From contig OZ219868.1 in NCBI GenBank assembly GCA_964291495.2, positions 80,743-144,742 on the forward strand: a stretch of DNA of 64,000 nt. The letters run 5' to 3'. Under the pieces are notes generated by a model, which saw only the letters and a list, made by a program, of their open reading frames with translations, was not told the DNA's origin and made no database searches. This stretch comes from Dehalococcoidia bacterium (lineage in GTDB: Bacteria; Chloroflexota; Dehalococcoidia; UBA2979). The position numbers and the translations under genes are program-made. Numbering within the stretch: position 1 is the stretch's first letter; the number at the start of each line of letters is the position of its first letter. This document shows positions 1 to 64,000 of this stretch, piece after piece.

Positions 1-172
1 ACACCATGAATCCGCTGCACAGGTCGTAGTAGTCCTTGACCGTCTCCGTGTGGTCGTACCCGGCTTCTGGCGCCGCCCGATCGATCCAGCCGTCGAAGCG
101 CTGGACTCTGTGCCTGACGTCCGTTCCCCGGTACGCATCTCGCAGCTCTCTCGATAGCCTGCGCAACTGCAC
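1..172 (-). CDS. 5' part of a SAM-dependent sterol C24-methyltransferase (SMT/Erg6)-like protein; runs off the left edge of the window
   Basis: Not in the ORF track. The minus strand from GTG at 172 (GGAGGAG SD at 182-188) reads MQLRRLSRELRDAYRGTDVRHRVQRFDGWIDRAAPEAGYDHTETVKDYYDLCSGFMV with no stop. 'TETVKDYYDLCSGFMV' matches the SMT segment (V-x-x-YYDL-x-T/S-x-F) that precedes the GWG-x-SFHF sterol-binding region I. Only 57 codons are visible. Confidence 0.7.
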   Translation of the reverse strand, partial: MQLRRLSRELRDAYRGTDVRHRVQRFDGWIDRAAPEAGYDHTETVKDYYDLCSGFMV

Positions 173-303
173 GCCCTGGCTCTCCTCCCCGATCGCGCCG
201 ATCGTGGTACGCGGTCTGGTCTAGCTGCCTGCTGAGGATGACGCCGATCTCCACGGGGTCGGGCCGTGGCGGTCGGCGACGGGGATGGTTCGCCGCGTCA
301 GCG

Positions 304-2349
304 TTATGAGCTCGCGGCCGGCGCTGTGGGGATCTCGCGCCGCTGCTCGGCGATGTGGAACTTCAGCTTCTTGCTCACCGAGAGCGACGGGAACGGGTCG
401 ATCTTGAGCTTGTAGTTCCTGGGCGCCACCTCGATCGTGAAGTGGTGCGCGAGCAGCAGCAGGTTGACGGCGAGCTGCAGCTCCATCCAGCGGTTCCCGA
501 GGCAGGTATGCGTACCCAGCCCGAACGGGGCGTACCCGGGGCTGAGGTGTTCGTTGCGCGGAGGCAGGTAGCGGTCGATGTCGAATGTCCACGGCTCCGG
601 GAAGATGTCGCTCATGTAGTGCGCCGCTGCCTGGGCGATGAAGATCCGTGACCCCTCCGGGATTTCGTAACCCTCGACCACGCACGCATTCATCACGGTC
701 CGGACGGACATCGGAACGATCGAGTACATGCGCATGGATTCCATGATGAAGCGGCGCGTCACGTCGATCGAGTCCTCCGTGAAGCCCTCGCGTCCGGGAT
801 CGCCGCCATCGAACAGGGCGTCCGCCTCTTCCCGGATCCTGGCGTAGAGCTCGGGCTGGGACGCCATCGCGTAGAGCGCGAAGCTCAGGCCATCGCCGAG
901 GTAGACGCTGGCGATCAGCGGCGCGGAGAGGACGAAGCGCAGGTTCGACTCCGGGAGGAACGAAGGGTCGCTCGAGTGCAAGCTGAGCAGGTCGTCCGCG
1001 AGATCGCGGGGGCAGCCCGCCCGCTGGGCGGCCGTGTGGACACTCTGGACGCGCTCCAGCAGCACCTGGATGCTCTTTGCCCGGCGCCGCATTCCCGGGG
1101 TCTTGAGCATGAACTTGGGCATGACACCCAGGACGTGCGTGGACAGCGCCCGCGTCTTGTACTTGACCAGATCGTCCAGGACGTCCTGCGAGTCGACGCT
1201 GATCATCAGGGGCGAGATCTGGGAGTTGATCAGCTGCCGGCACATGGACACCGCGGGGCGAGTGTCTCCAACCTCCCAGGTCGCCATGTGTGACCGGGTG
1301 TGGTCGTAGAGATCCTCGAGTTGCCCTTCCAGCCTCGCGCGCGAGTACCCCGGCGCCAGGGCCTTGCGGAACCGGAAGTGATCGGCGCCGTCCAGCGCGG
1401 GCAAGATTCCCGATGCGCCATAGACCTTCTCGAAGTCCTGGAGATAGTCCCGGGCCCTCAGGTACGTGCGCCCCTGCCGATGCGCCCAGTAGTTCGTCTC
1501 CGACCCGGCCAGGACGAGCATGGGCTTCTGGAACGGCGGGTTGAGCTGGTACACGGGCCCGTACTGTTCGGCGAGATCCGCGAACAGTGCGGGGAGATTG
1601 CCGTCGCGAAGATGCCGGTGCAGCGCGAACTTGAGCAGCGGTACCTGGGGAATCGACTTCGTAAGGCCGGCACGTCCGATCAAGGGGACGTTCATGTTCT
1701 GGGTGACTGCCTCGGCGATCGCCCGCCCGATCAGGTCCATCCGGCAGACAAGCTCGATGCGCTCCTCCAGCTCGTCGTCGAGCTGGAACATGAAGCGAAA
1801 CACGTCACAGGTATTGACGAGGGCGACAATGATCACGTCACGAGGGTCGGGGATCTCGTTGTTGAAGAGCACCCTGCTGATGCGCGTCTTGACGAACTGG
1901 GCAGCGGTGCCTTCCCTCTCGCTGCTGAACATCTCGGTCTGCCATGCACGATTCGCAAGCGTCCAGAAGTCGCCTTCGTGATGCTCCAGGATCTGTCGAT
2001 CAACCAGGCGCTCAAGCGTCAGGTCGATGATCGACTCTGCACGCGGCGCAAGCCGTTCGATCCAGTATTGCGCGTTTCGCTGCGTCGTTTCACTTGCAAT
2101 CTGATCCAGAATGGGATCCAGAACAGGATTGCCGGTTTCCGTCTGGTCCAGAAGGATCAGGGAGTCCATGTCTGTATCGATACGAGATATGAGCGACAGC
2201 TCCGCAAGTGCGGCGCCGACGACGGCGCAGTTCAAGTGCCAGCCTGGTACCTGGTGAAAGTACCCGCTCTCTTCATTGAGCAGCATCAGGATGAGCTCTT
2301 CGGGCAAACTCAGCGCTTGAGTCGTCACGCGGTCGGTAGCGAGAGTCAT
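304..2349 (-). CDS. GOLPH3/GPP34-domain::cytochrome P450 fusion protein (copy A)
   Basis: N-terminal ~210 aa 'LSLPEELILMLLNEESG...AVVGAALAELSLISRID...TGNPVLDPILDQI...YWIERL...LERLVDRQIL' is typical of the GPP34/GOLPH3 family. The C-terminal P450 has ExxR (ESMR), a PERF-like DIDRY and the heme ligand FGLGTHTCLG. GGAGG SD upstream. Confidence 0.9.
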   Translation of the reverse strand: MTLATDRVTTQALSLPEELILMLLNEESGYFHQVPGWHLNCAVVGAALAELSLISRIDTDMDSLILLDQTETGNPVLDPILDQIASETTQRNAQYWIERLAPRAESIIDLTLERLVDRQILEHHEGDFWTLANRAWQTEMFSSEREGTAAQFVKTRISRVLFNNEIPDPRDVIIVALVNTCDVFRFMFQLDDELEERIELVCRMDLIGRAIAEAVTQNMNVPLIGRAGLTKSIPQVPLLKFALHRHLRDGNLPALFADLAEQYGPVYQLNPPFQKPMLVLAGSETNYWAHRQGRTYLRARDYLQDFEKVYGASGILPALDGADHFRFRKALAPGYSRARLEGQLEDLYDHTRSHMATWEVGDTRPAVSMCRQLINSQISPLMISVDSQDVLDDLVKYKTRALSTHVLGVMPKFMLKTPGMRRRAKSIQVLLERVQSVHTAAQRAGCPRDLADDLLSLHSSDPSFLPESNLRFVLSAPLIASVYLGDGLSFALYAMASQPELYARIREEADALFDGGDPGREGFTEDSIDVTRRFIMESMRMYSIVPMSVRTVMNACVVEGYEIPEGSRIFIAQAAAHYMSDIFPEPWTFDIDRYLPPRNEHLSPGYAPFGLGTHTCLGNRWMELQLAVNLLLLAHHFTIEVAPRNYKLKIDPFPSLSVSKKLKFHIAEQRREIPTAPAASS

Positions 2350-2504
2350 CCATCTTCCTCCCTGCCCGTCATCAAAATAGTGTAGGTCACGCGCTCAGGC
2401 CTCGCAAGGCGACATCCGTGAGACGTCCGGCCAGCCGTGCGGGGAACGCCCCGCTCCCGTATCCTGACTCCGTGCAGCGGACGACAACAGCGGGAAGGCA
2501 GGCC

Positions 2505-3887
2505 ATGGCAACGGGCCGGGGAGCGAGAGCGCCACGGCGAATTGCCATTGTCGGCGGGGGTATTTCCGGGTTGGCCGCGGCGTGGGCGCTGCACCATCAC
2601 CCGGACCGCTTTGACTTCCGCCTCTTCGAGGCTCGGGACCAGCTTGGCGGCAACGCGATCACGGCTGATATGCCGCAAGGTGACGGCAATTCGATCCCGT
2701 TCGACATTTCTGTTACCGCCTGTATCCCATCTGTATACGACCATATTGTCCTGCTCATGGAGCAGTTTGGCATCGAGCTGCTCGACACAAGATTCAGCTA
2801 CAGTGTGAAGTACGCGGGCCAGGTATACGCGCACGACTTCGACTCTGATATCAGGGAAGAACTGCGATCTGAGATTGCGAGATTCCAACGACTCTTAAGG
2901 CGGCTGCATTGGTTCGGAGCCCTCACCCGGTCCCGGTCGAAGCTCCTGAACGCGCTCAATCCGTTCAACTACATCAGCATGGGAACGGTGCTCAATCTGG
3001 GAGGGTTTTCCGCCGACTTCCGCTACAAGGTGTTGAAGCCGATGTTCGTCAACTTCCTGATGGCGACGAACGTGTTCGATATGCCTGCGGCGCTCTTCAC
3101 GAGGTACCTCGAGTTCTTCGATATCGAGACCGCCACGCCGATGCAGACGTGGGACCAGGGCACGCGACGCATCTACGAGCAGCTGTCGGCCGGCTTCCTC
3201 GACAAGATCTCCCTGAGCCGCCCGGTCCGGAAGGTGTATCGCCGCGCCGCCGGAGTCGTCGTCGAGGACGAGGACGGCGCGCGGGAGGCGTTCGACGATG
3301 TGGTCTTCGCGTGCAACGCGAACCAGACGCTGATGATGCTCGACAGGCCTACGATGCTCGAGCGCCAGCTCCTCTCCTCGATTCGCTACGACAGCGAGCT
3401 GCACAACCACGCGATCGTGCACTCGGACTCCTCGGTCCTGCCTGACAACGAGGTCAAGCCGCTGACGACGCGCAGTAATCACATCGAGCAGTACGGGGCG
3501 CGGCCGGACAACTACGAGATCACCTACATCATGCACAACCAGCAGCCGTGGGCGAACAAGTCGGACAAGCCCTGCCTGGTCACCTACAACCCGATCAGCC
3601 GCATCGACGAGGAGAAGATCGTCAAGCGAACGTGGTTCCAGCACATCGTCCACGACGTGCGCCACGTCGCCCTGACCGTGAACCTCTTCCGCTTCATCCA
3701 GGGGAAGCGACGAACCTGGCACTGCGGCGCCCACACGCTGATCAACAGCCAGGAGACGTGCTTCGTCACCGGGCTCGCCGCGGCGAGGCAACTCGGCGCC
3801 GACTACCCCTTCGAGGATCCTGCGGCGCGGCAGTCATTCAACTACTACGGCAGCATCCTCTACGGCTCGCGATTCAGGAAGGCGTAG
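2505..3887 (+). CDS. FAD-dependent oxidoreductase, COG2907-like (amine-oxidase fold; lipid desaturase/isomerase-like)
   Basis: GGGISGLAAAW dinucleotide-binding motif and LFEARDQLGG. Later motifs VFACNANQ, HSDSSVLP, ITYIM, LVTYNP and IQGKRRTWHCGA parallel the COG2907 family. ATG 2505 is preceded by GGAAGG and is preferred over GTG 2418. Confidence 0.8.
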   Translation: MATGRGARAPRRIAIVGGGISGLAAAWALHHHPDRFDFRLFEARDQLGGNAITADMPQGDGNSIPFDISVTACIPSVYDHIVLLMEQFGIELLDTRFSYSVKYAGQVYAHDFDSDIREELRSEIARFQRLLRRLHWFGALTRSRSKLLNALNPFNYISMGTVLNLGGFSADFRYKVLKPMFVNFLMATNVFDMPAALFTRYLEFFDIETATPMQTWDQGTRRIYEQLSAGFLDKISLSRPVRKVYRRAAGVVVEDEDGAREAFDDVVFACNANQTLMMLDRPTMLERQLLSSIRYDSELHNHAIVHSDSSVLPDNEVKPLTTRSNHIEQYGARPDNYEITYIMHNQQPWANKSDKPCLVTYNPISRIDEEKIVKRTWFQHIVHDVRHVALTVNLFRFIQGKRRTWHCGAHTLINSQETCFVTGLAAARQLGADYPFEDPAARQSFNYYGSILYGSRFRKA

Positions 3888-4036
3888 CGCCCGAGGGCCC
3901 TCGTCACAGGGGTCCGGCGGACCCCGCGGCGCGCACCGTTCGGCGTGCGACGAGCGGGTGACTCTCGTATTCTGGATCTGTGCCCGCTTTGCGGGGAGGC
4001 CGTCAACCCGGTATCCGGGGTGAGGAGGGCCGAGCG

Positions 4037-5143
4037 ATGCCAGTCCGACACGGCGAGCCCGCGATTGTCTCGCTGCCCCCGTTCCCCGAGGGCTGGTACT
4101 TCGTCACGAGCCGCAAGGCCCTGCAGCAGGCCGGGCTCATCCAGAAGACCTGGATGGGCGAGGACATCGTCGTCTGGACTGACGAGGAAGGCCGCGCCTG
4201 CGTCGCCGAGGCCATCTGCCCGCACCTGGGCTCCGATCTGGGACCCGACGCGGGCGGGCGCGTCTGCGCCGGCCGGCTCGTCTGCCCCTTCCATGGCTTC
4301 GAGTTCGATACGACCGGCCAGTGCGTCGACACTCCCTACGCTCCCCCGCCCAGGTCCGCCAGGCTGCGCGTCTTCGAGACACGAGAGATCGCCGGCCTGA
4401 TCTTCGGCTGGTGGGGGATCGGAGGTCGGGAGCCTCAATGGAGCCTCCCCGAGGAGACGCCGGACCAGACCGGCTGGAGCGAGGTGTACGTCCAGACGCT
4501 CCGCTTCCCCGGCCACCCCCAGGAGATCGCGGAGAACTCGGTGGACCTGGCCCACCTCCGCTACATCCACGGCTACCACAGCGTGAACCGCGTCGAACCG
4601 GCCTCGGTAGACGGGCACCACATGGTGAGCCGGTTCGACTTCACGAGTCGCCGCAAGGTCGCGAAGGTGGCGACCCTCACCTTCGAGCTCTCCGCCAACA
4701 CCGACATCTACGGGCTGGGCTACTCGTTCGTCGACATCCGGGAGCACACGATCGGCATGGATCTGCGTCTGTGGATCCTGGCGACGCCCGTTGACGGCAC
4801 GCTCGTCGACATGACGCTGGCCTCGCAGGTGCGGGAGATCAGCAACCCGAAGCGACTGTTCGTCGGCCTGGGCTTCCTCCCGCGCAAGCTCCGCGCCCCG
4901 CTCATGAACAGGTTCATGGCGTCCCGGCAGCGTCAGGACGTGCTGGACGACGTCGTGATCTGGAGCCGCAAGCAGTTCGTGTCGCCTCCGCGCCTCAACC
5001 GCTCCGACGGCGAGATCATGGCCTATCGGGCGTACTGCGCCCAGTTCTACCCCGACCCGACCGCCGACGAGAGCGCCGCTGCGACGCACATGGCGCCGCC
5101 CCGGGAAGTCCCGAGAGCCGCGGCCGTCTCGCTGCGCGACTAG
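4037..5143 (+). CDS. Rieske non-heme iron oxygenase, Neverland/DAF-36 (cholesterol 7-desaturase) / KshA-like
   Basis: FPEGWY N-terminus, Rieske ligands CPHLG...CPFHG, mononuclear Fe motif ENSVDLAHLRYIH, and C-terminal D-x-x-IW-x-x-K...P-x-L...DGEI-x-x-YR-x-Y-x-x-QFY characteristic of sterol Rieske oxygenases. GAGGAGG SD before ATG 4037. Confidence 0.85.
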   Translation: MPVRHGEPAIVSLPPFPEGWYFVTSRKALQQAGLIQKTWMGEDIVVWTDEEGRACVAEAICPHLGSDLGPDAGGRVCAGRLVCPFHGFEFDTTGQCVDTPYAPPPRSARLRVFETREIAGLIFGWWGIGGREPQWSLPEETPDQTGWSEVYVQTLRFPGHPQEIAENSVDLAHLRYIHGYHSVNRVEPASVDGHHMVSRFDFTSRRKVAKVATLTFELSANTDIYGLGYSFVDIREHTIGMDLRLWILATPVDGTLVDMTLASQVREISNPKRLFVGLGFLPRKLRAPLMNRFMASRQRQDVLDDVVIWSRKQFVSPPRLNRSDGEIMAYRAYCAQFYPDPTADESAAATHMAPPREVPRAAAVSLRD

Positions 5144-6486
5144 GCGGGCGCCTCGAGTGGCGCCCGCTTCGGCGGCGGCTCACGTGAGGCGAGGATAGCG
5201 AGGGCGCCGCCGAGGTAGGCGGCGACGAAGGCCGCAAATACGCCCTCGTACGACCCGACCGCGTCGAAGTACAGCCCACCGAGGACGGGACCCAGCGCAC
5301 CGAAGACGATCGTGAACGGCGCCGCGACGCCTCGCACCGCCCCGATGTGCACGCGCCCGAAGTACTTCGCCCAGATGAACTCACTGAGCGGTACCGTTCC
5401 ACCGAACCCGAAGCCCCAGAAGAAGAACGCGACGAACATCAGCGGCAGCGCTCCCAGCTGCGCCGCGACGAGCATGGTGACGACGCCCGTCGCCGAGATC
5501 GACAGCGCCGTCGCCCCGAGGTAGCGGACGTGCACCCGCTGCAGGAAGTAACCCCACACGAACTTCGAGCTGAGGTTGGCGCCGCCGTTGACCGCGATCG
5601 CCAGCGCGGCCTCGGTGCGCGTGAAGCCGTTGTCCGTCATGAACGGAATGGCGTGCACCAGCACCGCCAACAGCGCCATGGTGTTCAGCCCGTAGCCGAC
5701 GATCAGCAGCCAGATCGCCGGCGTGCGCAGCGCCTCGCCGCGCGTGTAGGAGTTCGCGGCGTCCTGCGCCTGAGCCTCGGCCGCCGTGCCGCCGCCCCTC
5801 GCCCGCGCGCCGGGCTCGACGCCGTCGGGTCGAAGACCGTGGTCCTCGGGCCGCCGCCGCATCACGAGCGCGACCGGCACGACGATCGCGAACATGAACA
5901 GCGCGAGGATCGCGTAGGCGTCGCGCCACCCGGTCGAGTCGACAATGCGCGTCATCGTCAGCGGCATGATCAGCCCCGCGAGCGAGATGCCCGACGAGCC
6001 GAGCGCGATCGCCCAGCCGCGCCGCAGCACGAACCACTTCGAGAGCGTCGCGTTCACGACGAGCGGTCCGACCATCGAGAATCCGGCGCCGCCGGCGATC
6101 ATCGAGAGCGCGACGAACTGCCACAGCTCCTCGACACGCGACATCGCGAAGAACGAGACGGCGTAGACGCAGGCGCCGGCAAGCATCAGCGGCCGCGCCC
6201 CGTAGCGGTCGATGAACGGCCCGGCCACGAACCCGGCGACGCCGCCAAGCAGGAAGGCGGACGAGCCGCCGAGGGTGTACTCGGCCGCGGTCCAGCCGAG
6301 TTCCTCGGTCATCGGGCGGAGGAAGACGCCGGCGATGGCCCCGCCGGCGCCCATCGCCGCGAACTGGGCGACGATCGCCCCGGCGACGATGTACCAGCCC
6401 CAGAAGACGCGGCGAGGCCTCGCGGCGGGTAGTGCCCTCGAGCGCGGCTCGTCGTCGTCCACGGGCGCGGCGGGCTCGCGACTCAT
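5140..6486 (-). CDS. MFS transporter
   Basis: About 12 hydrophobic segments, MFS motif A (GPFIDRYGARP) and WFVLRRG. TATGCT -10 box 6 nt before the ATG suggests a leaderless mRNA. Confidence 0.9.
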   Translation of the reverse strand: MSREPAAPVDDDEPRSRALPAARPRRVFWGWYIVAGAIVAQFAAMGAGGAIAGVFLRPMTEELGWTAAEYTLGGSSAFLLGGVAGFVAGPFIDRYGARPLMLAGACVYAVSFFAMSRVEELWQFVALSMIAGGAGFSMVGPLVVNATLSKWFVLRRGWAIALGSSGISLAGLIMPLTMTRIVDSTGWRDAYAILALFMFAIVVPVALVMRRRPEDHGLRPDGVEPGARARGGGTAAEAQAQDAANSYTRGEALRTPAIWLLIVGYGLNTMALLAVLVHAIPFMTDNGFTRTEAALAIAVNGGANLSSKFVWGYFLQRVHVRYLGATALSISATGVVTMLVAAQLGALPLMFVAFFFWGFGFGGTVPLSEFIWAKYFGRVHIGAVRGVAAPFTIVFGALGPVLGGLYFDAVGSYEGVFAAFVAAYLGGALAILASREPPPKRAPLEAPA

Positions 6487-6659
6487 GGCGGCAGCATAGC
6501 GGCAGTGGAGGCTCGGTCAGGCGCGCAGCGCGGTCCAGCTCCGCCATGGACCGGCAGCGCGGTTCAATGCCAGAACCTGGGTCGTGTCCGGGAGTACGGC
6601 CGGCCAAGGAGGACCGTACTGCGAGCTTCACAGCATGTACAGAGGGCTGCTCATCGTCA

Positions 6660-6840
6660 CGGACGGTCGCGAATCTGAGGGCGGGTGTGCGGGTCGAGGT
6701 GCCGATCATCGAGGCGGTCGAGGGCTCAGATCTTGTTACCAATGAACAGACACCGGTTTCCGCGTTCAGAAGCGACAAGATCGAGCGCGTGCCGTTGGTC
6801 GTGACCGTCCCGCTCACGCGCCGGAAGACCCGACAACTGG
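6660..6840 (+). pseudogene. Probable degraded gene fragment, homologous to 16620-16713
   Basis: The + frame reads ...VRVEVPIIEAVEGSDLVTNEQTPVSAFRSDKIERVPLVVTVPLTRRK with GC3-rich codons. The SDKIERVPLVVTVPLTRR block recurs at 16645. No credible start/SD. Confidence 0.4.
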
Positions 6841-7072
6841 CTACGGCGCCCTCGCCTGATCGTCCCAGGGGGTCTCGTCCTGAGTGCCGCAGCGCCGTCC
6901 CGGATCTCAGTGTGTAGTAGGAGAAGCGCCTACTAGTGGGGTGCGGTCTCGGGACTGATGAGACCGCGGCGTTCCTCGCCCCGGGTGCGGATCCAGGTGA
7001 CCAGACACATGAGGCGGTCACGGGGCAGTCGCCTGCTGTCGCGGTAGTCGCGGGCACGATTAGGGCCGAGTG

Positions 7073-7170
7073 AGACATTGAGCAGTAATCGGTACAAATT
7101 GACCGCTGCATTGGACGGAAACACAACAACCAATGGTTATGATCCACACGCTATATCACTGATTCGCATC
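7073..7170 (+). promoter_or_regulatory. Conserved upstream promoter/operator module of P450 copy B (homologous to 13638-13734)
   Basis: AGACATTG-N2-CAGTA-N5-TACAA...TGGACG...AACAACC...TATGAT(-10, 7138-7143)CCA...ATCAC-T-GATTCGCATC. The same blocks occur in the same order upstream of the P450 at 13571. Confidence 0.7.
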
Positions 7171-7251
7171 CTAGGCAGGGATGGGAGCCGACGTTCGGAC
7201 GGGCGGTACCACAACTTCACGGGAGCCGATGTGTTCCAGGAGGAGGATTCC

Positions 7252-9240
7252 GTGAGCCACCTGAGCCTGGCCGATAATCTGTGCCTGCTGATGCTCGATG
7301 ACGCTTCCGGGAGCCTCTGCCGCCTCGAGGGGCGAACCCGAGACTTCGGCTTCGCGGCCGCGGTCCTGTTGGAGTTGGAGCAGCATGAACGCATCCAGAC
7401 CCAGCCGGGCCTGCTGTCCGTCATCGATGCAACACCGCTCGGTGACCCCGTCGCGGATCCGGTGCTCGCTGAGGTCGCGGACAGTGATCACTCGTCTCCG
7501 CAGGACTGGGTGCGACGTATTGGCTCTCGGTCCGGCTCGGAGATAGCCGCCGCCACCCTGGACCGGCTCGTAGCACGCGGAGTCCTTGAGCAGATACCGG
7601 GCGACCTGTTCTTCCTCCCGTCCGAGGTGGCGCGTTCACAGCGCTACCCGGGGGCAGTAGGCGGCGCTGACGAGGTCCGCATCCGGGTGATGCGGGCACT
7701 CTTTGGCGGCGACGCCCCGGATACATCCGATGCGGACCTGATAGGGCTCGCCGATTCCTGCGGTGTCTTCGGCGTCATCCTGAGCGCTGGCGAGTTCGAC
7801 AAGGTGAGGGATCGGATCGGAGAGATTGCGCCACGCAACCCGCTGTGCCGAGCGGTTGAGCAGGCGGCGGCCGACGACCTGGCCGCGCAAGGGCCCTCGC
7901 GCGGGGCGTTCCCGCCGATACCCGAGGTCCGGGGGCTTCCGATCCTCGGCAACGCGGTGGGCATGGCCGGCAACCTGCAGCCATTCCTCGACAAGCAGTA
8001 CAGGCGGCATGGTCCAGTTTTTGGTCTTCGAGTGCCGGGGAGACGCATGGTCGTCATGGCGGGCAAGGAAGCTGTTGCTTTCATGAAGGAGCATTCCCAG
8101 ACGCACCTTCGCAGCAACCGGTCGTTCACTGACTTTCTGGACGCGATGGAGACAGATCGCTCGATCATCTCAATGGACGGTCACGATCACATCAAGCTCC
8201 GGCGCATCGCTCACGCGGGCTACAACGAGATGACCGTCGCAGACAACCTGTCAACGGTCATCGAGGTCACCCGCCGCGCCGTCGCCTCCTGGCCCACTGG
8301 ACGACCGCTTTCGGTGTACCCCGCAATGCAGGAAATCGTGATTCCGCAACTCGGCGTTGTCGCAACCGGACTTGCGCCCACCGAATTCGTGGACGATCTC
8401 CGGTACTGGTTCGACTCGCTCGTGATTGCAATGCGTCGCGACCGTCCGAAGTTCATGGTCGAGTACCGGCTGCGCAAGGTGCGTCCCAGAATCAGGGAAC
8501 TGTTCCACCGGGCCGTGGAGTTGCACGACCCCGAATTGCGCGATGGACGCCCTCGCGACCTGCTCGATGAGTTCATGGACCTGCGGAGGCGGGATCCGCA
8601 GTTCCTTCCGGAGACCGACCTGGCCTCTTCCGTGGTGGCTCCATACATCCAGGCATTGGACCCCGTCGCCGGGACCTTGGGGTTCGCCCTGTTGCGCCTG
8701 TTGGCAGAGCCGCAGCATGCCGAGGCTCTCCAGGAGGAGGCCGATGAAGCGTTTGCCGCCGGGCTGGCGGATGCGGATGCCATTAGCGGACTGGAGAAGA
8801 CGTACGCCTTCCTTGCCGAGGTCATGCGCTGCCACACGATCACGCCGGTGATGCTGCGCACGGCGTGCAACGCGTTCGAGTTCGAGGGCCACTGGGTGCC
8901 CGCCGGCACTTCGCTGTGGATGGCTCCGGGGGTGGTCCACAGCGACCCCGATCATTATCCGAACCCCGAGCGATTCGAACCTGAGCGGCATTTGCCCCCA
9001 CGCCTGGAATCCACGGAGCAGGGCGCGTTCGTCCCCTTCGGGGTCGGTCCTCACTCCTGCCTCGGAGAGTCGTTCGCCAAGGATCAGATGGCGGTGACGC
9101 TTGCGACCCTGCTGCACTACGCGGAGTTCGACCGCTATCCGAGTCGAGACAACCGCATGAGGATCACTTCCTACCCTTCACTCCGTCCGCACCGCAAGAG
9201 CCGCGTTCAGGTGAAGCGTCAGCGGTCCGCCCAGCGGTGA
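7252..9240 (+). CDS. GOLPH3/GPP34-domain::cytochrome P450 fusion protein (copy B)
   Basis: GTG at 7252 after AGGAGG. N-terminal 'LSLADNLCLLMLDDASG...AAAVLLELEQHERI...LGDPVADPVLAEV...DWVRRI...LDRLVARGVL' is GPP34-like. P450 motifs EVMR, PERF and FGVGPHSCLG. Confidence 0.9.
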   Translation: MSHLSLADNLCLLMLDDASGSLCRLEGRTRDFGFAAAVLLELEQHERIQTQPGLLSVIDATPLGDPVADPVLAEVADSDHSSPQDWVRRIGSRSGSEIAAATLDRLVARGVLEQIPGDLFFLPSEVARSQRYPGAVGGADEVRIRVMRALFGGDAPDTSDADLIGLADSCGVFGVILSAGEFDKVRDRIGEIAPRNPLCRAVEQAAADDLAAQGPSRGAFPPIPEVRGLPILGNAVGMAGNLQPFLDKQYRRHGPVFGLRVPGRRMVVMAGKEAVAFMKEHSQTHLRSNRSFTDFLDAMETDRSIISMDGHDHIKLRRIAHAGYNEMTVADNLSTVIEVTRRAVASWPTGRPLSVYPAMQEIVIPQLGVVATGLAPTEFVDDLRYWFDSLVIAMRRDRPKFMVEYRLRKVRPRIRELFHRAVELHDPELRDGRPRDLLDEFMDLRRRDPQFLPETDLASSVVAPYIQALDPVAGTLGFALLRLLAEPQHAEALQEEADEAFAAGLADADAISGLEKTYAFLAEVMRCHTITPVMLRTACNAFEFEGHWVPAGTSLWMAPGVVHSDPDHYPNPERFEPERHLPPRLESTEQGAFVPFGVGPHSCLGESFAKDQMAVTLATLLHYAEFDRYPSRDNRMRITSYPSLRPHRKSRVQVKRQRSAQR

Positions 9241-9442
9241 AGCCTGCCGGCGTAGCCCGCGGTGACCACGGAAGCCAGGGTTGGCCGCCCGCAGGGTCCG
9301 AGGTCCGCATGGCACTCGCCTGTTGGTGCGGGGCACGTCTCTCCCGTAGTCCGTGTATCCGCGTCGTCGCGTGGTGGTCCGGTGGGCGGGTGGCGGCTGC
9401 ACGGTGTCGAGCGGCCGCGCCGCTCACACGGAGTGGCGTGCG

Positions 9443-12067
9443 ATGAACCAGGCGCTCTCCCGTCTGACCTGGCTGGTCACGGCTCGCCCCTGGGTCACGA
9501 TCTTCGTCCTCCTGCTGACTACGGTGGTGCTCGCTGCGGGGGCGGAACGGCGCGCGCCTGTGGTGGAGGGCGCAGTGCTCGCGTTCCTCCCACCCGGACA
9601 CCCCATTGCGGAGGCGTCGAACGAAATCGACGAGCTCTTTGGGGATTCGGGCGAAGTGACGGTTGTCACGATCATCTTCCGCGGGAATGCGTTCACGCCC
9701 GAAGGGCTCGCCCAGATGGATGCGCTCACCTGGGGCGTCCTTGCCGACGCACAGGTGGAAGCAGTGCTGGCGCCCGGTGAGTCAGTGATCGCGCCCTCTT
9801 TGCTCGTCCGGGAGGCGCTCCAGGTAGACAGCTTCGAGTCGGTCACGCAGGCGCAGATCAACTCCGCCCTCGGTTCACCCGAGATCGAAGAGGTGCTGGC
9901 AGCGATGACCGCATCCGACGCAGACGGCAACCCTGTGGCGATCGCCACGGTGCGGCTGAGCGACGCGGACGAGCGGAAGGTCGCGGATGCGGAGAGGCGG
10001 ATCAATGAGCTGACGGCCGGAAACGTGGGCCCGTTACGTGTGAGCAGCGTGTCGCCCGTTGTTGTCGAGGCCGAGTACAGAGACGCTACCGAGTCGGGGA
10101 TGCTGCCCCTGATCGCGCTCGCGCTTGGGTTGGTCGCATCCCTGATCCTGCTGTTTCTGCGTACGCTCGCGGACCTCTTGCTCACGCTTCTGGGGCTATT
10201 CGTCGCCCTCATCTGGGTCGTCGGCGCGGAGGGATGGCTTGGGCCACATGGTCTTGGCTGGATCGGCCCGCCGAGCTCGCACAGCGCGATGGTCCCGATC
10301 ATCGTGATCAGCCTCACCGTGGACTATGCCATCCAGACTGTCTCGAGCTATCGCGAGCAGCGAACCGCGGGGTTGCCGGTGGCCGATGCGATCGGAACGG
10401 GACTGGGACACGTCGCGATTCCACTGATGCTGGCTGCCGTGACGACGATCGCGAGCCTGCTGACGAATCTGTTCTCGCCCATCGGCGCGGTGGGCGACTT
10501 CGGCATCGTCGCGGGCCTCGGGGTTGGCCTGAGCCTGATCGTGATACTGACCCTGCTCCCAGCGGGACGGATGATCATCGACCGGCGGCGCGAGCAGCGC
10601 GCCACGCTCGCTCCGCCCCGTCCGGTCTCGAGTGCGCTGCCGGGCGTCAGGCGCGCTGCGGAGTTGCTGGGAACGTCTGTCACGCGCCGGCCGGCCCCGT
10701 TCATCCTTGTCGTGCTCGCGATCACGGTCGGACTCGGGTTCGCGGCCGCGCGGCTCGAGACCGGATTCGACATCCGCGACATCCTGCCAAGGGGCGGGAC
10801 CGTGCTGGAGGACATCGAGACCCTCGAAGCCTTCGGCGGATCCACGGAGATGGCGAGCGTACTCGTGAAGGCGGAGGCGACTGACACCCGCACGTACCTG
10901 AACCTGAACGATCTCAGGGTTGCCTTCGAAGATGATCGGCTCCGGCCACAGGCAGCTGCAGGGCCCATCCACACCTCATACGAGCTGCTTGTGCACGACT
11001 GGACGCACGACAGCGGCGAAGAGGGCGACAAGTACGATGCCGGGCTCGCAGAGCTCTTCCGCCACGCTTCGGTCGGCCTGAGGCTGAATCCGGTGCTGCT
11101 CCAGGAGCTTCTCGACAGGCTGAAGGCGAAGGAGCCCGCCCTCGTCAGCGTACTTGCCGACAATCCCGATGGAATCGATTCGTTGCTGTTCCAGTTCCCG
11201 ACCTTCTCAGGCGATCCCGAAGCAACAAGGGCGCTGCAGCAGGACATCGAAGCGCTGTGGCGAGAAAAGGACGTGAGCGTGACGGTTACGTCGCTGGACG
11301 TCGTTTCCGTCGCAGTCACGGATGAGATCACGCGCGGTCAGACGGCGGCGATCAGCACGACGATCGCGGTAGCCATCGGCGTCCTCGCCATCTTCTTCTG
11401 GGTGACACTGCGGCAACCCGCGCTTGCATTCATTGCGGTGGTGCCGGTGGTGCTCGCACTCATCTGCGTGCTGGGAACGATGGCGCTCCTGGACATTCCC
11501 TACAACCTGATCACATCCATCATCACCGCGCTCTCCATCGGGATCGGCGTTGACTACACCATCCACATCATCCATCGCTACCGCGAGGAGTTCGCCCGCT
11601 CGCGCAGCCCGGAGCAGGCGGCGGTCAGCACGCTTGCAACCATCGGCTCGGCGCTGTTGGGCTCGGCACTGACGACGGCGCTCGGCCTCGGGGTGCTGGT
11701 GTTTTCGCCGCTGCTCGCTTCCCAACAATTCGGCATCACGGCGGCGATCACCATCGCGTACTCGCTGGTCATCTCCATCCTGCTCGTTCCGCCCGCGATG
11801 ACGGTCTGGGGGTCGTACCAGAACATGCGGTTGCGCTCGATGGTGGAGCGACGTGGGCAGAGCTCGATGTGGCCATTGAGGATGCGTACCAGCGCCACGG
11901 GGAGAGAGCGGGCCTGGCCTAGGATGTTCCTGCCCGCCTGGTCCGGTACGAATGCGCTGAGGGGTGGGGAGCTCTTCGAAGGTCTGTCGGCGTCTCCGCT
12001 GTCCGCAGTCGGCGGTCGCGCGCCGGTCTGGTTGGTCAGGCTGATGTGCGCGGCGAGGTGCGGATGA
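9443..12067 (+). CDS. MMPL/RND-family lipid transporter; the C-terminus probably carries a 1-nt frameshift (alternative stop at 11922)
   Basis: Two repeats of (TM + large extracytoplasmic domain + 5 TM), RND signatures SLTVDYAIQ and GIGVDYTIHIIHRYREE, and GSALLGSALTT. ATG 9443 is preferred as start. Confidence 0.88.
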   Translation: MNQALSRLTWLVTARPWVTIFVLLLTTVVLAAGAERRAPVVEGAVLAFLPPGHPIAEASNEIDELFGDSGEVTVVTIIFRGNAFTPEGLAQMDALTWGVLADAQVEAVLAPGESVIAPSLLVREALQVDSFESVTQAQINSALGSPEIEEVLAAMTASDADGNPVAIATVRLSDADERKVADAERRINELTAGNVGPLRVSSVSPVVVEAEYRDATESGMLPLIALALGLVASLILLFLRTLADLLLTLLGLFVALIWVVGAEGWLGPHGLGWIGPPSSHSAMVPIIVISLTVDYAIQTVSSYREQRTAGLPVADAIGTGLGHVAIPLMLAAVTTIASLLTNLFSPIGAVGDFGIVAGLGVGLSLIVILTLLPAGRMIIDRRREQRATLAPPRPVSSALPGVRRAAELLGTSVTRRPAPFILVVLAITVGLGFAAARLETGFDIRDILPRGGTVLEDIETLEAFGGSTEMASVLVKAEATDTRTYLNLNDLRVAFEDDRLRPQAAAGPIHTSYELLVHDWTHDSGEEGDKYDAGLAELFRHASVGLRLNPVLLQELLDRLKAKEPALVSVLADNPDGIDSLLFQFPTFSGDPEATRALQQDIEALWREKDVSVTVTSLDVVSVAVTDEITRGQTAAISTTIAVAIGVLAIFFWVTLRQPALAFIAVVPVVLALICVLGTMALLDIPYNLITSIITALSIGIGVDYTIHIIHRYREEFARSRSPEQAAVSTLATIGSALLGSALTTALGLGVLVFSPLLASQQFGITAAITIAYSLVISILLVPPAMTVWGSYQNMRLRSMVERRGQSSMWPLRMRTSATGRERAWPRMFLPAWSGTNALRGGELFEGLSASPLSAVGGRAPVWLVRLMCAARCG

Positions 12068-12146
12068 TCGGGGCCGACACGGGGACAGATTCTCTCACCA
12101 CGGCACGGCCGTTGGTGGCGTCCCGGGCTCTCGTGGGTCCCGGCAC

Positions 12147-13571
12147 TCAGCGGCGACGTTCGAGTCTCATCGGCATGCCGCCCTTCACCTTGAGGCTCAT
12201 GCGAGGCACAACTTCCGCCTTGCCGGTCGCGTCGGCGCGCCAACGACGGCACAGGCTAGCCAGCGCGATCTTCGCCTCCATCCACGCGAAGCCCTCGCCG
12301 ATGCACTGGTGTGGGCCTCCCCCGAAGGGGAAGTACGCGAAGCGCGGCAGCTCACTGCGGAACTCGTCCGTCCAGCGCCCGGGGCGGAACTCCAGCGGAT
12401 CCTCGAACCAGCGCGGATCGCGCTGCGTGATGAACGGCGCTGCTATCACCGTGACGCCCGCCGGGACGTGGTATCCGCCCACGTCGATGGGCTCGTACAC
12501 CATCCTGCCCAGCGCCCAGAACGGCGGATAGAGCCTCAGTGTCTCCGTGATGATCTGGTCGGTGAGGGGCAGCTGGGGCAAGTCGTCGAGTGTCACTTCG
12601 CGATCGCCCAGCACACCGTCCAACTCCGCATGGAACCGCTCTTCCACGTCGGGGTTCCGCGAAAGGAGATGGAACGCGTACGCGAGGGTCGTCGCCGTGG
12701 TGTCGTGCCCGGCGAGGTACAGAGAGACCGCCTCGTCACGCACCAGCTCGTCGCTCATCCCGCCGGCGTCCTCGCCTTCCGCATCCTCGTACCTGGCCTG
12801 TAGCAGCATGCACAGCAGGTCGTCCCCCTCGGCCCCGGACTGCCGGCGTTCGCGGATCAGGCCGAAGATCAGGTCGTCCAGGTAGGCGCGAGCAGCCTTG
12901 AAGCGCCTCGAGGAAGGCAGCGGCAGACGATGGAGCAGGTGCCGCAGGAACACCGGCTGGGTCAGGCGGAGATACATGTACCTGTCGGCCTCCGCGAACG
13001 ACTCACCCACGCGCCGGACCACCTCGCTCGTCTCGATATCGAACAGGGCCTTGGCCACCATCTGGAGCGTCAAGTCCCGCATCTCCTGCTCCATGTCCAC
13101 ACTGGCGCCGTCCTGCCACTGCCGGGACTTCCGGGACGAGATGTCGGTCATCGCGTGAGCGTATTTCTCGATGAACCTGTGATGGAACCGGGGCTGTATC
13201 AGCCGCCGCTGCTGCAGGTGAAAGGCTCCCGTGGATGCGACGAGGCCGTCTCCCATCATCCAGCGCACGGTCTCGAACGCAGCGGCGCCCCTGCCGGTAT
13301 TCTGGTGGTTGGTCACCAGGACCTGCTGGTTGAGTTCCGGGTGATTCACGAGATAGATCAGGATCGGCTTCATCGCCACGGTGCTGACATCACCGTACGT
13401 GGCGGCCTCCTGCAACAGACCAATCAAGTCGGACCGCAGGCGGAACGCCTGCCCGAGCACTGGCAGCCCGGATGGCCCAGGGGGGCGTTCAGCTGACTGG
13501 ATGGACGGTCTGGGAGGATCGGAGAGCGGCTCGGCGTTGGTCGTGACCGACTGTGCCGGGCGTGGCTGCAT
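12147..13571 (-). CDS. Cytochrome P450 (canonical, soluble; copy C)
   Basis: PPGP N-terminal motif, I-helix AGHDTT, ETLR, PGRW and heme motif FGGGPHQCIG. Start uncertain (13571 or 13607). Confidence 0.93.
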   Translation of the reverse strand: MQPRPAQSVTTNAEPLSDPPRPSIQSAERPPGPSGLPVLGQAFRLRSDLIGLLQEAATYGDVSTVAMKPILIYLVNHPELNQQVLVTNHQNTGRGAAAFETVRWMMGDGLVASTGAFHLQQRRLIQPRFHHRFIEKYAHAMTDISSRKSRQWQDGASVDMEQEMRDLTLQMVAKALFDIETSEVVRRVGESFAEADRYMYLRLTQPVFLRHLLHRLPLPSSRRFKAARAYLDDLIFGLIRERRQSGAEGDDLLCMLLQARYEDAEGEDAGGMSDELVRDEAVSLYLAGHDTTATTLAYAFHLLSRNPDVEERFHAELDGVLGDREVTLDDLPQLPLTDQIITETLRLYPPFWALGRMVYEPIDVGGYHVPAGVTVIAAPFITQRDPRWFEDPLEFRPGRWTDEFRSELPRFAYFPFGGGPHQCIGEGFAWMEAKIALASLCRRWRADATGKAEVVPRMSLKVKGGMPMRLERRR

Positions 13572-13637
13572 CACGCTATCCCGTTCGCCGGAGATGGCCG
13601 GCGCCACTGCGGGAGGCGAAAGCCCGGCGCGTCCAGC

Positions 13638-13734
13638 GATGCGAATCTGTGATCCTGCAATGGATCCTAGCTACCGGTTGTTCTGGTTTCGTCCAGCGAG
13701 GACCATCAGTTGTATAAAATACTGTGCAATGTCT
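13638..13734 (-). promoter_or_regulatory. Conserved upstream promoter/operator module of P450 copy C, in the divergent region shared with the hybrid kinase
   Basis: Minus strand AGACATTG-CA-CAGTA-TTTTA-TACAA...TGGACG...AACAACC...TAGGAT(-10, 13669-13664)CCA...ATCAC-A-GATTCGCATC; collinear with 7073-7170. Confidence 0.7.
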
Positions 13735-13838
13735 TCAGCGAAGGGTATCCTCCCTCGGGGTGACTGCTACTGAGGGCGCCGGCTCCCATAACAGCCGCAT
13801 ATGCCCGCTGCTGAGGTCGAGATTCCGGGAAGGCGACT

Positions 13839-16238
13839 ATGACGGACGCTGATCAGCGAGACGCCGAGAACGGGGCCCTCCGACACCGGCTGTCCCGACT
13901 CAGCGAGGCCAGCCTCAGGATCAATGAAAGCCTCGATCTCGATCGAGTACTCCAGGGCGTCATGGAGAGCACGCGGGCGCTCACCGGCGCTCGGGCCGGC
14001 GTCATGCTGCTCTTCGACGACTCGCTCCAGGTCCAACACGCGCTCACGTCGGGGCTGACGGTGGCGGAACAGGCGCAGTTGTGGCAGATGGAAGACGGGA
14101 TGCTCCTCTTCAACCACATCGGCGGTCTCACATCGACGGTTCGGCACCCCGACTTCAGCGCGTATCTGAGGGACCTGGGGCTCCCGGACTTCGATTCCCC
14201 ACTGGACGTGCACTCACCGCTCCCGTTTCTCTTCACTCCCATCACCTACGAAGGCAAACCGATCGGCGCGATCTACCTCGGCGACAAGCCGACCGGTGAG
14301 GAGTTCACGCAGGAGGATGAAGAGACCCTCGTCATGTTCGCGTCCCAAGCCGCGCTGGTGATCGCGAACGCCCGCTACCACCGGGACGAGCGACGTGCAC
14401 GCAATGACCTCGAGGCACTGATCGATTCCACCCCCGTGGCGGTGCTCGTGTTTGACCCAGGCACAGGCCTTCCGGTCTCGTTCAACCGCGAGGTTATTCG
14501 GCTGGCCAACGAGCTGAGCTCTCCGGATCAAAGCCCGGAGGACGTGCTGAAGGTCCTGACGGTGCGCCGGGCGGATGGTGAGGAAGTCTCCCTCCAGGAA
14601 TTGCCGCTGACGACCGCGCTGCGTACCGGCGAGACGGTGCGCGCTGAAGAGATCGCGCTCTCCGTCCCTGATGGGCGCAGCCTGACCGCACTGCTCAACG
14701 TCACCCCAATCCACTCGGAGGCGGGGGCGGTCGAGTCCGTGGTCGTCACGGTGCAGGATTTGCGGCCTCTGGAAGAAGCAGAGCGCATGCGGGCCGAGTT
14801 CCTGGCCATGGTCAGCCACGAGCTGCGTACCCCGCTGAGTTCGATCCGGGGTTCCGCGGACACCCTGCTGGACGAACAGGCCGAGCTCCAGCCGGCCGAG
14901 GCGCGCGAGTTCTTCCGGATCATTCACGACCAGGCCGGGCGCATGCGCCGACTCATCAGCGACCTCCTGGACGTGGCCCAGATCCAGACCGGCAACCTCT
15001 CCGTCTCTGCCACGCCGGAAGAGGTACGCAACCTTGTGGACGAGGCGAGGAACTCCTTCGCGTCTTCAGGCGGCCAGAACAACATCCATGTTGAGCTGCC
15101 CCCGGACCTCCCGCTCGTGATGGCTGACCGCCCGCGTATCGTTCAGGTCATCACCAACCTGCTGTCCAACGCTGCTCGCCACTCGCCCGACCTCTCGACA
15201 GTTCGACTGAGTGCCGAGTCCCGGGGCCTGCATGTCGCCGTTACCGTCTCGGACCAGGGAAGCGGCTTCCCGGCCGAGCAGCTCCCCCAGCTCTTCCGGA
15301 AGTTCGCACGCGCCGAGGGCGAAGAGGCAGATACGGGGCTCGGCCTGGCTATCTGCAAGGGCATCGTCGAGGCGCACGGGGGGAGGATCTGGGCAGAGAG
15401 CGACGGACCAGGACAGGGTGCGAGCTTCACGTTCACGCTGCCACACGTGGCGCGGGAGCCGGCGCCGGAGCCAGTCCGTGACTCCGCCCGCTCGCAACGT
15501 GCCTCCCACGCTGAGCAGCCTCGAGTCCTGGTGGTCGACGACGACCCCCAGATGCTCAGATACGTCCGCGATGTCCTGACCCGGGCGAACTACGCCTCGA
15601 CCGTGACCGGGGAGCCGGCTGAGGTCCCCGACTTGATGCACCAGGTCGAGCCGCATCTGGTCTTGCTCGACCTGGTACTGCCTGGCGCTGACGGGATCGA
15701 GTTGATGCAGACGATCCGCAATATCGGCCGGGTGCCGGTCATCTTCCTGTCCGCATACGGCCAGGACGATGTGATCGCACGCGCATTCGAAATGGGGGCG
15801 GCCGACTACGTGGTCAAGCCCTTCTCGCCGACCGAGTTGACAGCGAGGATCCAGGCCGCATTGCGTCGCGAGAGCGAGCAATCGGGCCAGGCCGTGATCG
15901 TCGCGCCGTACATGGTGGGGGATCTCACCATCGACCACGGGCAACGTCGGGTGACCGTCGCTGGCCGACCGGTTGAGCTCACCGACACCGAGTACCGGCT
16001 GCTCGCCGAACTGGCAGCCAACGCAGGCCGCATCATGACGCACGAGCAGCTGACTCAACGCCTCTGGGGACCGTACAAGCCCGCCGGCTCGGCCCCCGTG
16101 CGAGGGATCGTCACGCGGCTGCGCCGCAAGCTGGGCGACGACGCGTCCAATCCGACGTACATCTTCACGAGGCATCGCGTCGGCTACTGGATCGCGAAGG
16201 GCGGTGAGGGCGATGGAGAACAGTCCTCGGGCAGGTAA
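13839..16238 (+). CDS. Cytoplasmic hybrid sensor-regulator: GAF-PAS-HisKA-HATPase-REC-OmpR-type winged helix (paralogue 1)
   Basis: GAF (SLDLDRVLQ...GAIYL...FTQEDEETLVMFASQAALVIANAR), PAS (LIDSTPVAVLVFD), H-box VSHELRTPL, N-box NLLSNAARH, G-boxes DQGSG and GLGLAICK, REC (VVDDD, LLD, DYVVKPF) and wHTH (LTDTEYRLL...RLRRKLGD...RVGY). No TM segment. Confidence 0.92.
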   Translation: MTDADQRDAENGALRHRLSRLSEASLRINESLDLDRVLQGVMESTRALTGARAGVMLLFDDSLQVQHALTSGLTVAEQAQLWQMEDGMLLFNHIGGLTSTVRHPDFSAYLRDLGLPDFDSPLDVHSPLPFLFTPITYEGKPIGAIYLGDKPTGEEFTQEDEETLVMFASQAALVIANARYHRDERRARNDLEALIDSTPVAVLVFDPGTGLPVSFNREVIRLANELSSPDQSPEDVLKVLTVRRADGEEVSLQELPLTTALRTGETVRAEEIALSVPDGRSLTALLNVTPIHSEAGAVESVVVTVQDLRPLEEAERMRAEFLAMVSHELRTPLSSIRGSADTLLDEQAELQPAEAREFFRIIHDQAGRMRRLISDLLDVAQIQTGNLSVSATPEEVRNLVDEARNSFASSGGQNNIHVELPPDLPLVMADRPRIVQVITNLLSNAARHSPDLSTVRLSAESRGLHVAVTVSDQGSGFPAEQLPQLFRKFARAEGEEADTGLGLAICKGIVEAHGGRIWAESDGPGQGASFTFTLPHVAREPAPEPVRDSARSQRASHAEQPRVLVVDDDPQMLRYVRDVLTRANYASTVTGEPAEVPDLMHQVEPHLVLLDLVLPGADGIELMQTIRNIGRVPVIFLSAYGQDDVIARAFEMGAADYVVKPFSPTELTARIQAALRRESEQSGQAVIVAPYMVGDLTIDHGQRRVTVAGRPVELTDTEYRLLAELAANAGRIMTHEQLTQRLWGPYKPAGSAPVRGIVTRLRRKLGDDASNPTYIFTRHRVGYWIAKGGEGDGEQSSGR

Positions 16239-16619
16239 CCCGCGCGAGGGAACAACGCCCGGCACCGCCTTCGTTCGTCGCCCCTGGGTTCCTCCAATGC
16301 GTCGCCTGAGGTATCTCGCGAGGCCGCGCACCGCGCGTGGATGGAGGCATCCATCTCGTTGTTGGGACGGTGCAGATCCCGAAGCTGGATCAGGCTTCCA
16401 CCCTCGCCTGACGGCCCTCCCCTCGCGGACTCGCCGCTGAGCCATCCCCGGCCTGGGGCGAAGTCCCACAGACATGAGCGTGGACCTGGTCTGAGTCTGG
16501 TCGCCCGCATCTCGGGCGGTCAGCTCGTGAAGGCAGTCGCCTTCAATCGCGGTCACCCGGGCTGGATCAGGCCCTGCGGACGATATTGCCGAGCGCTGCT
16601 CTCGCAGGGCGCCACCACC

Positions 16620-16713
16620 CAGGAACATGGGCGTCACTGTTCAAAGCGACAAGATCCAGCGTGTGCCCGCGGGGGTGACGGTGGCGCTCTCGAGGCGCGC
16701 CGATCGCGATTGA
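16620..16713 (+). pseudogene. Probable degraded gene fragment or small ORF (ATG 16627-TGA 16713, MGVTVQSDKIQRVPAGVTVALSRRADRD), homologous to 6771-6824
   Basis: 13 of 18 codons encode the same residue as 6771-6824, several through synonymous changes. Confidence 0.4.
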
Positions 16714-16958
16714 GCGGTGACAGCACGGTCGATGCGCGCGCATCCAATGTCGTCGCCACGGTGTCCAAGACTAACGACTCTTCGATTCTGCCCAACCGAC
16801 GAGGCTGGTGACGCCGCCGCGTCCCCGCTGCGAATCCCGACCGCCAGGATTCTCGTCGGGCCTGTCCCCGCACCAGCGACGACGCGACTCGCCCGCTGGC
16901 CTTCCGAAGCCGATCCGTTGCTGAGTCCACCCTCTTCTGGATCCCAGAGGGTTTCCTC

Positions 16959-19403
16959 CTACTTCGCCTGCCCCTCGCCCTTCGGCATGCGGTAGCCGAC
17001 GCGTGGCTCGGCGAAGAAATAGGTCGGGTTGCTGGCGTTCTCGCCAAGCTTGCTGCGAAGCCGTCTCAGGTGGGTGCGCAGGGCGCGCAGGTCGTTCGGC
17101 CGTTTGGCTCCCCAGATTCTCCGCAGCAGTTCGTCGTGGGTCACCACCCGCCCGGCGTTGACCGACAGCTCGTACAGCAGTTGATACTCCTTGGCCCGCA
17201 GCTCCACGGGCTGTCCGTCAAGGGTGACGCGACGCGAGGCGTAGTCGATGGCCAGGTCGCCGTATGCGTAGGGCTCCGGCGGGTGGAGCTTGTAGGAACG
17301 CTCCTGCCGTCGCAACGCCGCCCTGACCCTGGCGACCAGCTCCGTCTGCGAGAAGGGCTTAACGATGTAGTCGGCCGCCCCTGCCTCGAAGGCCTCCGCG
17401 ACCACCTCGTCGCGACCGTAGGCGGAGATGAAGATAACCGGCACGTCGGCGACAGCCAGGATGTCGCGCATCACGGTAATCCCGTCGGCGCCTGGCAGCA
17501 TCAGGTCGAGCAGGACAAGGCCGGGATGGTGCTCCTCCATGGCGAGAAGCACCGCCTGCGGCTCGGCGATGACGATTGGCTTGAAGCCGGCATCGGCGAG
17601 CGCCCTGCGGACGTAGCGAAGGGTCTGTGGATCATCGTCCACCACGAGAATGGTCTCCCCGGGATTGGCTTCCGGTTGCGCACGTACCGCGGGCCGGATC
17701 AGCTCGGGCGGGGCGTCGTCCACCGTAGGCAGGGTGAAGACAAACCGCGCTCCCAGTCCCGGCCCCTCGCTCTCGGCCCAGATGCGCCCCCCATGGGCTT
17801 CCACGATCCCCTTGCAGATGGCCAGCCCCAGGCCCGTGTCTCCACCGCGGTCTTCGTCTTCGCCGCGGGAGAACTTGCGGAAGAGGTGGGGTAACCGCTC
17901 GGAGGGTATTCCTCTCCCCTCGTCCACAACCGAGACCTCGACGTGGACTCCGTCCCGCACGGCGGAGAGCCGGATGGCGGACGATTCCGGTGAGTGCCTG
18001 GCGGCGTTGGCCAGGAGATTGCCGATCACCTGGACCACGCGCCGCCGGTCGGCCATCACCAATGGCAGGTCGGGCGCCAAATCGATCTCGAGACTGCCCC
18101 GACCTCCTGCGCTCCTGAAGGTGTTTCGGGCCCGGTCTACCAGTGCGGCCAATTCTGCCGGTTCGGGGTGGATCGGCAGCGTGCCGGTCTCGATCCGGGC
18201 CACGTCCAGGAGGTCGCCGATCAGGTCGCGCATGCTGCCGGCCTGTTCGAGGATGATGCGCAGGAACTGGCGCATCTCCACGGGATCGAGATCCTCCGTG
18301 TCTTCCAGCATGGCCATCACCGAGCCCCAGATGGAGGTCAGCGGCATGCGCAACTCGTGGCTCACGATGCCCAGGAACTCGGCACGCAGCCGTTCCATCT
18401 CCTCCAGAGGCATCATGTCCTGGATGGTGACGACCACCGACTCCACCTCGCCCGCCTCCGAGCGGATGGGCGTGGCGTTGAGGAGCACGGCGACGCTCCG
18501 ACCATCGGGAACCTCCAGAACGATCTCCTCGGCCCGCACTGTCTCCGTCCTGCTGAGGGTCTCGGCCAGAGGGAACTCGAGCAGGGAGATTGTCGTTCCG
18601 TCGGCGCGGCGCACGGTGATCACGTCCAGCAACTGCTCCGCCGTCTGCTCCGGACTCCGCAGCCCGTCGACGATCCTCCGCGCCTCCTTGTTGATCGACA
18701 CTGGCGCGCCGCGTGGCATGTCGAAGACGACCACACCCACGGGGGATGTATCGATCAGGGTCTCCAGGTCAGCTCTGGCACGCCGCTCATCCCGGTGCCT
18801 TCGGGCGTTGGCGATGACCAGCGCCGCCTGCGAAGCGAGCATCACGAGGGTCTCCTCGTCTTCCTGCGTGAACTCGCCGCCGGTCTTCTCGTTGCTCAGG
18901 TGGATACTGCCCACGCTCTTGCTACGGTGGCGTACGGGGACGCCGAGAAAGGCGCTGATTGGCACAGGAGTGTGCAATTCGCCAAGGCCCACTGCCCTGG
19001 CATGGCTCCCCAGGTCCGCCACCCGAACCGGGGCCGTAATCGTGCAGAGGTACTCGAAGAACCCTTGCCCGTTGGGGATCTCCCAGAGACGCCGGGCCTC
19101 GTCGACGGTGAGTCCGGAGACGCGAAGGTCCTCCATTCCTCCCTGCTCGTCGAGGGTGGTGATGACGGCGTAGCGGGCACCCGTGAGCGTCCGGGCGCTG
19201 TCCAATACGCGCTGAAGGACATCATCGAGGTCGAGGCTCTCGTTGATCCGAAGACTGGCGTCGCTCAGGCGGGAGAGCCGGTCGCGCAGCGTCGCCATCT
19301 GCCGGTCGCGAGCATCCGGTTCCGTCAATCTGTCCTCCCTGGCCCTAGGGTCGGCGGGCACCGAGCCGGTGCGTGGTTCGAGTTGCCGGACGGGGTCCGA
19401 CAT
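16959..19403 (-). CDS. Cytoplasmic hybrid sensor-regulator: GAF-PAS-HisKA-HATPase-REC-OmpR-type winged helix (paralogue 2)
   Basis: Same architecture and long near-identical peptide blocks as 13839-16238 (RLSRLSDASLRINESLDLD, EFTQEDEETLVM, VSHELRMPL, GLGLAICKGIVEAHGGRIWAES, RLRSKLGE...RVGY). The start may lie downstream of 19403. Confidence 0.92.
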   Translation of the reverse strand: MSDPVRQLEPRTGSVPADPRAREDRLTEPDARDRQMATLRDRLSRLSDASLRINESLDLDDVLQRVLDSARTLTGARYAVITTLDEQGGMEDLRVSGLTVDEARRLWEIPNGQGFFEYLCTITAPVRVADLGSHARAVGLGELHTPVPISAFLGVPVRHRSKSVGSIHLSNEKTGGEFTQEDEETLVMLASQAALVIANARRHRDERRARADLETLIDTSPVGVVVFDMPRGAPVSINKEARRIVDGLRSPEQTAEQLLDVITVRRADGTTISLLEFPLAETLSRTETVRAEEIVLEVPDGRSVAVLLNATPIRSEAGEVESVVVTIQDMMPLEEMERLRAEFLGIVSHELRMPLTSIWGSVMAMLEDTEDLDPVEMRQFLRIILEQAGSMRDLIGDLLDVARIETGTLPIHPEPAELAALVDRARNTFRSAGGRGSLEIDLAPDLPLVMADRRRVVQVIGNLLANAARHSPESSAIRLSAVRDGVHVEVSVVDEGRGIPSERLPHLFRKFSRGEDEDRGGDTGLGLAICKGIVEAHGGRIWAESEGPGLGARFVFTLPTVDDAPPELIRPAVRAQPEANPGETILVVDDDPQTLRYVRRALADAGFKPIVIAEPQAVLLAMEEHHPGLVLLDLMLPGADGITVMRDILAVADVPVIFISAYGRDEVVAEAFEAGAADYIVKPFSQTELVARVRAALRRQERSYKLHPPEPYAYGDLAIDYASRRVTLDGQPVELRAKEYQLLYELSVNAGRVVTHDELLRRIWGAKRPNDLRALRTHLRRLRSKLGENASNPTYFFAEPRVGYRMPKGEGQAK

Positions 19404-19470
19404 TGGCTCCGACGGACCGTTCTGCGCTCTCAGGCAGATGTGAGCGAAATATAATCGCGATGGTCCAGAA

Positions 19471-19488
19471 TGTCATCCCCGTGTCATC
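19471..19488. promoter_or_regulatory. TGTCATC direct repeat with 11-bp period; candidate OmpR/PhoB-type binding box
   Basis: TGTCATC-CCCG-TGTCATC at 19471-19477 and 19482-19488, about 70 nt upstream of the wHTH-containing hybrid regulator. Confidence 0.5.
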
Positions 19489-19597
19489 TTACGGGCGCTA
19501 GACTTTCAGATACTTGTTGCCGCTGATGACGGCGTCGCCCGCAGCAAGCGAGTGGGGCACCCTCGTTCTTGCTACAGCCCGCAGGGAGGTATGACCG

Positions 19598-19822
19598 GTG
19601 GCCCGAGATAGCGAGCCATGCGCGGGAGAGATCCCTGCGCTTCAGCAGGAGCTGCGCCGGGAGTTCGCCAGCCTGCGGGAGCGATGCGCCGCCGCTGATC
19701 ACCGGCTAGAGAGCATCGATGACACTCTCGACAGATTCGAGGTCAAGTTACAGCGTATCGAGGCCGTCCTGGCGCGCGCGTTCCAGGACGAGTACGCCGC
19801 CACCCGGCGCTCCGGCATCTAG
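19598..19822 (+). CDS. Small hypothetical coiled-coil protein
   Basis: GGGAGG SD before GTG. Heptad-like 'LQQELRREFASLRER...LESIDDTLDRFEVKLQRIEAVL'. Confidence 0.55.
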   Translation: MARDSEPCAGEIPALQQELRREFASLRERCAAADHRLESIDDTLDRFEVKLQRIEAVLARAFQDEYAATRRSGI

Positions 19823-20180
19823 GCCTGGACAAGAGGCGCCATTGGTGTGGTGGACAGAGGGTAGGTGAGCGGGCAGGGCTCACCGAGCGGTCGTCGCCCC
19901 ACGACTTGATGTCCGGTCGGGCGGCGTTCGTCGAGACCGAGCTTGGCAGGTTCCGGGAGCGCTCCTCGATGGGCAAGCGCGGTCCCGCCAGCCGACATCG
20001 AGATCGTGTACGTCAACTAGGCCTCGTCGCTCAGTGCTCGCTGCGTCTTCGCGCTTGTCTCCCGCGGCCTTGTTGTCCGCCCGTTCATGCTTCGGTTGCA
20101 GAACGCCCGGCGGATGGATGCTAACGCCGGAAGATGGAGGACCCTGTGTCAGGCCCTCGCGAGGGGCGCCATTCGTGAGG

Positions 20181-20254
20181 TGGCTGCCGGGGGAGGAATC
20201 GAACCTCCATCAAGGGATCCAAAGTCCCCTGTGCTACCGTTACACCACCCGGCA
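20181..20254 (-). tRNA. tRNA-Gln(UUG)
   Basis: Minus strand TGCCGGG-TGGTGTAACGGTAGCAC-AGGGGA-CTTTGGA-TCCCT...GGAGGTTCGATTCCTCC-CCCGGCA-GCCA; TTG anticodon, T-loop and encoded CCA. Confidence 0.96.
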
Positions 20255-20334
20255 GCGGGTTCACGCTTCCTTCGATTGTGCGCGGTTCGGCGAAACTCCG
20301 GTAGGGGCCGCCCGTTCGCGGCCCCTTCGCGCCC

Positions 20335-21393
20335 TCAGTCCGCCGAGGGCGACGGTTGGCCGTACACGTGCACGGCGCGGGTCGGGAAGGCGAACTCGAT
20401 GCCGGCCTCGCGGAAGCGACGCAGCAGTTCGAGGCTGATTGCCTGCTGCGTGTCCATGTAGACGCCGTACTCCGAGGTCACCATGAAGTAGACGGCCTCG
20501 AACTCCAGCGCCGACTCGCCGAGGCCGCGCAAGTGCGCACGACTGAAACGCGCCGTGGAGTGCTGTTCGACCGCCTCCCGGATCAGCTCCGGGATCGCCT
20601 CGAGTTGATCGAGGTCCGTGTCGTAGGTGACGCCGAGGGTGAACACCACCCGGCGCTCATCCATCCGCTCGTAGTTGCGGATCCGCGAGTTCAGCAGGTC
20701 GCTGTTGCCGATCACGAGTAGCTCGCCGTCGAGGCTGCGCAGGTGCGTCGTCTTGACCCCGATCCGCTCGACGCTCCCCGACATCTCGCCCGCCGCGATG
20801 AAGTCGCCGACGGCGAACGGGCGGTCCAGGACGATCGCAAGGGAGGCGAATAGATCGCCGAGGATGCTCTGCGCCGCCAGCGCAATCGCGATGCCCCCGA
20901 TCCCGAGTCCCGCCACCAGTGCGGTGACCTGCACGCCCAGGTTGTCGAGGGCGAGGATCAGCAACAGCGACCAGAGCGCCAGCGTGCCGATGTAGCGACC
21001 CGCCTCGGTGACTCCCGGGGCGGCGAAGTCCGGGTCGTGCTCACGCTGCCAGCGGGAGGCGAAGGTGATCGCCGCGCTGCCCCAGAGACCACCCTGGATG
21101 AGCAGCGCGACGACTGCGATGGACCGGGCAGCTTGCTCGAGTTCGCGCGGGATCTCGATGGCGAGCGAGCCGGCGAAGAGTGCGACGATCAGGATGACGA
21201 TTTCGTGGGTGCGACGCTCGATCGCGGCCGCGAGGCCTCGCAGCGGGGTCGCCGCGCCAAGCTGCGGGCCGCGCTCGGTGAAGCGCACGAGCGCCCAGCG
21301 CAGCAGCAGCAACCCGGCAAAGACGCCGGCGGCGATCAGTACGGCTGCGACCCAGGCCTCGCCGCTGTTGTCCCTGAAGGTATCGAGGTCCAT
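20335..21393 (-). CDS. mscS: Small-conductance mechanosensitive channel
   Basis: ALVAGLGIGGIAIALAAQSILGDLFAS...DRPFAVGDFI...GSVERIGVKTTHLRSLDGE...IEFAFPT. Confidence 0.93.
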   Translation of the reverse strand: MDLDTFRDNSGEAWVAAVLIAAGVFAGLLLLRWALVRFTERGPQLGAATPLRGLAAAIERRTHEIVILIVALFAGSLAIEIPRELEQAARSIAVVALLIQGGLWGSAAITFASRWQREHDPDFAAPGVTEAGRYIGTLALWSLLLILALDNLGVQVTALVAGLGIGGIAIALAAQSILGDLFASLAIVLDRPFAVGDFIAAGEMSGSVERIGVKTTHLRSLDGELLVIGNSDLLNSRIRNYERMDERRVVFTLGVTYDTDLDQLEAIPELIREAVEQHSTARFSRAHLRGLGESALEFEAVYFMVTSEYGVYMDTQQAISLELLRRFREAGIEFAFPTRAVHVYGQPSPSAD

Positions 21394-21402
21394 GCGCTGA
21401 TC

Positions 21403-23052
21403 CTACGGGACGATCAGCGTCGTGCCGATACGGATCGAGCCGGCCTTGGCAATGCCGTTGAGCCGCATGATCTCCCCGACGGTGGTGTCCCAGCGGCGGG
21501 CGAGGCTCCAGAGATTGTCACCCGGCTCGACGGTGTAGCGCCCACCGGAGACGGCGGCTGGCAGTGTCGCCGCCGGGCGGGCGCCCGGTCGCGGGACGGT
21601 GATCTCCTGGCCCGGCCAGATACGACCGGGGTTCCCGATGCCGTTGAGGTTTGCGATCTCCTCGACGCTGGTGCCCCAGCGTGCGGCAAGATCCCACAGG
21701 TTGTCGCCGGGGGCGATCGTGTGGCTGATCGGGAGCACCGGGGCGGCCGGGCCGCCTGCGCTGGCGGGGATGACGAGCTCCTGCCCGATCCGGACCCGGT
21801 CCGGGTCCGTGATGCCGTTGAGACGGGCGACCTCCTCAACCGTCGTGCCCCAGCGCTCCGCGAGGTCCGAGAGCGTTTCCCCCGGCGCGATCGTGTGGAC
21901 GCCGCCCTTTGACCGCCGCGAGGCGATATGCGCGCCGCGGCCAGCCGCGAACGGGACTGCGATCCGCTGGCCGATCCGGATGTGATTCGGATCCGCGATC
22001 CGGTTGGCCGTCATGAGCTCCCGCAGGTCGACATCCCAGTTCTCCGCAAGGAGGCCAAGCGCGTCGCCGGGCCGCGCGACGTAGCTCATCGGCCGTGGCG
22101 GCGTGTCCCGCAACAGCCGCAGGATGCCCGGCGCGATCGAGCCGACGCGCCAGACGGACACCGACTCGGCGAGCAGCGCGAACGACTCATCGAGGAACTC
22201 CGGCCAGCCGTCGTTGCTGCCGACGGAGCCGTCGCCAATCGGGTGAATCGGGAGCCCGAACTCGCGGAGTTGTGGCAGCGCGGAGGCGAGGACGAATCGA
22301 GGTGTGATGCCGTCGATGCTGCCGGGGTCGTAGCCCTGGTCCCTGAAGTGGGCGAGGTTGACCCTGTCGCGGAACTGGCCCCAGTAGACCTGTGGCGCGA
22401 TCTCGTTGGCGAAGCTGGAGAACTCGGTCAGCGGGATGCGTCCGATCTCCCAGGGGCGGGGATCGATCGACAGCGACAGCCACGCGTCCGGATGTCGCGC
22501 GCGCAGGATCTCGCCGATCCGAAGCGCGCCGCGAGGCGTGCCCTCCCAGAACCCGCCGTGCGCCTCGAGGTCGATGAAGAGGCTGCGCGCCCCGGCGCTC
22601 AACACGTCGGCGGACATCTCCGCCTCGGCTCTGGGGTCGAGGCCATGCGTGTTGTACCAGGCATGGAACGGCACGCCGCCGTCCTCGAAGAACGCGGCGA
22701 GCTTCGCGACCTGCGCGGGCCCGCTCACCGCATCCGGCGAGACGTCGAACTCCGACATCCAGTCGGCGCCGTCGTGCGTCTTCACGACGACACCGAGACC
22801 GTGCGCGGCGAGGATGTCGCGGAGCAGGGCCGGCCTGCCGTCTTCGTCGAACTTCCAGACCCACCCGAAGTGTGTCAGTTCGCCGTCGAGGGCGGGGTTG
22901 TTGACGGCGCCGACCGCAGGCGACGGCGGCTCTGGCGCCGACCGCCTCGCTGCGCTCCGGGCGAGGGCGCGCGAAGGCGCCAGCACAAGCGCCGCTGCGG
23001 ATCCGGCGAGTGCAGTCAGGAAGAGCCGCCTGGGGAGACGACGGGGGCGCAC
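21403..23052 (-). CDS. Tat-exported protein with a glycoside hydrolase-like TIM-barrel domain and four C-terminal LysM domains
   Basis: RRLFL twin-arginine signal. Four LysM repeats (e.g. HTIAPGDNLWDLAARWGTSVEEIANLNGIGNPGRIWPGQEITVP). The catalytic-like region has KTHDG, FIDLE and APQVYW. Confidence 0.85.
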   Translation of the reverse strand: MRPRRLPRRLFLTALAGSAAALVLAPSRALARSAARRSAPEPPSPAVGAVNNPALDGELTHFGWVWKFDEDGRPALLRDILAAHGLGVVVKTHDGADWMSEFDVSPDAVSGPAQVAKLAAFFEDGGVPFHAWYNTHGLDPRAEAEMSADVLSAGARSLFIDLEAHGGFWEGTPRGALRIGEILRARHPDAWLSLSIDPRPWEIGRIPLTEFSSFANEIAPQVYWGQFRDRVNLAHFRDQGYDPGSIDGITPRFVLASALPQLREFGLPIHPIGDGSVGSNDGWPEFLDESFALLAESVSVWRVGSIAPGILRLLRDTPPRPMSYVARPGDALGLLAENWDVDLRELMTANRIADPNHIRIGQRIAVPFAAGRGAHIASRRSKGGVHTIAPGETLSDLAERWGTTVEEVARLNGITDPDRVRIGQELVIPASAGGPAAPVLPISHTIAPGDNLWDLAARWGTSVEEIANLNGIGNPGRIWPGQEITVPRPGARPAATLPAAVSGGRYTVEPGDNLWSLARRWDTTVGEIMRLNGIAKAGSIRIGTTLIVP

Positions 23053-23170
23053 GGGGCCGAAGCTCTCCTGTACCTGTTCCCGCCACTGCTATGGTCGCAC
23101 ATAAACATAAGGTGTCCAAGCGGCACGCTGCCGCCCGTACGGAGCCTCGCGCGGGCTAGAATGAGGCGTC

Positions 23171-24742
23171 ATGGCGTCCTTGCCGGCCTTCTCGCTGCGC
23201 GACCAGTCCGCGGAGGAGCGGAGCTTCCCGAGCGGCCGTCCGGCGCTGCTCGCCTTCGTCAAGGAGGACTGCCCGACCTGCGGGACCTCGATGCCGCTGA
23301 TCGAGGGCGCGCACCGCACCTTCGGCGAGGGCGTCGACGTCTGGGCGGTGGGGCAGGAGGCCGCGGGCAACGCGGCGCTGGTCGAGCGCTACGGCCTCAC
23401 CCTGCCGATGCTCGACGACTCCGAGCTCGGCGTCTCCTTCCGCTACGACCTCGACACGGTGCCGACGGTGCTGCTCGCCGGCGCGGACGGCGAGGAGCTG
23501 CGGCGCTTCGTCGGCTTCGGGCGCGATGACTGGCGCTCGCTGTATTCACAGCTTGGCGAGCTGAGCGGCGCCGCGGCTCCGGCCGTCGAGTGGGACGACT
23601 ACCCGGAGAGCGAGCCGGGCTGCGGCGCGCGCAACGTCGAACCCGGGATCGCCGAGCGTCTGGCCGCCCTCGCCGAGGGCAGCCCGCTGCTCGCGAGGCG
23701 CATCGAGATCGGCTCGGCCGACGATCCCGACGAGTTCATGTTCGACCAGGGCTTCAGCGACGGCCTGCCCCTGGTCGCGCCCACGCCGGAGCGCGTGCTG
23801 CGCATGCTGGGCGGCACGCGGCGCGACGCCCAGGAGGTGGTGGCGATCGTGCCGCCGAACATGGCCCCGGCGACCGTCGAGAAGATCGCGATCAACGCAG
23901 TCCTCGCGGGTTGCCGCCCCGAGTACCTGCCGGTCGTGATCGCCGGCCTCGAGGCGGCGTGCACGGACACCTTCAATGCCCACGGCGTGTGGGCGACGAC
24001 GATGGGCGCCTCGCCGGCGATGATCGTGAACGGACCGATCCGCGATCGCATCGGGATGAACTCCGGCCTCGGGGCGCTCGGGCAGGGCAACCGCGCCAAC
24101 GCGACGATCGGGCGCGCGCTGCGGCTGGTGCTGCGCAACGTTGGCGGCGCGAAGCCGGGCGGGACGGAACGCTCGACGCTGGGGTCGCCGGCGAAGTTCA
24201 CGTTCACGTTCGCGGAGTGGGAGGAGCGCAGCCCCTGGACGCCGCTCCACGTCGATCGTGGTTACGCCCCGGAGCAGAGCGTCGTCACACTCTTCCCCTC
24301 CTCGCCGGGACCGCTGATCAGCATGGACCAGACGTCGCGCAGCGCGGAGCCGCTGGCGGGGAGCCTCGCGATGTCGTTGCAGGCGATGATGCATCCGAAG
24401 TCCGGCGGCCGCGATACGCTGCTGATCGTCACGCCGGAGCATGTTGATACGCTGTGGCGCGACGGCTGGACGAAGGAGCGGCTGGCCGAGCGGCTCTGGG
24501 AGCTGACACACCGCCCGCTGCGCGAGCTGATCGCGGACGAGCGCAGCGGCGTCGGCAGGCCCCTCGAGGAGTTCGGGCCGGGCGGCCCGACGGAGGAACA
24601 GCTGGGCGAGCTGATCCCGAAGTTCGACTCGCCCGAGCGCCTGCACATCGTCGTCGCGGGCAGCGAGGCCGGAAAGATCACCGCGATCTTCCCGGGCTGG
24701 GGCAGTCTTGTAGAGAGCCAGGTGATCGAGGACGCCGTCTGA
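23171..24742 (+). CDS. Thioredoxin/peroxiredoxin-like (CPTC) domain fused to the conserved domain that accompanies UGSC-family proteins
   Basis: N-terminal AhpC/TlpA-like fold with KEDCPTC and cis-Pro TVPT. The C-terminal domain has GFSDGLPLVAPTPERV, ATVEKIAINAVLAGC and GNRANATIGRALRL. Confidence 0.8.
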   Translation: MASLPAFSLRDQSAEERSFPSGRPALLAFVKEDCPTCGTSMPLIEGAHRTFGEGVDVWAVGQEAAGNAALVERYGLTLPMLDDSELGVSFRYDLDTVPTVLLAGADGEELRRFVGFGRDDWRSLYSQLGELSGAAAPAVEWDDYPESEPGCGARNVEPGIAERLAALAEGSPLLARRIEIGSADDPDEFMFDQGFSDGLPLVAPTPERVLRMLGGTRRDAQEVVAIVPPNMAPATVEKIAINAVLAGCRPEYLPVVIAGLEAACTDTFNAHGVWATTMGASPAMIVNGPIRDRIGMNSGLGALGQGNRANATIGRALRLVLRNVGGAKPGGTERSTLGSPAKFTFTFAEWEERSPWTPLHVDRGYAPEQSVVTLFPSSPGPLISMDQTSRSAEPLAGSLAMSLQAMMHPKSGGRDTLLIVTPEHVDTLWRDGWTKERLAERLWELTHRPLRELIADERSGVGRPLEEFGPGGPTEEQLGELIPKFDSPERLHIVVAGSEAGKITAIFPGWGSLVESQVIEDAV

Positions 24743-24778
24743 GCGAGTACGCGGCGGCGCGCAGGACAGGGAGGCCGC

Positions 24779-25297
24779 ATGACCACGATTCTGGATCCCA
24801 CGGACGAGCGTGAGCCCGTAGGACGGCAACGCTCGCGACGCCCGGAGCAGATCTCCGGCACCGTCGGCCTGCTCGACATCAGCAAGCCGCGCGGCAACGT
24901 CCTGCTGGACCGCCTCGAGGAGCTGATCCACCAGCGGCTGCCGGAGGTGGAGGTGCGGCGCTACATGAAGCCGACCTTCACGAAGCCGGCCCCGGACGAG
25001 CTGCGGCGCAAGATGGCGGGGGAGGTGGACTTCGTCATCGAAGGACTTGCCGACTGAGGGTCGTGCACGACGTGCAGTGTGCACGACACGGTCTGGTTCG
25101 AGATTCAGGGCAAGCCCTCGGTGATGATTGCCTCGACGGAGTTCATCAACGCCGCCGAGGCGCAGGCGCAGTCGCTCGGCCTCCCCGACCTCTCACGCGT
25201 CTTCGTCCCGCATCCAATCCAGGATGCGAACGACGAGGAGATGCGCGCGAAGGCGGACGAGGCGCTCGACGAACTGATCGCGGCGCTCATCGACTGA
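24779..25297 (+). CDS. UGSC-family selenoprotein (172 aa; Sec at TGA 25055-25057)
   Basis: ORFs 24779-25057 and 25079-25297 are in the same frame. Read-through gives IEGLAD-U-GSCTTCSVHDT, the UGSC motif. GGGAGG SD before ATG 24779; no SD before 25079. Confidence 0.9.
25060..25087 (+). promoter_or_regulatory. Candidate bacterial SECIS stem-loop
   Basis: Perfect 9-bp stem GTCGTGCAC/GTGCACGAC starting at the third nt after the UGA, with an internal AC/GT pair and a GU-initiated apical loop. Confidence 0.55.
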
Positions 25298-25395
25298 GCC
25301 GCTTCGCCGCGCGCTCCGGCGGGCGCGAGTACGCCGGGCCGCGCGTATAGTGGCGCGGGCATGACCCCTCCCCCGGAGGGGCGGAGGAGGGCATC

Positions 25396-26586
25396 GTGCG
25401 GCTCGATCTGTTCTACGAGTTCTGTCAGGGCGCCGGGTACCCGATCCCGCACGGGGCGGACCGCCAGCTGTTCGAAGAGATCCTCGAGCAGGCCGAGGTC
25501 GCCGACGAGGCCGGCTTCGACGTGTTCTGGTCCGTGGAGCACCACGGCTCCGTCGAGGTCACGCACATGCCCGCGCCGGAGCAGTTCCTGACGGCCGTCG
25601 CGATGCGCACGAAGCAGCTGCGCGTCGGCCACTCGGTCGTGCTGACGCACCCGCTCTTCAACCACCCCGTGCGCGTCGCCGAGCGCGCCTCGGTGCTCGA
25701 CAACCTCAGCGGGGGGCGCCTCGAGATGGGGTTCGGGCGGTCGACGCCGCGTGAGTGGGCGATCTTCCACATCGACGGCGACGAGACGCGGCCGGTCCTC
25801 GAGGAGATCTTGCACTTGATGCCGCAGATCTGGACGCAGGACAGCTTCCAGTACGACGGCGAGTACTTCCAGATCGCGCCGATCACGATGGTCCCGCGGA
25901 TGCTGCAGAAGCCACATCCGAGGATGTGGATCGCCGCCGGCAGCGACGAGTCGCTGCGGATGGCGGGCAAGCTCGGCGTCGGCGTGCTCAGCCTGACGCT
26001 GCTCCGCCCCTTCTCCGAGCTGGAGAAGACACTGAGCATCTACCGCGAGGCGCAGCAGGTGCAGAACCCGGTCGCCCCGGACCTTGTCAACAACCAGGCC
26101 GGCGCCTTCACCTTCGTCTACTGCGCGCCCACGCTCGACGAGGCGATCAACGACGGCGCCTCGGAGGCCGCGGCCTGGTACATGAGCAAGGTCTACGCGC
26201 TCTACGGCTCGATCCCCGTGCGCGAGGGCGAGGCGGGCTACCACTTCGCCCGCGACCGCGCGGCGCAGATCGAGGCGATTGAGAAGTCCGGCGACTCGCC
26301 CGGCCGCCAGGTCATGCTCAAGCTCCTCGACGAGGTGCCGGTCTCCCGCCTCGAGTTCTACGAGGCGATGAATGCCGAGAACCAGATCGTCGTCGGCACG
26401 CCGGACGAGGTGATCCGCAAGCTCGAGGCCTACGAGGGCATCGGCCTGGATCGCATGATGTGCATGGTCATGGGCGGCCCGGACCTGCCGCAGGAGAAGA
26501 TCCTGCAGTCCCTCAAGCTGATGGGCGAAACCGTAATTCCGCACTTCCACGACCGCTCGCCCGACCCGAAGCCGCCGATCGCCTAG
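25396..26586 (+). CDS. LLM-class (luciferase-like) flavin-dependent oxidoreductase
   Basis: ADEAGFDVFWSVEHH, HPVRVAERASVLDNLSGGRLEMGFGR, QKPHPRMWIA and VGTPDEV; GGAGGAGG SD. Confidence 0.92.
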   Translation: MRLDLFYEFCQGAGYPIPHGADRQLFEEILEQAEVADEAGFDVFWSVEHHGSVEVTHMPAPEQFLTAVAMRTKQLRVGHSVVLTHPLFNHPVRVAERASVLDNLSGGRLEMGFGRSTPREWAIFHIDGDETRPVLEEILHLMPQIWTQDSFQYDGEYFQIAPITMVPRMLQKPHPRMWIAAGSDESLRMAGKLGVGVLSLTLLRPFSELEKTLSIYREAQQVQNPVAPDLVNNQAGAFTFVYCAPTLDEAINDGASEAAAWYMSKVYALYGSIPVREGEAGYHFARDRAAQIEAIEKSGDSPGRQVMLKLLDEVPVSRLEFYEAMNAENQIVVGTPDEVIRKLEAYEGIGLDRMMCMVMGGPDLPQEKILQSLKLMGETVIPHFHDRSPDPKPPIA

Positions 26587-26622
26587 GCGTTCCCGGCGCG
26601 GGCGCGGCAGGAGAACACCGCG

Positions 26623-27393
26623 ATGTCCTTCGTACGCGAGCGGATGCGAATGGACGGCCGTGTCGCCGTGGTGACCGGCGGCGGCCAGGGCGTCGGCCGC
26701 GCGATCGCGCTCGGCATGGCGGACGCGGGAGCGCGCGTCGTGATCGGCGAGATCAACGAGGAGACCGGCCCGCGCACCGCCGTGGAGATCGAGGAGCTCG
26801 GCGGCGAGGCGCTCTGGCTCCTTACCGACGTGCGCAAGCAGGAGGACCTTATCGCGTTGGTCGCGGCGGCGCAGGAGCACTTCGGCCGGATCGACTCGAT
26901 GTTCAACAACGCCGGCGGCAACTTCCAGCTGCCCGCAATCGACATGTCCCCCAACGGGTTCGATGCGATCGTGCGGATGAATCTGAAATCGATGTTCCTT
27001 GGGAGCCAGGCGGCGGCTCGCACGATGCTGTCCGAGGGCCACGGCGGCAGCATCGTGAGCACGTCCTCGGTGGCCGGGCTGCGCTCGGGCGGCAATCAGA
27101 CCGCCGTCTACGCCGCCTCCAAGGCGGGCATCATGGGGATGACGCGCGCCCTCGCGGCCGAGTGGGGCGAGCACGGCATCCGCGTCAACTCCGTCGCCCC
27201 CGGCGCCGTCGACACCGCGGGACGGACGCGCAACATGCACGGCGACCCGTGGGAGCGTTCCGCGGGCAACCCGATGGGCCGCATCGCGCAACCCGAGGAC
27301 ATCGCCGGGGCGGCGGTCTTCCTCGCCTCGGACCTCGCGGGCCATATCACCGGCCAGGTGCTGGCCGTGGACGGCGGCGCCAGCATCTCCTGA
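26623..27393 (+). CDS. Short-chain dehydrogenase/reductase
   Basis: TGGGQGVG, NNAG, YAASK and ITGQVLAVDGG. Confidence 0.93.
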   Translation: MSFVRERMRMDGRVAVVTGGGQGVGRAIALGMADAGARVVIGEINEETGPRTAVEIEELGGEALWLLTDVRKQEDLIALVAAAQEHFGRIDSMFNNAGGNFQLPAIDMSPNGFDAIVRMNLKSMFLGSQAAARTMLSEGHGGSIVSTSSVAGLRSGGNQTAVYAASKAGIMGMTRALAAEWGEHGIRVNSVAPGAVDTAGRTRNMHGDPWERSAGNPMGRIAQPEDIAGAAVFLASDLAGHITGQVLAVDGGASIS

Positions 27394-27417
27394 CGCGACC
27401 CGCCGGGCGTGCTGTCG

Positions 27418-28596
27418 CTAGGTGGCGGTAGCGTGCTCCGTGCTGCCGTCGAAGTGGACGAACTCGACGATCTCCAGTCCGTAGCCGTCGAGGCCGGAGC
27501 GCTTCACGGGGTTGTCCGTGATCAGGCGCATCTTCTGCACCCCGAGGTCGACGAGGATCTGCATCGCAATGCCGTAGTCGGGGAGACCCAGCGCCTCGGT
27601 GGCCGTCTCACCGGCGGCGCCGACCAGCGGTTGCACGCCGCTCCCCGCCTTCTGGTGCACGCCGACGCCGCGCCCTTGCTGGTAGAGGTAGACGATTACG
27701 CCGCGGCCCTCCTCGCCGACAAGCCGCATCGCGGTCTGGAGCTGCTGGCCGCAATCGCAGCCGAGGGAGCGCAGCACGTCGCCGCTGACGCACTGGTCGT
27801 GCACGCGCACCAGCACCGGCTCGTCGCCGGCGAGATCGCCTGTCACGAATGCGATGTGCTCGCGCGTGTCGATCAGCGTGCGGTAGGCGACCGCGCTGAA
27901 CTCGCCGTAGCGGCTCGGCAGATCCGCCGAGGTGACCCGCTCGATCAGCGAGTCGGTGCGCAGGCGGTGGGCGATCAGGTCGTTGACGGTGACGATCTTG
28001 AAGCCGTGGGCACGGCCGAGGGCGACGAGGTCCGGCATCCGCGCCATCGTCCCGTCGTCGCGCATGATCTCGCAGATCACCGCCGCGGGGCTGCAGCCCG
28101 CCAGCCGCGCGAGGTCCACCGAGGCCTCCGTGTGGCCGGCGCGCTCCAGCACGCCGCCCTCACGGGCGCGCAGCGGAAAGATGTGCCCCGGCCGGGTCAG
28201 CTGCTCGGGCTTCGTCGCGGGGTCCACGAGCAGGCGAATCGTATGCGCCTTGTCCTGCGCAGAGGCGCCCGTCGTGACACCGTCGCGGGCCTCGACGGTG
28301 ACGGTGAAGCCCTTGGCGAGCGGGGAGGTGTTGCGCCCGGTCATCAGCGGGATCGCCAGCTCGTCGAGGCGCTCGCCCGCCATGGCGACGCAGATCAGCC
28401 CGCGCGTCTCGCGCGCCATGAACGCGATCAGCTCGGCGCTGATGAACTCCGCGGGGATGCAGAGGTCGCCTTCGTTCTCACGTCCCTCGTCGTCGGCGAT
28501 GATCACCGGGCGGCCGTTGCGGAACTCGTCGATCGCCTCGGGGACGGCGACGATCTCGCCCTCGTGCTCGTGTCCGTTGAACTGGCTGGAGGTCAT
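27418..28596 (-). CDS. ribB: 3,4-dihydroxy-2-butanone-4-phosphate synthase fused to a degenerate GTP cyclohydrolase II-like domain (RibBA/RibBX type)
   Basis: RibB motifs DDEGRENEGD, GLIC, FTVTV, TTGASA, RPGHIFPL, RAGHTEA and ICEI are intact. The C-terminal domain has RVHDQC-x10-CDC but altered downstream motifs. Confidence 0.9.
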   Translation of the reverse strand: MTSSQFNGHEHEGEIVAVPEAIDEFRNGRPVIIADDEGRENEGDLCIPAEFISAELIAFMARETRGLICVAMAGERLDELAIPLMTGRNTSPLAKGFTVTVEARDGVTTGASAQDKAHTIRLLVDPATKPEQLTRPGHIFPLRAREGGVLERAGHTEASVDLARLAGCSPAAVICEIMRDDGTMARMPDLVALGRAHGFKIVTVNDLIAHRLRTDSLIERVTSADLPSRYGEFSAVAYRTLIDTREHIAFVTGDLAGDEPVLVRVHDQCVSGDVLRSLGCDCGQQLQTAMRLVGEEGRGVIVYLYQQGRGVGVHQKAGSGVQPLVGAAGETATEALGLPDYGIAMQILVDLGVQKMRLITDNPVKRSGLDGYGLEIVEFVHFDGSTEHATAT

Positions 28597-28645
28597 GTCA
28601 GCGCCTCTCGCTCGGTCGCTGATTCGAGCCTATCACGCGGCGGGC

Positions 28646-29428
28646 TCAGAGCCCCTGCGCGTCGCACAGCTCCTGGTCCCAGAGGACGTGGCCGCTGAAT
28701 CCCGGCGGCTGCTCGCAGATCCAGGCCGTCGCCTTCGCCATCGCCTCGGCGACCTCGAACTCCAGTGGATCGCCGAAGTCGCGGCCGGCGTAGAGGTTGC
28801 CGGGCGTCTTGAGGCGTCCCATCGGCGAGAGCACGTTGCAGGAGATGCGCGAGCCGTCGTACTGCAGGTCACGCGCCAGCTGCTCATTGAAGCGGTTCAG
28901 TCCGGCCTTGAAGGCGGAGTAGATGAAGCTCCCGGTGCGAGGGCGCTCGTAGGGGGCGGGCCCGATCGGGCGCGCGGCGTTCGAGGAGACGTTGATGATA
29001 TGCCCGCCGCCGCTCGCCCGCATGTGCGGGATCGCCTGGCGGCAGAGCACGATCGGCGCGCGCAGGTCGATCTGCCAGATCAGCTCCAGCCGCTCCAGCG
29101 GGATCTCCTCGACGCTCCCCTGGAAGGTGATGCCCGCGTTGTTGACGAGAATGTCGAGGCGCCCGAACTCGGCGATCGTGGCGTCGACCAGCGCCTGCGT
29201 GTCCTCGATGTAACGCACGTTGGTCCGGACGGCGAGCGCGCGCCCGCCCGCGTCCTCGATCTCCCGCACGACCGAGTGGATCGTGCCGGGCAGGCGCGGG
29301 TCCGGCTCCTGCTCGCTGCGCGCGGCGACGGCGACGGCCACGCCGAGCCCGCCGAGGTGGCGCGCGATGTCCGCGCCGATGCCCCGGCTTGCTCCGGTGA
29401 CGATCGCGACCTTGCCCTCAAGCGCCAT
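28646..29428 (-). CDS. Short-chain dehydrogenase/reductase
   Basis: TGASRGIG, NNAG and YSAFK. Confidence 0.92.
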   Translation of the reverse strand: MALEGKVAIVTGASRGIGADIARHLGGLGVAVAVAARSEQEPDPRLPGTIHSVVREIEDAGGRALAVRTNVRYIEDTQALVDATIAEFGRLDILVNNAGITFQGSVEEIPLERLELIWQIDLRAPIVLCRQAIPHMRASGGGHIINVSSNAARPIGPAPYERPRTGSFIYSAFKAGLNRFNEQLARDLQYDGSRISCNVLSPMGRLKTPGNLYAGRDFGDPLEFEVAEAMAKATAWICEQPPGFSGHVLWDQELCDAQGL

Positions 29429-29535
29429 CGAGGGCGGAGTCTACCTGTCGCGGGCTTGAAGGTCGCGCGGCGCGGGCGCGGGCAACGCCCTCGCGTCTGC
29501 CTCGCTATGCTCGCGGTGCGCGATAGGAGGGCACG

Positions 29536-30732
29536 ATGGCTTACGGCGATACACCACACGACGCGATGCTGAAGGAGGCCTGGGAGCAGTTCTGCGACGA
29601 CCTCAAGGGGGCGAGCTCGTACATCTTCGACGACCCTGCGCCGGCGACGGCGCTGGACCGCGCACGCGGCTTCCAGTACCTCACGCAGAACATCGCACTC
29701 GGCCTCGAGGTCAACGTCGAGCACTCCGACCCGCTCTACCCGGACTTCTTCCGCCCGATGACGCCGGTGCGCAAGTACGGCGGGGACAATCCGGACTGCA
29801 TCTACCTGCGCGCCCTGCTCGACGGCTCCGAAACCTACCGCATCACGGGCAACCGCGGCGGCGTCCACTACCTCGTCTTCGGCTCGTACCGGCCGGCCGA
29901 GCTCACGCCGCAGGGCGAGTCCGCCGAGGTCGGGCGGATCATGGGCAAGGACCTCGTCACCAACTGGGACGGCAGCTTCGAGATCATCGTCAGCCCGGAC
30001 GAGCACCCTGGGAACTGGCTCCGCACGGTCCCCGAGGTCGACCGCCTCACGGTCCGCCAGTTCTTCGGCGACTGGGCCGCCGAGGCGCCGATCGACGTGA
30101 TGATCGAGCGGATCGGCGACCACGGGCCTCCGGAGCCGATATCGCCCGAGCGGATGGCGCGCGGCCTCGCCGGGGCGGCGGACTGGGTCGGCGACACGGC
30201 GAGCTACTGGCGCTGGTGGCAGCAGCGCTACCGCGAGCAGCCGAACACCTTCCGCACCTCGGCCACGCAGGGCGCCGTCGGCGCCGCGCCGGGCGGGATC
30301 ATCTACCACATGTACTGGATGGTGCAGCCGGACGAGGCGCTGCTGATCGAGTTCACGCCGCCGATCTGCGACTACTGGGAGCTGGAGCTCAACGACTACT
30401 GGATGACCTCGATCGACTACCGCTACCACATGGCCGGCGTGAACTGCCGGCAGTCGCCCACCGAGCGCGACGGCTCGGCGCGCGTGGTCGTCTCGCACGA
30501 GGACCCCGGCGTCCCCAACTGGCTCTCCACGGGCCACATGAACGAGGGCCATATCGGCCTGCGCTGGATGCAGTGCGAGACGGACGAGCCGCCTTTCCCG
30601 GAGACGCGCCTCGTCAAGCTCGCCGACCTCGACGGGCTGCTGCCGGACGACGCGCTGCGCATGGACGCTGAGGAGCGCCGCAAGCAGATGGCGCACCGCC
30701 GCCGAGGCGTGGCGCGCCGCTTCCGCGTGTAG
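29536..30732 (+). CDS. DUF1214-domain protein
   Basis: AWEQFCDDLK...RARGFQYL, KYGGDNPDCIY, YRITGNRG, DGSFEI, VRQFFGDW, PDEALLIE and HEDPGVPNWL...GH...LRW pattern; AGGAGG SD. Confidence 0.75.
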   Translation: MAYGDTPHDAMLKEAWEQFCDDLKGASSYIFDDPAPATALDRARGFQYLTQNIALGLEVNVEHSDPLYPDFFRPMTPVRKYGGDNPDCIYLRALLDGSETYRITGNRGGVHYLVFGSYRPAELTPQGESAEVGRIMGKDLVTNWDGSFEIIVSPDEHPGNWLRTVPEVDRLTVRQFFGDWAAEAPIDVMIERIGDHGPPEPISPERMARGLAGAADWVGDTASYWRWWQQRYREQPNTFRTSATQGAVGAAPGGIIYHMYWMVQPDEALLIEFTPPICDYWELELNDYWMTSIDYRYHMAGVNCRQSPTERDGSARVVVSHEDPGVPNWLSTGHMNEGHIGLRWMQCETDEPPFPETRLVKLADLDGLLPDDALRMDAEERRKQMAHRRRGVARRFRV

Positions 30733-30793
30733 CGCCGAACGCGGCTACGATCGCCCTCGGCGGCCGGAGGGCGTCGAGGACGGAGGAGCGAGG

Positions 30794-31777
30794 GTGGCCG
30801 ACGCGACCAGGGCCGACAGAATCGTGGTCCTCGACGGGGCCAAGCTCAATCCGGGTGATCTGAGCTGGGACGGCCTCGCCGCCTTCGGCGAGCTGACGGT
30901 CCACGAACTCACCCCGCCCGAAGCGGTCGTTGAGCGCGCCGCCGGCTGCCGCTACGTCTTCACCAACAAGACGGTGCTCCGCGCCGAGACGATCCGGCAA
31001 CTGCCCGACCTCGCCTACATAGGCGTGCTCGCGACCGGCTACGACGTCGTCGACGTCGCGGAGGCGGTGAGCCGCGGCATCGTGGTGACCAACGTGCCGG
31101 CCTATGGCACCGACTCCGTGGCGCAGCACGCGGCTGCGCTGATGCTCGAGCTCGCGCGCCGCACCGCGCCGCACGCCGAGGCCGTGCGCGAGGGCGCCTG
31201 GAGCGGCGAGGGCGAGTGGTGCTTCTCCGTCGCGCCGATGATGGAGCTCTCCGACCGCAACCTCGGCGTCGTCGGACTGGGGCGGATCGGGCGCGCCGTC
31301 GCACGCATCGGTGCGGCGATGGGCATGACGATCCTCGCCAGCAACACGCACCGGCCGGATGCGGCGGCCCTCGAAGGCATCGAGGTGGAGTTCACGGGCA
31401 TCGACGACCTCTTCAGCCGCGCCGACGTGCTGAGCCTGCATTGCCCGCTGACGCCGGACACCGAGCGGCTCGTCGACGCGCGGCGGCTGGCGCTGATGAA
31501 GCCCGAGGCGCTGCTGATCAACACCGGCCGCGGCCCGCTGGTGGACAGCGCCGCTCTCGCCGCGGCCCTCGAGGCGGGGACGATCGCGGGCGCCGGCCTC
31601 GACGTGCTCGAAGCGGAGCCGCCGCCAGAGGATCACCCGCTGCTGCGCGCGCCGAACTGCATCATCACGCCGCACGTCGCCTGGTACGCGCGGGCGTCGC
31701 GGCAGCGGCTGATGGACATTGCCGTCGCCAACCTGCGCGCCTTCGTCGAAGGACGGCCCGCCAACACGGTCGGTTAG
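30794..31777 (+). CDS. D-2-hydroxyacid dehydrogenase (glycerate dehydrogenase/hydroxypyruvate reductase-like)
   Basis: LNPGDLSW, LATGYDVVD, GLGRIG, LHCPLT, INTGRG, LDVLEAEP and ITPHVAW. Confidence 0.92.
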   Translation: MADATRADRIVVLDGAKLNPGDLSWDGLAAFGELTVHELTPPEAVVERAAGCRYVFTNKTVLRAETIRQLPDLAYIGVLATGYDVVDVAEAVSRGIVVTNVPAYGTDSVAQHAAALMLELARRTAPHAEAVREGAWSGEGEWCFSVAPMMELSDRNLGVVGLGRIGRAVARIGAAMGMTILASNTHRPDAAALEGIEVEFTGIDDLFSRADVLSLHCPLTPDTERLVDARRLALMKPEALLINTGRGPLVDSAALAAALEAGTIAGAGLDVLEAEPPPEDHPLLRAPNCIITPHVAWYARASRQRLMDIAVANLRAFVEGRPANTVG

Positions 31778-31799
31778 GCCGGAACCGCGACGCCGATCG

Positions 31800-33446
31800 T
31801 CACTGCCCGTGCGCGGAGAGCGTGATCAGCTCGATCGCCTCGTGGCTTGAGATTGAGCCGACGAACGTACCCGTCTCGCGGTCGGCGACCGGGAGCACGG
31901 TCAACGCACTCTCGATCATCCGCTGCAGCGCGTCCTCCACGAATTCGTCGGTATAGGCGTAGGGCGTGTCTTGGCGGAGGACCCGCTGGAGAGTGGTGTG
32001 CTCCCACTCCCTGCGAGGGAGATATCGCAGCAGGCTGAGGGAGACGATGCCCGCCAGCTCTTCGCCGTCCACGACCACGTAGTCATGCTGCTCGGGAAGC
32101 AGCCAGGTTGCGGCAAACGCCTTCACCGTCAGCCTCTGTTCCGGATGCATGCGGGACTCGTCCAGGACGTCCCGCACCTGGAGTCCCTCGAGGGCGAAAC
32201 GGTCCAGGGACGGTGGCAGTCCCTCGTCGGACACGTCGGGTTTCGCTTCGCCCAGCCGCCTGAGCGCGAAGCTGATGCCAAGGGGCGTGAGCAGGATGTA
32301 TCCAAGCATCACCAGCACGAGCAGGGAGAACACGCCCCGGTCGATCGCGCCGGCTTGGAACAGCAGGAGCAGCAGCGCAATCTCGGCCACTCCCTTTGCC
32401 ATCAGGCCGGCTGCCGTGGCGAGCGGCGCCTGGAGCCGGGTGATGTAGGCGCTGATGAACGCTCCCGCGAACTTCCCCGCCAGCGGCACCAGCGCCAGCA
32501 CGATGATGGTCTCGGGCGCGAGCCCGGTGAAGTCGAGGCTCAGGTGCAGCCCCGCGGACGCGAAGAACAACGGAACGAAGAACCCCTCGGCGGTCCCTCG
32601 CATTCCAGGCATGATGTCGTGACGCACCTGGTAGGGCAGGGTAGAAAGCGCCGCGCCGAACAACAGCGCGCCCAGCGAGCCGTGGAGGCCGACCTCCTCG
32701 GCCGCCACCACGACCAGGAACAGCCCGCCGAGCAACAATCCGAACGAGAGCTGCGGGACCTGCAGGATGTGGTACAGCAGCACGATCACCCTCGGAAGCA
32801 CCCTGGTGGAGACCACCCACGTCACAACGGCGAATCCGAGGATCTGCCCCACGACGATCGCGATGCTGGACCACTCCAGCTGGTGTCCGTGTTCCGTCAT
32901 CACACGGTCACTGATCGAGAAGCCGACGACGAACAGCGCGATCAGCTCGGCGATCACCACTGCGCTGAAGATCTGCACGCCTACGGGATCCTTCAGCCGC
33001 CCCTCGTCGATCAGCACCTTCGCGACCACCCCGAGGCTGGAGAGCGAGAGCACGCCCGCCAGCGCCAGCGCCTCGGTGAAGCTGAGCTCCAGTTGCAGAT
33101 CGAAGAACGCCTCCGTCGTCACCGCGAGCGAGACGAGGAGCGAGATCGCCACGGATAGCACCGCGGCCAGGAAGAGCCGGCCGCGAATCGCGGCGACGAA
33201 GCCCCAGACGTCAAGCTCGTCGAGGCCGATCAGGAAGAAGAAGATGAAGATCCCGATCCCCAGGACAACATCGACCTCGGGGCCTGCCTCGACCAACCCC
33301 GTGAGGGGGCCGAGCACAACGCCACTCGTGGCGTAGGCGACAATCGCGCTGAGGCCGAAGCGCTTGAATATGCCTTCGAGAACTTTGGCGAAGACGATCA
33401 ACAGCCCCATGAGGAGCAGGGCTTCGTGCATCTCCAAGGGAGCCAT
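31800..33446 (-). CDS. Cation:proton antiporter (CPA2-like) with a C-terminal CBS pair
   Basis: About 12 TM segments, SLSSLGVVAKVL, FFVPLFFASAGL and KFAGA. The C-terminal ~130 aa is CBS-like (YVVVDGEELAGIVSL; LPVADRETGTFVGSIS). Confidence 0.85.
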   Translation of the reverse strand: MAPLEMHEALLLMGLLIVFAKVLEGIFKRFGLSAIVAYATSGVVLGPLTGLVEAGPEVDVVLGIGIFIFFFLIGLDELDVWGFVAAIRGRLFLAAVLSVAISLLVSLAVTTEAFFDLQLELSFTEALALAGVLSLSSLGVVAKVLIDEGRLKDPVGVQIFSAVVIAELIALFVVGFSISDRVMTEHGHQLEWSSIAIVVGQILGFAVVTWVVSTRVLPRVIVLLYHILQVPQLSFGLLLGGLFLVVVAAEEVGLHGSLGALLFGAALSTLPYQVRHDIMPGMRGTAEGFFVPLFFASAGLHLSLDFTGLAPETIIVLALVPLAGKFAGAFISAYITRLQAPLATAAGLMAKGVAEIALLLLLFQAGAIDRGVFSLLVLVMLGYILLTPLGISFALRRLGEAKPDVSDEGLPPSLDRFALEGLQVRDVLDESRMHPEQRLTVKAFAATWLLPEQHDYVVVDGEELAGIVSLSLLRYLPRREWEHTTLQRVLRQDTPYAYTDEFVEDALQRMIESALTVLPVADRETGTFVGSISSHEAIELITLSAHGQ

Positions 33447-33628
33447 CCCCCTGATACGCCGCTCCGGCGATGACGGCGTCCGAGACGGTGCGGGGGAGTG
33501 TTCCTGATGTCAAGGCAATGCCGCCTGGCGAATGGTCGGGCGGCGGTGAATCACTCCTGACCGGCGCGTGTCGATGAGTCAGCGGGGCCGGCGAATACCA
33601 CCGCACCGATCGGGAGAGCTCAGGGATC

Positions 33629-33716
<88 letters not shown>

Positions 33717-33792
33717 CGCGTCGCCCGTCCAGCATCGCGCGAGGACGGCAACGCGACAAGCGCCGCAGCGAGAAGTAGGCGCGAGGTGAGAG

Positions 33793-33867
33793 TGGAGCGG
33801 AAGACGGGGGTCGAACCCGCGACCTCCTCCTTGGCAAGGAGGCGCTCTACCACTGAGCTACTTCCGC
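33793..33867 (-). tRNA. tRNA-Gly(GCC)
   Basis: Minus strand GCGGAAG-TAGCTCAGTGGTAGAGC-GCCTCC-TTGCCAA-GGAGG-AGGTC-GCGGGTTCGACCCCCGT-CTTCCGC-TCCA. Confidence 0.97.
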
Positions 33868-33963
33868 TGGCCTCGCCATGGTACGGCCAGCGCTCGCGCG
33901 CGGGCAACGTCGCCGGTGGCCCTTGAGGCGAGGCGCGGCAGGGCGTAGGCTGGGCAGACACAC

Positions 33964-33977
33964 CGCACGTTTGTTCG
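33964..33977. promoter_or_regulatory. Candidate LexA (SOS) box upstream of lhr
   Basis: CGCAC-GTTT-GTTCG, one mismatch from the Gram-positive/Chloroflexi-type CGAAC-N4-GTTCG, 26 nt before the lhr ATG. Confidence 0.5.
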
Positions 33978-34003
33978 CAGCAGTGCCAAATGACGGAGTA
34001 CCG

Positions 34004-37000
34004 ATGACCACTGCCGAAGCGCCAATCGCCAGCGGCATCGAGTTCCATCCCGCCGTCGCGGCCTGGTTCCGAGGGCGCTTCGAGGCGCCGACCGACGCGC
34101 AGACGGCGGGCTGGCCGCGCATCGCGAGCGGTCGCGACACGCTGATCAGCGCTCCGACCGGCTCCGGCAAGACGCTCGCCGCCTTCCTCGCCGGCATCGA
34201 CGGCCTCGTCCGCAAGGCGGAGGCGGGCACGCTCGAGGCCGTGACGGAGATCGTCTACGTCACGCCGCTCAAGGCGCTCGGCAACGACATCCAGCGCAAC
34301 CTCGAGACGCCGCTCGAGGAGATCCGCGAGGTCGCCTCGGAACTCGGCCTCGAACCGCCGGCGATCCGCACGGCGGTGCGCAGCGGGGACACGACGCAGA
34401 GCGAGCGGCAGGCGATGGTGCGCAAGCCGCCGCACATCCTGATCACCACACCCGAGTCGCTCTACCTGATGATCACCGCCGAGCGCAGCCGCGAGAACCT
34501 GCGGCGCGTGCGCACGGTGATCGTCGACGAGATCCACGCCCTCGCACGTGACCGCCGAGGCAGCCACCTCTCGCTCACCCTCGCGCGGCTCGACCAGCTC
34601 GTCGCCGACTCCGGCGGCGAGCGGCCCGCACGCATTGGACTCTCGGCGACACAGCGTCCGATCGAGGAGATCGCGCGCTTCCTCGTCGGCGCGGACCGCC
34701 TCGACGCGGACGGCGAGCCGGACTGCGCGATCGTGGACCTCGGACACCAGCGCGACCTCGACCTCGCCGTCGAACTGCCACCGAGCGACCTCGAGGCGGT
34801 CGCGCCTGCCGAGCAGTGGGGCGAGATCTATGACCGTATCGCCGAGCTGATCGCGGAGCACCGCACGACGCTGGTCTTCGTGAACACGCGGCGGCTCTCG
34901 GAGCGCGTCGCGCACCACCTCGTGGAGCGCGTCGGCGAGGAGCACGTCGCGAGCCACCACGGCAGCCTCTCCAAGGAGCGGCGGCTGCGGCTGGAGCAGC
35001 GGCTCAAGGACGGCGAGCTGCGCGCGCTGGTCGCGACCGCCTCGCTCGAGCTGGGCATCGACATCGGCTCGATCGACCTCGTCTGCCAGATCGGATCGCC
35101 GCGCAGCATTGCCACGTTCCTGCAGCGCGTCGGGCGTTCGGGCCACGCGCTCGGCGTGCGTCCGAAGGGCCGCATCTTCCCCGGCACGCGCGACGAGCTG
35201 GTGGAGAGCGCGGCGCTCACGAGGGCGGTCCGCGCGGGCCGCCTCGACAAGATCGTGCAGCCGGTCGCGCCGCTCGACGTGCTCGCGCAGCAGATCGTCG
35301 CCGAGTGCGCCGCGCGCGAGTGGAGCGAGGACGAGCTGTTCGAGCTCGTGCGCCGCGCCGCACCGTACCGCGACCTCGCGCGCAAGGACTACGACGAGGT
35401 GCTCGCGATGCTCGCGAGCGGCGTCGGCGAGGGCGCCGGCGGCTCCAGGCCGCTGCTGCACCGAGACCGCGTGGCCGGCCTGCTGCGCGCGCGCCGCGCC
35501 TCGAGGATGGTTGCGATCCAGAACGGCGGCACGATCCCCGAGCTGGGCGACTACCGCGTCGTCGCCGAGCCGGACGAGACCGTCGTCGGCACGGTCAACG
35601 AGGACTGGGCCGTCGAGAGCATGGCCGGGGACGTCTTCCTCCTCGGCAGCACCTCCTGGCGCATCCGGCGCGTCGAGAACGGGACCGTGCGCGTCGAGGA
35701 CGCGCGCGGCGCGCCGCCGACGATTCCCTTCTGGCTCGGCGAGGGCCCCGGCCGCACGATCGAGCTGAGCGAGGAGGTCGGCCGCCTGCGCCGCGAGATC
35801 GCGGAGAGCCTCGACGATGTCGAACCGCTCGCCAACATGCTGATCGAGGAGGCCGGGGTCGACCTCTCCGGCGCGCAGCAGCTGGTCGACTACGTGCGCG
35901 CGACGCGCGACGGCCTCGGCATCGTGCCGACCGACACCGACGTTGTCTTCGAGCGCTTCTTCGACGAGTCGGGCGGCATGCAGCTCGTGGTGCACGCGCC
36001 GTTCGGGTCGAGGATCAACCGCGCCTGGGGCCTCGCGCTGCGCAAGCGCTTCTGCGTCCGCTTCGACTTCGAGCTACAGGCGGCGGCCAACGATGACGGG
36101 ATGATCCTCTCGCTGGGGCCGCAGCACAGCTTCCCCCTCGAGGAGTCGTTCGCCTACGTCACATCGAGGAACGTGGAAGAGGCGGTGCGGCAGTCCTGCT
36201 TCTACATCCCGCTCTTCCCCACGCGCTGGCGCTGGAACACCACGCGGGCGCTCGCGGTGCCGCGGCTACGCGGCGGCAAGAAGGTGCAGCCCTACCTGCA
36301 GCGCATGATTGCCGACGACCTGCTCGCCGCGACCTTCCCCGAGCAGGTCGGCTGCCAGGAGAACGTTACCGGTCCGCTCGAGATGCCCGACCACGTGCTC
36401 CTACGCCAGACGATGGACGACTGCCTGCACGAAGCGATGGACGTCGACAGCCTCGAGGCGGTGCTCGGGCGCATCGAGGCCGGCGAGATCCGGCTGCACG
36501 CGCGCGATACCACCGAACCCTCGCCGATGGCGCACGAGATCATCAACGGCAAGCCCTACACCTTCCTCGACGACGCGCCGCTCGAGGAGCGCCGCACGCG
36601 CGCCGTGATGCTGCGCCGCTCGCTGCCGCGCGAGGCGCGCGACCTCGGCGCGCTCGACGCCGACGCGATCGAGCGCGTCGCCGAGCAGGCCTGGCCGCAG
36701 CCGCGCAACGCGGACGAGACGCACGAGGCGCTGATGGGCCTCGTCGCCGTCCACGAGCAGGACGCGGCGGCGTGGGAGGGCTGGCTGCTCGACCTCGCCG
36801 CGCGGGGCCGCGCGGGCGCCCTCGTGGCGAACGGCGCGCGGCTCTGGTTCGCCGCCGAGCAGCACCCCGCGATCGCGCTGCTCTATCCGGACGCGGCCGC
36901 CGTGATCGCGCCCGTCGCCGCCGCGCTGCCCGCGGGCGTCGCCGAGTCCTGCGAGGACCGTGAGGATGCGCGCAGGCGGCTGCTGCGCGGGCACAGCGAG

Positions 37001-38383
37001 GTGCGTGGGCCGTTCACGCCCTCGGGCCTTGCTTCGCGCACAGGCCTGGAGGTCAAGGACGTCGCGCGTGGGCTCCAGCAGGTCGAGGCGAGCGGCTTCG
37101 TGCTGCGCGGGCGCTTCACGCCTGGCCGCGAGGGCGACGAGGACGAGTTCTGCGACCGCCGCCTGCTCGCGCGCATCCACCGCGAGACGCTCGACCGGCT
37201 GCGCCGCGAGATCGACCCGGTCAGCGCGCAGGACTTCATGCGCTTCCTGCTGCGCTGGCAGCACGTCGCGCCCGGCACGCAGCTCGCCGGCCGCCGCGGC
37301 GTGCGCCAGGCCGTCACCCAGCTCGGCGGTTTCGAAGCCCCCGCCGCGAGCTGGGAGCGCGATCTGCTGCGCGCGCGCGTCGAGGACTTCGGCCCCAACT
37401 GGCTCGATGAGCTGTGCCTCTCCGGCGAGATCGCCTGGGGCCGCCTCGCCCCGCCTCGCTCGGCGACGAACGGGCAGAACGGCAGCGAGGCGGCGCGCCT
37501 CTCGCGAGCGACGAAGGTGACGCCGGTCACGGTCGCCTCGAGGGGGGACCTCGCGATGCTGCTCGCGGCGGCGCGGGCGGACGGGCGGGTGCCCCGCGAA
37601 CCCGCGGCTGGGGCGGCTGCGGAGCTGCTCGCGCTGCTGCGCGAGCGTGGCGCGCTGTTCTTCGACGAGCTGGTGGGCGGCACGCGCCGCCTCGCGAGCG
37701 ATGTCGAGGAAGGCCTGCGCGAGCTGATCGCGGCCGGGCTCGTCGCCTCCGACGGCTTCCAGGGGCTACGCGACCTCACCCGCCGCTCCGCGCGGCGCGC
37801 CCGGCGCGGGCGCTACCTCGGGGCCGGGCGTTACACCGGCGGCGGACCGGCCGGCCGCTGGGCGCTGCTGCGCCCCGGCGAGGCCGACCCGGCCGAGCGC
37901 GACGAGTTCGCCGAGGAGCTGGCGCAACTCCTGCTGCGTCGCTACGGCGTCGTCTTCCGCGACGTGGTCGCCGCCGAGAGCTTCACCGTGCCCTGGCGCG
38001 ACCTGCTGCGCGCGTTGCGACGCCTCGAGGCGCGCGGCATCGTGCGCGGCGGACGCTTCGTGCGCGGCTTCGTCGGCGAGCAATTCTCGCTGCCCGAGGC
38101 GCTCGAAGCCCTTCGCGCGGTGCGCCGCAGCCCGCGCGAGGGCGAGCGCGTGCGCCTCAGCGCCGCCGACCCGCTCAACCTGACCGGCGTGATCCTCCCC
38201 GGCCCGCGCATCCCTGCGGTGCAGGACCGCAGCTTCGAGCTCGTCGACGGCGCGCTCGCCGAACCCCCGGACGAGGGCCTGCTCGCCCCGGACGCCGACC
38301 TCGCCTCGCTCGCCGAGGGCGCCCGCGCGCCCTCGCAGGCCGCGCCCACCCCGCGCCGCGCCATCCCGCGCGCCTCGCACTGA
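34004..38383 (+). CDS. lhr: Large helicase-related (Lhr) SF2 DNA helicase with extended C-terminal domain
   Basis: APTGSGKT, PLKALGNDI, ITTPESL, DEIH, GLSAT, HHGSLS, SLELGID and QRVGRSGH; C-terminal LLLRRYGVVFR...LEARG...GRFV...GEQF and SAADPLNL. ATG 34004 follows GGAG. Confidence 0.95.
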   Translation: MTTAEAPIASGIEFHPAVAAWFRGRFEAPTDAQTAGWPRIASGRDTLISAPTGSGKTLAAFLAGIDGLVRKAEAGTLEAVTEIVYVTPLKALGNDIQRNLETPLEEIREVASELGLEPPAIRTAVRSGDTTQSERQAMVRKPPHILITTPESLYLMITAERSRENLRRVRTVIVDEIHALARDRRGSHLSLTLARLDQLVADSGGERPARIGLSATQRPIEEIARFLVGADRLDADGEPDCAIVDLGHQRDLDLAVELPPSDLEAVAPAEQWGEIYDRIAELIAEHRTTLVFVNTRRLSERVAHHLVERVGEEHVASHHGSLSKERRLRLEQRLKDGELRALVATASLELGIDIGSIDLVCQIGSPRSIATFLQRVGRSGHALGVRPKGRIFPGTRDELVESAALTRAVRAGRLDKIVQPVAPLDVLAQQIVAECAAREWSEDELFELVRRAAPYRDLARKDYDEVLAMLASGVGEGAGGSRPLLHRDRVAGLLRARRASRMVAIQNGGTIPELGDYRVVAEPDETVVGTVNEDWAVESMAGDVFLLGSTSWRIRRVENGTVRVEDARGAPPTIPFWLGEGPGRTIELSEEVGRLRREIAESLDDVEPLANMLIEEAGVDLSGAQQLVDYVRATRDGLGIVPTDTDVVFERFFDESGGMQLVVHAPFGSRINRAWGLALRKRFCVRFDFELQAAANDDGMILSLGPQHSFPLEESFAYVTSRNVEEAVRQSCFYIPLFPTRWRWNTTRALAVPRLRGGKKVQPYLQRMIADDLLAATFPEQVGCQENVTGPLEMPDHVLLRQTMDDCLHEAMDVDSLEAVLGRIEAGEIRLHARDTTEPSPMAHEIINGKPYTFLDDAPLEERRTRAVMLRRSLPREARDLGALDADAIERVAEQAWPQPRNADETHEALMGLVAVHEQDAAAWEGWLLDLAARGRAGALVANGARLWFAAEQHPAIALLYPDAAAVIAPVAAALPAGVAESCEDREDARRRLLRGHSEVRGPFTPSGLASRTGLEVKDVARGLQQVEASGFVLRGRFTPGREGDEDEFCDRRLLARIHRETLDRLRREIDPVSAQDFMRFLLRWQHVAPGTQLAGRRGVRQAVTQLGGFEAPAASWERDLLRARVEDFGPNWLDELCLSGEIAWGRLAPPRSATNGQNGSEAARLSRATKVTPVTVASRGDLAMLLAAARADGRVPREPAAGAAAELLALLRERGALFFDELVGGTRRLASDVEEGLRELIAAGLVASDGFQGLRDLTRRSARRARRGRYLGAGRYTGGGPAGRWALLRPGEADPAERDEFAEELAQLLLRRYGVVFRDVVAAESFTVPWRDLLRALRRLEARGIVRGGRFVRGFVGEQFSLPEALEALRAVRRSPREGERVRLSAADPLNLTGVILPGPRIPAVQDRSFELVDGALAEPPDEGLLAPDADLASLAEGARAPSQAAPTPRRAIPRASH

Positions 38384-38453
38384 GCACAAACGCGCTAAGG
38401 TAGAAGCACGGGCGGCGCACGCCGGCGCGCCGCCGCGAGGAGCGGAGTCCCCA

Positions 38454-39275
38454 GTGCCGCGACCGATCTGGCGAGGCGCGATCAGCTTCGGGATGGTCGC
38501 CATCCCCGTGCGCCTCTTCACCGCCACCGAGAGCAAGGACGTCTCCTTCCGGCAACTGCACAGCGAGGATCACTCGCGCGTGCGGCAGCTGCGCTGGAAC
38601 CCCAACCTCGACCGCGAGGTGCCCTACGACGAGATCGTGCGCGGCTACGAGTACGCCAAGGACCGCTACGTCGTTCTCGACAACGAGGACTTCGACAAGC
38701 TGCCCCTCCCGACGAAGCACACGATCGCCATCAAGGCGTTCGTGAAGCTCGAGGAGATCGACCCCGTCTTCTACGAGCGCGCCTACTACCTGGAACCCGA
38801 CGAGACGGGCGCGAAACCGTTCGCGCTGCTGCTCAGGGCGCTGGAGGCGAAGGGCCTGACCGCGATCGCGCAGGTCGCGATCCGCAACAAGGAGCGGCTC
38901 TGCGCGCTGCGGCCGGGCGCCGAGGGCCGTGTACTCCTCGAGACGCTGTACTACCCGGACGAGCTGCGCACCGCCGCCCTCGAGCCATTCGAGGAGACCG
39001 AGGTCTCCGAGGACGAGCTGCAGATGGCGCTCACGCTGATCGAGATGCTGGAGGGCCCGTTCCAGCCCGAGGACTACCGCGACGAGTACCGCGACGCGCT
39101 GATGCAGCTGATCGAGGCCAAGCTCGAGGGCCAGGAACTCGTCGAGGCCGAGGCGCCCGAGACCGCGAAGGTCGTCGACTTGATGGCCGCGCTGCGCGCC
39201 AGCGTCGAGGCCGCCTCGCAGCGCGCCGCCACGCGCGAGGACGCCTCGGCCGCCACCCAGGCGAAGGCGAGCTAG
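38454..39275 (+). CDS. ku: Non-homologous end-joining protein Ku
   Basis: IWRGAISFGMVAIPVRLF, EIVRGYEY, IDPVFYERAYYL, LYYPDELR, YRDEY and VVDLMAALRASV. Confidence 0.96.
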   Translation: MPRPIWRGAISFGMVAIPVRLFTATESKDVSFRQLHSEDHSRVRQLRWNPNLDREVPYDEIVRGYEYAKDRYVVLDNEDFDKLPLPTKHTIAIKAFVKLEEIDPVFYERAYYLEPDETGAKPFALLLRALEAKGLTAIAQVAIRNKERLCALRPGAEGRVLLETLYYPDELRTAALEPFEETEVSEDELQMALTLIEMLEGPFQPEDYRDEYRDALMQLIEAKLEGQELVEAEAPETAKVVDLMAALRASVEAASQRAATREDASAATQAKAS

Positions 39276-39317
39276 CCCGCGTCCGCCGCCGGGCGCGCGC
39301 AGCACCGGCCCGCAGCC

Positions 39318-42071
39318 ATGCCCGCCGACAAGCCCATACGCAGCCTCGACGAGTACGAGGCGAAACGCGACTTCGCGAGGACGCCGGAGCCGCCGCCAGA
39401 GCCGCCACCAGAGCCGTCGGCAGGCGGGCCGCTCACCTTCGTCGTGCAGCAGCATCGCGCAACGCGCATGCACTACGACCTGCGCCTCGAGGTCCGCGGC
39501 GCGATGCCCTCGTGGCCGGTGCCGCGCGGGCCCTCGCTCGACCCGGCCGAGCGGCGGCTCGCGATCCAGACCGAGGACCACCCGCTCGGCTACGCCTCCT
39601 TCGAGGGCGTGATCCCGAAGGGCGAGTACGGCGCCGGCGAGGTGATCGTCTGGGACAACGGCACCTACTCCCCCGACGAGGGAGGGACGCTCTTCCACGA
39701 CCGCACCGCGGCGGAGGCGCGCGTCCTCGAGGGCATCGAGGCCGGCAAGCTCTCCGTCACCCTGCGCGGGCGCAAGCTGAAAGGCTCGTGGGCGCTCGTG
39801 CGGACCAGCGAGGAGGAGCGCAGCTGGCTCTTGATCAAGCACCGCGACGAGGCGGCCGATCCATCCCGCGAGCTGATCGCCGAGGATGCTTCCGTCATCT
39901 CCGGCCTCGCGATCGCCGACCTGCAAGCGGGCCGCCTGCCCGACCCGACTCGCCACGGCACCCCGCCCGACCTCGCCGCGCTGCCCGGCGTCGAGCGTGG
40001 CGAGCCGCCTCGCACGCTCGCGCCGATGCAGGCCGCCCTCGCGGACGGGCCGTTCGACAGCAAGGACTGGCTCTTCGAGCCGAAGCTCGACGGCATCCGC
40101 GCGCTCGCCTTCATCGAGGACGGCGCGGTCACGCTGCGATCGCGGCGCGGCCTCGATCTGACCGCGCAGTACCCCGCTCTCACGCACGCAATCGCCGCGC
40201 AGCCCGTGGCGAGCGCGATCCTCGACGGCGAGATCGCCGCGCTCGACGAGCGGGGGGCCCCTTCCTTCGAGCGTTTGCAGCAGCGCATGAACCTGGGCGG
40301 CGAGGCGGATGTCGCGCGCGCCGACGCCGAGCTGCCGGTGCTGTTCTTCCCCTTCGACCTGCTCTATCTCGACGGCTTCGACCTGCGCCGCGTGCCGCTC
40401 GCGGACCGCATCGAGGTGCTCGCGCGCGTACTGCGGCCGGGGCCGCTGCTGCAGCTCCTCCAGAGCTTCGAGGCCGACGGCCGCGCCGCCTACGAGGCCG
40501 CGGTCGGCCTCGGCTTCGAGGGCGTGATCGCGAAGCGGCGGGACGGCGCTTACCTCGACGGCCGGCGCTCACGCGAGTGGCTCAAGGTGAAGGCGCGGCG
40601 CAGCGGCGACTTCGTCGTTGGCGGCTGGCGCGAGGGCGAGGGCGGACGCGCCGGCAGCTTCGGCGCGTTGCTGCTCGGGAGCTACGACGAGGACGGCGCG
40701 CTGCGCTACGTGGGCCGGGTCGGCTCCGGCTTCGACGATCGAGCGCTCGGGGAGCTGCGCGCGCGCCTCGATGCCCTCGCCGCGGACCACGACCCGTTCG
40801 CCGACGCGCCGCCGGAGCCCGGGCGCCTGCGGTTCGTGCGACCCGAGCTCGTCGCTGAGGTGGAGTTCGCGAACTGGACCAGCGACGAGCGGCTGCGCGC
40901 GCCCGTGTTCGTGCGCCTGCGCGATGACAAGTCGCCCTCGGAGGTCCTGCGCGCGGACGCGATGGCGGCGCCGCCGCCGTCGGTTCCCGAGGCGCCCGTG
41001 GCGGATCTCGGCGGCGAGGCCGTCGTCGACGTGCTCGATCAGCTCGGCCGCGAGGGGGCGCGGATGCACCTCGGGGTTGACGGCGCTGAACTGGCCGTTA
41101 CCAACCTCGACAAGGTGCTGTGGCCGGAGACGCCGCAGCAGCGCGCGCTCACCAAGCGCGACCTGCTGCGCTACCTCGCCGAGGTCTCGCCCTGGCTGCT
41201 GCCGCACCTGCGCGACCGCCCGCTGACGCTGACCCGCTACCCGAACGGCGTCGAGGGCGGCTCCTTCTACCAGAAGCATTACGAGAACCCGCCGCCGTTC
41301 GTCGAGACGGTGACGGTGTACACGGACTCGGCGGGCGGCGATCAGCAGGCGATCCTCTGCAACAACCTGCCGACGCTGCTCTGGCTCGGCCAGCTCGCCG
41401 ACCTCGAGCTGCACGTCTCGCTCGCTCGGGTCAGTCCGCAACCGGACGGCGCGCACCTTGAGGCGAGCTTCAGCGGCTCGAAGGCGCGGATCGAGGCGTC
41501 GCTGCTCAACTACCCGGACTTCGTGCTCTTCGACCTCGATCCCTACATCTACGCCGGGACGGAGCAGGCGGGCGACGAGCCGGAGCTGAACCGCCGCGCC
41601 TTCGCGAAGACCGTCGAGGTCGCCCGAGGCCTCAAGGAGCTGCTCGACGCCGCCTCGCTGTCCTCGTTCGTGAAGACCTCCGGGGCGACGGGGCTGCACA
41701 TCCTCGTGCCGGTGCTGCGCCAGTTCGACTACGCGGCGGTGCGATCGGTGGCGGAGACGTTCGGCGGCTTCCTGCAGCGCGCGCACCCGCGCGACGTGAC
41801 GCTGGAGTGGGCCGTGGAGAAGCGAGGTGGCAAGATCTTCCTCGACGTGAACCAGAACGCGCGGATCAAGAACCTCGCGGCGGCGTTCTCACCGCGGCCC
41901 AAGCCGGGCGCGCCCGTCTCGATGCCGCTGCGCTGGGACGAGCTGGGCGAGGTCTACCCGACGGACTTCACGATCCTCACGGCGCCCGCACGGATCGCCG
42001 AGGCCGGCGACCCCTGGGCGGACATCCTCTCGCACAAGCACGACCTAGTGGCGTTGCTGGGCCCGCAGTAG
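39318..42071 (+). CDS. ligD: NHEJ DNA ligase D, phosphoesterase-ligase-polymerase (PE-LIG-POL) domain order
   Basis: PE: KRDFARTPEP, FVVQQHRATRMHYDLRLE, TEDHP. LIG: EPKLDG, LDGEI, FDLL, EGVIAK, WLKVK. POL: TNLDKV, RYPNG, FDLDP, KTSGATGLH, PVSMPLRWDEL. Confidence 0.96.
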   Translation: MPADKPIRSLDEYEAKRDFARTPEPPPEPPPEPSAGGPLTFVVQQHRATRMHYDLRLEVRGAMPSWPVPRGPSLDPAERRLAIQTEDHPLGYASFEGVIPKGEYGAGEVIVWDNGTYSPDEGGTLFHDRTAAEARVLEGIEAGKLSVTLRGRKLKGSWALVRTSEEERSWLLIKHRDEAADPSRELIAEDASVISGLAIADLQAGRLPDPTRHGTPPDLAALPGVERGEPPRTLAPMQAALADGPFDSKDWLFEPKLDGIRALAFIEDGAVTLRSRRGLDLTAQYPALTHAIAAQPVASAILDGEIAALDERGAPSFERLQQRMNLGGEADVARADAELPVLFFPFDLLYLDGFDLRRVPLADRIEVLARVLRPGPLLQLLQSFEADGRAAYEAAVGLGFEGVIAKRRDGAYLDGRRSREWLKVKARRSGDFVVGGWREGEGGRAGSFGALLLGSYDEDGALRYVGRVGSGFDDRALGELRARLDALAADHDPFADAPPEPGRLRFVRPELVAEVEFANWTSDERLRAPVFVRLRDDKSPSEVLRADAMAAPPPSVPEAPVADLGGEAVVDVLDQLGREGARMHLGVDGAELAVTNLDKVLWPETPQQRALTKRDLLRYLAEVSPWLLPHLRDRPLTLTRYPNGVEGGSFYQKHYENPPPFVETVTVYTDSAGGDQQAILCNNLPTLLWLGQLADLELHVSLARVSPQPDGAHLEASFSGSKARIEASLLNYPDFVLFDLDPYIYAGTEQAGDEPELNRRAFAKTVEVARGLKELLDAASLSSFVKTSGATGLHILVPVLRQFDYAAVRSVAETFGGFLQRAHPRDVTLEWAVEKRGGKIFLDVNQNARIKNLAAAFSPRPKPGAPVSMPLRWDELGEVYPTDFTILTAPARIAEAGDPWADILSHKHDLVALLGPQ
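39384..39416 (+). repeat. 12-bp in-frame tandem repeat encoding PEPP-PEPP-PEP in the ligD N-terminus
   Basis: CCGGAGCCGCCG CCAGAGCCGCCA CCAGAGCCG. Confidence 0.7.
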
Positions 42072-42104
42072 CGCCCTACGACGTCGGAGTGGCGATGGGC
42101 GTCA

Positions 42105-42133
42105 AGAGGCCGCCCCAGGAGGGGGCGGCCTCT
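42105..42133. terminator. GC-rich hairpin between convergent ligD and enoyl-CoA hydratase genes
   Basis: 12-bp perfect stem AGAGGCCGCCCC / GGGGCGGCCTCT with a 5-nt loop; no strong U-tract. Confidence 0.6.
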
Positions 42134-42188
42134 GTGCGTGCGCGTCCGGAGTCCGGGGCTGGTTGCTCTGGGGCTACCGACCCTGGAA

Positions 42189-43007
42189 CTATCGCCCCTG
42201 GAAGACCGGCTCGCGGCGCTCCATGAAGGACTTCATGCCCTCCTTGGAGTCCTCGGTCTGGTGCGCGACGGACCCGGCCCAGGACTCGACCTGCATCGCC
42301 TCGAGGAGCGTCGGCGCCTCGATCGCTCGCCAGATCAGCTTCTTGTCCAGCTCGAGCGTGACGGTCGGGCCGGAGGCGATCGTCTCGGCCAGCTCCATCG
42401 CGGCCGGCAGCAACTCGTCCTGCCCGTGGAGCGAGCTGACGAGGCCGATCTCCTTCGCCTCGTCGGACATCACGAAGCGGTCGGTCCAGAGCAACTCCAG
42501 GGCCTTCGAGATGCCCACGACGCGCGGCAGGTAGTAGGACATGCCCGCGTGCACGACCATCGCGCGCTTCGTGAAGATGGTGGAGAACCGAGCCGACTCG
42601 GCAGCCATGCGGATGTCGCAGGCCAGCACGAGCGCGAGGCCGGCGGCCACCGCAACGCCGTTGATGGCGGCGATGGTCGGCTTCTCGCAGTGCCCGACCT
42701 TGTGGATCGCGTAGCTGAGGACGCCACCCGGGTACTCGGTCATCTTGCGCTCGCCGAGCTTCGCCCGGTAGATCGGGCCGTCCACGGCGGCCCTGCTCAG
42801 GTCGGCGCCGGAGGAGAAGCCACGGCCCGCGCCCGTGAAGACGATGCAGCGGACCTCGTCGTCCAGCTCGGCCCGCTCGATCTCCATGATGATCTCGTAG
42901 AGCGAGCGGAAGGTGATCGGGTTCAGCTTCTCCGGGACGTTGAGGGTGATGATCTCAACGTGCCCCTTCTTCTCGACGCTAATCTCTTCGTACGCTTCCT
43001 CGGCCAT
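42189..43007 (-). CDS. Enoyl-CoA hydratase/isomerase family protein
   Basis: ITLNVPEKLNP, FTGAGRGFSSGADL, KPTIAAING, ACDIR and EGMKSFMERREPVF; ATG 43007 follows GGGGAG. Confidence 0.92.
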   Translation of the reverse strand: MAEEAYEEISVEKKGHVEIITLNVPEKLNPITFRSLYEIIMEIERAELDDEVRCIVFTGAGRGFSSGADLSRAAVDGPIYRAKLGERKMTEYPGGVLSYAIHKVGHCEKPTIAAINGVAVAAGLALVLACDIRMAAESARFSTIFTKRAMVVHAGMSYYLPRVVGISKALELLWTDRFVMSDEAKEIGLVSSLHGQDELLPAAMELAETIASGPTVTLELDKKLIWRAIEAPTLLEAMQVESWAGSVAHQTEDSKEGMKSFMERREPVFQGR

Positions 43008-43070
43008 CGGCTCTCCCCCACTACGTTCTGGTGGCGTGATGCATCTGCCGGGACGCTCCCGGCGCCGCAA

Positions 43071-44957
43071 TCATACACGCCCGCGCCACCTCGCCACAGC
43101 GAGGGCGATCAGGCCGAGCAATGTGATCGCCACTGCGGGAGCGATAGGGCCGGCCGAGCGGTCGCCCTCGGTAAGCGGGTCCTCCCTGATCAAGTCTCGT
43201 AGTTGTCGGAACGATGGCCCCCACTCGTACATGCGGGCGCCGTCGACGTAGAGACCGAGCCGGGCGTCGTAGATCACGTAGTTGGACCTCCCGTGCTCCT
43301 CCCATCTGATCCTGGTCGATCCGTCCGTGGTGTCCTTCACTTCGCCCAGCACAAGTGGCCGACCCGCCGGGACAGTGAACGTGTAAACCGTCTCGCCCAC
43401 GCGGAATGTCCGTCCCTCTTCGAGCGGCACGTTGGGGACCGCGATCGGGATGCCATCCGCCCCAGCCCGCAGCGCAACCGACTCGACGGCTTCGTAGGCG
43501 TCCCCCGCACCGGTGGTCATCCACGGCCGCACCTGGACCTGGTAACGCTGCTCGGATTGAAGGCCGGTTAGTCGATGGCTCGTGGTGTTCGCCTCACTCC
43601 CCGGGACATCCGTCCAGGACCCCCAGGCTTCCTGCTCGTCCGGTTCGTTGTACCTGTACTGCCAGCGCGTGGCGCCGGCCTTGGCTATCGTCCACTCGAG
43701 CAGGATCTCCCCCGCACCGCCGCCGGCCACCGCGGTCAACATCGCACGATCCGTCACCGGAGCGTCCCGGGCTCCAAACCACGCCGACTCGATGATCCTG
43801 TCGAACGCCTCGGAGATTTCGGGAGTGGCCGGATCCACCGTGCGGTGGTACTCCGAGCCATACCCCAACGAGAAGCCCGTCCCTGATTGACTGCCTACAT
43901 GGTCCAAGAGCAGCCAAGCGGGATAGTCGTGCCCGTAGACCTTGTACGGACCTCTGATCCTCAGTCGGATACCCGCCGGCACATCGAAGACAAAGGACGA
44001 GTCGCCGTCTCCGATCATGGACGACCTGATCAGGTAGGATCCGCTGGCCAGGATCGTGTCGTGGTCGCCGTGCAGTTCGATGGGCGGCAAGCAGTCGGCG
44101 AGACTCAAGGAGTCGGTGTCGTTGTTCGCCACGGCGCGTAACGACGGCGGGACGCAGCCCGTGAGCGCGTTCCCGCCGAGGTAGACGTGTGTCAGCCCGC
44201 TCAACTGGCTGGCTTTCGACGGAATCGCACCCGTAAGCACGTTCCCATCGAGCCGCAACTCCTGGAGACCCGTCAGGTTCCCAATCAGCCCCGAGAGTTC
44301 ACCCGTGAGGCCGCTGCCCGCCAGGCTGAGCCTCGTCACGCGCGGAGGTGTCCCTTCGACGGTGACACCCGTCCAGGTCGCCATCGATGTGGCGTGGTCC
44401 CAGTCGAGTGTTGCCGTTCCGGCCAGCGTGTCCCTGAGCCTCAGGAGCTGCACGCGGTCAGATAACAGCTCCGGGTTGCCGGGTATGGTCGTGATAGTGA
44501 GATCGCCGTACCGGTACTGTCCGTCGGTGCTGTGTCCGCCGTCGCGTGGCAGCGCGATCGCCCCTAGCGGCAGCGGGACCGAGCGGCGCCAGGGATCTCC
44601 GCAGCGGTGCGCGCAAACGGAGATTCTGTCGAGGTCTCCGGTCCACTGCCAGATCCGCAGTGTGGCGCCGGCGACCGCGAGATCGCCGTAACGGTAGTAA
44701 CGCCCGTCGTGGTACACCGGGTACGTGCTGTCGAGCGGGAAGGGAATCGTGCCCAGCGCATCCCAGTCGCCGTCTCGGGGCCGGGCGCTGACCCAGATGT
44801 CCTCGAGGTCGTCGACGTGCTGCCAGACGCGCAACTCGACGAAGACCTCGAAGGGGTCACCGTCCTGCTGAGCGGCGGCGCCAGCCGGCACGATCGCCAC
44901 GACGACTGCCGCCGCAAGCAGGGCGAGAATCGCGAGGAGCGCGCGGCGCGGAATCAT
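43071..44957 (-). CDS. Secreted, C-terminally anchored protein with plant-type leucine-rich repeats and a fibronectin type III domain
   Basis: Signal peptide MIPRRALLAILALLAAAVVVAIVPAGAAA. LRRNT-like cap (DW...TWTGVTV...RVTRLSL) and LxxLxLxxNxLTGxIP repeats. Fn3 (EILLEW...WQYRY...WTDVPGS...HRLTGL...YQVQVR). C-terminal TM followed by a basic tail. Confidence 0.85.
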   Translation of the reverse strand: MIPRRALLAILALLAAAVVVAIVPAGAAAQQDGDPFEVFVELRVWQHVDDLEDIWVSARPRDGDWDALGTIPFPLDSTYPVYHDGRYYRYGDLAVAGATLRIWQWTGDLDRISVCAHRCGDPWRRSVPLPLGAIALPRDGGHSTDGQYRYGDLTITTIPGNPELLSDRVQLLRLRDTLAGTATLDWDHATSMATWTGVTVEGTPPRVTRLSLAGSGLTGELSGLIGNLTGLQELRLDGNVLTGAIPSKASQLSGLTHVYLGGNALTGCVPPSLRAVANNDTDSLSLADCLPPIELHGDHDTILASGSYLIRSSMIGDGDSSFVFDVPAGIRLRIRGPYKVYGHDYPAWLLLDHVGSQSGTGFSLGYGSEYHRTVDPATPEISEAFDRIIESAWFGARDAPVTDRAMLTAVAGGGAGEILLEWTIAKAGATRWQYRYNEPDEQEAWGSWTDVPGSEANTTSHRLTGLQSEQRYQVQVRPWMTTGAGDAYEAVESVALRAGADGIPIAVPNVPLEEGRTFRVGETVYTFTVPAGRPLVLGEVKDTTDGSTRIRWEEHGRSNYVIYDARLGLYVDGARMYEWGPSFRQLRDLIREDPLTEGDRSAGPIAPAVAITLLGLIALAVARWRGRV

Positions 44958-45206
44958 CGGCGCGACTCCTTCCGCGGACCCGGCGGCCTGACGCACGTCC
45001 ATGCCGGACGGTCGAGACCAGGCCCGCTGTTGGTACGCAGCAGCCGTCCAATTGGATCCCGATGCGGACAGAGGACGGCGTCCGGTGGTCAGCGCCTCAG
45101 ACCACACTTTACAACCACCGTAACGGTCTCAGCGGCGTGAAGGACTCCCCGCACCCCGTCCGGTGTACCGTGTCCGCCGCGTGCAACCCGACGAAGGGAG
45201 CGAGGC

Positions 45207-46304
45207 ATGAAGGCAGCACTGCTGCGGGCGATCCATGAGCCCTTGACCATCGAGGAGATCGAGATCGCCGAGCCGAAGACCGGCGAGGTGCTCGTCCGCA
45301 TCGAGGCGAGCGGCGTCTGCCACAGCGACCTGCACCGCATCCACGGCGACTTCCCCTCGCCGCTGCCGATGGTGATGGGCCACGAGGGCTCCGGCGTCGT
45401 CGAGGCGGTCGGGCCGGGCGTCGGCAGCCCGCAGGTCGGGGATCACGTCGTGCTCAGCATCGGGCCCTACTGCAACGAGTGCCTGGCCTGCGGCGCGGGG
45501 CGCTTCAGCGACTGCCCGAAGATCGCAGCGATGCGACCCCTCGGCGCGCTCTTCGACGGCACCAGCCGGCTCAGCAAGGGCGACGAGCGGATCAGCAACC
45601 AGTCCTTCGTCTCCTCCTTCGCCGAGTACACCGTCGTCCCCGCCACCGGCGCGATCCCCGTGCGCAAGGACGCTCCGCTCGACACGATCGCGCTCGTCGG
45701 CTGTGGCGTCACGACGGGCGTCGCCGCCGTCTTCAACGACGCGCAGGTCGCGCCTGGCGATCGCGTCGCCGTCTTCGGCTGCGGCGGCGTCGGCCTCAAC
45801 GCCGTGCAGGCGGCCGCCCTCGCGGGCGCGGAGCTGGTGATCGGCGTCGACCTGCTCGACTCGAAGCTGGAACTCGCGAAGGAGTTCGGCGCGACGCACA
45901 CCGTCAACGCCTCCGAGGGCGACCCGGTCGCGCAGGTCCGCGAGCTGACGCGCATCGGCGTCGATCACGCCTTCGAGGTGATCGGCATCCCCGCCGTGGT
46001 GTTGCAGGGGATGGCCTCGCTCAAGCCGGGCGGCAAGATGTGGGTGCTCGGCGTGCTGCCGGCCGACGCGGTGCTCGAGATCCCGTGGTGGCAGCTGATG
46101 GCGGGACGCCAGGGGTTGCAGTTCAGCGGCTTCGGCGCAGCCAACCCGCGCGCCGACATCCCGCGCATCGTCGACCTCTACATGGCGGGCAAGCTCAAGC
46201 TCGACGAGCTGATCACCGAGCGGCTCCCGCTGGAGCGGATCAACGAGGCCTTCGACCTGATGGAGCGCGGCGAGGTCGCCCGCACGCTGGTCTACCCTCG
46301 CTAG
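45207..46304 (+). CDS. Zn-dependent alcohol dehydrogenase (MDR family)
   Basis: GVCHSD, GHEGSG, structural Zn C-x2-C-x2-C-x7-C, GCGVTTG and GCGGVG. Confidence 0.95.
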   Translation: MKAALLRAIHEPLTIEEIEIAEPKTGEVLVRIEASGVCHSDLHRIHGDFPSPLPMVMGHEGSGVVEAVGPGVGSPQVGDHVVLSIGPYCNECLACGAGRFSDCPKIAAMRPLGALFDGTSRLSKGDERISNQSFVSSFAEYTVVPATGAIPVRKDAPLDTIALVGCGVTTGVAAVFNDAQVAPGDRVAVFGCGGVGLNAVQAAALAGAELVIGVDLLDSKLELAKEFGATHTVNASEGDPVAQVRELTRIGVDHAFEVIGIPAVVLQGMASLKPGGKMWVLGVLPADAVLEIPWWQLMAGRQGLQFSGFGAANPRADIPRIVDLYMAGKLKLDELITERLPLERINEAFDLMERGEVARTLVYPR

Positions 46305-46311
46305 CCGCGGC

Positions 46312-46821
46312 TTACCCCTCGGTCGAGTCGAGGTAGTCGAGGACGAGGCGCAGCGCCGCGGCGGCGGCGCGCTGTTTCGTCTCCTCGCGATCGCCGGGGA
46401 ACATCCGGCGCTCGGCGCGCTCGAAGTCCTCGGCGACGAGCGCGATGTAGTAGAGGCCTGCCGGGCGCTCGGGGTTGGCGCGCTCCGGCGGCAGGGCGCT
46501 CGCCATGCCGGTCTCGGCGAGGGCGAGGTCCGCACCGAACGCCGCCCGCGCCCCGTGCGCCATCGCCAGCGCCGTCTCGGCGGAGACGGAGCCGTGCGCC
46601 TCGAGGGTGGAAGCGGGGACGCCGAGCAGCGCCTGCTTCGGCGGGTTCGCGTAGGCGGTGATCCCGCCGGGGAAGACGCGCGAGGCGCCGTGTACGTCGG
46701 TCAGCGCGTGCCCGATCAGTCCGCCGACGGTCGACTCGGCCGTCGCGAGGCGCAGGCCGCGCGCGGTCATGCGCTCGACGACCTCGCGAGCGGCGGCGGT
46801 GGTCTCCTCAGCGAGTGTCAT
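46312..46821 (-). CDS. pncC: CinA C-terminal domain / NMN deamidase-like protein
   Basis: LATAESTVGG, GASRVFPGGITAYANPPKQALLGV, HGSVSAETALAMA and GDRE. ATG 46821 overlaps the S9 peptidase stop (ATGA). Confidence 0.82.
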   Translation of the reverse strand: MTLAEETTAAAREVVERMTARGLRLATAESTVGGLIGHALTDVHGASRVFPGGITAYANPPKQALLGVPASTLEAHGSVSAETALAMAHGARAAFGADLALAETGMASALPPERANPERPAGLYYIALVAEDFERAERRMFPGDREETKQRAAAAALRLVLDYLDSTEG

Positions 46822-48785
46822 GGCGTCAGCCATCTCTGGAGCCAGGCGACGGAGCGGTCGTAGTACTCCTTGCGCAGGGCCGCGTGGCCGCCGCGCAGGA
46901 AGAGGTGAGAGCAGCCGGGGAAGCGCGCGAACTCGACCGTCTTGCCACGCCGCTTGAGCGCCACGTACAGCTCCTCGGACTGCGAGATCGGCACGCGGAT
47001 GTCGTCCTCCCCGTGGAGCAGCAGCACGGGCGTGGTCACGCGGTCGGCGTAGGTGAGCGGGGACCGCTCGACATAATGGTCGGAGTTCTCCTGCGGCAGC
47101 CCGCCCCACTGGCGCTCGCCGAACGATACGGCAATGTCGGTCTGCCCGTACATCGAGACGAGGTTCGTGACGGGCGCGCCGATCACCGCCGCTCGGAATC
47201 GCTCGTCGTGCCCAACGATCCAGCTGCTCATGTAGCCGCCGTAGGAGTAGCCGTGCAGCCCCAGCCGCTGCTCGTCGACGTAGGGGCGGCGGCAGGCGGC
47301 GTCGACGGCGGCGAGCAGATCGAGATAGTCCGCGCCACCCCAGTCCTCGAAGACCTGCGCGGTGAAGTCCGCCCCGTAGCTGCTGGAGCCTCGAGGGTTG
47401 ACCGCGAGCACGAGGAAGCCCGCGCCCGCGAGGACCTGGTGCAGCGGGCTGAAGCCGTCGCCGTGGAAGGCGTTCGGCCCGCCGTGGATCTCGAGGACCA
47501 GCGGGTAGCGCCGCGAGGCATCGAAGTCCGGCGGATGCACGAGCCGCGCCTCGATGGACTCGCCGGCGCGGCGTACGCGGGAGCGCTCGGTCCGGCCCGG
47601 CGGATGCGCCGCGAGGTAATCCGCGCCGGCGCGCGTAACCGCGCGACCGCGCCCGGCGCGCAGGTCGAGCGTCCGAACCTGCGGCGCGGCCCTCGGGCTT
47701 GATGCGACGAAGGCGAGCCGGTCGCCCTCGTCGTTCGCGTCGAGGCCGCCGATGATCTCACGGCGCGCGCGCACGGCCTCGACCTCGCCCGAGGGTGTCA
47801 CCGCGTAGATGCCGGACGAGCCGGCCGCGTCGGCCAGGAACAGCACGCGACCGTCGCGCCAGACGAGCGGCGGCGCGGGGGCAATCGGGAAGAAGCCGGT
47901 CTGCGGGTCGATCGAGTCGTCGGTGAGGCGGCGGCACTCGCCCGAGGCGAGGTCGAGCAGGTGGACGTAGCGCTGCCAGGTGTTGTCCTCGGGCGCGCCG
48001 ACGAAGGCGATCTGCTCCTCGCCCGGCTCGCGCCCCGGCCGCCAGGCGATGCCGCCGACAGCGACGACGTCGCGCGCAAACCGCTGCACGCGGCCGCCCT
48101 CGGCGGGCATCACGCACAGCTCGGCGCCCCATGGCGCCCGTTCGTGCCGCTTGCGCGAGCGGTCCGAGGCGAAGGCCAGCGCCGCGCCGTCCGGTGAGAC
48201 GGCGAGCGCGCGGTGCTGGAAGTCGCCGCGCGTCAACCGCCGCGCGCGCCCGCGTGCCGCGGGTACGGCGAAGATCTGCCGCCGCGTCCGGCCGCGCCAG
48301 CCGATCGTGTCGCCTCGGTAGTAGATCTCGTGCACCTCGCGCACGCGCGGCAGCGGCGGATCGCGTTCCTCCGAGGCTGGCAAGGCGTCGGGATCGACGT
48401 CGCTGGTGCAGTAGAGCGTCGCGCCGTCCGGGGACCAGACGAATTCGGCGACGCCCCCGCGCAGCGACGTGCGCGCGCTCGCCTCACCGCCGTCCGCCGG
48501 CTGCAGCCAGATCTGCGCGGGTCCGTCCTCCTCGCGGCGAAGGAAGGCGAGCGTACTGCCGTCGGGCGACCAGCGTGGCGAACCGTCGCGCGGCCCCTCG
48601 GTGAGTCGGCGCGCCGCGCCGCCGCCGAACGGGACGCCCTCGATGTGCGACTCGGTCGCCAGCGTCGCGTGGTCGACGCGGGTGAGGACGTAGGCGATAG
48701 CGCCGTCACCCGGCCGGATGGCGGGTGAACCGGCGGAGGGCATGTCGAGCACGAAGCTGCTGTCGAACGGGCGGGGCTGCGGCAC
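46818..48785 (-). CDS. S9-family (prolyl oligopeptidase/acylaminoacyl peptidase-like) serine peptidase
   Basis: Beta-propeller WSPDG repeats, IHGGP, VNPRGSSSYG, nucleophile GYSYGG, HGEDDIRV and FPGCSH. GTG 48785 has a GGAGGAG SD (alternative ATG 48815). Confidence 0.93.
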   Translation of the reverse strand: MPQPRPFDSSFVLDMPSAGSPAIRPGDGAIAYVLTRVDHATLATESHIEGVPFGGGAARRLTEGPRDGSPRWSPDGSTLAFLRREEDGPAQIWLQPADGGEASARTSLRGGVAEFVWSPDGATLYCTSDVDPDALPASEERDPPLPRVREVHEIYYRGDTIGWRGRTRRQIFAVPAARGRARRLTRGDFQHRALAVSPDGAALAFASDRSRKRHERAPWGAELCVMPAEGGRVQRFARDVVAVGGIAWRPGREPGEEQIAFVGAPEDNTWQRYVHLLDLASGECRRLTDDSIDPQTGFFPIAPAPPLVWRDGRVLFLADAAGSSGIYAVTPSGEVEAVRARREIIGGLDANDEGDRLAFVASSPRAAPQVRTLDLRAGRGRAVTRAGADYLAAHPPGRTERSRVRRAGESIEARLVHPPDFDASRRYPLVLEIHGGPNAFHGDGFSPLHQVLAGAGFLVLAVNPRGSSSYGADFTAQVFEDWGGADYLDLLAAVDAACRRPYVDEQRLGLHGYSYGGYMSSWIVGHDERFRAAVIGAPVTNLVSMYGQTDIAVSFGERQWGGLPQENSDHYVERSPLTYADRVTTPVLLLHGEDDIRVPISQSEELYVALKRRGKTVEFARFPGCSHLFLRGGHAALRKEYYDRSVAWLQRWLTP

Positions 48786-48867
48786 GGGGCTCTCCTCCGA
48801 TGCAGCGAGGGCCATGCTACGCGGCGCGGTGGCGTTGGACCGTGCCTTCGTCCGCTCGGGGGCCGGG

Positions 48868-50061
48868 CTATGGCTCGGGTTCCGCCTCGCGACTGTCCCG
48901 TCTTCGTTCGTCCGCCTCGGCCTCGAGCTGAGCGATCGCGCCGAGGTAGACCACGCGCACGGCGCACGCCTGCCGGACCTCGCCGACGATGTCCTCGAAG
49001 AACTCGTCGCGGAACTCCCGGTTCGTCAGCACGCTGATCGTGAAGTAGAAGCCCGAGAAGGCTGCCAGGAAGATGGCCACCCGGAGCAACTCTCCGGTCA
49101 CCACTGCTCCCGGCGGCCAGCCCAGCTCGGCCAGGATCCGCGGCTCACCCTCGATCCAGGCGGCGATGACGCCCGCGTCCAGGGCGAGAACGCCGAAGAC
49201 GAGGAAGAACGCTCCCACGATCATGCTGGCGGAGAGGACTTGCAGCGACAGGTTGAAGAGCACGACGATGCTCGCGTTCGTTCGCTGGCCCCTGCGCAAC
49301 GGCGCGTCGAGGTCGAGCGCGTCCTCGCGGAGCGCAAGCCCCTCGACCGGCGTTCCTCGCACGAGTTCGGTCACTCGCCCGGCGCTTGCGAAGCGCTCGA
49401 TCTGACCGATCTCGGCGGGCAGGCGGAAGATCACGAAGACGACGGTCACCAGCGCGAACAGCCACATCACCAGCCAGAAGCGCGCGCCCTCGAGCGTGCC
49501 TGCCATGCCCCACAGCTCCGCGTTGATGAAGAGGAACGTCACGATCAGGAGCAGCAGCGGCAGTGCCCGCGCGAACAGACCCACGACGCTGGCGGCGTTG
49601 CGAATGACGAGCCACCCTGCCCAGCGCAGGATCGGCAGCAGGGCGAAGCTCACCGTGACATACACGATCCCCAGGATCAGCGCGTTCACCACCACCAGGA
49701 ACGGCGCCACCTCCCAGTCGCCCTCGAAGACGGCCGCGACTATCGAGGGCGCCAGCAGGAAGACGACCAGCTCCACGGCGCCGACCCGTTCGGGCAGCGC
49801 CCGCAGCGGGCGCCCTCGCAGGTAGTTGATGCCCGCCCAGGTCGCCCCCAGCGCCGCGCAGGCGCCCGCCACGAACGGCACGTTGATCCACCAGGCCCAC
49901 GCCGGGTTGAACACCAGGGTTACTTCGAAGACCGCCGTGAGTATGAGGAACGGCAGCGCCTTCGTGAGCACGTCGCGACGGGCGCTGTAGTCCTCGATGA
50001 AGTGCGGAATGCCGCGCCTGCGGAACCACTTCTCGGTCGCTGCGAGCGTGTCGTTGGTCAT
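48868..50061 (-). CDS. Integral membrane protein of unknown function
   Basis: Multiple TM helices with conserved-looking EKWFRRRGIPHFI, RALPLLLLIVTFLFINAELW and FSGFYFTI. Confidence 0.8.
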   Translation of the reverse strand: MTNDTLAATEKWFRRRGIPHFIEDYSARRDVLTKALPFLILTAVFEVTLVFNPAWAWWINVPFVAGACAALGATWAGINYLRGRPLRALPERVGAVELVVFLLAPSIVAAVFEGDWEVAPFLVVVNALILGIVYVTVSFALLPILRWAGWLVIRNAASVVGLFARALPLLLLIVTFLFINAELWGMAGTLEGARFWLVMWLFALVTVVFVIFRLPAEIGQIERFASAGRVTELVRGTPVEGLALREDALDLDAPLRRGQRTNASIVVLFNLSLQVLSASMIVGAFFLVFGVLALDAGVIAAWIEGEPRILAELGWPPGAVVTGELLRVAIFLAAFSGFYFTISVLTNREFRDEFFEDIVGEVRQACAVRVVYLGAIAQLEAEADERRRDSREAEPEP

Positions 50062-50246
50062 CCGCGAGGCGCCTGACTGTCGCTACCCGGTCGGCAGTTG
50101 GCGGGCACGGCCGCAGTGTAGCCGCCCCCGCTCGCCTCGGTGCCCCGCCGCCGGACGGCGGGCGCTCGACCTGCGACTCGTTCGGCGGCCACCTTGACCG
50201 CGGCGCGGCAGCATTGGACGGTGCTGCCGCGAGCCGGAGGAACTCG

Positions 50247-52448
50247 ATGGGCATAGCGTCTCAACCGGACCGCCCGATGCTCCTCGCCGGGCGCACCGCC
50301 ACGGTCGAGTGGGTCTCGCTGCTGCTGCGCCGCGCCGGACGCGCGGTGCGTCTGCTCGAGCAAGCCGGCGAGGGCGTCACGGTCCGCGCCGCCTGGAGCG
50401 AGAACGGCGAAGGTGCGGCCGAGTCCTTCGCCTCGACCCCGGATGCCGTTGCGGACCTCGGCGCCTCGGCGCTGTTCATCGACTTCGACGATCGCGCGGG
50501 CTGGCCGGACGGCGCGCTGCCGGACGGGCTGCCCTGCCCCGCGGTCGTGATCTCGGCCTTTGGGCGCGAGCGCGACGCGCCGAGGGGCGACAACCTCACC
50601 GTCTCGGCCGCCTCGGGCGTGCTCCACCTCACCGGGGCCTCGGGCGACCCGGAGGGCCGACCGCTGGTGCTGCACGAGCACCAGACCGAGACGATCGCCG
50701 GCTCCTACGCCGCGATGGCGCTGTTGCTCGCCTCGGCGCACGGCCGCGCGGGCCAGCTGATCGAGCTGACGAAGCACGAGTGCTTCTCGATCTGCGCCGC
50801 CGGCGAGGTCGTGAAGTGGACCTACGCCGGCCTCTCGCCGACCCGGCTCGGCTCGGCGTTGTTCCAGCCGATGGAGGTGATGAGCGCCTCGGACGGCGAC
50901 CTCTTTGTCCTCTGCACGAGCGAAGAGCAGTGGCAGCGCCTGATGCACGAGATGGGCGACCCGGAGTGGGCGAGTTGGGAGATCTTCGCCCACCGGGGCC
51001 TGCGAGGAGAGAACTGGGACGTCCTCGAACCGCGGCTCGCACCGTGGTTCGCCACGCGCAGCTGCGACGACCTGATGGACCTCGCGCTGCGCGAGCGGCT
51101 GCCGTTCGCATTCGCCCTCGCGCCGCCCGGGGTCGCGGAGCTGGAGGAGGAGCTGTCCGGCAGCCGCGACGTGCGCGACTGGCTCTACCGCTCGACCCCC
51201 TCCCCGGCGTCGGAGGCGCCCTCGCGGGCCGAGGCCGCCGCCGACCTCGCCCGTCCGCTCGAGGGCGTCACGGTGCTCGATCTCAGCACTGTCTGGGCGA
51301 CGCCGCTCAGCACCGCACAGCTCGCGCACCTCGGGGCGCGCGTGATCAAGGTCGAGTCGCAGAACCGCCTCGACCACACGCGCTCGCGCATCGGCGAGCT
51401 CTCGCTGCCCGACATCGATCTGCCGGAGTGGGATCGCAAGGGCTCGTTCCGCGAGACGAACCAGGGCAAGGAGAGCGCCACGGTCAACCTCGGAACCTCC
51501 GAGGGGCAACGGCTGTTCCGCGAGCTGGCGGCGCAGGCGGACATCGTCGTCTCCAACTTCACGCCCGGCGTCGCGGAGCGCCTCGGGCTCTCGGCGGAGG
51601 CGCTGTGGGAGGCGAACCCAGGCCTGATCATCGGCAGGCTTTCCGCCTACCACCCGGACAGCCGGCTGTCGCGCCTCGTCGGCTTCGGCTACGCGATGCT
51701 GCTCGCCTGCGGATTCGGCTATCAGGGCGAGGGCGAGCCGTGGATCGACCGCAGCATCGCCTACCCCGACCCGCAGGCCGGCTTCGTGCTCGCCTTCGCG
51801 ATGATCGACGCGCTCCAGCAGCGCGCGCGCAGCGGGCGCGGCGCGCTGATCGAGGTCGACCTGTTCGGCCCCTCGGCGGCGCTGCACCGCTACCTCGGAA
51901 GCAACTACCCGCCAAGTGACGGCGACCGCGAGCCGCTCGACGCCAGCCGCGGCTTCAAGTTGGCCGTGCCCGCGTTCAGCGAGTGCCTGCCCTGCCTCCA
52001 CGAGGAGTGGGTCGCCGTCGTCTGCGTGTCGCCCGAGGAGGTCGAGCGCCTCGCGGGCGCCCTCGACGCGGACGGCCCTTCGGCGGGGGAGACGCCGCGC
52101 GAACTGGCGAGGCGGCTGGGCGAGGTCAGTCTCCAGCGCGAGGCGCAACAACTGGAGGCGCTGCTGCGCGACCGCGGCCTCGCCGCGCAGCGCGTGCTCG
52201 ACCTGCGCCAGCTCGTGCGCGAGGCCGGGCTGACTTCCGCCGCCCACGCCTCGAGCGGCCTGTTCCGCGTGCCCGAGGGTGAGCGCCACATCCAGGCCGC
52301 CAGCCCCTGGGTGCTCGACGGCAAGCGCTACGACTCCAACCGCCGCGCTCCACGGCTCGGCGAGCACACGGCGGGCGTGCTCGGCGAGCTCGCCGGCCTC
52401 GCAGCGGACGCGATCGCCGACCTCGAGGCGCGCGAGGTGGCGTGGTAG
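50247..52448 (+). CDS. Family III CoA-transferase (CaiB/BaiF), two-domain fusion
   Basis: The C-terminal half has PLEGVTVLDLS, LAHLGARVIKVES, NQGKES, ADIVVSNFTPG, catalytic YPD and APRLGEHT. The N-terminal half is a degenerate second copy. ATG 50247 follows GGAGG. Confidence 0.88.
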   Translation: MGIASQPDRPMLLAGRTATVEWVSLLLRRAGRAVRLLEQAGEGVTVRAAWSENGEGAAESFASTPDAVADLGASALFIDFDDRAGWPDGALPDGLPCPAVVISAFGRERDAPRGDNLTVSAASGVLHLTGASGDPEGRPLVLHEHQTETIAGSYAAMALLLASAHGRAGQLIELTKHECFSICAAGEVVKWTYAGLSPTRLGSALFQPMEVMSASDGDLFVLCTSEEQWQRLMHEMGDPEWASWEIFAHRGLRGENWDVLEPRLAPWFATRSCDDLMDLALRERLPFAFALAPPGVAELEEELSGSRDVRDWLYRSTPSPASEAPSRAEAAADLARPLEGVTVLDLSTVWATPLSTAQLAHLGARVIKVESQNRLDHTRSRIGELSLPDIDLPEWDRKGSFRETNQGKESATVNLGTSEGQRLFRELAAQADIVVSNFTPGVAERLGLSAEALWEANPGLIIGRLSAYHPDSRLSRLVGFGYAMLLACGFGYQGEGEPWIDRSIAYPDPQAGFVLAFAMIDALQQRARSGRGALIEVDLFGPSAALHRYLGSNYPPSDGDREPLDASRGFKLAVPAFSECLPCLHEEWVAVVCVSPEEVERLAGALDADGPSAGETPRELARRLGEVSLQREAQQLEALLRDRGLAAQRVLDLRQLVREAGLTSAAHASSGLFRVPEGERHIQAASPWVLDGKRYDSNRRAPRLGEHTAGVLGELAGLAADAIADLEAREVAW

Positions 52449-52592
52449 GCGGCTGACGGGGCTTGGGGGCGGAGCGGCGGCGGGCTTGAGGGTTGTAACT
52501 GGCTAGGCTTCGGGTGAATGCGCGAGACGAGCAACAGAGCCGACGTTGTCGGTCCTGGCGAGGCAGGACACACTCCGTTGCGGATGATGGCG

Positions 52593-52628
52593 CATATGGT
52601 TTATCGAGAGCATATAGTTCATCGAGAG
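52593..52628. repeat. 18-bp AT-rich tandem direct repeat upstream of the decarboxylase; candidate operator
   Basis: CATATGGTTTATCGAGAG / CATATAGTTCATCGAGAG (16 of 18 identical). Confidence 0.65.
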
Positions 52629-52670
52629 GTGGCGTAGATGGCCCGCGATGAACCACAAGGAGACACAACA

Positions 52671-54140
52671 GTGACCGCTTCTACTGATCCTGACGGAACG
52701 GTGGGTTCGGGCGGCGATGATCTCCGGATGGCGCCGGGCCAGATGCTGGATCTCGCGCGCAGGGCGGCGGAGCTCCTGGTGGAGCGTACCGAGAGCCTGT
52801 CGACGGAAGACGCCTGGGACGGCGAGTTCCGCGACGGCCTCGCACCCGTGTTCATGGGGGAGCCGCCGGAGGAAGGTCTGCCCGCGGAGCAAGTGCTGGA
52901 GCGGGCGGCGCGCGAGATTCTCCCCTACGCCGCGCGGCTCGATCACCCGCGCTCATTCGGATTCGTCCCGACGGCGCCCACCTGGCCGGGCGTCCTCGCC
53001 GACTTCATGGCCGCCGGGTACAACATCAACGGGGCGACCTGGCTTACCGCGAGCGGCCCCAGCCAGGTTGAGCTGGCCGTGATCGACTGGTTCCGCCGCT
53101 GGCTCGGCTATCCCGAAGGTGCGGACGGACTCTTCACGAGCGGCGGGTCGGCAGCCAGTGTCGACGCCTTCGTCGCGGCGCGCGAAGCGGCCGGTAACCC
53201 CGAGCGCGCCACGGTGTACATGAGCGACCAGTCCCATGTCGCGCTCAGACGCGCCGCCATGATCATCGGCGTGAGACCGGAGTCCGTGCGCACGGTCCCG
53301 AGCGACGATCAGTTCCGCCTGGACATGGAAGCGCTGACGCGCGCCGTGGCCGACGACCGCGCCGCCGGTTTCAACCCGATCATCGTCTGCGCGAACGGCG
53401 GCGCGGCGGGCACCGGGGCCATCGATCCCCTCGAGGCGATGGCGGACTTCTGCGAGTCGGAAGGGATCTGGCTCCACGTAGATGCAGCGTACGGCGGCTT
53501 CGCCGTGGTGACCGAGGGCGGGCGAAGGCTGCTGCGCGGGATCGAGCGGGCTGATTCCGTCGGGCTGGACGCGCACAAGTGGTTCTTCCAGCCGTACGAG
53601 GCCGGATGCCTGCTGGTCAAGGACGCGAGCACGCTCCAGAACGCCTTCGCGGTTCGCCCCGACATCCTCCAGGACACGATCTGGGGCGCGAACCACCCGA
53701 ACTTCGCGGATCGGGGGATCCAGATCAGCCGCTCATTCCGCGCGCTGAAGGTCTGGATGTCCGTCCAGATCTTCGGGATGGCGGCGTTCCGGCGGGCCGT
53801 AGCGAAGGGCATGGAGCTGGCCGCGCGCGCCGAGGAGCACGTCCGCAACAGCCCCGTCCTGGAGACCCTGAGCCCGGTGTCGCTGGGAGTCGTGTGCCTC
53901 AGGGTGAATCCCGCGGACGGCGGGCTTGGAGAGGAAGCCCTCGAGAAGGTCAACAGGACCGTGCTCGCCCGCGTCTTCTGGGAAGAGCCCGCGCTGATGT
54001 CCTCGACGATGCTCAAGGGACGCTTTGCACTCAGGCTCTGCATCATCAACCACACGACGGCCTGGGACGACGTGCGCGAAACGCTGGAGGCGATCGAACG
54101 GTTCGGCCGCGAGGCGCTCGCGGCGGAGGCTCCGCGCTGA
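52671..54140 (+). CDS. PLP-dependent group II (aromatic amino acid-type) decarboxylase
   Basis: HPRSFGFV, FTSGGS, SDQSH, TGAIDPL, WLHVDAAYGG, PLP lysine in DAHKW, and SRSFRALKVW; GTG 52671 follows AAGGAG. Confidence 0.92.
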   Translation: MTASTDPDGTVGSGGDDLRMAPGQMLDLARRAAELLVERTESLSTEDAWDGEFRDGLAPVFMGEPPEEGLPAEQVLERAAREILPYAARLDHPRSFGFVPTAPTWPGVLADFMAAGYNINGATWLTASGPSQVELAVIDWFRRWLGYPEGADGLFTSGGSAASVDAFVAAREAAGNPERATVYMSDQSHVALRRAAMIIGVRPESVRTVPSDDQFRLDMEALTRAVADDRAAGFNPIIVCANGGAAGTGAIDPLEAMADFCESEGIWLHVDAAYGGFAVVTEGGRRLLRGIERADSVGLDAHKWFFQPYEAGCLLVKDASTLQNAFAVRPDILQDTIWGANHPNFADRGIQISRSFRALKVWMSVQIFGMAAFRRAVAKGMELAARAEEHVRNSPVLETLSPVSLGVVCLRVNPADGGLGEEALEKVNRTVLARVFWEEPALMSSTMLKGRFALRLCIINHTTAWDDVRETLEAIERFGREALAAEAPR

Positions 54141-54147
54141 ACGGCGG

Positions 54148-54918
54148 CTAGCGGCCCTTCCAGACCGGCGGGCGCTTCTCGGCGAAGGCGCGCGCGCCCT
54201 CGCGGATGTCCTCCGAGCTGTCGATGTTCGCCCGGTAGACCCACTCGCTGAGGCGGTACGAGTAGTCCATGTTCTCGTGCCGCCAGGCGCGGAAGGCAGC
54301 CTTCGTGCCCTTGACCGCCAGCGGCGCGTTCTCCGCGATCAGCTCGGCGATCTCGATCGCCCGAGGCAGCAGCCGCTCCGGCTCGACGACCTCGGCGACG
54401 ATCCCCCACTCCTTCGCCTTCTCGGGCTCGACACGGTCGCCGGTGAGCAGCATGTAGCTGGCCGCCGCGAGGTTGATCATCCTCGGGAGGTGGTGGATGG
54501 CGTAGCCGGCCATGCGGCCGCGCTTCGGCTCGAACAGCGCGAACCAGGCTTCGGTCGAGCAGATCCGGATGTCGCAGTCGAGCGCGCGCTCGAGGCCGCC
54601 GCCGACGGCCAGTCCGTTGACCGCGGCGATATAGGGCTTCTGCGCCAGCGAGTAGGGCGCCGAGTCGTTGAAGCGCACGGTCGGCTTGGTGCGGCCCGCC
54701 GAGAACTCCTCGTTGCTCTCCTTCAGGTCGGCGCCCGCGCAGAAGGCGCGGCCCGCGCCGGTCACGATGCCGGCGCGCATCTCGGGGTCCGCCTCGAAGT
54801 CGGCGACGGCGCGCTTGAGGTCCTCCTGCATCGCGCCGCCGAGGGCGTTGAGCCGCTCGGGGCGGTTCATCGTGAAGATGGCGTAGTGGTCGCGCTTGTC
54901 GTACAGCAGATCGGGCAT
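54148..54918 (-). CDS. Enoyl-CoA hydratase/isomerase family protein
   Basis: MNRPERLNAL, AFCAGADL, KPYIAAVNG, GGGLE, LFEPKRG and EGARAFAEKRPPVW. Confidence 0.93.
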   Translation of the reverse strand: MPDLLYDKRDHYAIFTMNRPERLNALGGAMQEDLKRAVADFEADPEMRAGIVTGAGRAFCAGADLKESNEEFSAGRTKPTVRFNDSAPYSLAQKPYIAAVNGLAVGGGLERALDCDIRICSTEAWFALFEPKRGRMAGYAIHHLPRMINLAAASYMLLTGDRVEPEKAKEWGIVAEVVEPERLLPRAIEIAELIAENAPLAVKGTKAAFRAWRHENMDYSYRLSEWVYRANIDSSEDIREGARAFAEKRPPVWKGR

Positions 54919-55063
54919 GGCCAGTCCTGTCTCCCAGTCGCGCCGTGATCATGGCGAGGCCGACGTCGCTTCGCAACCCCTCGTACCCGACAGCCGAAGC
55001 GCGGCGAATCCTGGCGGGCTGAGGTAGGGTGAGAGGGGAGCCCGATGGGCCCGGAGGCGAACG

Positions 55064-55372
55064 ATGATTCCCGATATTGCGGACCGCGCCGAAGAGCTGG
55101 AGAGCCTCTGCGTCCGCTATGGCGTCCGCCGGCTGGGCCTGTTCGGATCCGCGGCGACAGACACGCACCTCCGCGACGACAGTGATCTCGACTTCCTCGT
55201 TGAGTTCGACCCGACCGTGCTCGCCACCTACGCGGATGCCTACTTCGGCCTGCTGGAGTCCCTCGAGCGACTCTTTGGAAGGCCGGTCGATCTCGTCATC
55301 GGCCCAGCGATCAGGAACCCGTACTTCCTGCAAGCCGTCGAGCAGACCAGGACGCCTCTCTATGAAGCTTGA
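55064..55372 (+). CDS. mntA: Minimal nucleotidyltransferase (MNT) antitoxin
   Basis: LFGS...SDLDFLVEF and LFGRPVDLV; overlaps the downstream HEPN gene. Confidence 0.88.
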   Translation: MIPDIADRAEELESLCVRYGVRRLGLFGSAATDTHLRDDSDLDFLVEFDPTVLATYADAYFGLLESLERLFGRPVDLVIGPAIRNPYFLQAVEQTRTPLYEA

Positions 55373-55703
55373 GGTCCGGAAGTACCTCTATGACGCGCAG
55401 CGCGCCGCTGCGCTGCTTCGAGAGTTCACCGACGCCAAGACCTTCTCCGATTACGAGCGTGACGCGATGCTGCGGGCTGCGGTGGAGCGTCAGTTTGAGA
55501 TCATCGGCGAGGCCATCGCGAGACTCGCCAGGGTCGACGAAGCCACCGTCGCGGGGATCAGCGACTATCAGCGCATCATCGCCTTCCGGAACGTCCTGAT
55601 TCACGGATACGCCGATATCGACGACCGCCTGGTATGGAACGTGGTCGAAACCAGCCTCCCGACCCTTGCTCGCGAGGTGGACGACCTCATCGAGGCTGAT
55701 TGA
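55362..55703 (+). CDS. hepT: HEPN (DUF86) RNase toxin
   Basis: ATG 55362 overlaps the mntA 3' end; AVERQFEIIGEA and the R-x4-H-x-Y motif RNVLIHGY. Confidence 0.9.
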   Translation: MKLEVRKYLYDAQRAAALLREFTDAKTFSDYERDAMLRAAVERQFEIIGEAIARLARVDEATVAGISDYQRIIAFRNVLIHGYADIDDRLVWNVVETSLPTLAREVDDLIEAD

Positions 55704-55775
55704 GGAGCCGCCTTCGCACGCGCGCGCCTCTCGCCGCCGTCCGCTACCCTGCGGCGAGGACATGGAGGAGCGACG

Positions 55776-56708
55776 ATGAGCGCGCGCATCGGGCTGGGCA
55801 TGGCGGCGTTCCCGTTCGCCTCGACGCGGACGTTCCGCGAGTGGGTCGAGCTTTGCGAGGAGCGCGACGTCGACTCGATCTGGCAGTCCGACCGGCTGAT
55901 CTCGCCGCAACCACAGCTCGAGGCGCTGAGCGTCATGGCGGCGCTCGCCGGGGCAACCGAGCGGCTCAAGTTCGGGATGAGCGTCGTCGTCCTGCCGCTG
56001 CGCGATCCGCTCGTGCTCGCGATGCAGTGCGCAACCATCGACTTCCTCAGCGACGGCCGGATGCTGCCCGCCTTCGGCGTCGGCCCCGAGGTCGCACCCG
56101 AGTGGGCGGCGACCGGCCGCGAGCCCCGCGGGCGCGGGCCGAAGTCCGACGAGATGCTCGAGATCGTCACCCGCCTCTGGCGCGGCGAAACCGTGAGCCT
56201 CGAGGGCGAGCACTACCGCTACAAGGACGCCTCGATCGCTCCGCTGCCCGTGCAACAGCCGCTGCCACTCTGGATCGGCGGCTCCAGCCCGGCGGCGGTG
56301 CGCCGTATCGCGCGCTTCGGCAACGGTTGGCTCGGCGGGCTGCAGTCGCCGGCGCAGGTCGCGCCGGTGGTCGAATCGATTCGCAAGGTCTCGAGGGAGG
56401 CAGGGCGCCCGGTCCCCGAGGACCACTACGGCGCGAGCTTCCCCTTCCGCTTCGGTGATTGGGACGACCCGATCGTCGAGCGCCACGCCGCCACGATCAG
56501 CCGCCGCCCCGGCCTCAGCGACCGCGCCGATCCGACCGCCTACTTCGCCGTCGGTGACGCGGCCGCCATCCTCGAACGTATCGAGGAGTACGCCGCTGTC
56601 GGCGTCTCCAAGTTCGTGATGCGGCCGATCGCGGAGAGCGACGACGAGCTGATCGAGCAGACCCGGCGCCTCGCGGACGAGGTGCTGCCCGTCGTCCACG
56701 GCGAGTAG
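55776..56708 (+). CDS. LLM-class flavin-dependent oxidoreductase
   Basis: DSIWQSDRL, LPLRDPLVLA...TIDFLSDGR, PVQQPLPLWIGG and RRIARFGNGW. Confidence 0.92.
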   Translation: MSARIGLGMAAFPFASTRTFREWVELCEERDVDSIWQSDRLISPQPQLEALSVMAALAGATERLKFGMSVVVLPLRDPLVLAMQCATIDFLSDGRMLPAFGVGPEVAPEWAATGREPRGRGPKSDEMLEIVTRLWRGETVSLEGEHYRYKDASIAPLPVQQPLPLWIGGSSPAAVRRIARFGNGWLGGLQSPAQVAPVVESIRKVSREAGRPVPEDHYGASFPFRFGDWDDPIVERHAATISRRPGLSDRADPTAYFAVGDAAAILERIEEYAAVGVSKFVMRPIAESDDELIEQTRRLADEVLPVVHGE

Positions 56709-56722
56709 CCGGCGGATCCGCG

Positions 56723-57622
56723 ATGGCGTCGGCCGGCCCCGTCCAGCACCACTTCGACTCGCAGCGCCTGCGGCTGGCCTACTGGGAGTGGGGCAGCGCC
56801 AATGCGCCGCCGCTGCTGCTGCTGCACGGCAAGCGCGACCACGCGCGCTCGCTCGACCGCCTCGCGGCTGCGTTCTGCGCCGACTACCGGGTGATCGCCC
56901 CGGACCTGCGAGGGCACGGCGACTCGGATTGGGCCGTCGGCGGCTATTACGGGATGTCCGAGCACATCGCGGACCTGCTGGCGCTGATCGACGTGATCGG
57001 CGGGCCGGTCGACATCGTCGGGCACTCCTTCGGCTCCCGGATCGCGCTCTATGCGGCGGGCGCGTTCCCCGAGCGCGTGAACTCGGTCGTCGCGATCGAG
57101 GCGACGGTCAACTTCGCGTTCCGCGGTCTCTCGCGCCGCCCGCTGAGCGAGCCCGAGGCGCTGCGCCGCTGGGTCGCGCGCCACGAGGGCTACGCGGAGT
57201 TGCAGCCGCGCGTCTACAGGACGCTCGAGGAAGCGCGAGAGCGCATCCAGCTCGTCGACAGCCGCCTCGATGACGCGTTCGCCCTCGAGCTGGCCCGGCA
57301 CGCGCTGCGGCCCGTCGAGGGCGGCTACATCTGGAAGTTCGACCCGTTCGCGCGAGGCCGCACCAGCGACGAGGTCGATGTGGAGACGGTGCGCAGCTTC
57401 TGGTCGGCGATCGAGTGCCCGGTGCTGCACCTGCTCGGCGGAGCCTCGACGTGGTCGACGACCCCGCCGCTCGAAGAGGACCGGGCGGCGTTCCGCGACG
57501 CGCGCTGGGTGATCGTCCCGGAGGCAGGCCACTGGCTGCACCACGACGCGCCCGAGGTCGCCATCCGCGAGACGCGCGCCTTCCTCGAGCGGCACGGGCA
57601 GGCGGGTGGCGGGGCGGGCTGA
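56723..57622 (+). CDS. Alpha/beta hydrolase
   Basis: LLLHG, APDLRGHGDS, GHSFG nucleophile elbow and AGHWLHHDAP. Confidence 0.92.
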   Translation: MASAGPVQHHFDSQRLRLAYWEWGSANAPPLLLLHGKRDHARSLDRLAAAFCADYRVIAPDLRGHGDSDWAVGGYYGMSEHIADLLALIDVIGGPVDIVGHSFGSRIALYAAGAFPERVNSVVAIEATVNFAFRGLSRRPLSEPEALRRWVARHEGYAELQPRVYRTLEEARERIQLVDSRLDDAFALELARHALRPVEGGYIWKFDPFARGRTSDEVDVETVRSFWSAIECPVLHLLGGASTWSTTPPLEEDRAAFRDARWVIVPEAGHWLHHDAPEVAIRETRAFLERHGQAGGGAG

Positions 57623-57638
57623 AGCGGGGGGCGGGAGG

Positions 57639-57699
57639 CTACTGCTGGTAGCAGTAGGTAGTACGCCTGGTAGCAAGAGCGGGCGGACTCAGGTAGCAT
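57639..57699 (+). promoter_or_regulatory. Promoter/operator of the RHH-MazF pair
   Basis: Inverted repeat CTACTGCT-GGT-AGCAGTAG (57639-57657), four GGTAG(C/T)A copies (57647, 57657, 57669, 57692) and a TAGCAT -10 box 7 nt before the ATG. Confidence 0.6.
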
Positions 57700-57706
57700 T
57701 GTTCCC

Positions 57707-57973
57707 ATGAAGTTAAGCGTCAGTCTGCCGGAACAGGATGTCGAGTTCGTCGATCGGTACATCGCCAAACACGGCGAGGCGTCGCGTTCGGCGGTTTTGC
57801 GGAAGGCGTTGGAGCGACTGCGCGACGATGAGCTCGTCGAGGCTTACAAGATCGCCTGGGAAGAGTGGGAAGCCTCCGGTGACGCCGCGCTGTGGGACGT
57901 GACGGTCGGCGACGGTCTGGAGCCCGAAGACTGGTCGGCGGAACGGGCCGCCGGGCCTGCGCGCGAGGACTAA
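57707..57973 (+). CDS. Ribbon-helix-helix antitoxin (MazE-like)
   Basis: MKLSVSLP...VEFVDRY...SRSAVLRKAL RHH pattern and acidic tail 'AYKIAWEEW...WDVTVGDGL'; TAATG overlap with the toxin. Confidence 0.88.
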   Translation: MKLSVSLPEQDVEFVDRYIAKHGEASRSAVLRKALERLRDDELVEAYKIAWEEWEASGDAALWDVTVGDGLEPEDWSAERAAGPARED

Positions 57974-58320
57974 TGTTCCGCGGCGACATCGTGTGGGCCG
58001 ATTTCGAGCCCGCCCTCGCGAACGAGGTCGACAAGATTCGGCCAGCGGTGATCGTCACGAACGAGCGTGCCAATCGGGCCATTCGGGAGTTGGGCCGGGG
58101 CGCCGTAACGGTGGTTCCACTCACGAGTCGCACTGAGCCTCTATTGCCCTTCCAGGTGCTGATCGGCGCGCGGGGGACGGGCCTACGCACCCTCTCCAAG
58201 GCGCAGGTGGAGCAAATCAGGGCCATCTCGGTGGATCGCATCCGCGGGCCGATCGGCCGCGCGCCGAGCGACGTGATGGCCGCTATCGACGATGCGATCC
58301 GGCTACACCTCGCACTCTGA
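57973..58320 (+). CDS. mazF: PemK/MazF-family endoribonuclease toxin
   Basis: MFRGDIVWADFEP...NEVDKIRPAVIV...VTVVPLTS...SKAQVEQIRAIS. Confidence 0.92.
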   Translation: MFRGDIVWADFEPALANEVDKIRPAVIVTNERANRAIRELGRGAVTVVPLTSRTEPLLPFQVLIGARGTGLRTLSKAQVEQIRAISVDRIRGPIGRAPSDVMAAIDDAIRLHLAL

Positions 58321-58336
58321 GGTCACCCCGCCGCAG

Positions 58337-58489
58337 CTACTTGAACAGCTTGCCCAGCCCCCGGCCGGTCGCCTTCCCGGCGGCGCGGCGCGCGATCCGC
58401 CGCCCGCCGCGCCCGCGCCGCACGGCGTTGATGTCGCCGAGCAGCCTCGCGAGCCAGTAGAGGAAGCCTCGGGTCTTGTTGATGCTCAT
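58337..58489 (-). CDS. 50-aa highly basic small protein (below the ORF-track cutoff)
   Basis: MSINKTRGFLYWLARLLGDINAVRRGRGGRRIARRAAGKATGRGLGKLFK; AAGGA/GAGG SD, GC3-rich codons, and a start 11 nt after the upstream gene's stop. Confidence 0.78.
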   Translation of the reverse strand: MSINKTRGFLYWLARLLGDINAVRRGRGGRRIARRAAGKATGRGLGKLFK

Positions 58490-58500
58490 CGCCTCGTTCC

Positions 58501-59382
58501 TTACGCCGCGCCCTCGGTGACGCCGTAGCGCGCCTCCAGCTCGTGCCAGTCAGGGGCGCCGACGATCTGCTCGAACTCGTGGAAGCCGGTGAGGGCGTCA
58601 ACGCGGCTCGCCGTCGTCTTCTCGTCGTGCAGGGCGCGGAAGGTGGCGGCGACTGCCTTCGCCGCGCTGAACAGCGCCGCGAGGGGGAAGACCACCATCC
58701 CGTAGCCGAGCTCCTGCAGCTCCGTGGTGGAGAGCAGAGGCGTCTTGCCGCCCTCGATCATGTTGGCGAACAGCGGCGCGTCCGGGATCGCCTCGCGCAC
58801 CGCCTTCAGCTCGTCGATCGACTGCGGCGCCTCGACGAACACGACGTCGGCGCCCGCCTCGTGGTAGAGCCGGCCGCGGCGGATCGCCTCGTCCAGGCCG
58901 AGCGGAGCGCGCGCGTCCGTGCGGCCGATGATTACGAGGTCGTCGTCGCCTCGGGCGTCGACGGCGGCGTGGAGCTTCTGGACCTGCTCCTCGGCGGGGA
59001 TCACGCGCTTGCCCTCGAAATGGCCGCACTTCTTGGGCCACTCCTGGTCCTCGAGGATGATCCCGGCCACGCCCGCGCTGACGCACTCGCGCACGGTGCG
59101 CACGACGTTGAGCGGGTTGCCGTAGCCGGTGTCCATATCGGCCACCAGCGGCACGTCGACGGCGGCGACGATCGGCCGCACGCGGTCGAGCACCTCGGAG
59201 GCGGTGAGCAGGCCGTAGTCGGGGGCGCCGAGGGCGGCGGCGGAGAAGCCGAAGCCGGTCGTGAAGACGGCGTCGAAGCCGGCCTGCTGCGCGAGCCTCG
59301 CCGAGAGCGCGTCGTAGGCGCCGGGCAGCACGATGATCTCGGGTCCGTCGAGCCGGGCCCGCAGGGCGGTCGAGTGGCGCAT
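58501..59382 (-). CDS. Isocitrate lyase/PEP mutase family enzyme (2-methylisocitrate lyase/carboxyPEP mutase-like)
   Basis: PGAYDALSARL, DMDTGYG, LEDQEWPKKCGH, IIGRTDA, ADVVFVEA and ANMIEGGKTP; ATG 59382 follows GGAGG. Confidence 0.92.
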   Translation of the reverse strand: MRHSTALRARLDGPEIIVLPGAYDALSARLAQQAGFDAVFTTGFGFSAAALGAPDYGLLTASEVLDRVRPIVAAVDVPLVADMDTGYGNPLNVVRTVRECVSAGVAGIILEDQEWPKKCGHFEGKRVIPAEEQVQKLHAAVDARGDDDLVIIGRTDARAPLGLDEAIRRGRLYHEAGADVVFVEAPQSIDELKAVREAIPDAPLFANMIEGGKTPLLSTTELQELGYGMVVFPLAALFSAAKAVAATFRALHDEKTTASRVDALTGFHEFEQIVGAPDWHELEARYGVTEGAA

Positions 59383-59487
59383 CTGGTCCTCCATCCCGCC
59401 CCGGCGCGCTGACTCGGGGCGCGCGCGGAGGATAGCGGACCCCGCTCTCGCCGGCCTCGGGGGCGCGACGGTGGGCCCGGGATCGGT

Positions 59488-59603
59488 GTGACGCCTACAG
59501 GCGGTCGTGCTATAGTCCGGTCCCCGGGGCAGGGGTTTCTCGCACACCGTTTGCCGAGGAAAGATCGGGGGTACCTGTAGATTGTTGGTGTAAACCAACA
59601 ATC
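59488..59603 (+). promoter_or_regulatory. Sigma70-type promoter and structured 5' leader of the betaine-type ABC operon
   Basis: -35 GTGACG (59488-93), 17-nt spacer, extended -10 TGcTATAGT (59508-16); perfect inverted repeat GATTGTTGGT-GTAA-ACCAACAATC at 59580-59603. Confidence 0.6.
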
Positions 59604-59608
59604 GTGTG

Positions 59609-60490
59609 ATGGTCCAAGACGAACAACAAATACAGGTCGAAGGGCTGTGGAAGATATTCGGCGATAACGCCGATCTGGTTTTTGAGCCCGAATACATCGA
59701 TAAAACCCGATCTGAAATCCAGGATGAACTTGGCGCTGTAATTGGTCTTCGGGACGTGTCCTTTGGTGTCAATCCCGGAGAAACATTCGTGGTCATGGGG
59801 CTCTCGGGGAGCGGCAAATCCACGCTCGCCCGCTGCCTGATCCGCCTGATCGATGCGACCCGCGGCGCGATTCGCTTCGACGGCGAGGACATCCTCGAGT
59901 GCAGCGAGAGGGATCTCACCGAGTTCCGCCGCCAGAAGATCGCGATGGTCTTCCAGCACTACGGGCTGCTGCCGCACCGCTGCGTGCTCGACAACGTCGC
60001 TTACGGCCTCGAGATCCAGGGCATCGGCGAGGGCGAGCGCTACGGGGCCGCGCGCGAGGCGATCGAGACGGTCGGCCTCGACGGCTGGGAGGACTACTAC
60101 CCGCACGAGATGAGCGGCGGGATGCAGCAGCGCGTCGGCATCGCGAGGGCGCTCGCGGTCGATCCGGACGTGCTGATCATGGATGAGCCGTTCAGCGGCC
60201 TCGATCCACTGATCCGCAGGAAGATGCAGGACGAGCTGAAGGCGCTCCAGGACCAGCTGCACAAGACGATCGTCTTCATCACGCACGACCTCAACGAGGC
60301 GATCAAGCTGGGCGACCGGATCGCGATCATGCGCGACGGCGAGATCGTCCAGGAAGGCCCGCCCGAGGAGATCGTCACGCGGCCCGCCGACGAGTACGTC
60401 GCGGACTTCGTGCAAGACGTCTCGAGCGTCGCCGAGCTGCGGGCGGGCGCGACGGAGCCATCCGCGGTTGGCGGTGGAGGAGGCGGGTAG
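59609..60490 (+). CDS. proV: Glycine betaine/proline ABC transporter ATP-binding subunit (no CBS domains)
   Basis: [51 protein letters not shown] and FITHDLNEA. Confidence 0.93.
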
Positions 60491-61561
60491 ATGGCCGCCA
60501 CCGACATCGAGGGCGCGCCGCGAAGCGCTGATCACGCGCTGGCCGGCAGGGGCCTGTTCCAATGGATGCACTCCCGCTTGCGGCTGTTCGCGGGGCTTGC
60601 GGCGGTGCTCGTGGTCCTCGTGGTGAGCCTGCTCGTCTGGGGACCGGGGATGGGCTTCCCCACGACCCTGTCGGAGTCCGAGGCGCCGGCAGGTGACAGA
60701 ACGGTCACGCTGGAGAGCACGATCCGGGGAGAGACCGGCGACGCGATCGACCGCGCGGTCGATTGGCTGACCACCGAGGGCGACTGGCTGTTCGATGGCA
60801 TCAGCGACGCGATCGCGTATGCGCTGGTGAACATCGAGGATGTGCTCAAGTGGGTGCCCTGGCCGGTCATCGTGGTCGGCCTCGCGCTGGTCGCATTCGC
60901 GGTGGGGCGCTGGACCCTGATGGGCTTCACGGCGCTCGCCCTGCTCTACCTCGGGTTCATGGATCTCTGGGAGAACGCGGTCGACACCATCGCCCTCATC
61001 GTGGTGGCGGTGGCGATCTCGCTCGCAATCGGCCTGCCGCTCGGCGTGCTGGGCGCACGCAGCAGCATCGCCGACAACGTGATGCGTCCGATCCTCGACG
61101 CGATGCAGACGATGCCGAGCTTCGTCTACCTGCTGCCCGGCATCCTGTTCTTCGGCCTGGGCAAGCCGGCCGGCATCTTCGCCACGGTGATCTACGCTGT
61201 GCCGCCCGTGATCCGGCTTACGAATCTCGGCATCCGCCAGGTCGATCCGGAGGTAGTCGAGGCGGCGCTCGCCTTCGGGTCGTCGCCGTGGCAGGTGCTC
61301 AAGAAGGTTCAGATCCCGATGGCGCTGCCCACGATCATGGCAGGCATCAACCAGACCACGCTGATGGCGCTGGCGATGGTCACGATCGCCAGCATGGTGG
61401 CCGCCGGAGGTCTCGGCGACAACGTGCTGCGCGCGCTGCAGAAGAATCAATCGGGGAACGGCCTGATCGCGGGGCTCGCGATCGTCTTCCTCGCCATCAT
61501 CATTGATCGCCTGACACAATCCATCGGTTCCGGCGAGAAGGGACGAATGAGCGCCGGCTGA
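60491..61561 (+). CDS. proW: Glycine betaine/proline ABC transporter permease
   Basis: RPILDAMQTMPSFVYL, IRLTNLGIRQV, EAALAFG and IMAGINQT. Confidence 0.93.
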   Translation: MAATDIEGAPRSADHALAGRGLFQWMHSRLRLFAGLAAVLVVLVVSLLVWGPGMGFPTTLSESEAPAGDRTVTLESTIRGETGDAIDRAVDWLTTEGDWLFDGISDAIAYALVNIEDVLKWVPWPVIVVGLALVAFAVGRWTLMGFTALALLYLGFMDLWENAVDTIALIVVAVAISLAIGLPLGVLGARSSIADNVMRPILDAMQTMPSFVYLLPGILFFGLGKPAGIFATVIYAVPPVIRLTNLGIRQVDPEVVEAALAFGSSPWQVLKKVQIPMALPTIMAGINQTTLMALAMVTIASMVAAGGLGDNVLRALQKNQSGNGLIAGLAIVFLAIIIDRLTQSIGSGEKGRMSAG

Positions 61562-61733
61562 CCTGGCCGGCCGTGATGAATACCGAGCAGCGCAGTCAAA
61601 GCCCTGAACCGCTCCGCACTTGCGGAGGGGACTCCTTCGGCGCGATCAGTCGCTGGTACGTTCGTCGCCGCTACCAGCCGTGAGGCGCTCCGATACGTTC
61701 AAGCATGAATCCCCCAATGAAAGGAGTTGGGAT

Positions 61734-62762
61734 TTGCTGACAAGGTACAAGCTGTTCGCCCTCACCATGATCTCCATGCTGGTCCTCGCGCTCGCGGCGG
61801 CCTGCGAGGACGATGGCGATGGCGACAAGCAGACGCTCGTCTTCAGTGACCTGAACTGGACCAGCGCTCAGGTCCAGAACCGCATCGCCCAGTACATCGT
61901 CGAGCTGGGCTATGAATACCCGACCGACGTCGTGCTGGGAGCCACGCTGCCCCTGTTCCAGGGCCTGCGTGCCGGCGACACGCACATCACGATGGAGATC
62001 TGGCTCCCGAACCAGGACGAGGCCTGGAACGAAGCACAGGCCAACGGCGAGGTCGTCTCGCTCGGACAGAGCCTCGGCAAGGACTGGCAGTCCTCCTTCG
62101 TGATCCCGGCGTACCTGCAGGAGCAGTACCCGGATCTCGACAGCGTCGAGGACCTCAAGGACCCGCAGTTCAAGGAGCTGTTCGTCTCCGCCGAGAGCGG
62201 CGGCAAGGCGCGCCTCGTCTCCTGCGTGATCGGCTGGGCCTGTGAAGAGGTCAACGCCGCGCAGATCGAGGGCTACGGCCTCTCCGACCACGTCCACATC
62301 GTCAACCCCGGAGACGGCGCGGCGGGGAACGCCGACATCTACGGCGCGTACGAGAAGGGCGAGCCGTGGCTTGGCTACCAGTGGGGCACCAACGACCCCG
62401 CACTGGTGCTGGACCTCGTGCGGCTCGAAGAGCCCCCCTACAGCGACGAGTGCTGGTTCACGACCAAGGCTTGCGCCTACGAGGACGCGACGATCCTGAT
62501 CGCCGCGCACCCGGACGTCGTGACCAACGCTCCGGACGTTGTCGCGTTCCTGCGCAACTGGACCTTCGACATCGGCCAGTACAGCACCGTGGCCGCCTGG
62601 CTCCAAGACAACCCGGACGCCGACGCCAACGACGCCGCCCTCTGGTGGCTGAATGGCAACGAGGCCATCTGGAGCAGCTGGGTGACCGAGGACGCCGCCG
62701 ACGCCATCGCCAGTGCGCTCGAAGACGGCGAGACCCCGGACGGCTGGCCCGAGGAAGGCTAG
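61734..62762 (+). CDS. proX: Glycine betaine-type ABC substrate-binding lipoprotein
   Basis: TTG 61734 after AAAGGAG; lipobox LAAAC; DLNWTSA, MEIWLPN and CVIGWAC. Confidence 0.9.
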   Translation: MLTRYKLFALTMISMLVLALAAACEDDGDGDKQTLVFSDLNWTSAQVQNRIAQYIVELGYEYPTDVVLGATLPLFQGLRAGDTHITMEIWLPNQDEAWNEAQANGEVVSLGQSLGKDWQSSFVIPAYLQEQYPDLDSVEDLKDPQFKELFVSAESGGKARLVSCVIGWACEEVNAAQIEGYGLSDHVHIVNPGDGAAGNADIYGAYEKGEPWLGYQWGTNDPALVLDLVRLEEPPYSDECWFTTKACAYEDATILIAAHPDVVTNAPDVVAFLRNWTFDIGQYSTVAAWLQDNPDADANDAALWWLNGNEAIWSSWVTEDAADAIASALEDGETPDGWPEEG

Positions 62763-62794
62763 GCCGACCGGAGCAAACACGGAGTAGCCCGGAC

Positions 62795-62829
62795 CGCATG
62801 CGCCGCCTCACGATGAGGCGGCGCATGCG
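62795..62829. terminator. 16-bp perfect inverted repeat after proX (terminator or stabilising hairpin)
   Basis: CGCATGCGCCGCCTCA-CGA-TGAGGCGGCGCATGCG. Confidence 0.65.
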
Positions 62830-62850
62830 CGACCGGATCGGCAGGCGGGC

Positions 62851-63393
62851 GTGACCATGTCGGTCGCGCCCGTCTTCGCGTTCATCGATCTTGCCGTAGC
62901 AGCCCTGCTGCTCTACGCGGCCGTCGAGGCGTTTCGCTGCTCGAGGCTCCTGCACGCCCGCTACTGGCCGCTTGCGGCCGTAGGTCTCACCACCCTCGCC
63001 CTCGATGAACTGCTCGGCCTGCACGAAGCGATCGGCTGGGCGATCGCCTCGCTGGGCGCACCAGCGCCCTGGCACACCTCGCACTGGGACGATGTCGTCC
63101 TCGCGGGTTACGTCCTGCTCGCCGCGGCGATCTCGCTCGCGCACCTCGGCGAGCTGCGCCGCAGCCCTCGCGCCTTTGCCTTGCTGGCGCTCGGCTTCGG
63201 CCTTGCAACGTTGGCTGTGCTGCTCGACAACCTCGCGAGCGTCGTCGCCCTCGAGGAAACGCTGGAGCTGGGGAGCGCTGCACTGATCGCGGCCGGCCTT
63301 CGTGTCCGCCGTATCGAGGCGTCTGGAGAGCCCGGGGCACGGCTCACGACCCACGTGGGGCCGCGCGAGGGCGCCCGGGTCGTGCCGGGCTGA
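62851..63393 (+). CDS. Hypothetical membrane protein
   Basis: About 5 hydrophobic helices with intramembrane acidic/His motifs LDELLGLHE and LEETLE. Confidence 0.65.
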   Translation: MTMSVAPVFAFIDLAVAALLLYAAVEAFRCSRLLHARYWPLAAVGLTTLALDELLGLHEAIGWAIASLGAPAPWHTSHWDDVVLAGYVLLAAAISLAHLGELRRSPRAFALLALGFGLATLAVLLDNLASVVALEETLELGSAALIAAGLRVRRIEASGEPGARLTTHVGPREGARVVPG

Positions 63394-63430
63394 TCGGGCC
63401 CGATTCGGACCGTCGCGCTATCCTCGCGAC

Positions 63431-64000
63431 GTGCCTGGCAACGTCACACTCACCACGGACTTCGGCACACGCGACCCCTACGTCGCGCAGATCAAGGGCG
63501 TGCTGCTCGCGGGCTGCGAGGGCGTGCGCGTCCACGATCTGACGCACGAGATCGCGCCGCAGGATGTGCTCGAGGGCGCGCTGTTCCTCGCGGCTGCCGT
63601 GCCGACGTTCCCGCCAGGCACAATCCACATCGCCGTCGTCGATCCCGGCGTCGGCACGGACCGCCGCGCCATCGCCGCAAGCGTGGGCGGGCAGCACGTC
63701 GTATGCCCGGACAACGGTCTGCTCACGCTGCTCGCGAGGCGCACGGCCCTCGAGGAGGTCCACTCGATCGAGCGCGCCTCGCTGCGGCGGGAGCCGGTCA
63801 GTCCCACCTTCCACGGCCGCGACGTGTTCGCGCCCGCCGCAGCCTTCCTCGCCTGCGGCGGCGCGCTGGAGGAGCTCGGACCGCCGGTCGAGGACTGCGT
63901 CGAGCTCCCGCTGCCGCGCCCGCGCAACGAGAACGCGCGGCTCGTCGGCGAAGTGCTGCACGTCGACCGCTTCGGCAACGCGATCACCAACCTCGGGCGC
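63431..64000 (+). CDS. SAM hydroxide adenosyltransferase (DUF62; chlorinase/fluorinase superfamily), partial, runs off the right edge
   Basis: Not in the ORF track. GTG 63431 reads MPGNVTLTTDFGTRDPYVAQIKG...DLTHEI...HIAVVDPGVGTDRR...PDNGLL...SPTFHGRDVFAP...VDRFGNAITNL. Confidence 0.92.
   Translation, partial: MPGNVTLTTDFGTRDPYVAQIKGVLLAGCEGVRVHDLTHEIAPQDVLEGALFLAAAVPTFPPGTIHIAVVDPGVGTDRRAIAASVGGQHVVCPDNGLLTLLARRTALEEVHSIERASLRREPVSPTFHGRDVFAPAAAFLACGGALEELGPPVEDCVELPLPRPRNENARLVGEVLHVDRFGNAITNLGR

Follow-up and report, generated by a model that had tools for sequence, protein, structure and literature searches.

The left part of the window (the whole analysed stretch of 64,000 nucleotides) is probably this genome's version of a cassette for sterol tailoring and transport across the envelope that sponge symbionts share by horizontal transfer, as judged from family membership and gene neighbourhood. 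The core of this cassette consists of a GPP34::P450 fusion (fusion A) and a KshA-type Rieske oxygenase, usually accompanied by a sterol methyltransferase (SMT), an LkcE-like FAD enzyme and an RND lipid transporter. The GPP34-P450 fusions of sponge symbionts would thereby be placed in a sterol context. The fusion and the symbiont SMTs are each already known, and bacterial SMTs and steroid gene clusters of sponge symbionts have been published (PMC10070321, PMC9531527); a literature link between the fusion and these clusters was not found in print.

Gene content of the cassette

The genome is a sponge-associated Dehalococcoidia (Chloroflexota) MAG of 3.08 Mb in 8 contigs (completeness 93.7%, contamination 3.68%). 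The cluster extends ~3.4 kb beyond the left window edge and comprises, with neighbouring genes, the following features:

5 kb upstream: lipid-transfer/thiolase-like gene (PRK07855, 364.9 bits)
Left of the window, in the ~3.4-kb extension: PAS-LuxR regulator
Left of the window, just upstream: second MMPL/SSD transporter, 827 aa
1..172, minus strand: SMT, 5' end, 57 codons (complete gene of 340 aa, G000:C2:79893-80915)
304..2349, minus strand: GPP34::P450 fusion A, 681 aa (Pfam GPP34 107.9 bits, p450 132.3 bits)
2418..3887, plus strand: FAD-dependent amine-oxidase-family flavoprotein, 489 aa (Amino_oxidase 66.9 bits, NAD_binding_8)
3980..5143, plus strand: KshA-type Rieske non-haem-iron oxygenase, 387 aa (Rieske 67.2 bits, KshA_C 91.8 bits)
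5140..6486, minus strand: MFS transporter, 448 aa (MFS_1 153 bits)
7078..9240, plus strand: GPP34::P450 fusion B, 720 aa (GPP34 106.1 bits, p450 174.6 bits)
9353..12067, plus strand: MMPL/HAE3-type RND transporter 2, MMPL-2 (MMPL 147.9 bits, Sterol-sensing 58.7 bits, Patched SSD 47.3 bits)
12147..13607, minus strand: stand-alone canonical P450, 486 aa (p450 279 bits; normal I-helix ..AGHDTT..)
13839..16238, plus strand: GAF-PAS-histidine kinase-receiver-OmpR hybrid sensor (Pfam)

The domain identities called in the sequence-only reading (GPP34, p450, Amino_oxidase, Rieske/KshA_C, MMPL) were borne out by Pfam, and its partial SMT became a complete gene with a Sterol_MT_C domain once the contig was extended. 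Its gene list omitted the MFS transporter and the upstream MMPL/SSD transporter. None of the cluster proteins reaches an NCBIfam equivalog cut-off. Genes for a ferredoxin, a ferredoxin reductase or a KshB-like protein were not found in the cluster and the following 25 kb. RNA evidence is weak: it is limited to contigs, most of them 90-95% alike and hence derived from relatives.

Fusion A carries GPP34 at residues 15-216 and p450 at residues 244-660 (AF2 model: mean pLDDT 73.9, pTM 0.68). Both domains (PF05719 and PF00067) are present in all of its best 120 matches, at 68-96% identity, and 552 relatives were confirmed. In the alignment the P450 retains the Cys-ligand and EXXR motifs, and the I-helix acid-alcohol pair usual for P450s is missing from both fusions A and B. 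Similarity of the P450 domain is generic, with CYP51 nominally on top but tied with BM3, CYP184A1 and CYP97C1.

Ferreira et al. 2025 (PMC11706023) published the same architecture under the name 'GPP34_L'. The fusion is already described, and 'undescribed', as used earlier for the system, is too strong; the word 'sterol' does not occur in the main text of that paper. GPP34_L is proposed there as a secreted PI4P-binding phagocytosis effector: 656 of 663 such proteins are GPP34+P450 combinations, all from sponge symbionts, and GPP34 is expressed in 45 of 107 A. aerophoba MAGs (PMC11706023). On that view GPP34 proteins, the P450 fusions included, would be secreted, attach to PI4P of the host and keep phagosomes from maturing, with the sterol neighbours incidental or of separate purpose, and matches of the GPP34 profile to GOLPH3 (E 4e-8) and Vps74 (E 6e-8) agree with such a role. 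We regard this role as unlikely for fusion A, whose N-terminus shows no hydrophobic signal-like stretch by eye. Residues W81, R90, R171 and R174, which we take to form the PI4P pocket of GOLPH3, correspond to V, G, E and I (0/4 identical) in a profile alignment of only 36 bits. The stand-alone GPP34 gene of this genome also adjoins an MMPL transporter and a P450, and the effector role further conflicts with the synteny of fusion A with SMT, Rieske, flavoprotein and RND pump genes across phyla, joined in some genomes by SE::OSC and CYP51.

Conserved linkage around fusion A

Eighty genome loci with fusion A were compared (63 Chloroflexota, 6 Nitrospirales, 5 Latescibacterota, 2 Opitutia, 2 Gemmatimonadota and 2 Binatia), and the co-localisation seen in the window recurs across these six phyla. 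The Rieske oxygenase is the most constant neighbour within 10 kb (64/80 loci, all six phyla), followed by the SMT (56/80), MMPL (51/80) and the flavoprotein (49/80). All four partners occur together at 33 loci and none at 4. Relatives carry at most one SMT per ~3-Mb genome, so the chance of finding one within ±10 kb of a given gene is estimated at under ~1%, against the 56 of 80 loci observed. Of 41 relatives, 18 hold a fusion and 13 of these also have the SMT, versus none of the 23 without fusion.

Gene order and strand around fusion A vary between phyla, and the flavoprotein is the best-conserved partner (75-88% identity across phyla). In the Latescibacterota and Gemmatimonadota loci, the 10 kb on either side of fusion A lack both SMT and flavoprotein. 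MMPL genes beside fusion A are limited to Chloroflexota, whereas all 11 loci of the four diderm phyla other than Nitrospirales possess an AcrB-type RND pump with an HlyD-type adaptor, a non-orthologous transporter replacement. The linkage was replicated on metagenome contigs (55 loci, 48 with fusion A): the 30 of these 48 with at least 12 kb of sequence contain the SMT 18 times, the Rieske gene 18 times, the flavoprotein 10 times, MMPL 10 times and AcrB 5 times.

Evidence for a sterol substrate

The SMT matches Sterol_MT_C with 61.7 bits (cut-off 21.7) and Methyltransf_11 with 64.3 bits, its translation shows the motifs ..WGWSESLHF.. and ..IESTCHAP.., and Sterol_MT_C is present in all of its best 120 homologues. 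The domain and the SMT-type motif agree with the grouping among sterol methyltransferases suggested earlier, with a region I that deviates from what we take to be the eukaryotic consensus. The enzyme would alkylate C-24. Other symbiont SMTs methylate delta-24 sterols in vitro (PMC10070321).

CMAS also matches the SMT (64.7 bits), and the nearest solved relatives of the flavoprotein, LkcE 6f7l (E 2.7e-31) and 2b9w (E 7.4e-12), use polyketide or fatty-acyl substrates. The two proteins may be likened to the methylase and FAD-desaturase pair UfaM/UfaD (PMC7380195), and by this analogy the flavoprotein would desaturate or isomerise a C-C bond. A CFA-synthase-like methylase, a UfaD-like flavoprotein, P450 and MMPL could also modify and export one of the bacterium's own lipids (acyl, isoprenoid or hopanoid); the MMPL-2 scores for HAE3 (198 bits), HpnN (114.7 bits) and BstA (43.6 bits), all under their cut-offs, and a genome with two SQS_PSY genes and no cyclase would fit such a target. 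It is very improbable given the Sterol_MT_C matches, the SSD matches in both MMPL-2 and the 827-aa upstream transporter, an ERG4_ERG24 reductase in the genome (119 bits; the family is matched in none of 14 control genomes), and the OSC and CYP51 genes adjoining the cassette in other holders.

The Rieske oxygenase, which may actually begin a few codons after 3980, shows the motifs CPH...CPFH and D..H....H in its translation. KshA5 is its best solved relative (4qdc, E 1.2e-22, residues 33-360), and it is equidistant from the KshA-type and 'cholesterol 7-desaturase family' clusters. An assignment as SdmA equivalog was rejected (34.3 bits, cut-off 600). The C7 desaturation and ring oxidation proposed earlier had been drawn from family names and are not upheld as specific reactions; the proposal of a conserved, sterol-linked tailoring and transport module is itself borne out.

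Steroid catabolism, too, employs KshA-type Rieske oxygenases and P450s. Genes for steroid catabolism are reported to occur in sponge metagenomes (PMC5790920). A KshA-like 9-alpha-hydroxylase and P450 side-chain hydroxylases might accordingly start the degradation or detoxification of host sterols imported by the adjacent MFS and RND transporters, and the KshA5 match and the upstream lipid-transfer/thiolase-like gene are compatible with such a pathway. Catabolism is nevertheless quite unlikely. The SMT is anabolic and the second most constant partner, and sterol synthesis genes adjoin the cassette in Nitrospirales and in a member of the window's genus (G016). KstD-, Hsa- and beta-oxidation-type domains are absent from the cluster in Pfam searches, and the thiolase-like gene occurs near fusion A in only two of the 80 loci (L013 and L026, 99% identity each).

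In some symbionts the cassette genes run on directly into a complete de novo sterol cluster: in the Nitrospirales genome G041 an SE::OSC fusion (1269 aa), CYP51 (match to 6mcw, E 4.6e-105), ERG4/24, SdmA-like, SdmB-like, SMT-2, flavoprotein, OMP, Rieske, SMT and fusion A follow each other. Orthologues with 77-78% identity adjoin SE::OSC, CYP51 and ERG24, and SdmA-like and ERG24 genes adjoin fusion A in all six Nitrospirales loci. In G016, MMPL is followed by a 54%-identical fusion paralogue and SE/OSC.

The absence of squalene epoxidase and oxidosqualene cyclase noted for the window holds across the whole assembly, in which PF13243, PF08491 and tblastn with a symbiont SE::OSC fusion found no match; orthologues of CYP51 and SdmA/B were not found in this genome either. 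With 93.7% completeness in 8 contigs a cyclase could be missing from the assembly, and in two genus members a fusion paralogue adjoins an OSC-type cyclase gene, as would suit de novo sterol synthesis with cyclase, epoxidase and CYP51 lost to incomplete assembly. Little probability attaches to this explanation: PF13243 is absent from 16 of 18 other genus members, including several assemblies of 1-2 contigs, and the epoxidase, CYP51 and SdmA/B, several unlinked genes, would all have to be missing as well. The Latescibacterota cassette holder G042 likewise lacks a cyclase.

For the sterol-tailoring cassette, the substrates here would be sterols or late intermediates from the sponge or neighbouring symbionts; the earlier notion of host-derived sterols was drawn from the missing genes, not from observation. 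The Rieske enzyme may hydroxylate or desaturate the ring system, and the P450 of fusion A may catalyse a further, possibly non-monooxygenase step, tethered to the membrane by GPP34 in place of a transmembrane anchor. The SSD-type RND pumps would move substrate or product.

Fusion B and other genes of restricted distribution

Fusions A and B share 30% identity. The true start of fusion B may lie downstream, since its GPP34 domain begins only at residue 64. The sequence-only reading had built the system around both fusions; fusion A is a core gene of the conserved cassette, but an orthologue of fusion B is absent from all 40 relatives and occurs in one of the 80 loci, as a 76%-identical copy adjoining fusion A in Binatia (L087). 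Fusion B is a divergent paralogue, probably acquired separately.

The canonical P450 is not kept beside fusion A elsewhere (at most 31% identity in the 80 loci). Its identification as CYP51 was rejected; among solved chains it is closest to 3dbg (E 1.3e-68) and 7wzl. Fusion B, MMPL-2 and this P450 would together be another such addition, the second one and specific to this lineage.

The hybrid sensor at 13839..16238 is a possible candidate regulator of the cassette; at useful identity it is found beside fusion A in none of the 80 loci, with partial matches of 33-34% in two. The MFS transporter is lineage-specific here: among the 80 loci, L013 and L026 alone have a match of 89% identity or more, and 20 Chloroflexota loci contain a different MFS transporter and an LppX_LprAFG-like lipoprotein in the equivalent place.

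Gene content of the cluster and its flanks

The window belongs to a Dehalococcoidia MAG (G000, hereafter the own genome), whose assembly comprises 3.08 Mb in 8 contigs at roughly 70% G+C, with a completeness of 93.7% and a contamination of 3.68%. Genes were called in the window from an ORF listing and Pfam matches, which bear out each gene and domain call of the sequence-only reading. The genes it had named stand, and its list was incomplete by one MFS gene. The cluster, including the 5' end of a sterol methyltransferase (SMT) gene, consists of the following features:

1-172 (-): SMT, 5' end of 57 codons; the whole gene encodes 340 aa and runs past the left window edge
304-2349 (-): fusion A, 681 aa; Pfam GPP34 and P450
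2418-3887 (+): flavoprotein; Pfam Amino_oxidase
3980-5143 (+): Rieske oxygenase; Pfam Rieske and KshA_C
5140-6486 (-): MFS gene, absent from the earlier list
7078-9240 (+): fusion B, 720 aa; Pfam GPP34 and P450
9353-12067 (+): RND transporter 2; Pfam MMPL, Sterol-sensing and Patched SSD (sterol-sensing domain)
12147-13607 (-): ordinary P450; Pfam p450

Extending the contig leftwards, as had been proposed, yielded the complete 340-aa SMT and, beyond it, a second MMPL/SSD transporter (827 aa), a PAS-LuxR regulator and a lipid-transfer/thiolase-like gene. Downstream, the cluster is followed by two hybrid sensor kinases and then by unrelated genes. None of 10 proteins reaches an NCBIfam equivalog, and Pfam detects no KstD, HsaA-D or side-chain beta-oxidation domains among the cluster genes. 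G+C content is 0.62-0.69 in the cluster region (window positions 1-20000) versus 0.66-0.75 in most of 22000-64000, and the lower value would be consistent with horizontal acquisition. An LppX-like match at 3692-4045 was dropped, as its ORF overlaps the 3' end of the flavoprotein gene.

The two sensors (13839-16238, +; 16959-19403, -) are convergent paralogues, each with GAF, PAS, HisKA, HATPase, receiver and OmpR-type DNA-binding domains in a single polypeptide. Two ordinary DNA-repair genes lie further along, a large Lhr-type helicase of 1501 aa (33878-38383, +) and a full LigD with phosphoesterase, ligase and primase/polymerase parts (39318-42071, +).

Domains and motifs of the encoded proteins

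The GPP34 and P450 parts of fusion A share one open frame of 681 aa (673-682 aa in orthologues), and fusion B is 30% identical to it. Pfam scores for GPP34 are 107.9 bits in fusion A and 106.1 bits in fusion B (cut-off 29.1). A PDB search with a single GPP34-domain sequence gives no match. The comparison was therefore made with a 15-sequence profile, which matches GOLPH3 (3kn1, E 4e-8) and Vps74 (E 5.8e-8), a similarity seen by profile only. Residues W81, R90, R171 and R174, which we take to form the PI4P-binding pocket of human GOLPH3, align to V34, G45, E105 and I108 of fusion A, with none of the four identical in an alignment that is weak (~35 bits) and has indels nearby; in the same alignment a Trp lies three residues past V34. 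The AF2 model of fusion A has a mean pLDDT of 73.9 and a pTM of 0.68.

The main text of Ferreira et al. (2025, Microbiome; PMC11706023) proposes that GPP34 proteins are secreted, bind PI4P and block phagosome maturation. Because the PI4P-pocket residues are unmatched in this weak alignment and a stand-alone GPP34 gene lies beside MMPL and P450 genes, a membrane- or lipid-targeting role of the domain inside the bacterium is favoured. The stand-alone gene (G000:C5:29287-30069, 141 bits; region L101:8104-17173) is conserved across the genus. Its neighbours are an MMPL transporter (281 bits), an ABC1 kinase, a 400-aa P450 and a flavin-monooxygenase-like gene, which makes this locus the second GPP34-P450-MMPL association in the own genome.

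In the P450 part of fusion A, G380, G382, H384, C386, G388 and E307..R310 (P450-part numbering) are invariant, so that the Cys-ligand loop F..G.H.C.G and the EXXR motif are intact. The I-helix acid-alcohol pair (..AG.[DE]T[TS]..) is absent from both fusions in the alignment, with ..IASV-YLGD.. in fusion A and ..IQALDPVAG.. in fusion B, and the orthologues in L024 and L087 lack it too. The CYP51 of a Nitrospirales genome, G041 (..AGQHTS..), and the two ordinary P450s of the own genome (..AGHDTT.., ..AGHETT..) do have the pair. Neither a KshB-type reductase nor another redox partner is found among the genes of the own locus (L001), in the window up to 42 kb or among the recurrent neighbour families. 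As the acid-alcohol pair is absent and a redox partner gene is not seen nearby, the motifs would allow a non-canonical P450 chemistry. Similarity of fusion A to CYP51 is limited to E 9.5e-20 (6mcw), versus E 4.6e-105 for the G041 CYP51. The canonical P450 of the cluster (12147-13607) matches solved CYP51s at E 3e-40 and does not qualify as CYP51. Foldseek with the 681-aa model nominally ranks CYP51 first, tied with many others, and returns generic P450s only, so no substrate was derived from it.

The Rieske oxygenase (Rieske 67.2 bits, KshA_C 91.8 bits) resembles KshA and the Neverland/DAF-36 class in its Rieske plus KshA_C architecture and in its full-length similarity to KshA5 (E 1.2e-22). 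It differs from KshA in that the similarity reaches only about E 1e-22, in the lack of a nearby KshB-type reductase and in a context that is anabolic, not catabolic. The motifs CPH..CPFH and D..H....H, which we take to be the Rieske [2Fe-2S] and metal-ligand motifs, are visible in the translation. Neighbours in the ESM Atlas are of family level only and include a cluster named 'cholesterol 7-desaturase family'. The score against the equivalog NF052579 of SdmA, the bacterial C-4 sterol methyl oxidase, is 34.3 bits (cut-off 600), and the SdmA-like gene of G041 codes for another Rieske protein, one that carries VanA_C.

In the SMT, Methyltransf_11 (64.3 bits) is followed by Sterol_MT_C (61.7 bits, cut-off 21.7), and all of its best 120 homologues carry PF08498. 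Its translation contains IESTCHAP and, in another region, ..MVWGWSESLHF... Presumably these correspond to the conserved SMT regions II (..IEATCHAP..) and I (..YEYGWG.SFHF..), with region II similar and region I altered. Delta-24 sterol methylation is predicted for the enzyme, with genomic support from orthologues of 77-78% identity that cluster with SE::OSC (squalene epoxidase fused to oxidosqualene cyclase) and CYP51. KshA_C also occurs in a database protein 82% identical to the SMT (P0139, 477 aa), perhaps a natural SMT-Rieske fusion, perhaps a product of faulty gene calling.

The nearest solved relatives of the flavoprotein are LkcE and 2b9w. The MMPL transporters combine the MMPL fold with sterol-sensing and Patched SSD matches and lie beside lipid-modifying enzymes. 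In fold and SSD they are like HpnN (hopanoids), BstA (bacterial sterols) and MmpL3, with scores far below the equivalog cut-offs of HpnN (114.7 versus 751.85) and BstA (43.6-46.5 versus 1400).

Distribution of the cassette and its sterol context

The 120 highest-ranking database proteins related to fusion A all combine GPP34 and P450 (68-96% identity), and the named ones among them are MAGs of Chloroflexi, Dehalococcoidia, Nitrospira and Opitutae. Scanning species-representative genomes gives 552 confirmed relatives of the fusion, of which the best 80 belong to Chloroflexota (63), Nitrospirales (6), Latescibacterota (5), Opitutia (2), Gemmatimonadota (2) and Binatia (2); the closest among these 80 are Chloroflexi bins with 95% identity, which places the organism of the window among the Dehalococcoidia-type Chloroflexota. 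The window proteins were compared by tblastn with these 80 loci, each with 10 kb on either side. The Rieske oxygenase occurs near fusion A in 64 loci and in six of six phyla, the SMT in 56, the flavoprotein in 49 and MMPL in 51, the last in Chloroflexota only. All four partners are present together in 33 loci and none in 4. These counts are lower bounds, as several loci are cut by contig ends. Gene order and orientation vary between phyla, and the genes remain together. The sequence-only reading had called for such a survey of co-occurrence, and SMT, Rieske oxygenase, flavoprotein and RND transporter indeed recur beside fusion A in other genomes.

Clustering of all 3501 ORFs of the 80 loci, made free of assumptions, finds an AcrB-type RND pump and an HlyD-type adaptor each in 11 of 11 loci of Latescibacterota, Gemmatimonadota, Binatia and Opitutia; in the representative locus L031 the pump lies directly upstream of fusion A. 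With MMPL in Chloroflexota and AcrB in the four other phyla, a lipid-type RND transporter therefore accompanies the enzymes everywhere, via non-orthologous replacement. Twenty Chloroflexota loci contain an LppX_LprAFG-like lipoprotein and an MFS transporter. Lipoproteins of the LppX_LprAFG family are lipid carriers in mycobacteria. The two genes sit between those of the flavoprotein and the Rieske oxygenase (L021-L035 and others, e.g. L029:16843-19346). A candidate for a conserved unknown gene of the Nitrospirales locus ('unk329') was rejected, being the antisense frame of a second SMT.

Fusion A is also present in 48 of 55 loci on JGI metagenome contigs. The 30 of these with at least 12 kb of sequence contain SMT (18), Rieske oxygenase (18), flavoprotein (10), MMPL (10) and AcrB (5). 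Among 41 relatives of the own genome, the SMT is found in 13 of 18 fusion-holding genomes versus 0 of 23 without the fusion, a comparison between kin that are not independent; one genome of another family (G029) holds both. Four members of the genus (G004, G011, G014, G017) have no SMT and only a truncated or frameshifted fusion A, which suggests that the cassette genes are decaying together. In G012 the fusion is complete and the SMT absent.

Fusion B has no orthologue in 40 relatives; the Binatia locus L087 has a copy of 76% identity next to fusion A. Fusion B, together with RND transporter 2 and the canonical P450, represents an addition specific to the lineage, and the idea of a system built on both fusions is accordingly given up.

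In the Nitrospirales genome G041 the cassette directly joins a cluster for de novo sterol synthesis, in the following order:

1-3: SE::OSC fusion (1269 aa); CYP51 (E 4.6e-105 to the Methylococcus enzyme); ERG4/ERG24 reductase
4-6: SdmA-like Rieske/VanA_C protein; SdmB-like epimerase/3-beta-HSD; second SMT
7-11: flavoprotein; outer-membrane beta-barrel protein; KshA-type Rieske oxygenase; SMT; fusion A

Since CYP51 and the fusion are the only two P450 genes of G041, the fusion adds a step to the pathway and does not serve as the demethylase. All six Nitrospirales loci have SdmA-like and ERG24 genes next to fusion A, and three of them have SE::OSC within 10 kb. In the window's own genus, G016 has an MMPL gene followed by a fusion paralogue (54% identical) and then SE/OSC, and a contig-end fragment of G007 repeats the pairing of fusion paralogue and SE/OSC.

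The own genome has no matches to PF13243 (cyclase) or PF08491 (epoxidase) in its 3.08-Mb assembly, which extends to the whole assembly an absence of SE and OSC that had been noted for the window. A tblastn with the symbiont SE::OSC likewise finds nothing in it, nor were orthologues of CYP51 and SdmA/B found. A cyclase is absent from 16 of 18 other members of the genus, several of them assemblies of 1-2 contigs, and from the Latescibacterota holder G042. Two further holders (G043, G044) have weak partial cyclase matches only, and the cyclase of Binatia G045, with a high score, is SHC-like and lies at a great distance from the cassette. The own genome does possess an ERG4_ERG24-family reductase (119 bits), a family found in 0 of 14 control genomes. 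Because the sterol core is lacking, yet this reductase is present, the cassette would probably work in its own organism on sterols or late intermediates from outside the cell.

The ERG4/ERG24 homologue (G000:C1:9112-10251, L100) is 31% identical to the copy of the Nitrospirales cluster and adjoins SDR and MFS transporter genes. Two tandem SQS_PSY genes (245.6 and 237.6 bits; G000:C5:912667-914342), squalene-/phytoene-synthase-like, occur in this cyclase-free genome. RNA contigs of one run cover 28 of 30 bins, with 317 of 505 pieces no more than 90-95% alike and thus derived from relatives; as DNA carry-over is possible as well, these contigs were not taken as evidence that the locus is transcribed.

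Meaning and relation to published systems

The module is very probably sterol-related; confidence in specific reactions for the cassette enzymes is low. The earlier proposal of sterol tailoring and transport, with no de novo core in the own genome, was right in kind, while it overstated the novelty and over-specified the reactions. What appears to be new is the link of a published GPP34 family to sterol metabolism, and likewise the cassette of fusion, KshA-type Rieske oxygenase, flavoprotein, SMT and RND pump; neither was found in the main texts of the literature searched, whose supplements may list flanking genes. Most examined holders are without an OSC-type cyclase, yet have SMT, sterol reductase and sterol-type transporters, which points to bacterial remodelling of exogenous sterols. 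Such remodelling bears directly on the question of which organisms produce sponge-specific sterols and on the interpretation of 24-alkylated sterane biomarkers. The finding puts forward the atypical P450, the KshA-type Rieske oxygenase and the LkcE-like flavoprotein as candidate bacterial sterol enzymes.

A bolder scheme, which we regard as possible though rather doubtful, is that symbionts of at least six phyla, most without sterol-ring synthesis, share a mobile cassette that would take up host or community sterols, remodel them by C-24 alkylation, ring oxidation or desaturation and an unusual P450 step, and export them; the fusion P450, devoid of the O2-activating acid-alcohol pair, may carry out rearrangements of oxygenated sterols independently of any redox partner. 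If true, bacteria would be a hidden source of 'unconventional' sterols and of sterane biomarker precursors attributed to sponges, and bacterial GPP34 would serve as a module that targets lipid enzymes to membranes or sterols and would not be a PI4P effector.

The fusion itself, which had been taken for undescribed, is already published as GPP34_L, reported from sponge symbionts only (main text of PMC11706023). Shared with that report are the N-terminal GPP34 and C-terminal P450, the occurrence in MAGs of Chloroflexota, Nitrospirota and others, several copies per genome in distinct lineages, and a stand-alone GPP34_S near a P450 (PMC11706023). The difference lies in the context, as the fusion is embedded here in a cassette of sterol-linked enzymes and a transporter and is viewed there as an anti-phagocytosis effector; the main text gives flanking genes for the short form GPP34_S only, and the words 'sterol', 'methyltransferase' and 'MMPL' are absent from it (PMC11706023). 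Host manipulation is the sole published hypothesis for the GPP34::P450 family, which comprises 552 confirmed loci in species-representative genomes alone and now has a testable biochemical context.

The 'CSGs' of Kelly et al. (2022) are sponge-symbiont clusters with ERG24-CYP51-LSS cores and SMT (PMC9531527). The many symbiont phyla, horizontal transfer and SMT enrichment are common to both systems, and the core is present in the Nitrospirales loci; in contrast, the own genome is entirely without it. Fusion, KshA-type Rieske oxygenase, LkcE-like flavoprotein and RND pumps are not named in the main-text account of CSGs (PMC9531527).

The SMT and flavoprotein pair recalls, by analogy only, UfaM/UfaD of furan fatty acid synthesis, in which a CFA-synthase-like SAM methylase partners an NAD/FAD-binding desaturase with a preference for the methyl-branched product (main text of PMC7380195). 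UfaM/UfaD act on acyl chains, the present pair putatively on sterol side chains.

Bacterial C-24 SMTs of symbionts are active in vitro according to Brown et al. (2023), and 11 of the 24 SMTs tested there have no OSC in their cluster or MAG (main text of PMC10070321). The SMT of the cassette, predicted from its sequence, shares with them Methyltransf_11 plus Sterol_MT_C and a sponge-symbiont origin, and two SMTs per cluster occur both there and in the Nitrospirales loci. In that main text 'P450' and 'Rieske' are absent, and fusion and flavoprotein are unmentioned. Their scaffold JGIcombinedJ30088_10000835 is not among the 55 fusion-bearing metagenome contigs; three other contigs of the same metagenome are.

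Follow-up and report, generated by a model that had tools for sequence, protein, structure and literature searches.

What does a GPP34 (GOLPH3-fold) domain do when it is joined to a cytochrome P450 in a bacterium? The question is raised by two genes in a 64,000-nt stretch of contig OZ219868.1 from a Dehalococcoidia bacterium, referred to here in its full length as the window. Gene 1 (304..2349, minus strand) has an uninterrupted reading frame for a protein of 681 aa (P0001), and gene 2 (7252..9240, plus strand) encodes 662 aa from a GTG at 7252. The whole open frame of gene 2 covers 7078-9240(+), and its database form P0123 has 669 aa, implying a start at 7231, a trivial difference. Pfam analysis placed GPP34 (PF05719) at residues 15-216 of gene 1 (1702..2307; E 9e-31, 107.9 bits) and at residues 6-206 of gene 2 (7267..7869; E 3e-30, 106.3 bits), both above the curated cut-off of 29.1 bits. 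The domain is followed in frame by a complete P450 (PF00067) at residues 244-660 of gene 1 (370..1620; E 3e-38), with the heme cysteine C616 encoded at 502-504, and at approximately residues 214-648 of gene 2 (7891..9195; E 3e-51).

The first-pass annotation had described both genes as in-frame GPP34::P450 fusions, clearly diverged from one another, old and maintained rather than an assembly artefact, and this description was borne out. The two proteins showed 30% identity by BLASTP over 667 columns spanning both domains (E 1e-90), and 29% over the GPP34 domains alone. In a quick tree, genes 1 and 2 were found in two separate clades of the fused family, each with an SH-aLRT support of 100, which argues that the fusion is old and has been maintained. 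Both Pfam domains were present in all the 120 gene 1 homologues listed (∼675 aa; the best 120 of 2225 matches, from 8000 candidates scored) and in 47 of the 59 gene 2 matches, the other 12 containing P450 alone; the fusion is not an artefact of assembly.

The architecture itself is not new, since it was published in January 2025 under the name GPP34_L (Ferreira et al., 2025, Microbiome 13:4, PMC11706023), and the weight of the present genes as a discovery is limited by this publication. In that report, 656 of 663 long GPP34 proteins carry both domains and are described as exclusive to sponge symbionts of many phyla. The window genes likewise combine an N-terminal GPP34 with a C-terminal P450 in a sponge-associated bacterium, a habitat known only from the titles of records and the labels of runs: the closest relatives are MAGs bearing sponge-type bin names, and most of the runs that contain a portion of the stretch are labelled as sponge metagenome. 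Both genes belong to the GPP34_L family of sponge and coral symbionts. No other gene family known as a marker of sponge symbiosis is as widespread as the GPP34-P450 fusion.

Fold and phosphoinositide pocket of the GPP34 domain

Tertiary structure prediction with AlphaFold2 gave a pLDDT of 89.0 and a pTM of 0.85 for full-length gene 1, and a pLDDT of 88.9 for its N-terminal 236 aa. When the N-terminal model was compared with the PDB using Foldseek, the top eight matches were all GOLPH3 or Vps74 (E 4.7e-9 to 6e-5, TM 0.52-0.67), followed by a ninth match at E 0.15. A profile of the GPP34 domain retrieved GOLPH3 (3kn1) at E 6.5e-18, and the model of gene 1 contained a beta-hairpin formed by strands 121-124 and 128-131. 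The N-terminal regions are thus GPP34 by HMM as well as by predicted structure.

The PI4P pocket of GOLPH3 consists of W81, R90, R171 and R174 (Wood et al., 2009, PMC2806290). In the profile alignment, gene 1 has P35, V44, E105 and I108 at these positions, and gene 2 has E, A, S and A, so that none of the four pocket residues is kept in either protein and binding of the PI4P type found no support. Among 57 fused proteins, W81 was kept in none and a basic residue was present in none at R90 or at R171. The R174 position was occupied by Arg or Lys in 16 of the 57 and in 13 of the 31 sequences of alignment A2, which are mostly short forms. On these residues, the GPP34 domain of the fusions would work without the PI4P pocket known from eukaryotic GOLPH3.

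Hydropathy analysis, in which the N-terminus and possible transmembrane segments were examined, revealed neither a signal peptide nor a transmembrane helix in either fusion protein. The maximum 19-residue hydropathy was 1.70 and 1.56 for the fusions; the MMPL and MFS controls reached 2.93 and 2.68. Both gene products are predicted to be cytoplasmic two-domain enzymes carrying no detected export signal.

These observations bear on the interpretation of Ferreira et al. (2025), in which GPP34 proteins secreted by symbionts act as effectors that bind host PI4P and stop phagosome maturation, with the P450 somehow assisting. Such a role is in agreement with the reported restriction of the family to sponge and coral symbionts and its absence from free-living relatives (PMC11706023), with its distribution here (20 of 41 relatives, in 3 of 23 genera), with the true homology of the domain to a PI4P-binding protein, and with the basic residues at R174. 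Against it stand the loss of the pocket and the lack of a signal peptide described above, as well as the fusion of GPP34 to a heme enzyme dependent on electron donors of the cytoplasm. The gene is also surrounded by genes for pumps and for lipid enzymes of the cytoplasm and membrane, and some genomes carry it within a sterol-synthesis cluster; in the text of PMC11706023, neither secretion nor binding is tested. We consider the effector role very improbable for the window proteins.

The P450 domain

The heme-thiolate motif was identified as FGLGTHTCLG in gene 1 and FGVGPHSCLG in gene 2, along with ExxR in both; of the 57 fused proteins aligned, 55 have the Cys motif FxxGxxxCxG, the two window genes among them. 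The acid-alcohol pair of the I-helix (A/G-G-x-D/E-T), which P450s use in O2 activation, is incomplete in both: the I-helix of gene 1 reads IASV-YLGD, with both members of the pair lost, and that of gene 2 reads QALDP, where the acid is retained and Pro takes the place of Thr. AGxDT is retained in other branches of the fused family. Owing to the absence of the pair in the gene 1 clade and the Pro in gene 2, classical O2-dependent hydroxylation is not assured.

The nearest P450 structures were CYP184A1, CYP102 and CYP51 (TM ∼0.8), which indicate no single substrate. Identity as a CYP51 sterol 14alpha-demethylase was considered and rejected, as CYP51 chains scored no better than CYP184, CYP102 and CYP4 (E ∼1e-19 to 1e-20). 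The proteins could also not be classed as P450s fused to their redox partner, since Pfam finds GPP34 and p450 only and no flavodoxin, FAD reductase or ferredoxin domain. The initial 14 kb of the window also contain no gene for a ferredoxin or a reductase.

A conserved lipid-related gene neighbourhood

In the window, the fusions are surrounded by genes of lipid metabolism and transport. A sterol-methyltransferase-like (SMT-like) gene of 340 aa (Pfam Methyltransf_11 and Sterol_MT_C) extends past the window start and is represented by its N-terminal 57 codons (1..172, minus strand); it directly follows gene 1 on that strand, 131 nt downstream, and is the only SMT-like gene detected in the genome, which is 93.7% complete. 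Between the fusions are an amine-oxidase-type FAD oxidoreductase (2418..3887, plus strand; Pfam Amino_oxidase, likely start ATG at 2508), whose nearest solved structure is LkcE (E 3e-31), and a KshA-like Rieske oxygenase (3980..5143, plus strand; Pfam Rieske and KshA_C), whose nearest is 3-ketosteroid 9alpha-hydroxylase (E 1e-22, full length). An MMPL/HAE3-type RND transporter with a sterol-sensing/Patched-type domain (9353..12067, plus strand) is located 112 nt downstream of gene 2, and with a second MMPL copy just upstream of the window, two MMPL genes flank the cluster. Two further genes are not conserved in this way: an MFS transporter (5140..6486, minus strand) is a local neighbour present in 3 of 80 related loci, and an ordinary stand-alone P450 with a canonical I-helix (12147..13607, minus strand) has a weak counterpart in 3 of the 80 and is not a member of the conserved module.

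The linkage was evaluated within 10 kb of the fusion for the best 80 of 552 confirmed gene 1 relatives, on one-genome-per-species contigs. An SMT-like gene was found in 58 of these loci, with a median gap to the fusion of 55 bp, the KshA-like Rieske gene in 67, the amine-oxidase-type flavoenzyme in 51 and an MMPL or RND pump in 66; at least one of the four partners was present in all 80 loci, and all four in 36. When the count was restricted to the 63 loci that extend for 8 kb or more to each side, the corresponding numbers were 47, 54, 41 and 52. These counts cover the closest relatives of gene 1, the context of the gene 2 clade being represented by this window and one Binatia locus (L076). 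Record titles assign the loci to Chloroflexota/Dehalococcoidia, Nitrospirales, Latescibacterota, Opitutales, Longimicrobiales/Palauibacter and Binatia, and the amino-acid identity of 67-95% points to transfer between phyla. Among 41 relatives of this genome, Sterol_MT_C was detected in 13, all with a long-frame GPP34 (one frame cut by a contig end), and in none of the 25 without one, though related genomes are not independent samples.

Some genomes place the fusion among genes of sterol synthesis. One genome of the same genus carries MMPL, GPP34-P450, squalene epoxidase and cyclase genes in this order, adjacent and on one strand. In a Nitrospirales genome, approximately 13 kb around the fusion contain a squalene epoxidase + cyclase frame, another P450, ERG4/ERG24, a VanA_C-type Rieske gene, a 3beta-HSD-type reductase and an SMT. 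At locus L084, a separate 498-aa P450 adjoins the cyclase, which counts against the fusion being the sole P450 of sterol clusters. No cyclase was found in the window's own genome or in 16 of the 18 searched genomes of the genus.

The gene neighbours suggest modification of sterol-like lipids rather than host manipulation. We regard it as moderately likely that the fusions act in the cytoplasm as P450s tailoring sterol-like lipids and that GPP34 serves them as a module for docking or as an adaptor, a role we infer together with the sterol substrate and the direction of transport. The fusions, here and in their closest relatives of several phyla, would belong to a horizontally shared lipid-tailoring and transport module comprising the divergent SMT-like enzyme, the KshA-like Rieske oxygenase, the amine-oxidase-type flavoenzyme and the sterol-sensing MMPL/RND transporter. 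In it, the fusion P450 would oxidise a sterol-like lipid, which, as this genome has no detected cyclase, would be taken up and not made. GPP34 would act in cis, recruiting the soluble P450 to the site of the hydrophobic substrate, either the membrane or a partner. That GPP34 may dock the P450 on a membrane or present a lipid substrate, as put forward in the first-pass annotation, gains plausibility from the neighbouring lipid and sterol genes; the proposed docking is based on homology and on this context.

The nature of the lipid was considered further. Region I of the SMT-like protein of this genome reads MVW followed by GWSESLHF, and the pattern M(V/I)x followed by GW(G/S)(E/D)SLHF was found in 52 of 62 SMT-like ORFs of the 80 loci; in a preprint (10.64898/2025.12.19.695621), 84-GWGxxFHF-91 is kept by all the functional SMTs described there. 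By this motif, the partner SMT forms a divergent subfamily, so that the substrate could be something other than an ordinary sterol. The module could instead tailor a non-sterol lipid (another triterpenoid, a hopanoid-like or an unsaturated acyl lipid) and resemble sterol enzymes at the family level only, in agreement with the remodelled Region I, the solved relatives of the flavoenzyme (LkcE and the fatty-acid isomerase-type entry 2b9w), the best scores of the pump with HAE3 and HpnN-like models, and the scarcity of cyclases in the genus. We consider this unlikely, as the Pfam model Sterol_MT_C is one specific to sterol methyltransferases and matched 0 of 14 control genomes, two lineages have squalene epoxidase + cyclase, ERG4/ERG24 and SdmA/B-like genes in physical linkage with the fusion, and the pumps contain sterol-sensing domains.

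Host sterols could alternatively be imported by the pump and degraded for carbon, the P450 acting on the side chain and the KshA-like enzyme in the opening of ring B. The closest solved relative of the Rieske protein, the lack of a detected cyclase in this genome, a thiolase-like gene upstream and an acyl-CoA dehydrogenase near the fusion in L083 would fit such catabolism. The tightest neighbour is a methyltransferase of the sterol side-chain family, squalene epoxidase and cyclase adjoin the fusion in some genomes, and neither KstD-type nor meta-cleavage genes were found in the conserved module; degradation is therefore regarded as distinctly unlikely.

A broader version of the preferred tailoring role, tentative and on the doubtful side, is that GPP34 is a general docking and hand-over module for sterol oxygenases, and that the mobile module lets sponge symbionts lacking a cyclase import host sterols, re-functionalise their side chain or nucleus and export unusual sterols. 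It cites the P450 fusions here, Rieske oxygenase fusions in two published genomes and the P450 neighbours of stand-alone GPP34. If true, bacteria would account for some of the peculiar sterol chemistry of sponges, biomarker side-chain alkylation included, and prokaryotic GOLPH3 homologues would gain a first functional clue. The only published interpretation of GPP34-P450 is host manipulation via PI4P, whereas the present evidence points to sterol-like lipid chemistry, a hypothesis relevant to the debated contribution of symbiotic bacteria to the sponge sterols used as molecular fossils.

Comparison with known systems

The window proteins share with GPP34_L (PMC11706023) the domain order and the length of ∼660-680 aa, with no architectural difference from the published description; several diverged copies per genome, and a short GPP34 near a stand-alone P450 in the same genome, are reported there as found here. 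The interpretation differs, as a secreted PI4P binder is proposed in that paper. The word 'sterol' does not occur in its text, which examines flanking genes for short forms only, in two actinobacterial groups, although its supplement may hold more. That supplement aside, the gene context of GPP34-P450 fusions is not described in the literature searched.

Loci L084 and L013 share gene families with the sterol clusters of sponge symbionts (Brown et al., 2023, PMC10070321) and with the msb locus of a Melophlus symbiont (PMC7074536), namely, SMT, Rieske oxygenase, NAD(P) reductase, ERG4/ERG24, P450 and the squalene epoxidase + cyclase fusion. GPP34 is not mentioned in the main text of either paper, and 'P450', 'Rieske' and 'transporter' do not occur in Brown et al. 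(2023). Compared with the published clusters, this genome holds the tailoring and transport part without the cyclase, and its SMT is of the divergent Region I type.

Similar to P450 BM3/CYP102 and the CYP51-ferredoxin of Methylococcus, the fusions combine a soluble bacterial P450 with a second domain, and it is these class II-like enzymes that they resemble most in P450 fold (TM ∼0.8). In contrast to these, the extra domain is N-terminal and contains no flavin or iron-sulfur motif, and GPP34 cannot supply electrons.

Human GOLPH3 and yeast Vps74 (3kn1, 9qpq, 2zih) have the same fold as the bacterial domain (profile E 6.5e-18 to 2e-16, Foldseek TM up to 0.67) and share the beta-hairpin of the gene 1 model. 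To our knowledge, Golgi and COPI are absent from bacteria. Unlike the eukaryotic proteins, the bacterial fusions do not keep W81, R90, R171 and R174; they form a family with invariants of its own, R56, W96 and R156 (57 of 57 sequences), in which GPP34 is fused to an enzyme.

The two fusion genes and their domains

Gene 1 (304-2349, minus strand) and gene 2 (7252-9240, plus strand) are long open frames of 681 and 662 aa, respectively. The database form of the window's own gene 2 product has 669 aa, which puts the start of that form at 7231. The Pfam GPP34 model of 201 positions was matched over nearly its full length by gene 1 (E 9e-31) and gene 2 (E 3e-30). In each protein, a short linker leads from this domain to a complete p450 match (E 3e-38 and 3e-51, respectively), and the heme-thiolate and ExxR motifs were found in both. 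Both domains were also present in all 120 gene 1 homologues listed (the best 120 of 2225 matches) and in 47 of the 59 gene 2 matches, showing that the GPP34::P450 fusion reported in the first-pass annotation is real and conserved. The two proteins are clearly diverged, as had been claimed; end-to-end alignment showed 30% identity (E 1e-90), and they fell into two deep clades in a quick tree. The GPP34 domains compared alone showed 29% identity, and in view of the similarity of the two values both domains have diverged together. The architecture itself is already known, and its proposed novelty fails because the combination was published by Ferreira et al. 2025 (PMC11706023, accessible part). 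Variants with tandem GPP34 domains were observed in the database proteins P0195 (two GPP34 domains and a P450, 872 aa) and P0193 (two GPP34 domains alone, 444 aa). In a further database protein found with gene 2, P0159 (649 aa, predicted), a GPP34 domain and the first half of a P450 are combined with a sulfotransferase domain. This protein may be a chimera of frames, or it may hint that sulfotransferases join the gene module described below.

A phmmer search of the PDB with a single GPP34 domain had very little sensitivity (E 0.42 for Vps74), and a profile search was needed for this reason. The profile built from 31 bacterial GPP34 domains retrieved GOLPH3 from human (E 6.5e-18) and Vps74 from yeast (E 1e-16). 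In the Foldseek search with the AlphaFold2 model of the GPP34 domain (pLDDT 88.9), the best eight matches were all GOLPH3 or Vps74, the next match being at E 0.15. The assignment of the N-terminal regions to GPP34 is thus confirmed by HMM match in both genes and by the domain model. The full-length model (pLDDT 89.0) gave a pTM of 0.85, a value that no more than hints at the two domains having a fixed arrangement. Its P450 part resembled class II-like P450s (CYP184A1, CYP102, and CYP51; TM about 0.8), with no family standing out. Complex prediction with the split protein (P450 240-681 and GPP34 1-222) scored 0.00, which speaks neither for nor against binding.

Gene neighbourhood of the fusions

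The neighbourhoods of the 80 closest gene 1 relatives were scanned for the genes that flank the fusions in the window, and also for unknown genes that recur near the fusion. A recurrent gene of ∼350 aa with Pfam CMAS/Methyltransf_11 and Sterol_MT_C domains, i.e., a sterol methyltransferase (SMT) homologue, was present in 58 of the 80 loci at a median distance of 55 bp from the fusion. A KshA-like Rieske oxygenase, whose nearest solved structure is 3-ketosteroid 9alpha-hydroxylase (E 1e-22), was found in 67 loci, an amine-oxidase-type flavoenzyme nearest to LkcE (E 3e-31) in 51, and an MMPL or AcrB-type pump in 66, the MMPL proteins containing sterol-sensing/Patched-type domains. All four partners occurred together in 36/80 loci and at least one in 80/80, and the linkage was kept across the loci despite variable gene order. 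The titles of the loci named Chloroflexota, Nitrospirales, Latescibacterota, Opitutales, Longimicrobiales/Palauibacter, and Binatia; identities of 67-95% across these phyla indicate transfer between them. The fusions are tied to a mobile module predicted, from its gene content, to tailor and transport sterol-like lipids. This tie is the most useful result of the analysis and opens the way to concrete experiments.

In the window, the methyltransferase gene lies 131 nt downstream of gene 1, starting at 172 on the minus strand and running off the window; beyond it, outside the window, come another MMPL gene and a regulator of the LuxR-PAS type. The flavoenzyme gene (2418-3887, plus strand) is the best conserved of the module (71-88% aa identity across phyla), and each of the four sponge-type runs showed a strong depth peak at 2743-4113 (likeness 90% or more). 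Short contigs of the RNA-labelled sponge library X15 matched gene 1, gene 2, the SMT start, and the MFS gene with 90-100% likeness, a comparison of contigs and not reads, which is no proof of transcription of this organism's genes and in which uncovered parts carry no meaning. None of the module members was assigned to an NCBIfam equivalog; SdmA was rejected (score of 34 bits, cut-off 600), as were BstA and HpnN, with scores far below their cut-offs.

Just past the cluster are two paralogous hybrid proteins of ∼800 aa (13839-16238, plus strand, and 16959-19403, minus strand). Their translations, read by eye, each showed sensor, histidine kinase, and receiver regions together with a DNA-binding end of the OmpR type, and a weak counterpart of the pair was seen in only 2/80 loci. 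In about 20 of the 80 loci (e.g., at 18331-19119, minus strand, in locus L010), an LppX/LprAFG-type lipoprotein with a lipid-carrier fold and a second MFS transporter were observed repeatedly between the Rieske and flavoenzyme genes, in one Dehalococcoidia sublineage.

PI4P pocket, P450 active site and the two clades

The PI4P pocket of GOLPH3 consists of W81, R90, R171, and R174, and pairwise alanine changes in it abolish PI4P binding (Wood et al. 2009, PMC2806290, accessible part). Mapping by profile alignment to full-length GOLPH3 showed that gene 1 has P35, V44, E105, and I108 at the equivalent positions, whereas E, A, S, and A occupy them in gene 2. Among 57 fused proteins, Trp at the W81 position and a basic residue at the R90 and R171 positions were found in none (the latter being acidic in 34), and Arg/Lys at the R174 position in 16. 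The bacterial family has its own invariants distinct from the GOLPH3 pocket, namely, R56, W96, and R156 (57/57). Neither a signal peptide nor a transmembrane helix was detected in either protein. With all four pocket residues changed in both genes, the PI4P version of the docking proposal in the first-pass annotation is not upheld; its general form, in which GPP34 would dock a lipid enzyme or present its substrate, is strengthened and is plausible. Ferreira et al. 2025 (PMC11706023), in its accessible part, proposed a secreted effector binding host PI4P, and the tie of the fusions to the putative sterol-like lipid module argues against this.

The I-helix motif AGxDT is kept in most branches of the fused family. 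In the gene 1 clade (18/55 rows, SH-aLRT 100, quick tree), the acid-alcohol pair of the I-helix is lost and a one-residue deletion is present, and in gene 2 the Thr is replaced by Pro. No ferredoxin or reductase gene was found in the first 14 kb of the window. Gene 1 and gene 2 each have nearer relatives in other phyla than in one another, those of gene 2 being named Bryobacterales, Acidimicrobiia, and Binatia (75% identity). Among 401 sampled genomes of the phylum, the gene 2 clade was found at E <= 1e-150 in this genome only, and the search of metagenome contigs with gene 2 gave a single weak locus (residues 500-643, 42% identity). Both clades occur again in the Binatia locus L076, 3 kb apart around a methyltransferase gene. 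For gene 1 and gene 2, ancient divergence within the family, with both members carried along in one module, is a better description than local duplication.

Sterol synthesis and published systems

Sterol_MT_C was found in 13 of 41 relatives, all 13 with a long-frame GPP34, and in 0 of the 25 relatives without one, the related genomes being non-independent samples. Seven of these 13 genomes have both matches on a single contig, no more than 2.5 kb apart. Of the 18 other genomes of the genus, only two yielded a cyclase, and none was found in this genome (93.7% complete). In one cyclase-bearing congener, genes for MMPL, a GPP34-P450 with 54% identity to gene 1, squalene epoxidase, and the cyclase are adjacent on one strand. 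Region I of the methyltransferase reads M(V/I)x|GW(G/S)(E/D)SLHF in 52 of the 62 SMT-like ORFs of the 80 loci and in this genome's copy; the functional SMTs of the Brown and Welander preprint (10.64898/2025.12.19.695621, accessible part) all keep GWGxxFHF. The partner methyltransferase forms, by its sequence, a distinct subfamily. Some clustered SMT homologues showed no activity towards standard sterols (Fig. 3 legend of PMC10070321).

In a Nitrospirales genome (contig stretch L084), the fusion lies ∼13 kb from a single 1269-aa frame of squalene epoxidase and triterpene cyclase (7522-11331, minus strand), which resembles msbE of the Melophlus symbiont locus. The interval contains another P450, ERG4/ERG24, a VanA_C-type Rieske protein, a 3beta-HSD-type reductase, an SMT, and the flavoenzyme. 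This layout is in agreement with published sponge-symbiont sterol clusters, GPP34 being absent from the main texts of the two papers (PMC10070321, PMC7074536). No published GPP34-sterol link was found in the literature covered, most subscription journals and supplementary gene tables lying outside that coverage.

According to the accessible part of PMC11706023, GPP34 proteins are short or long, GPP34+P450 accounts for 656 of the 663 long forms, and long forms are restricted to sponge symbionts of many phyla and make up one clade; GPP34+Rieske and GPP34+PotA forms are rare, genomes carry 1-6 diverged GPP34 copies, and a P450 is often near short forms. The third GPP34 of this genome is a short stand-alone form on its contig stretch L082 (9872-10654, plus strand), with a stand-alone P450 (14630-15832, plus strand) at a distance of 4 kb and a gene of the flavin monooxygenase type at 6 kb, and its position near a P450 is in agreement with the pattern described there for short forms.
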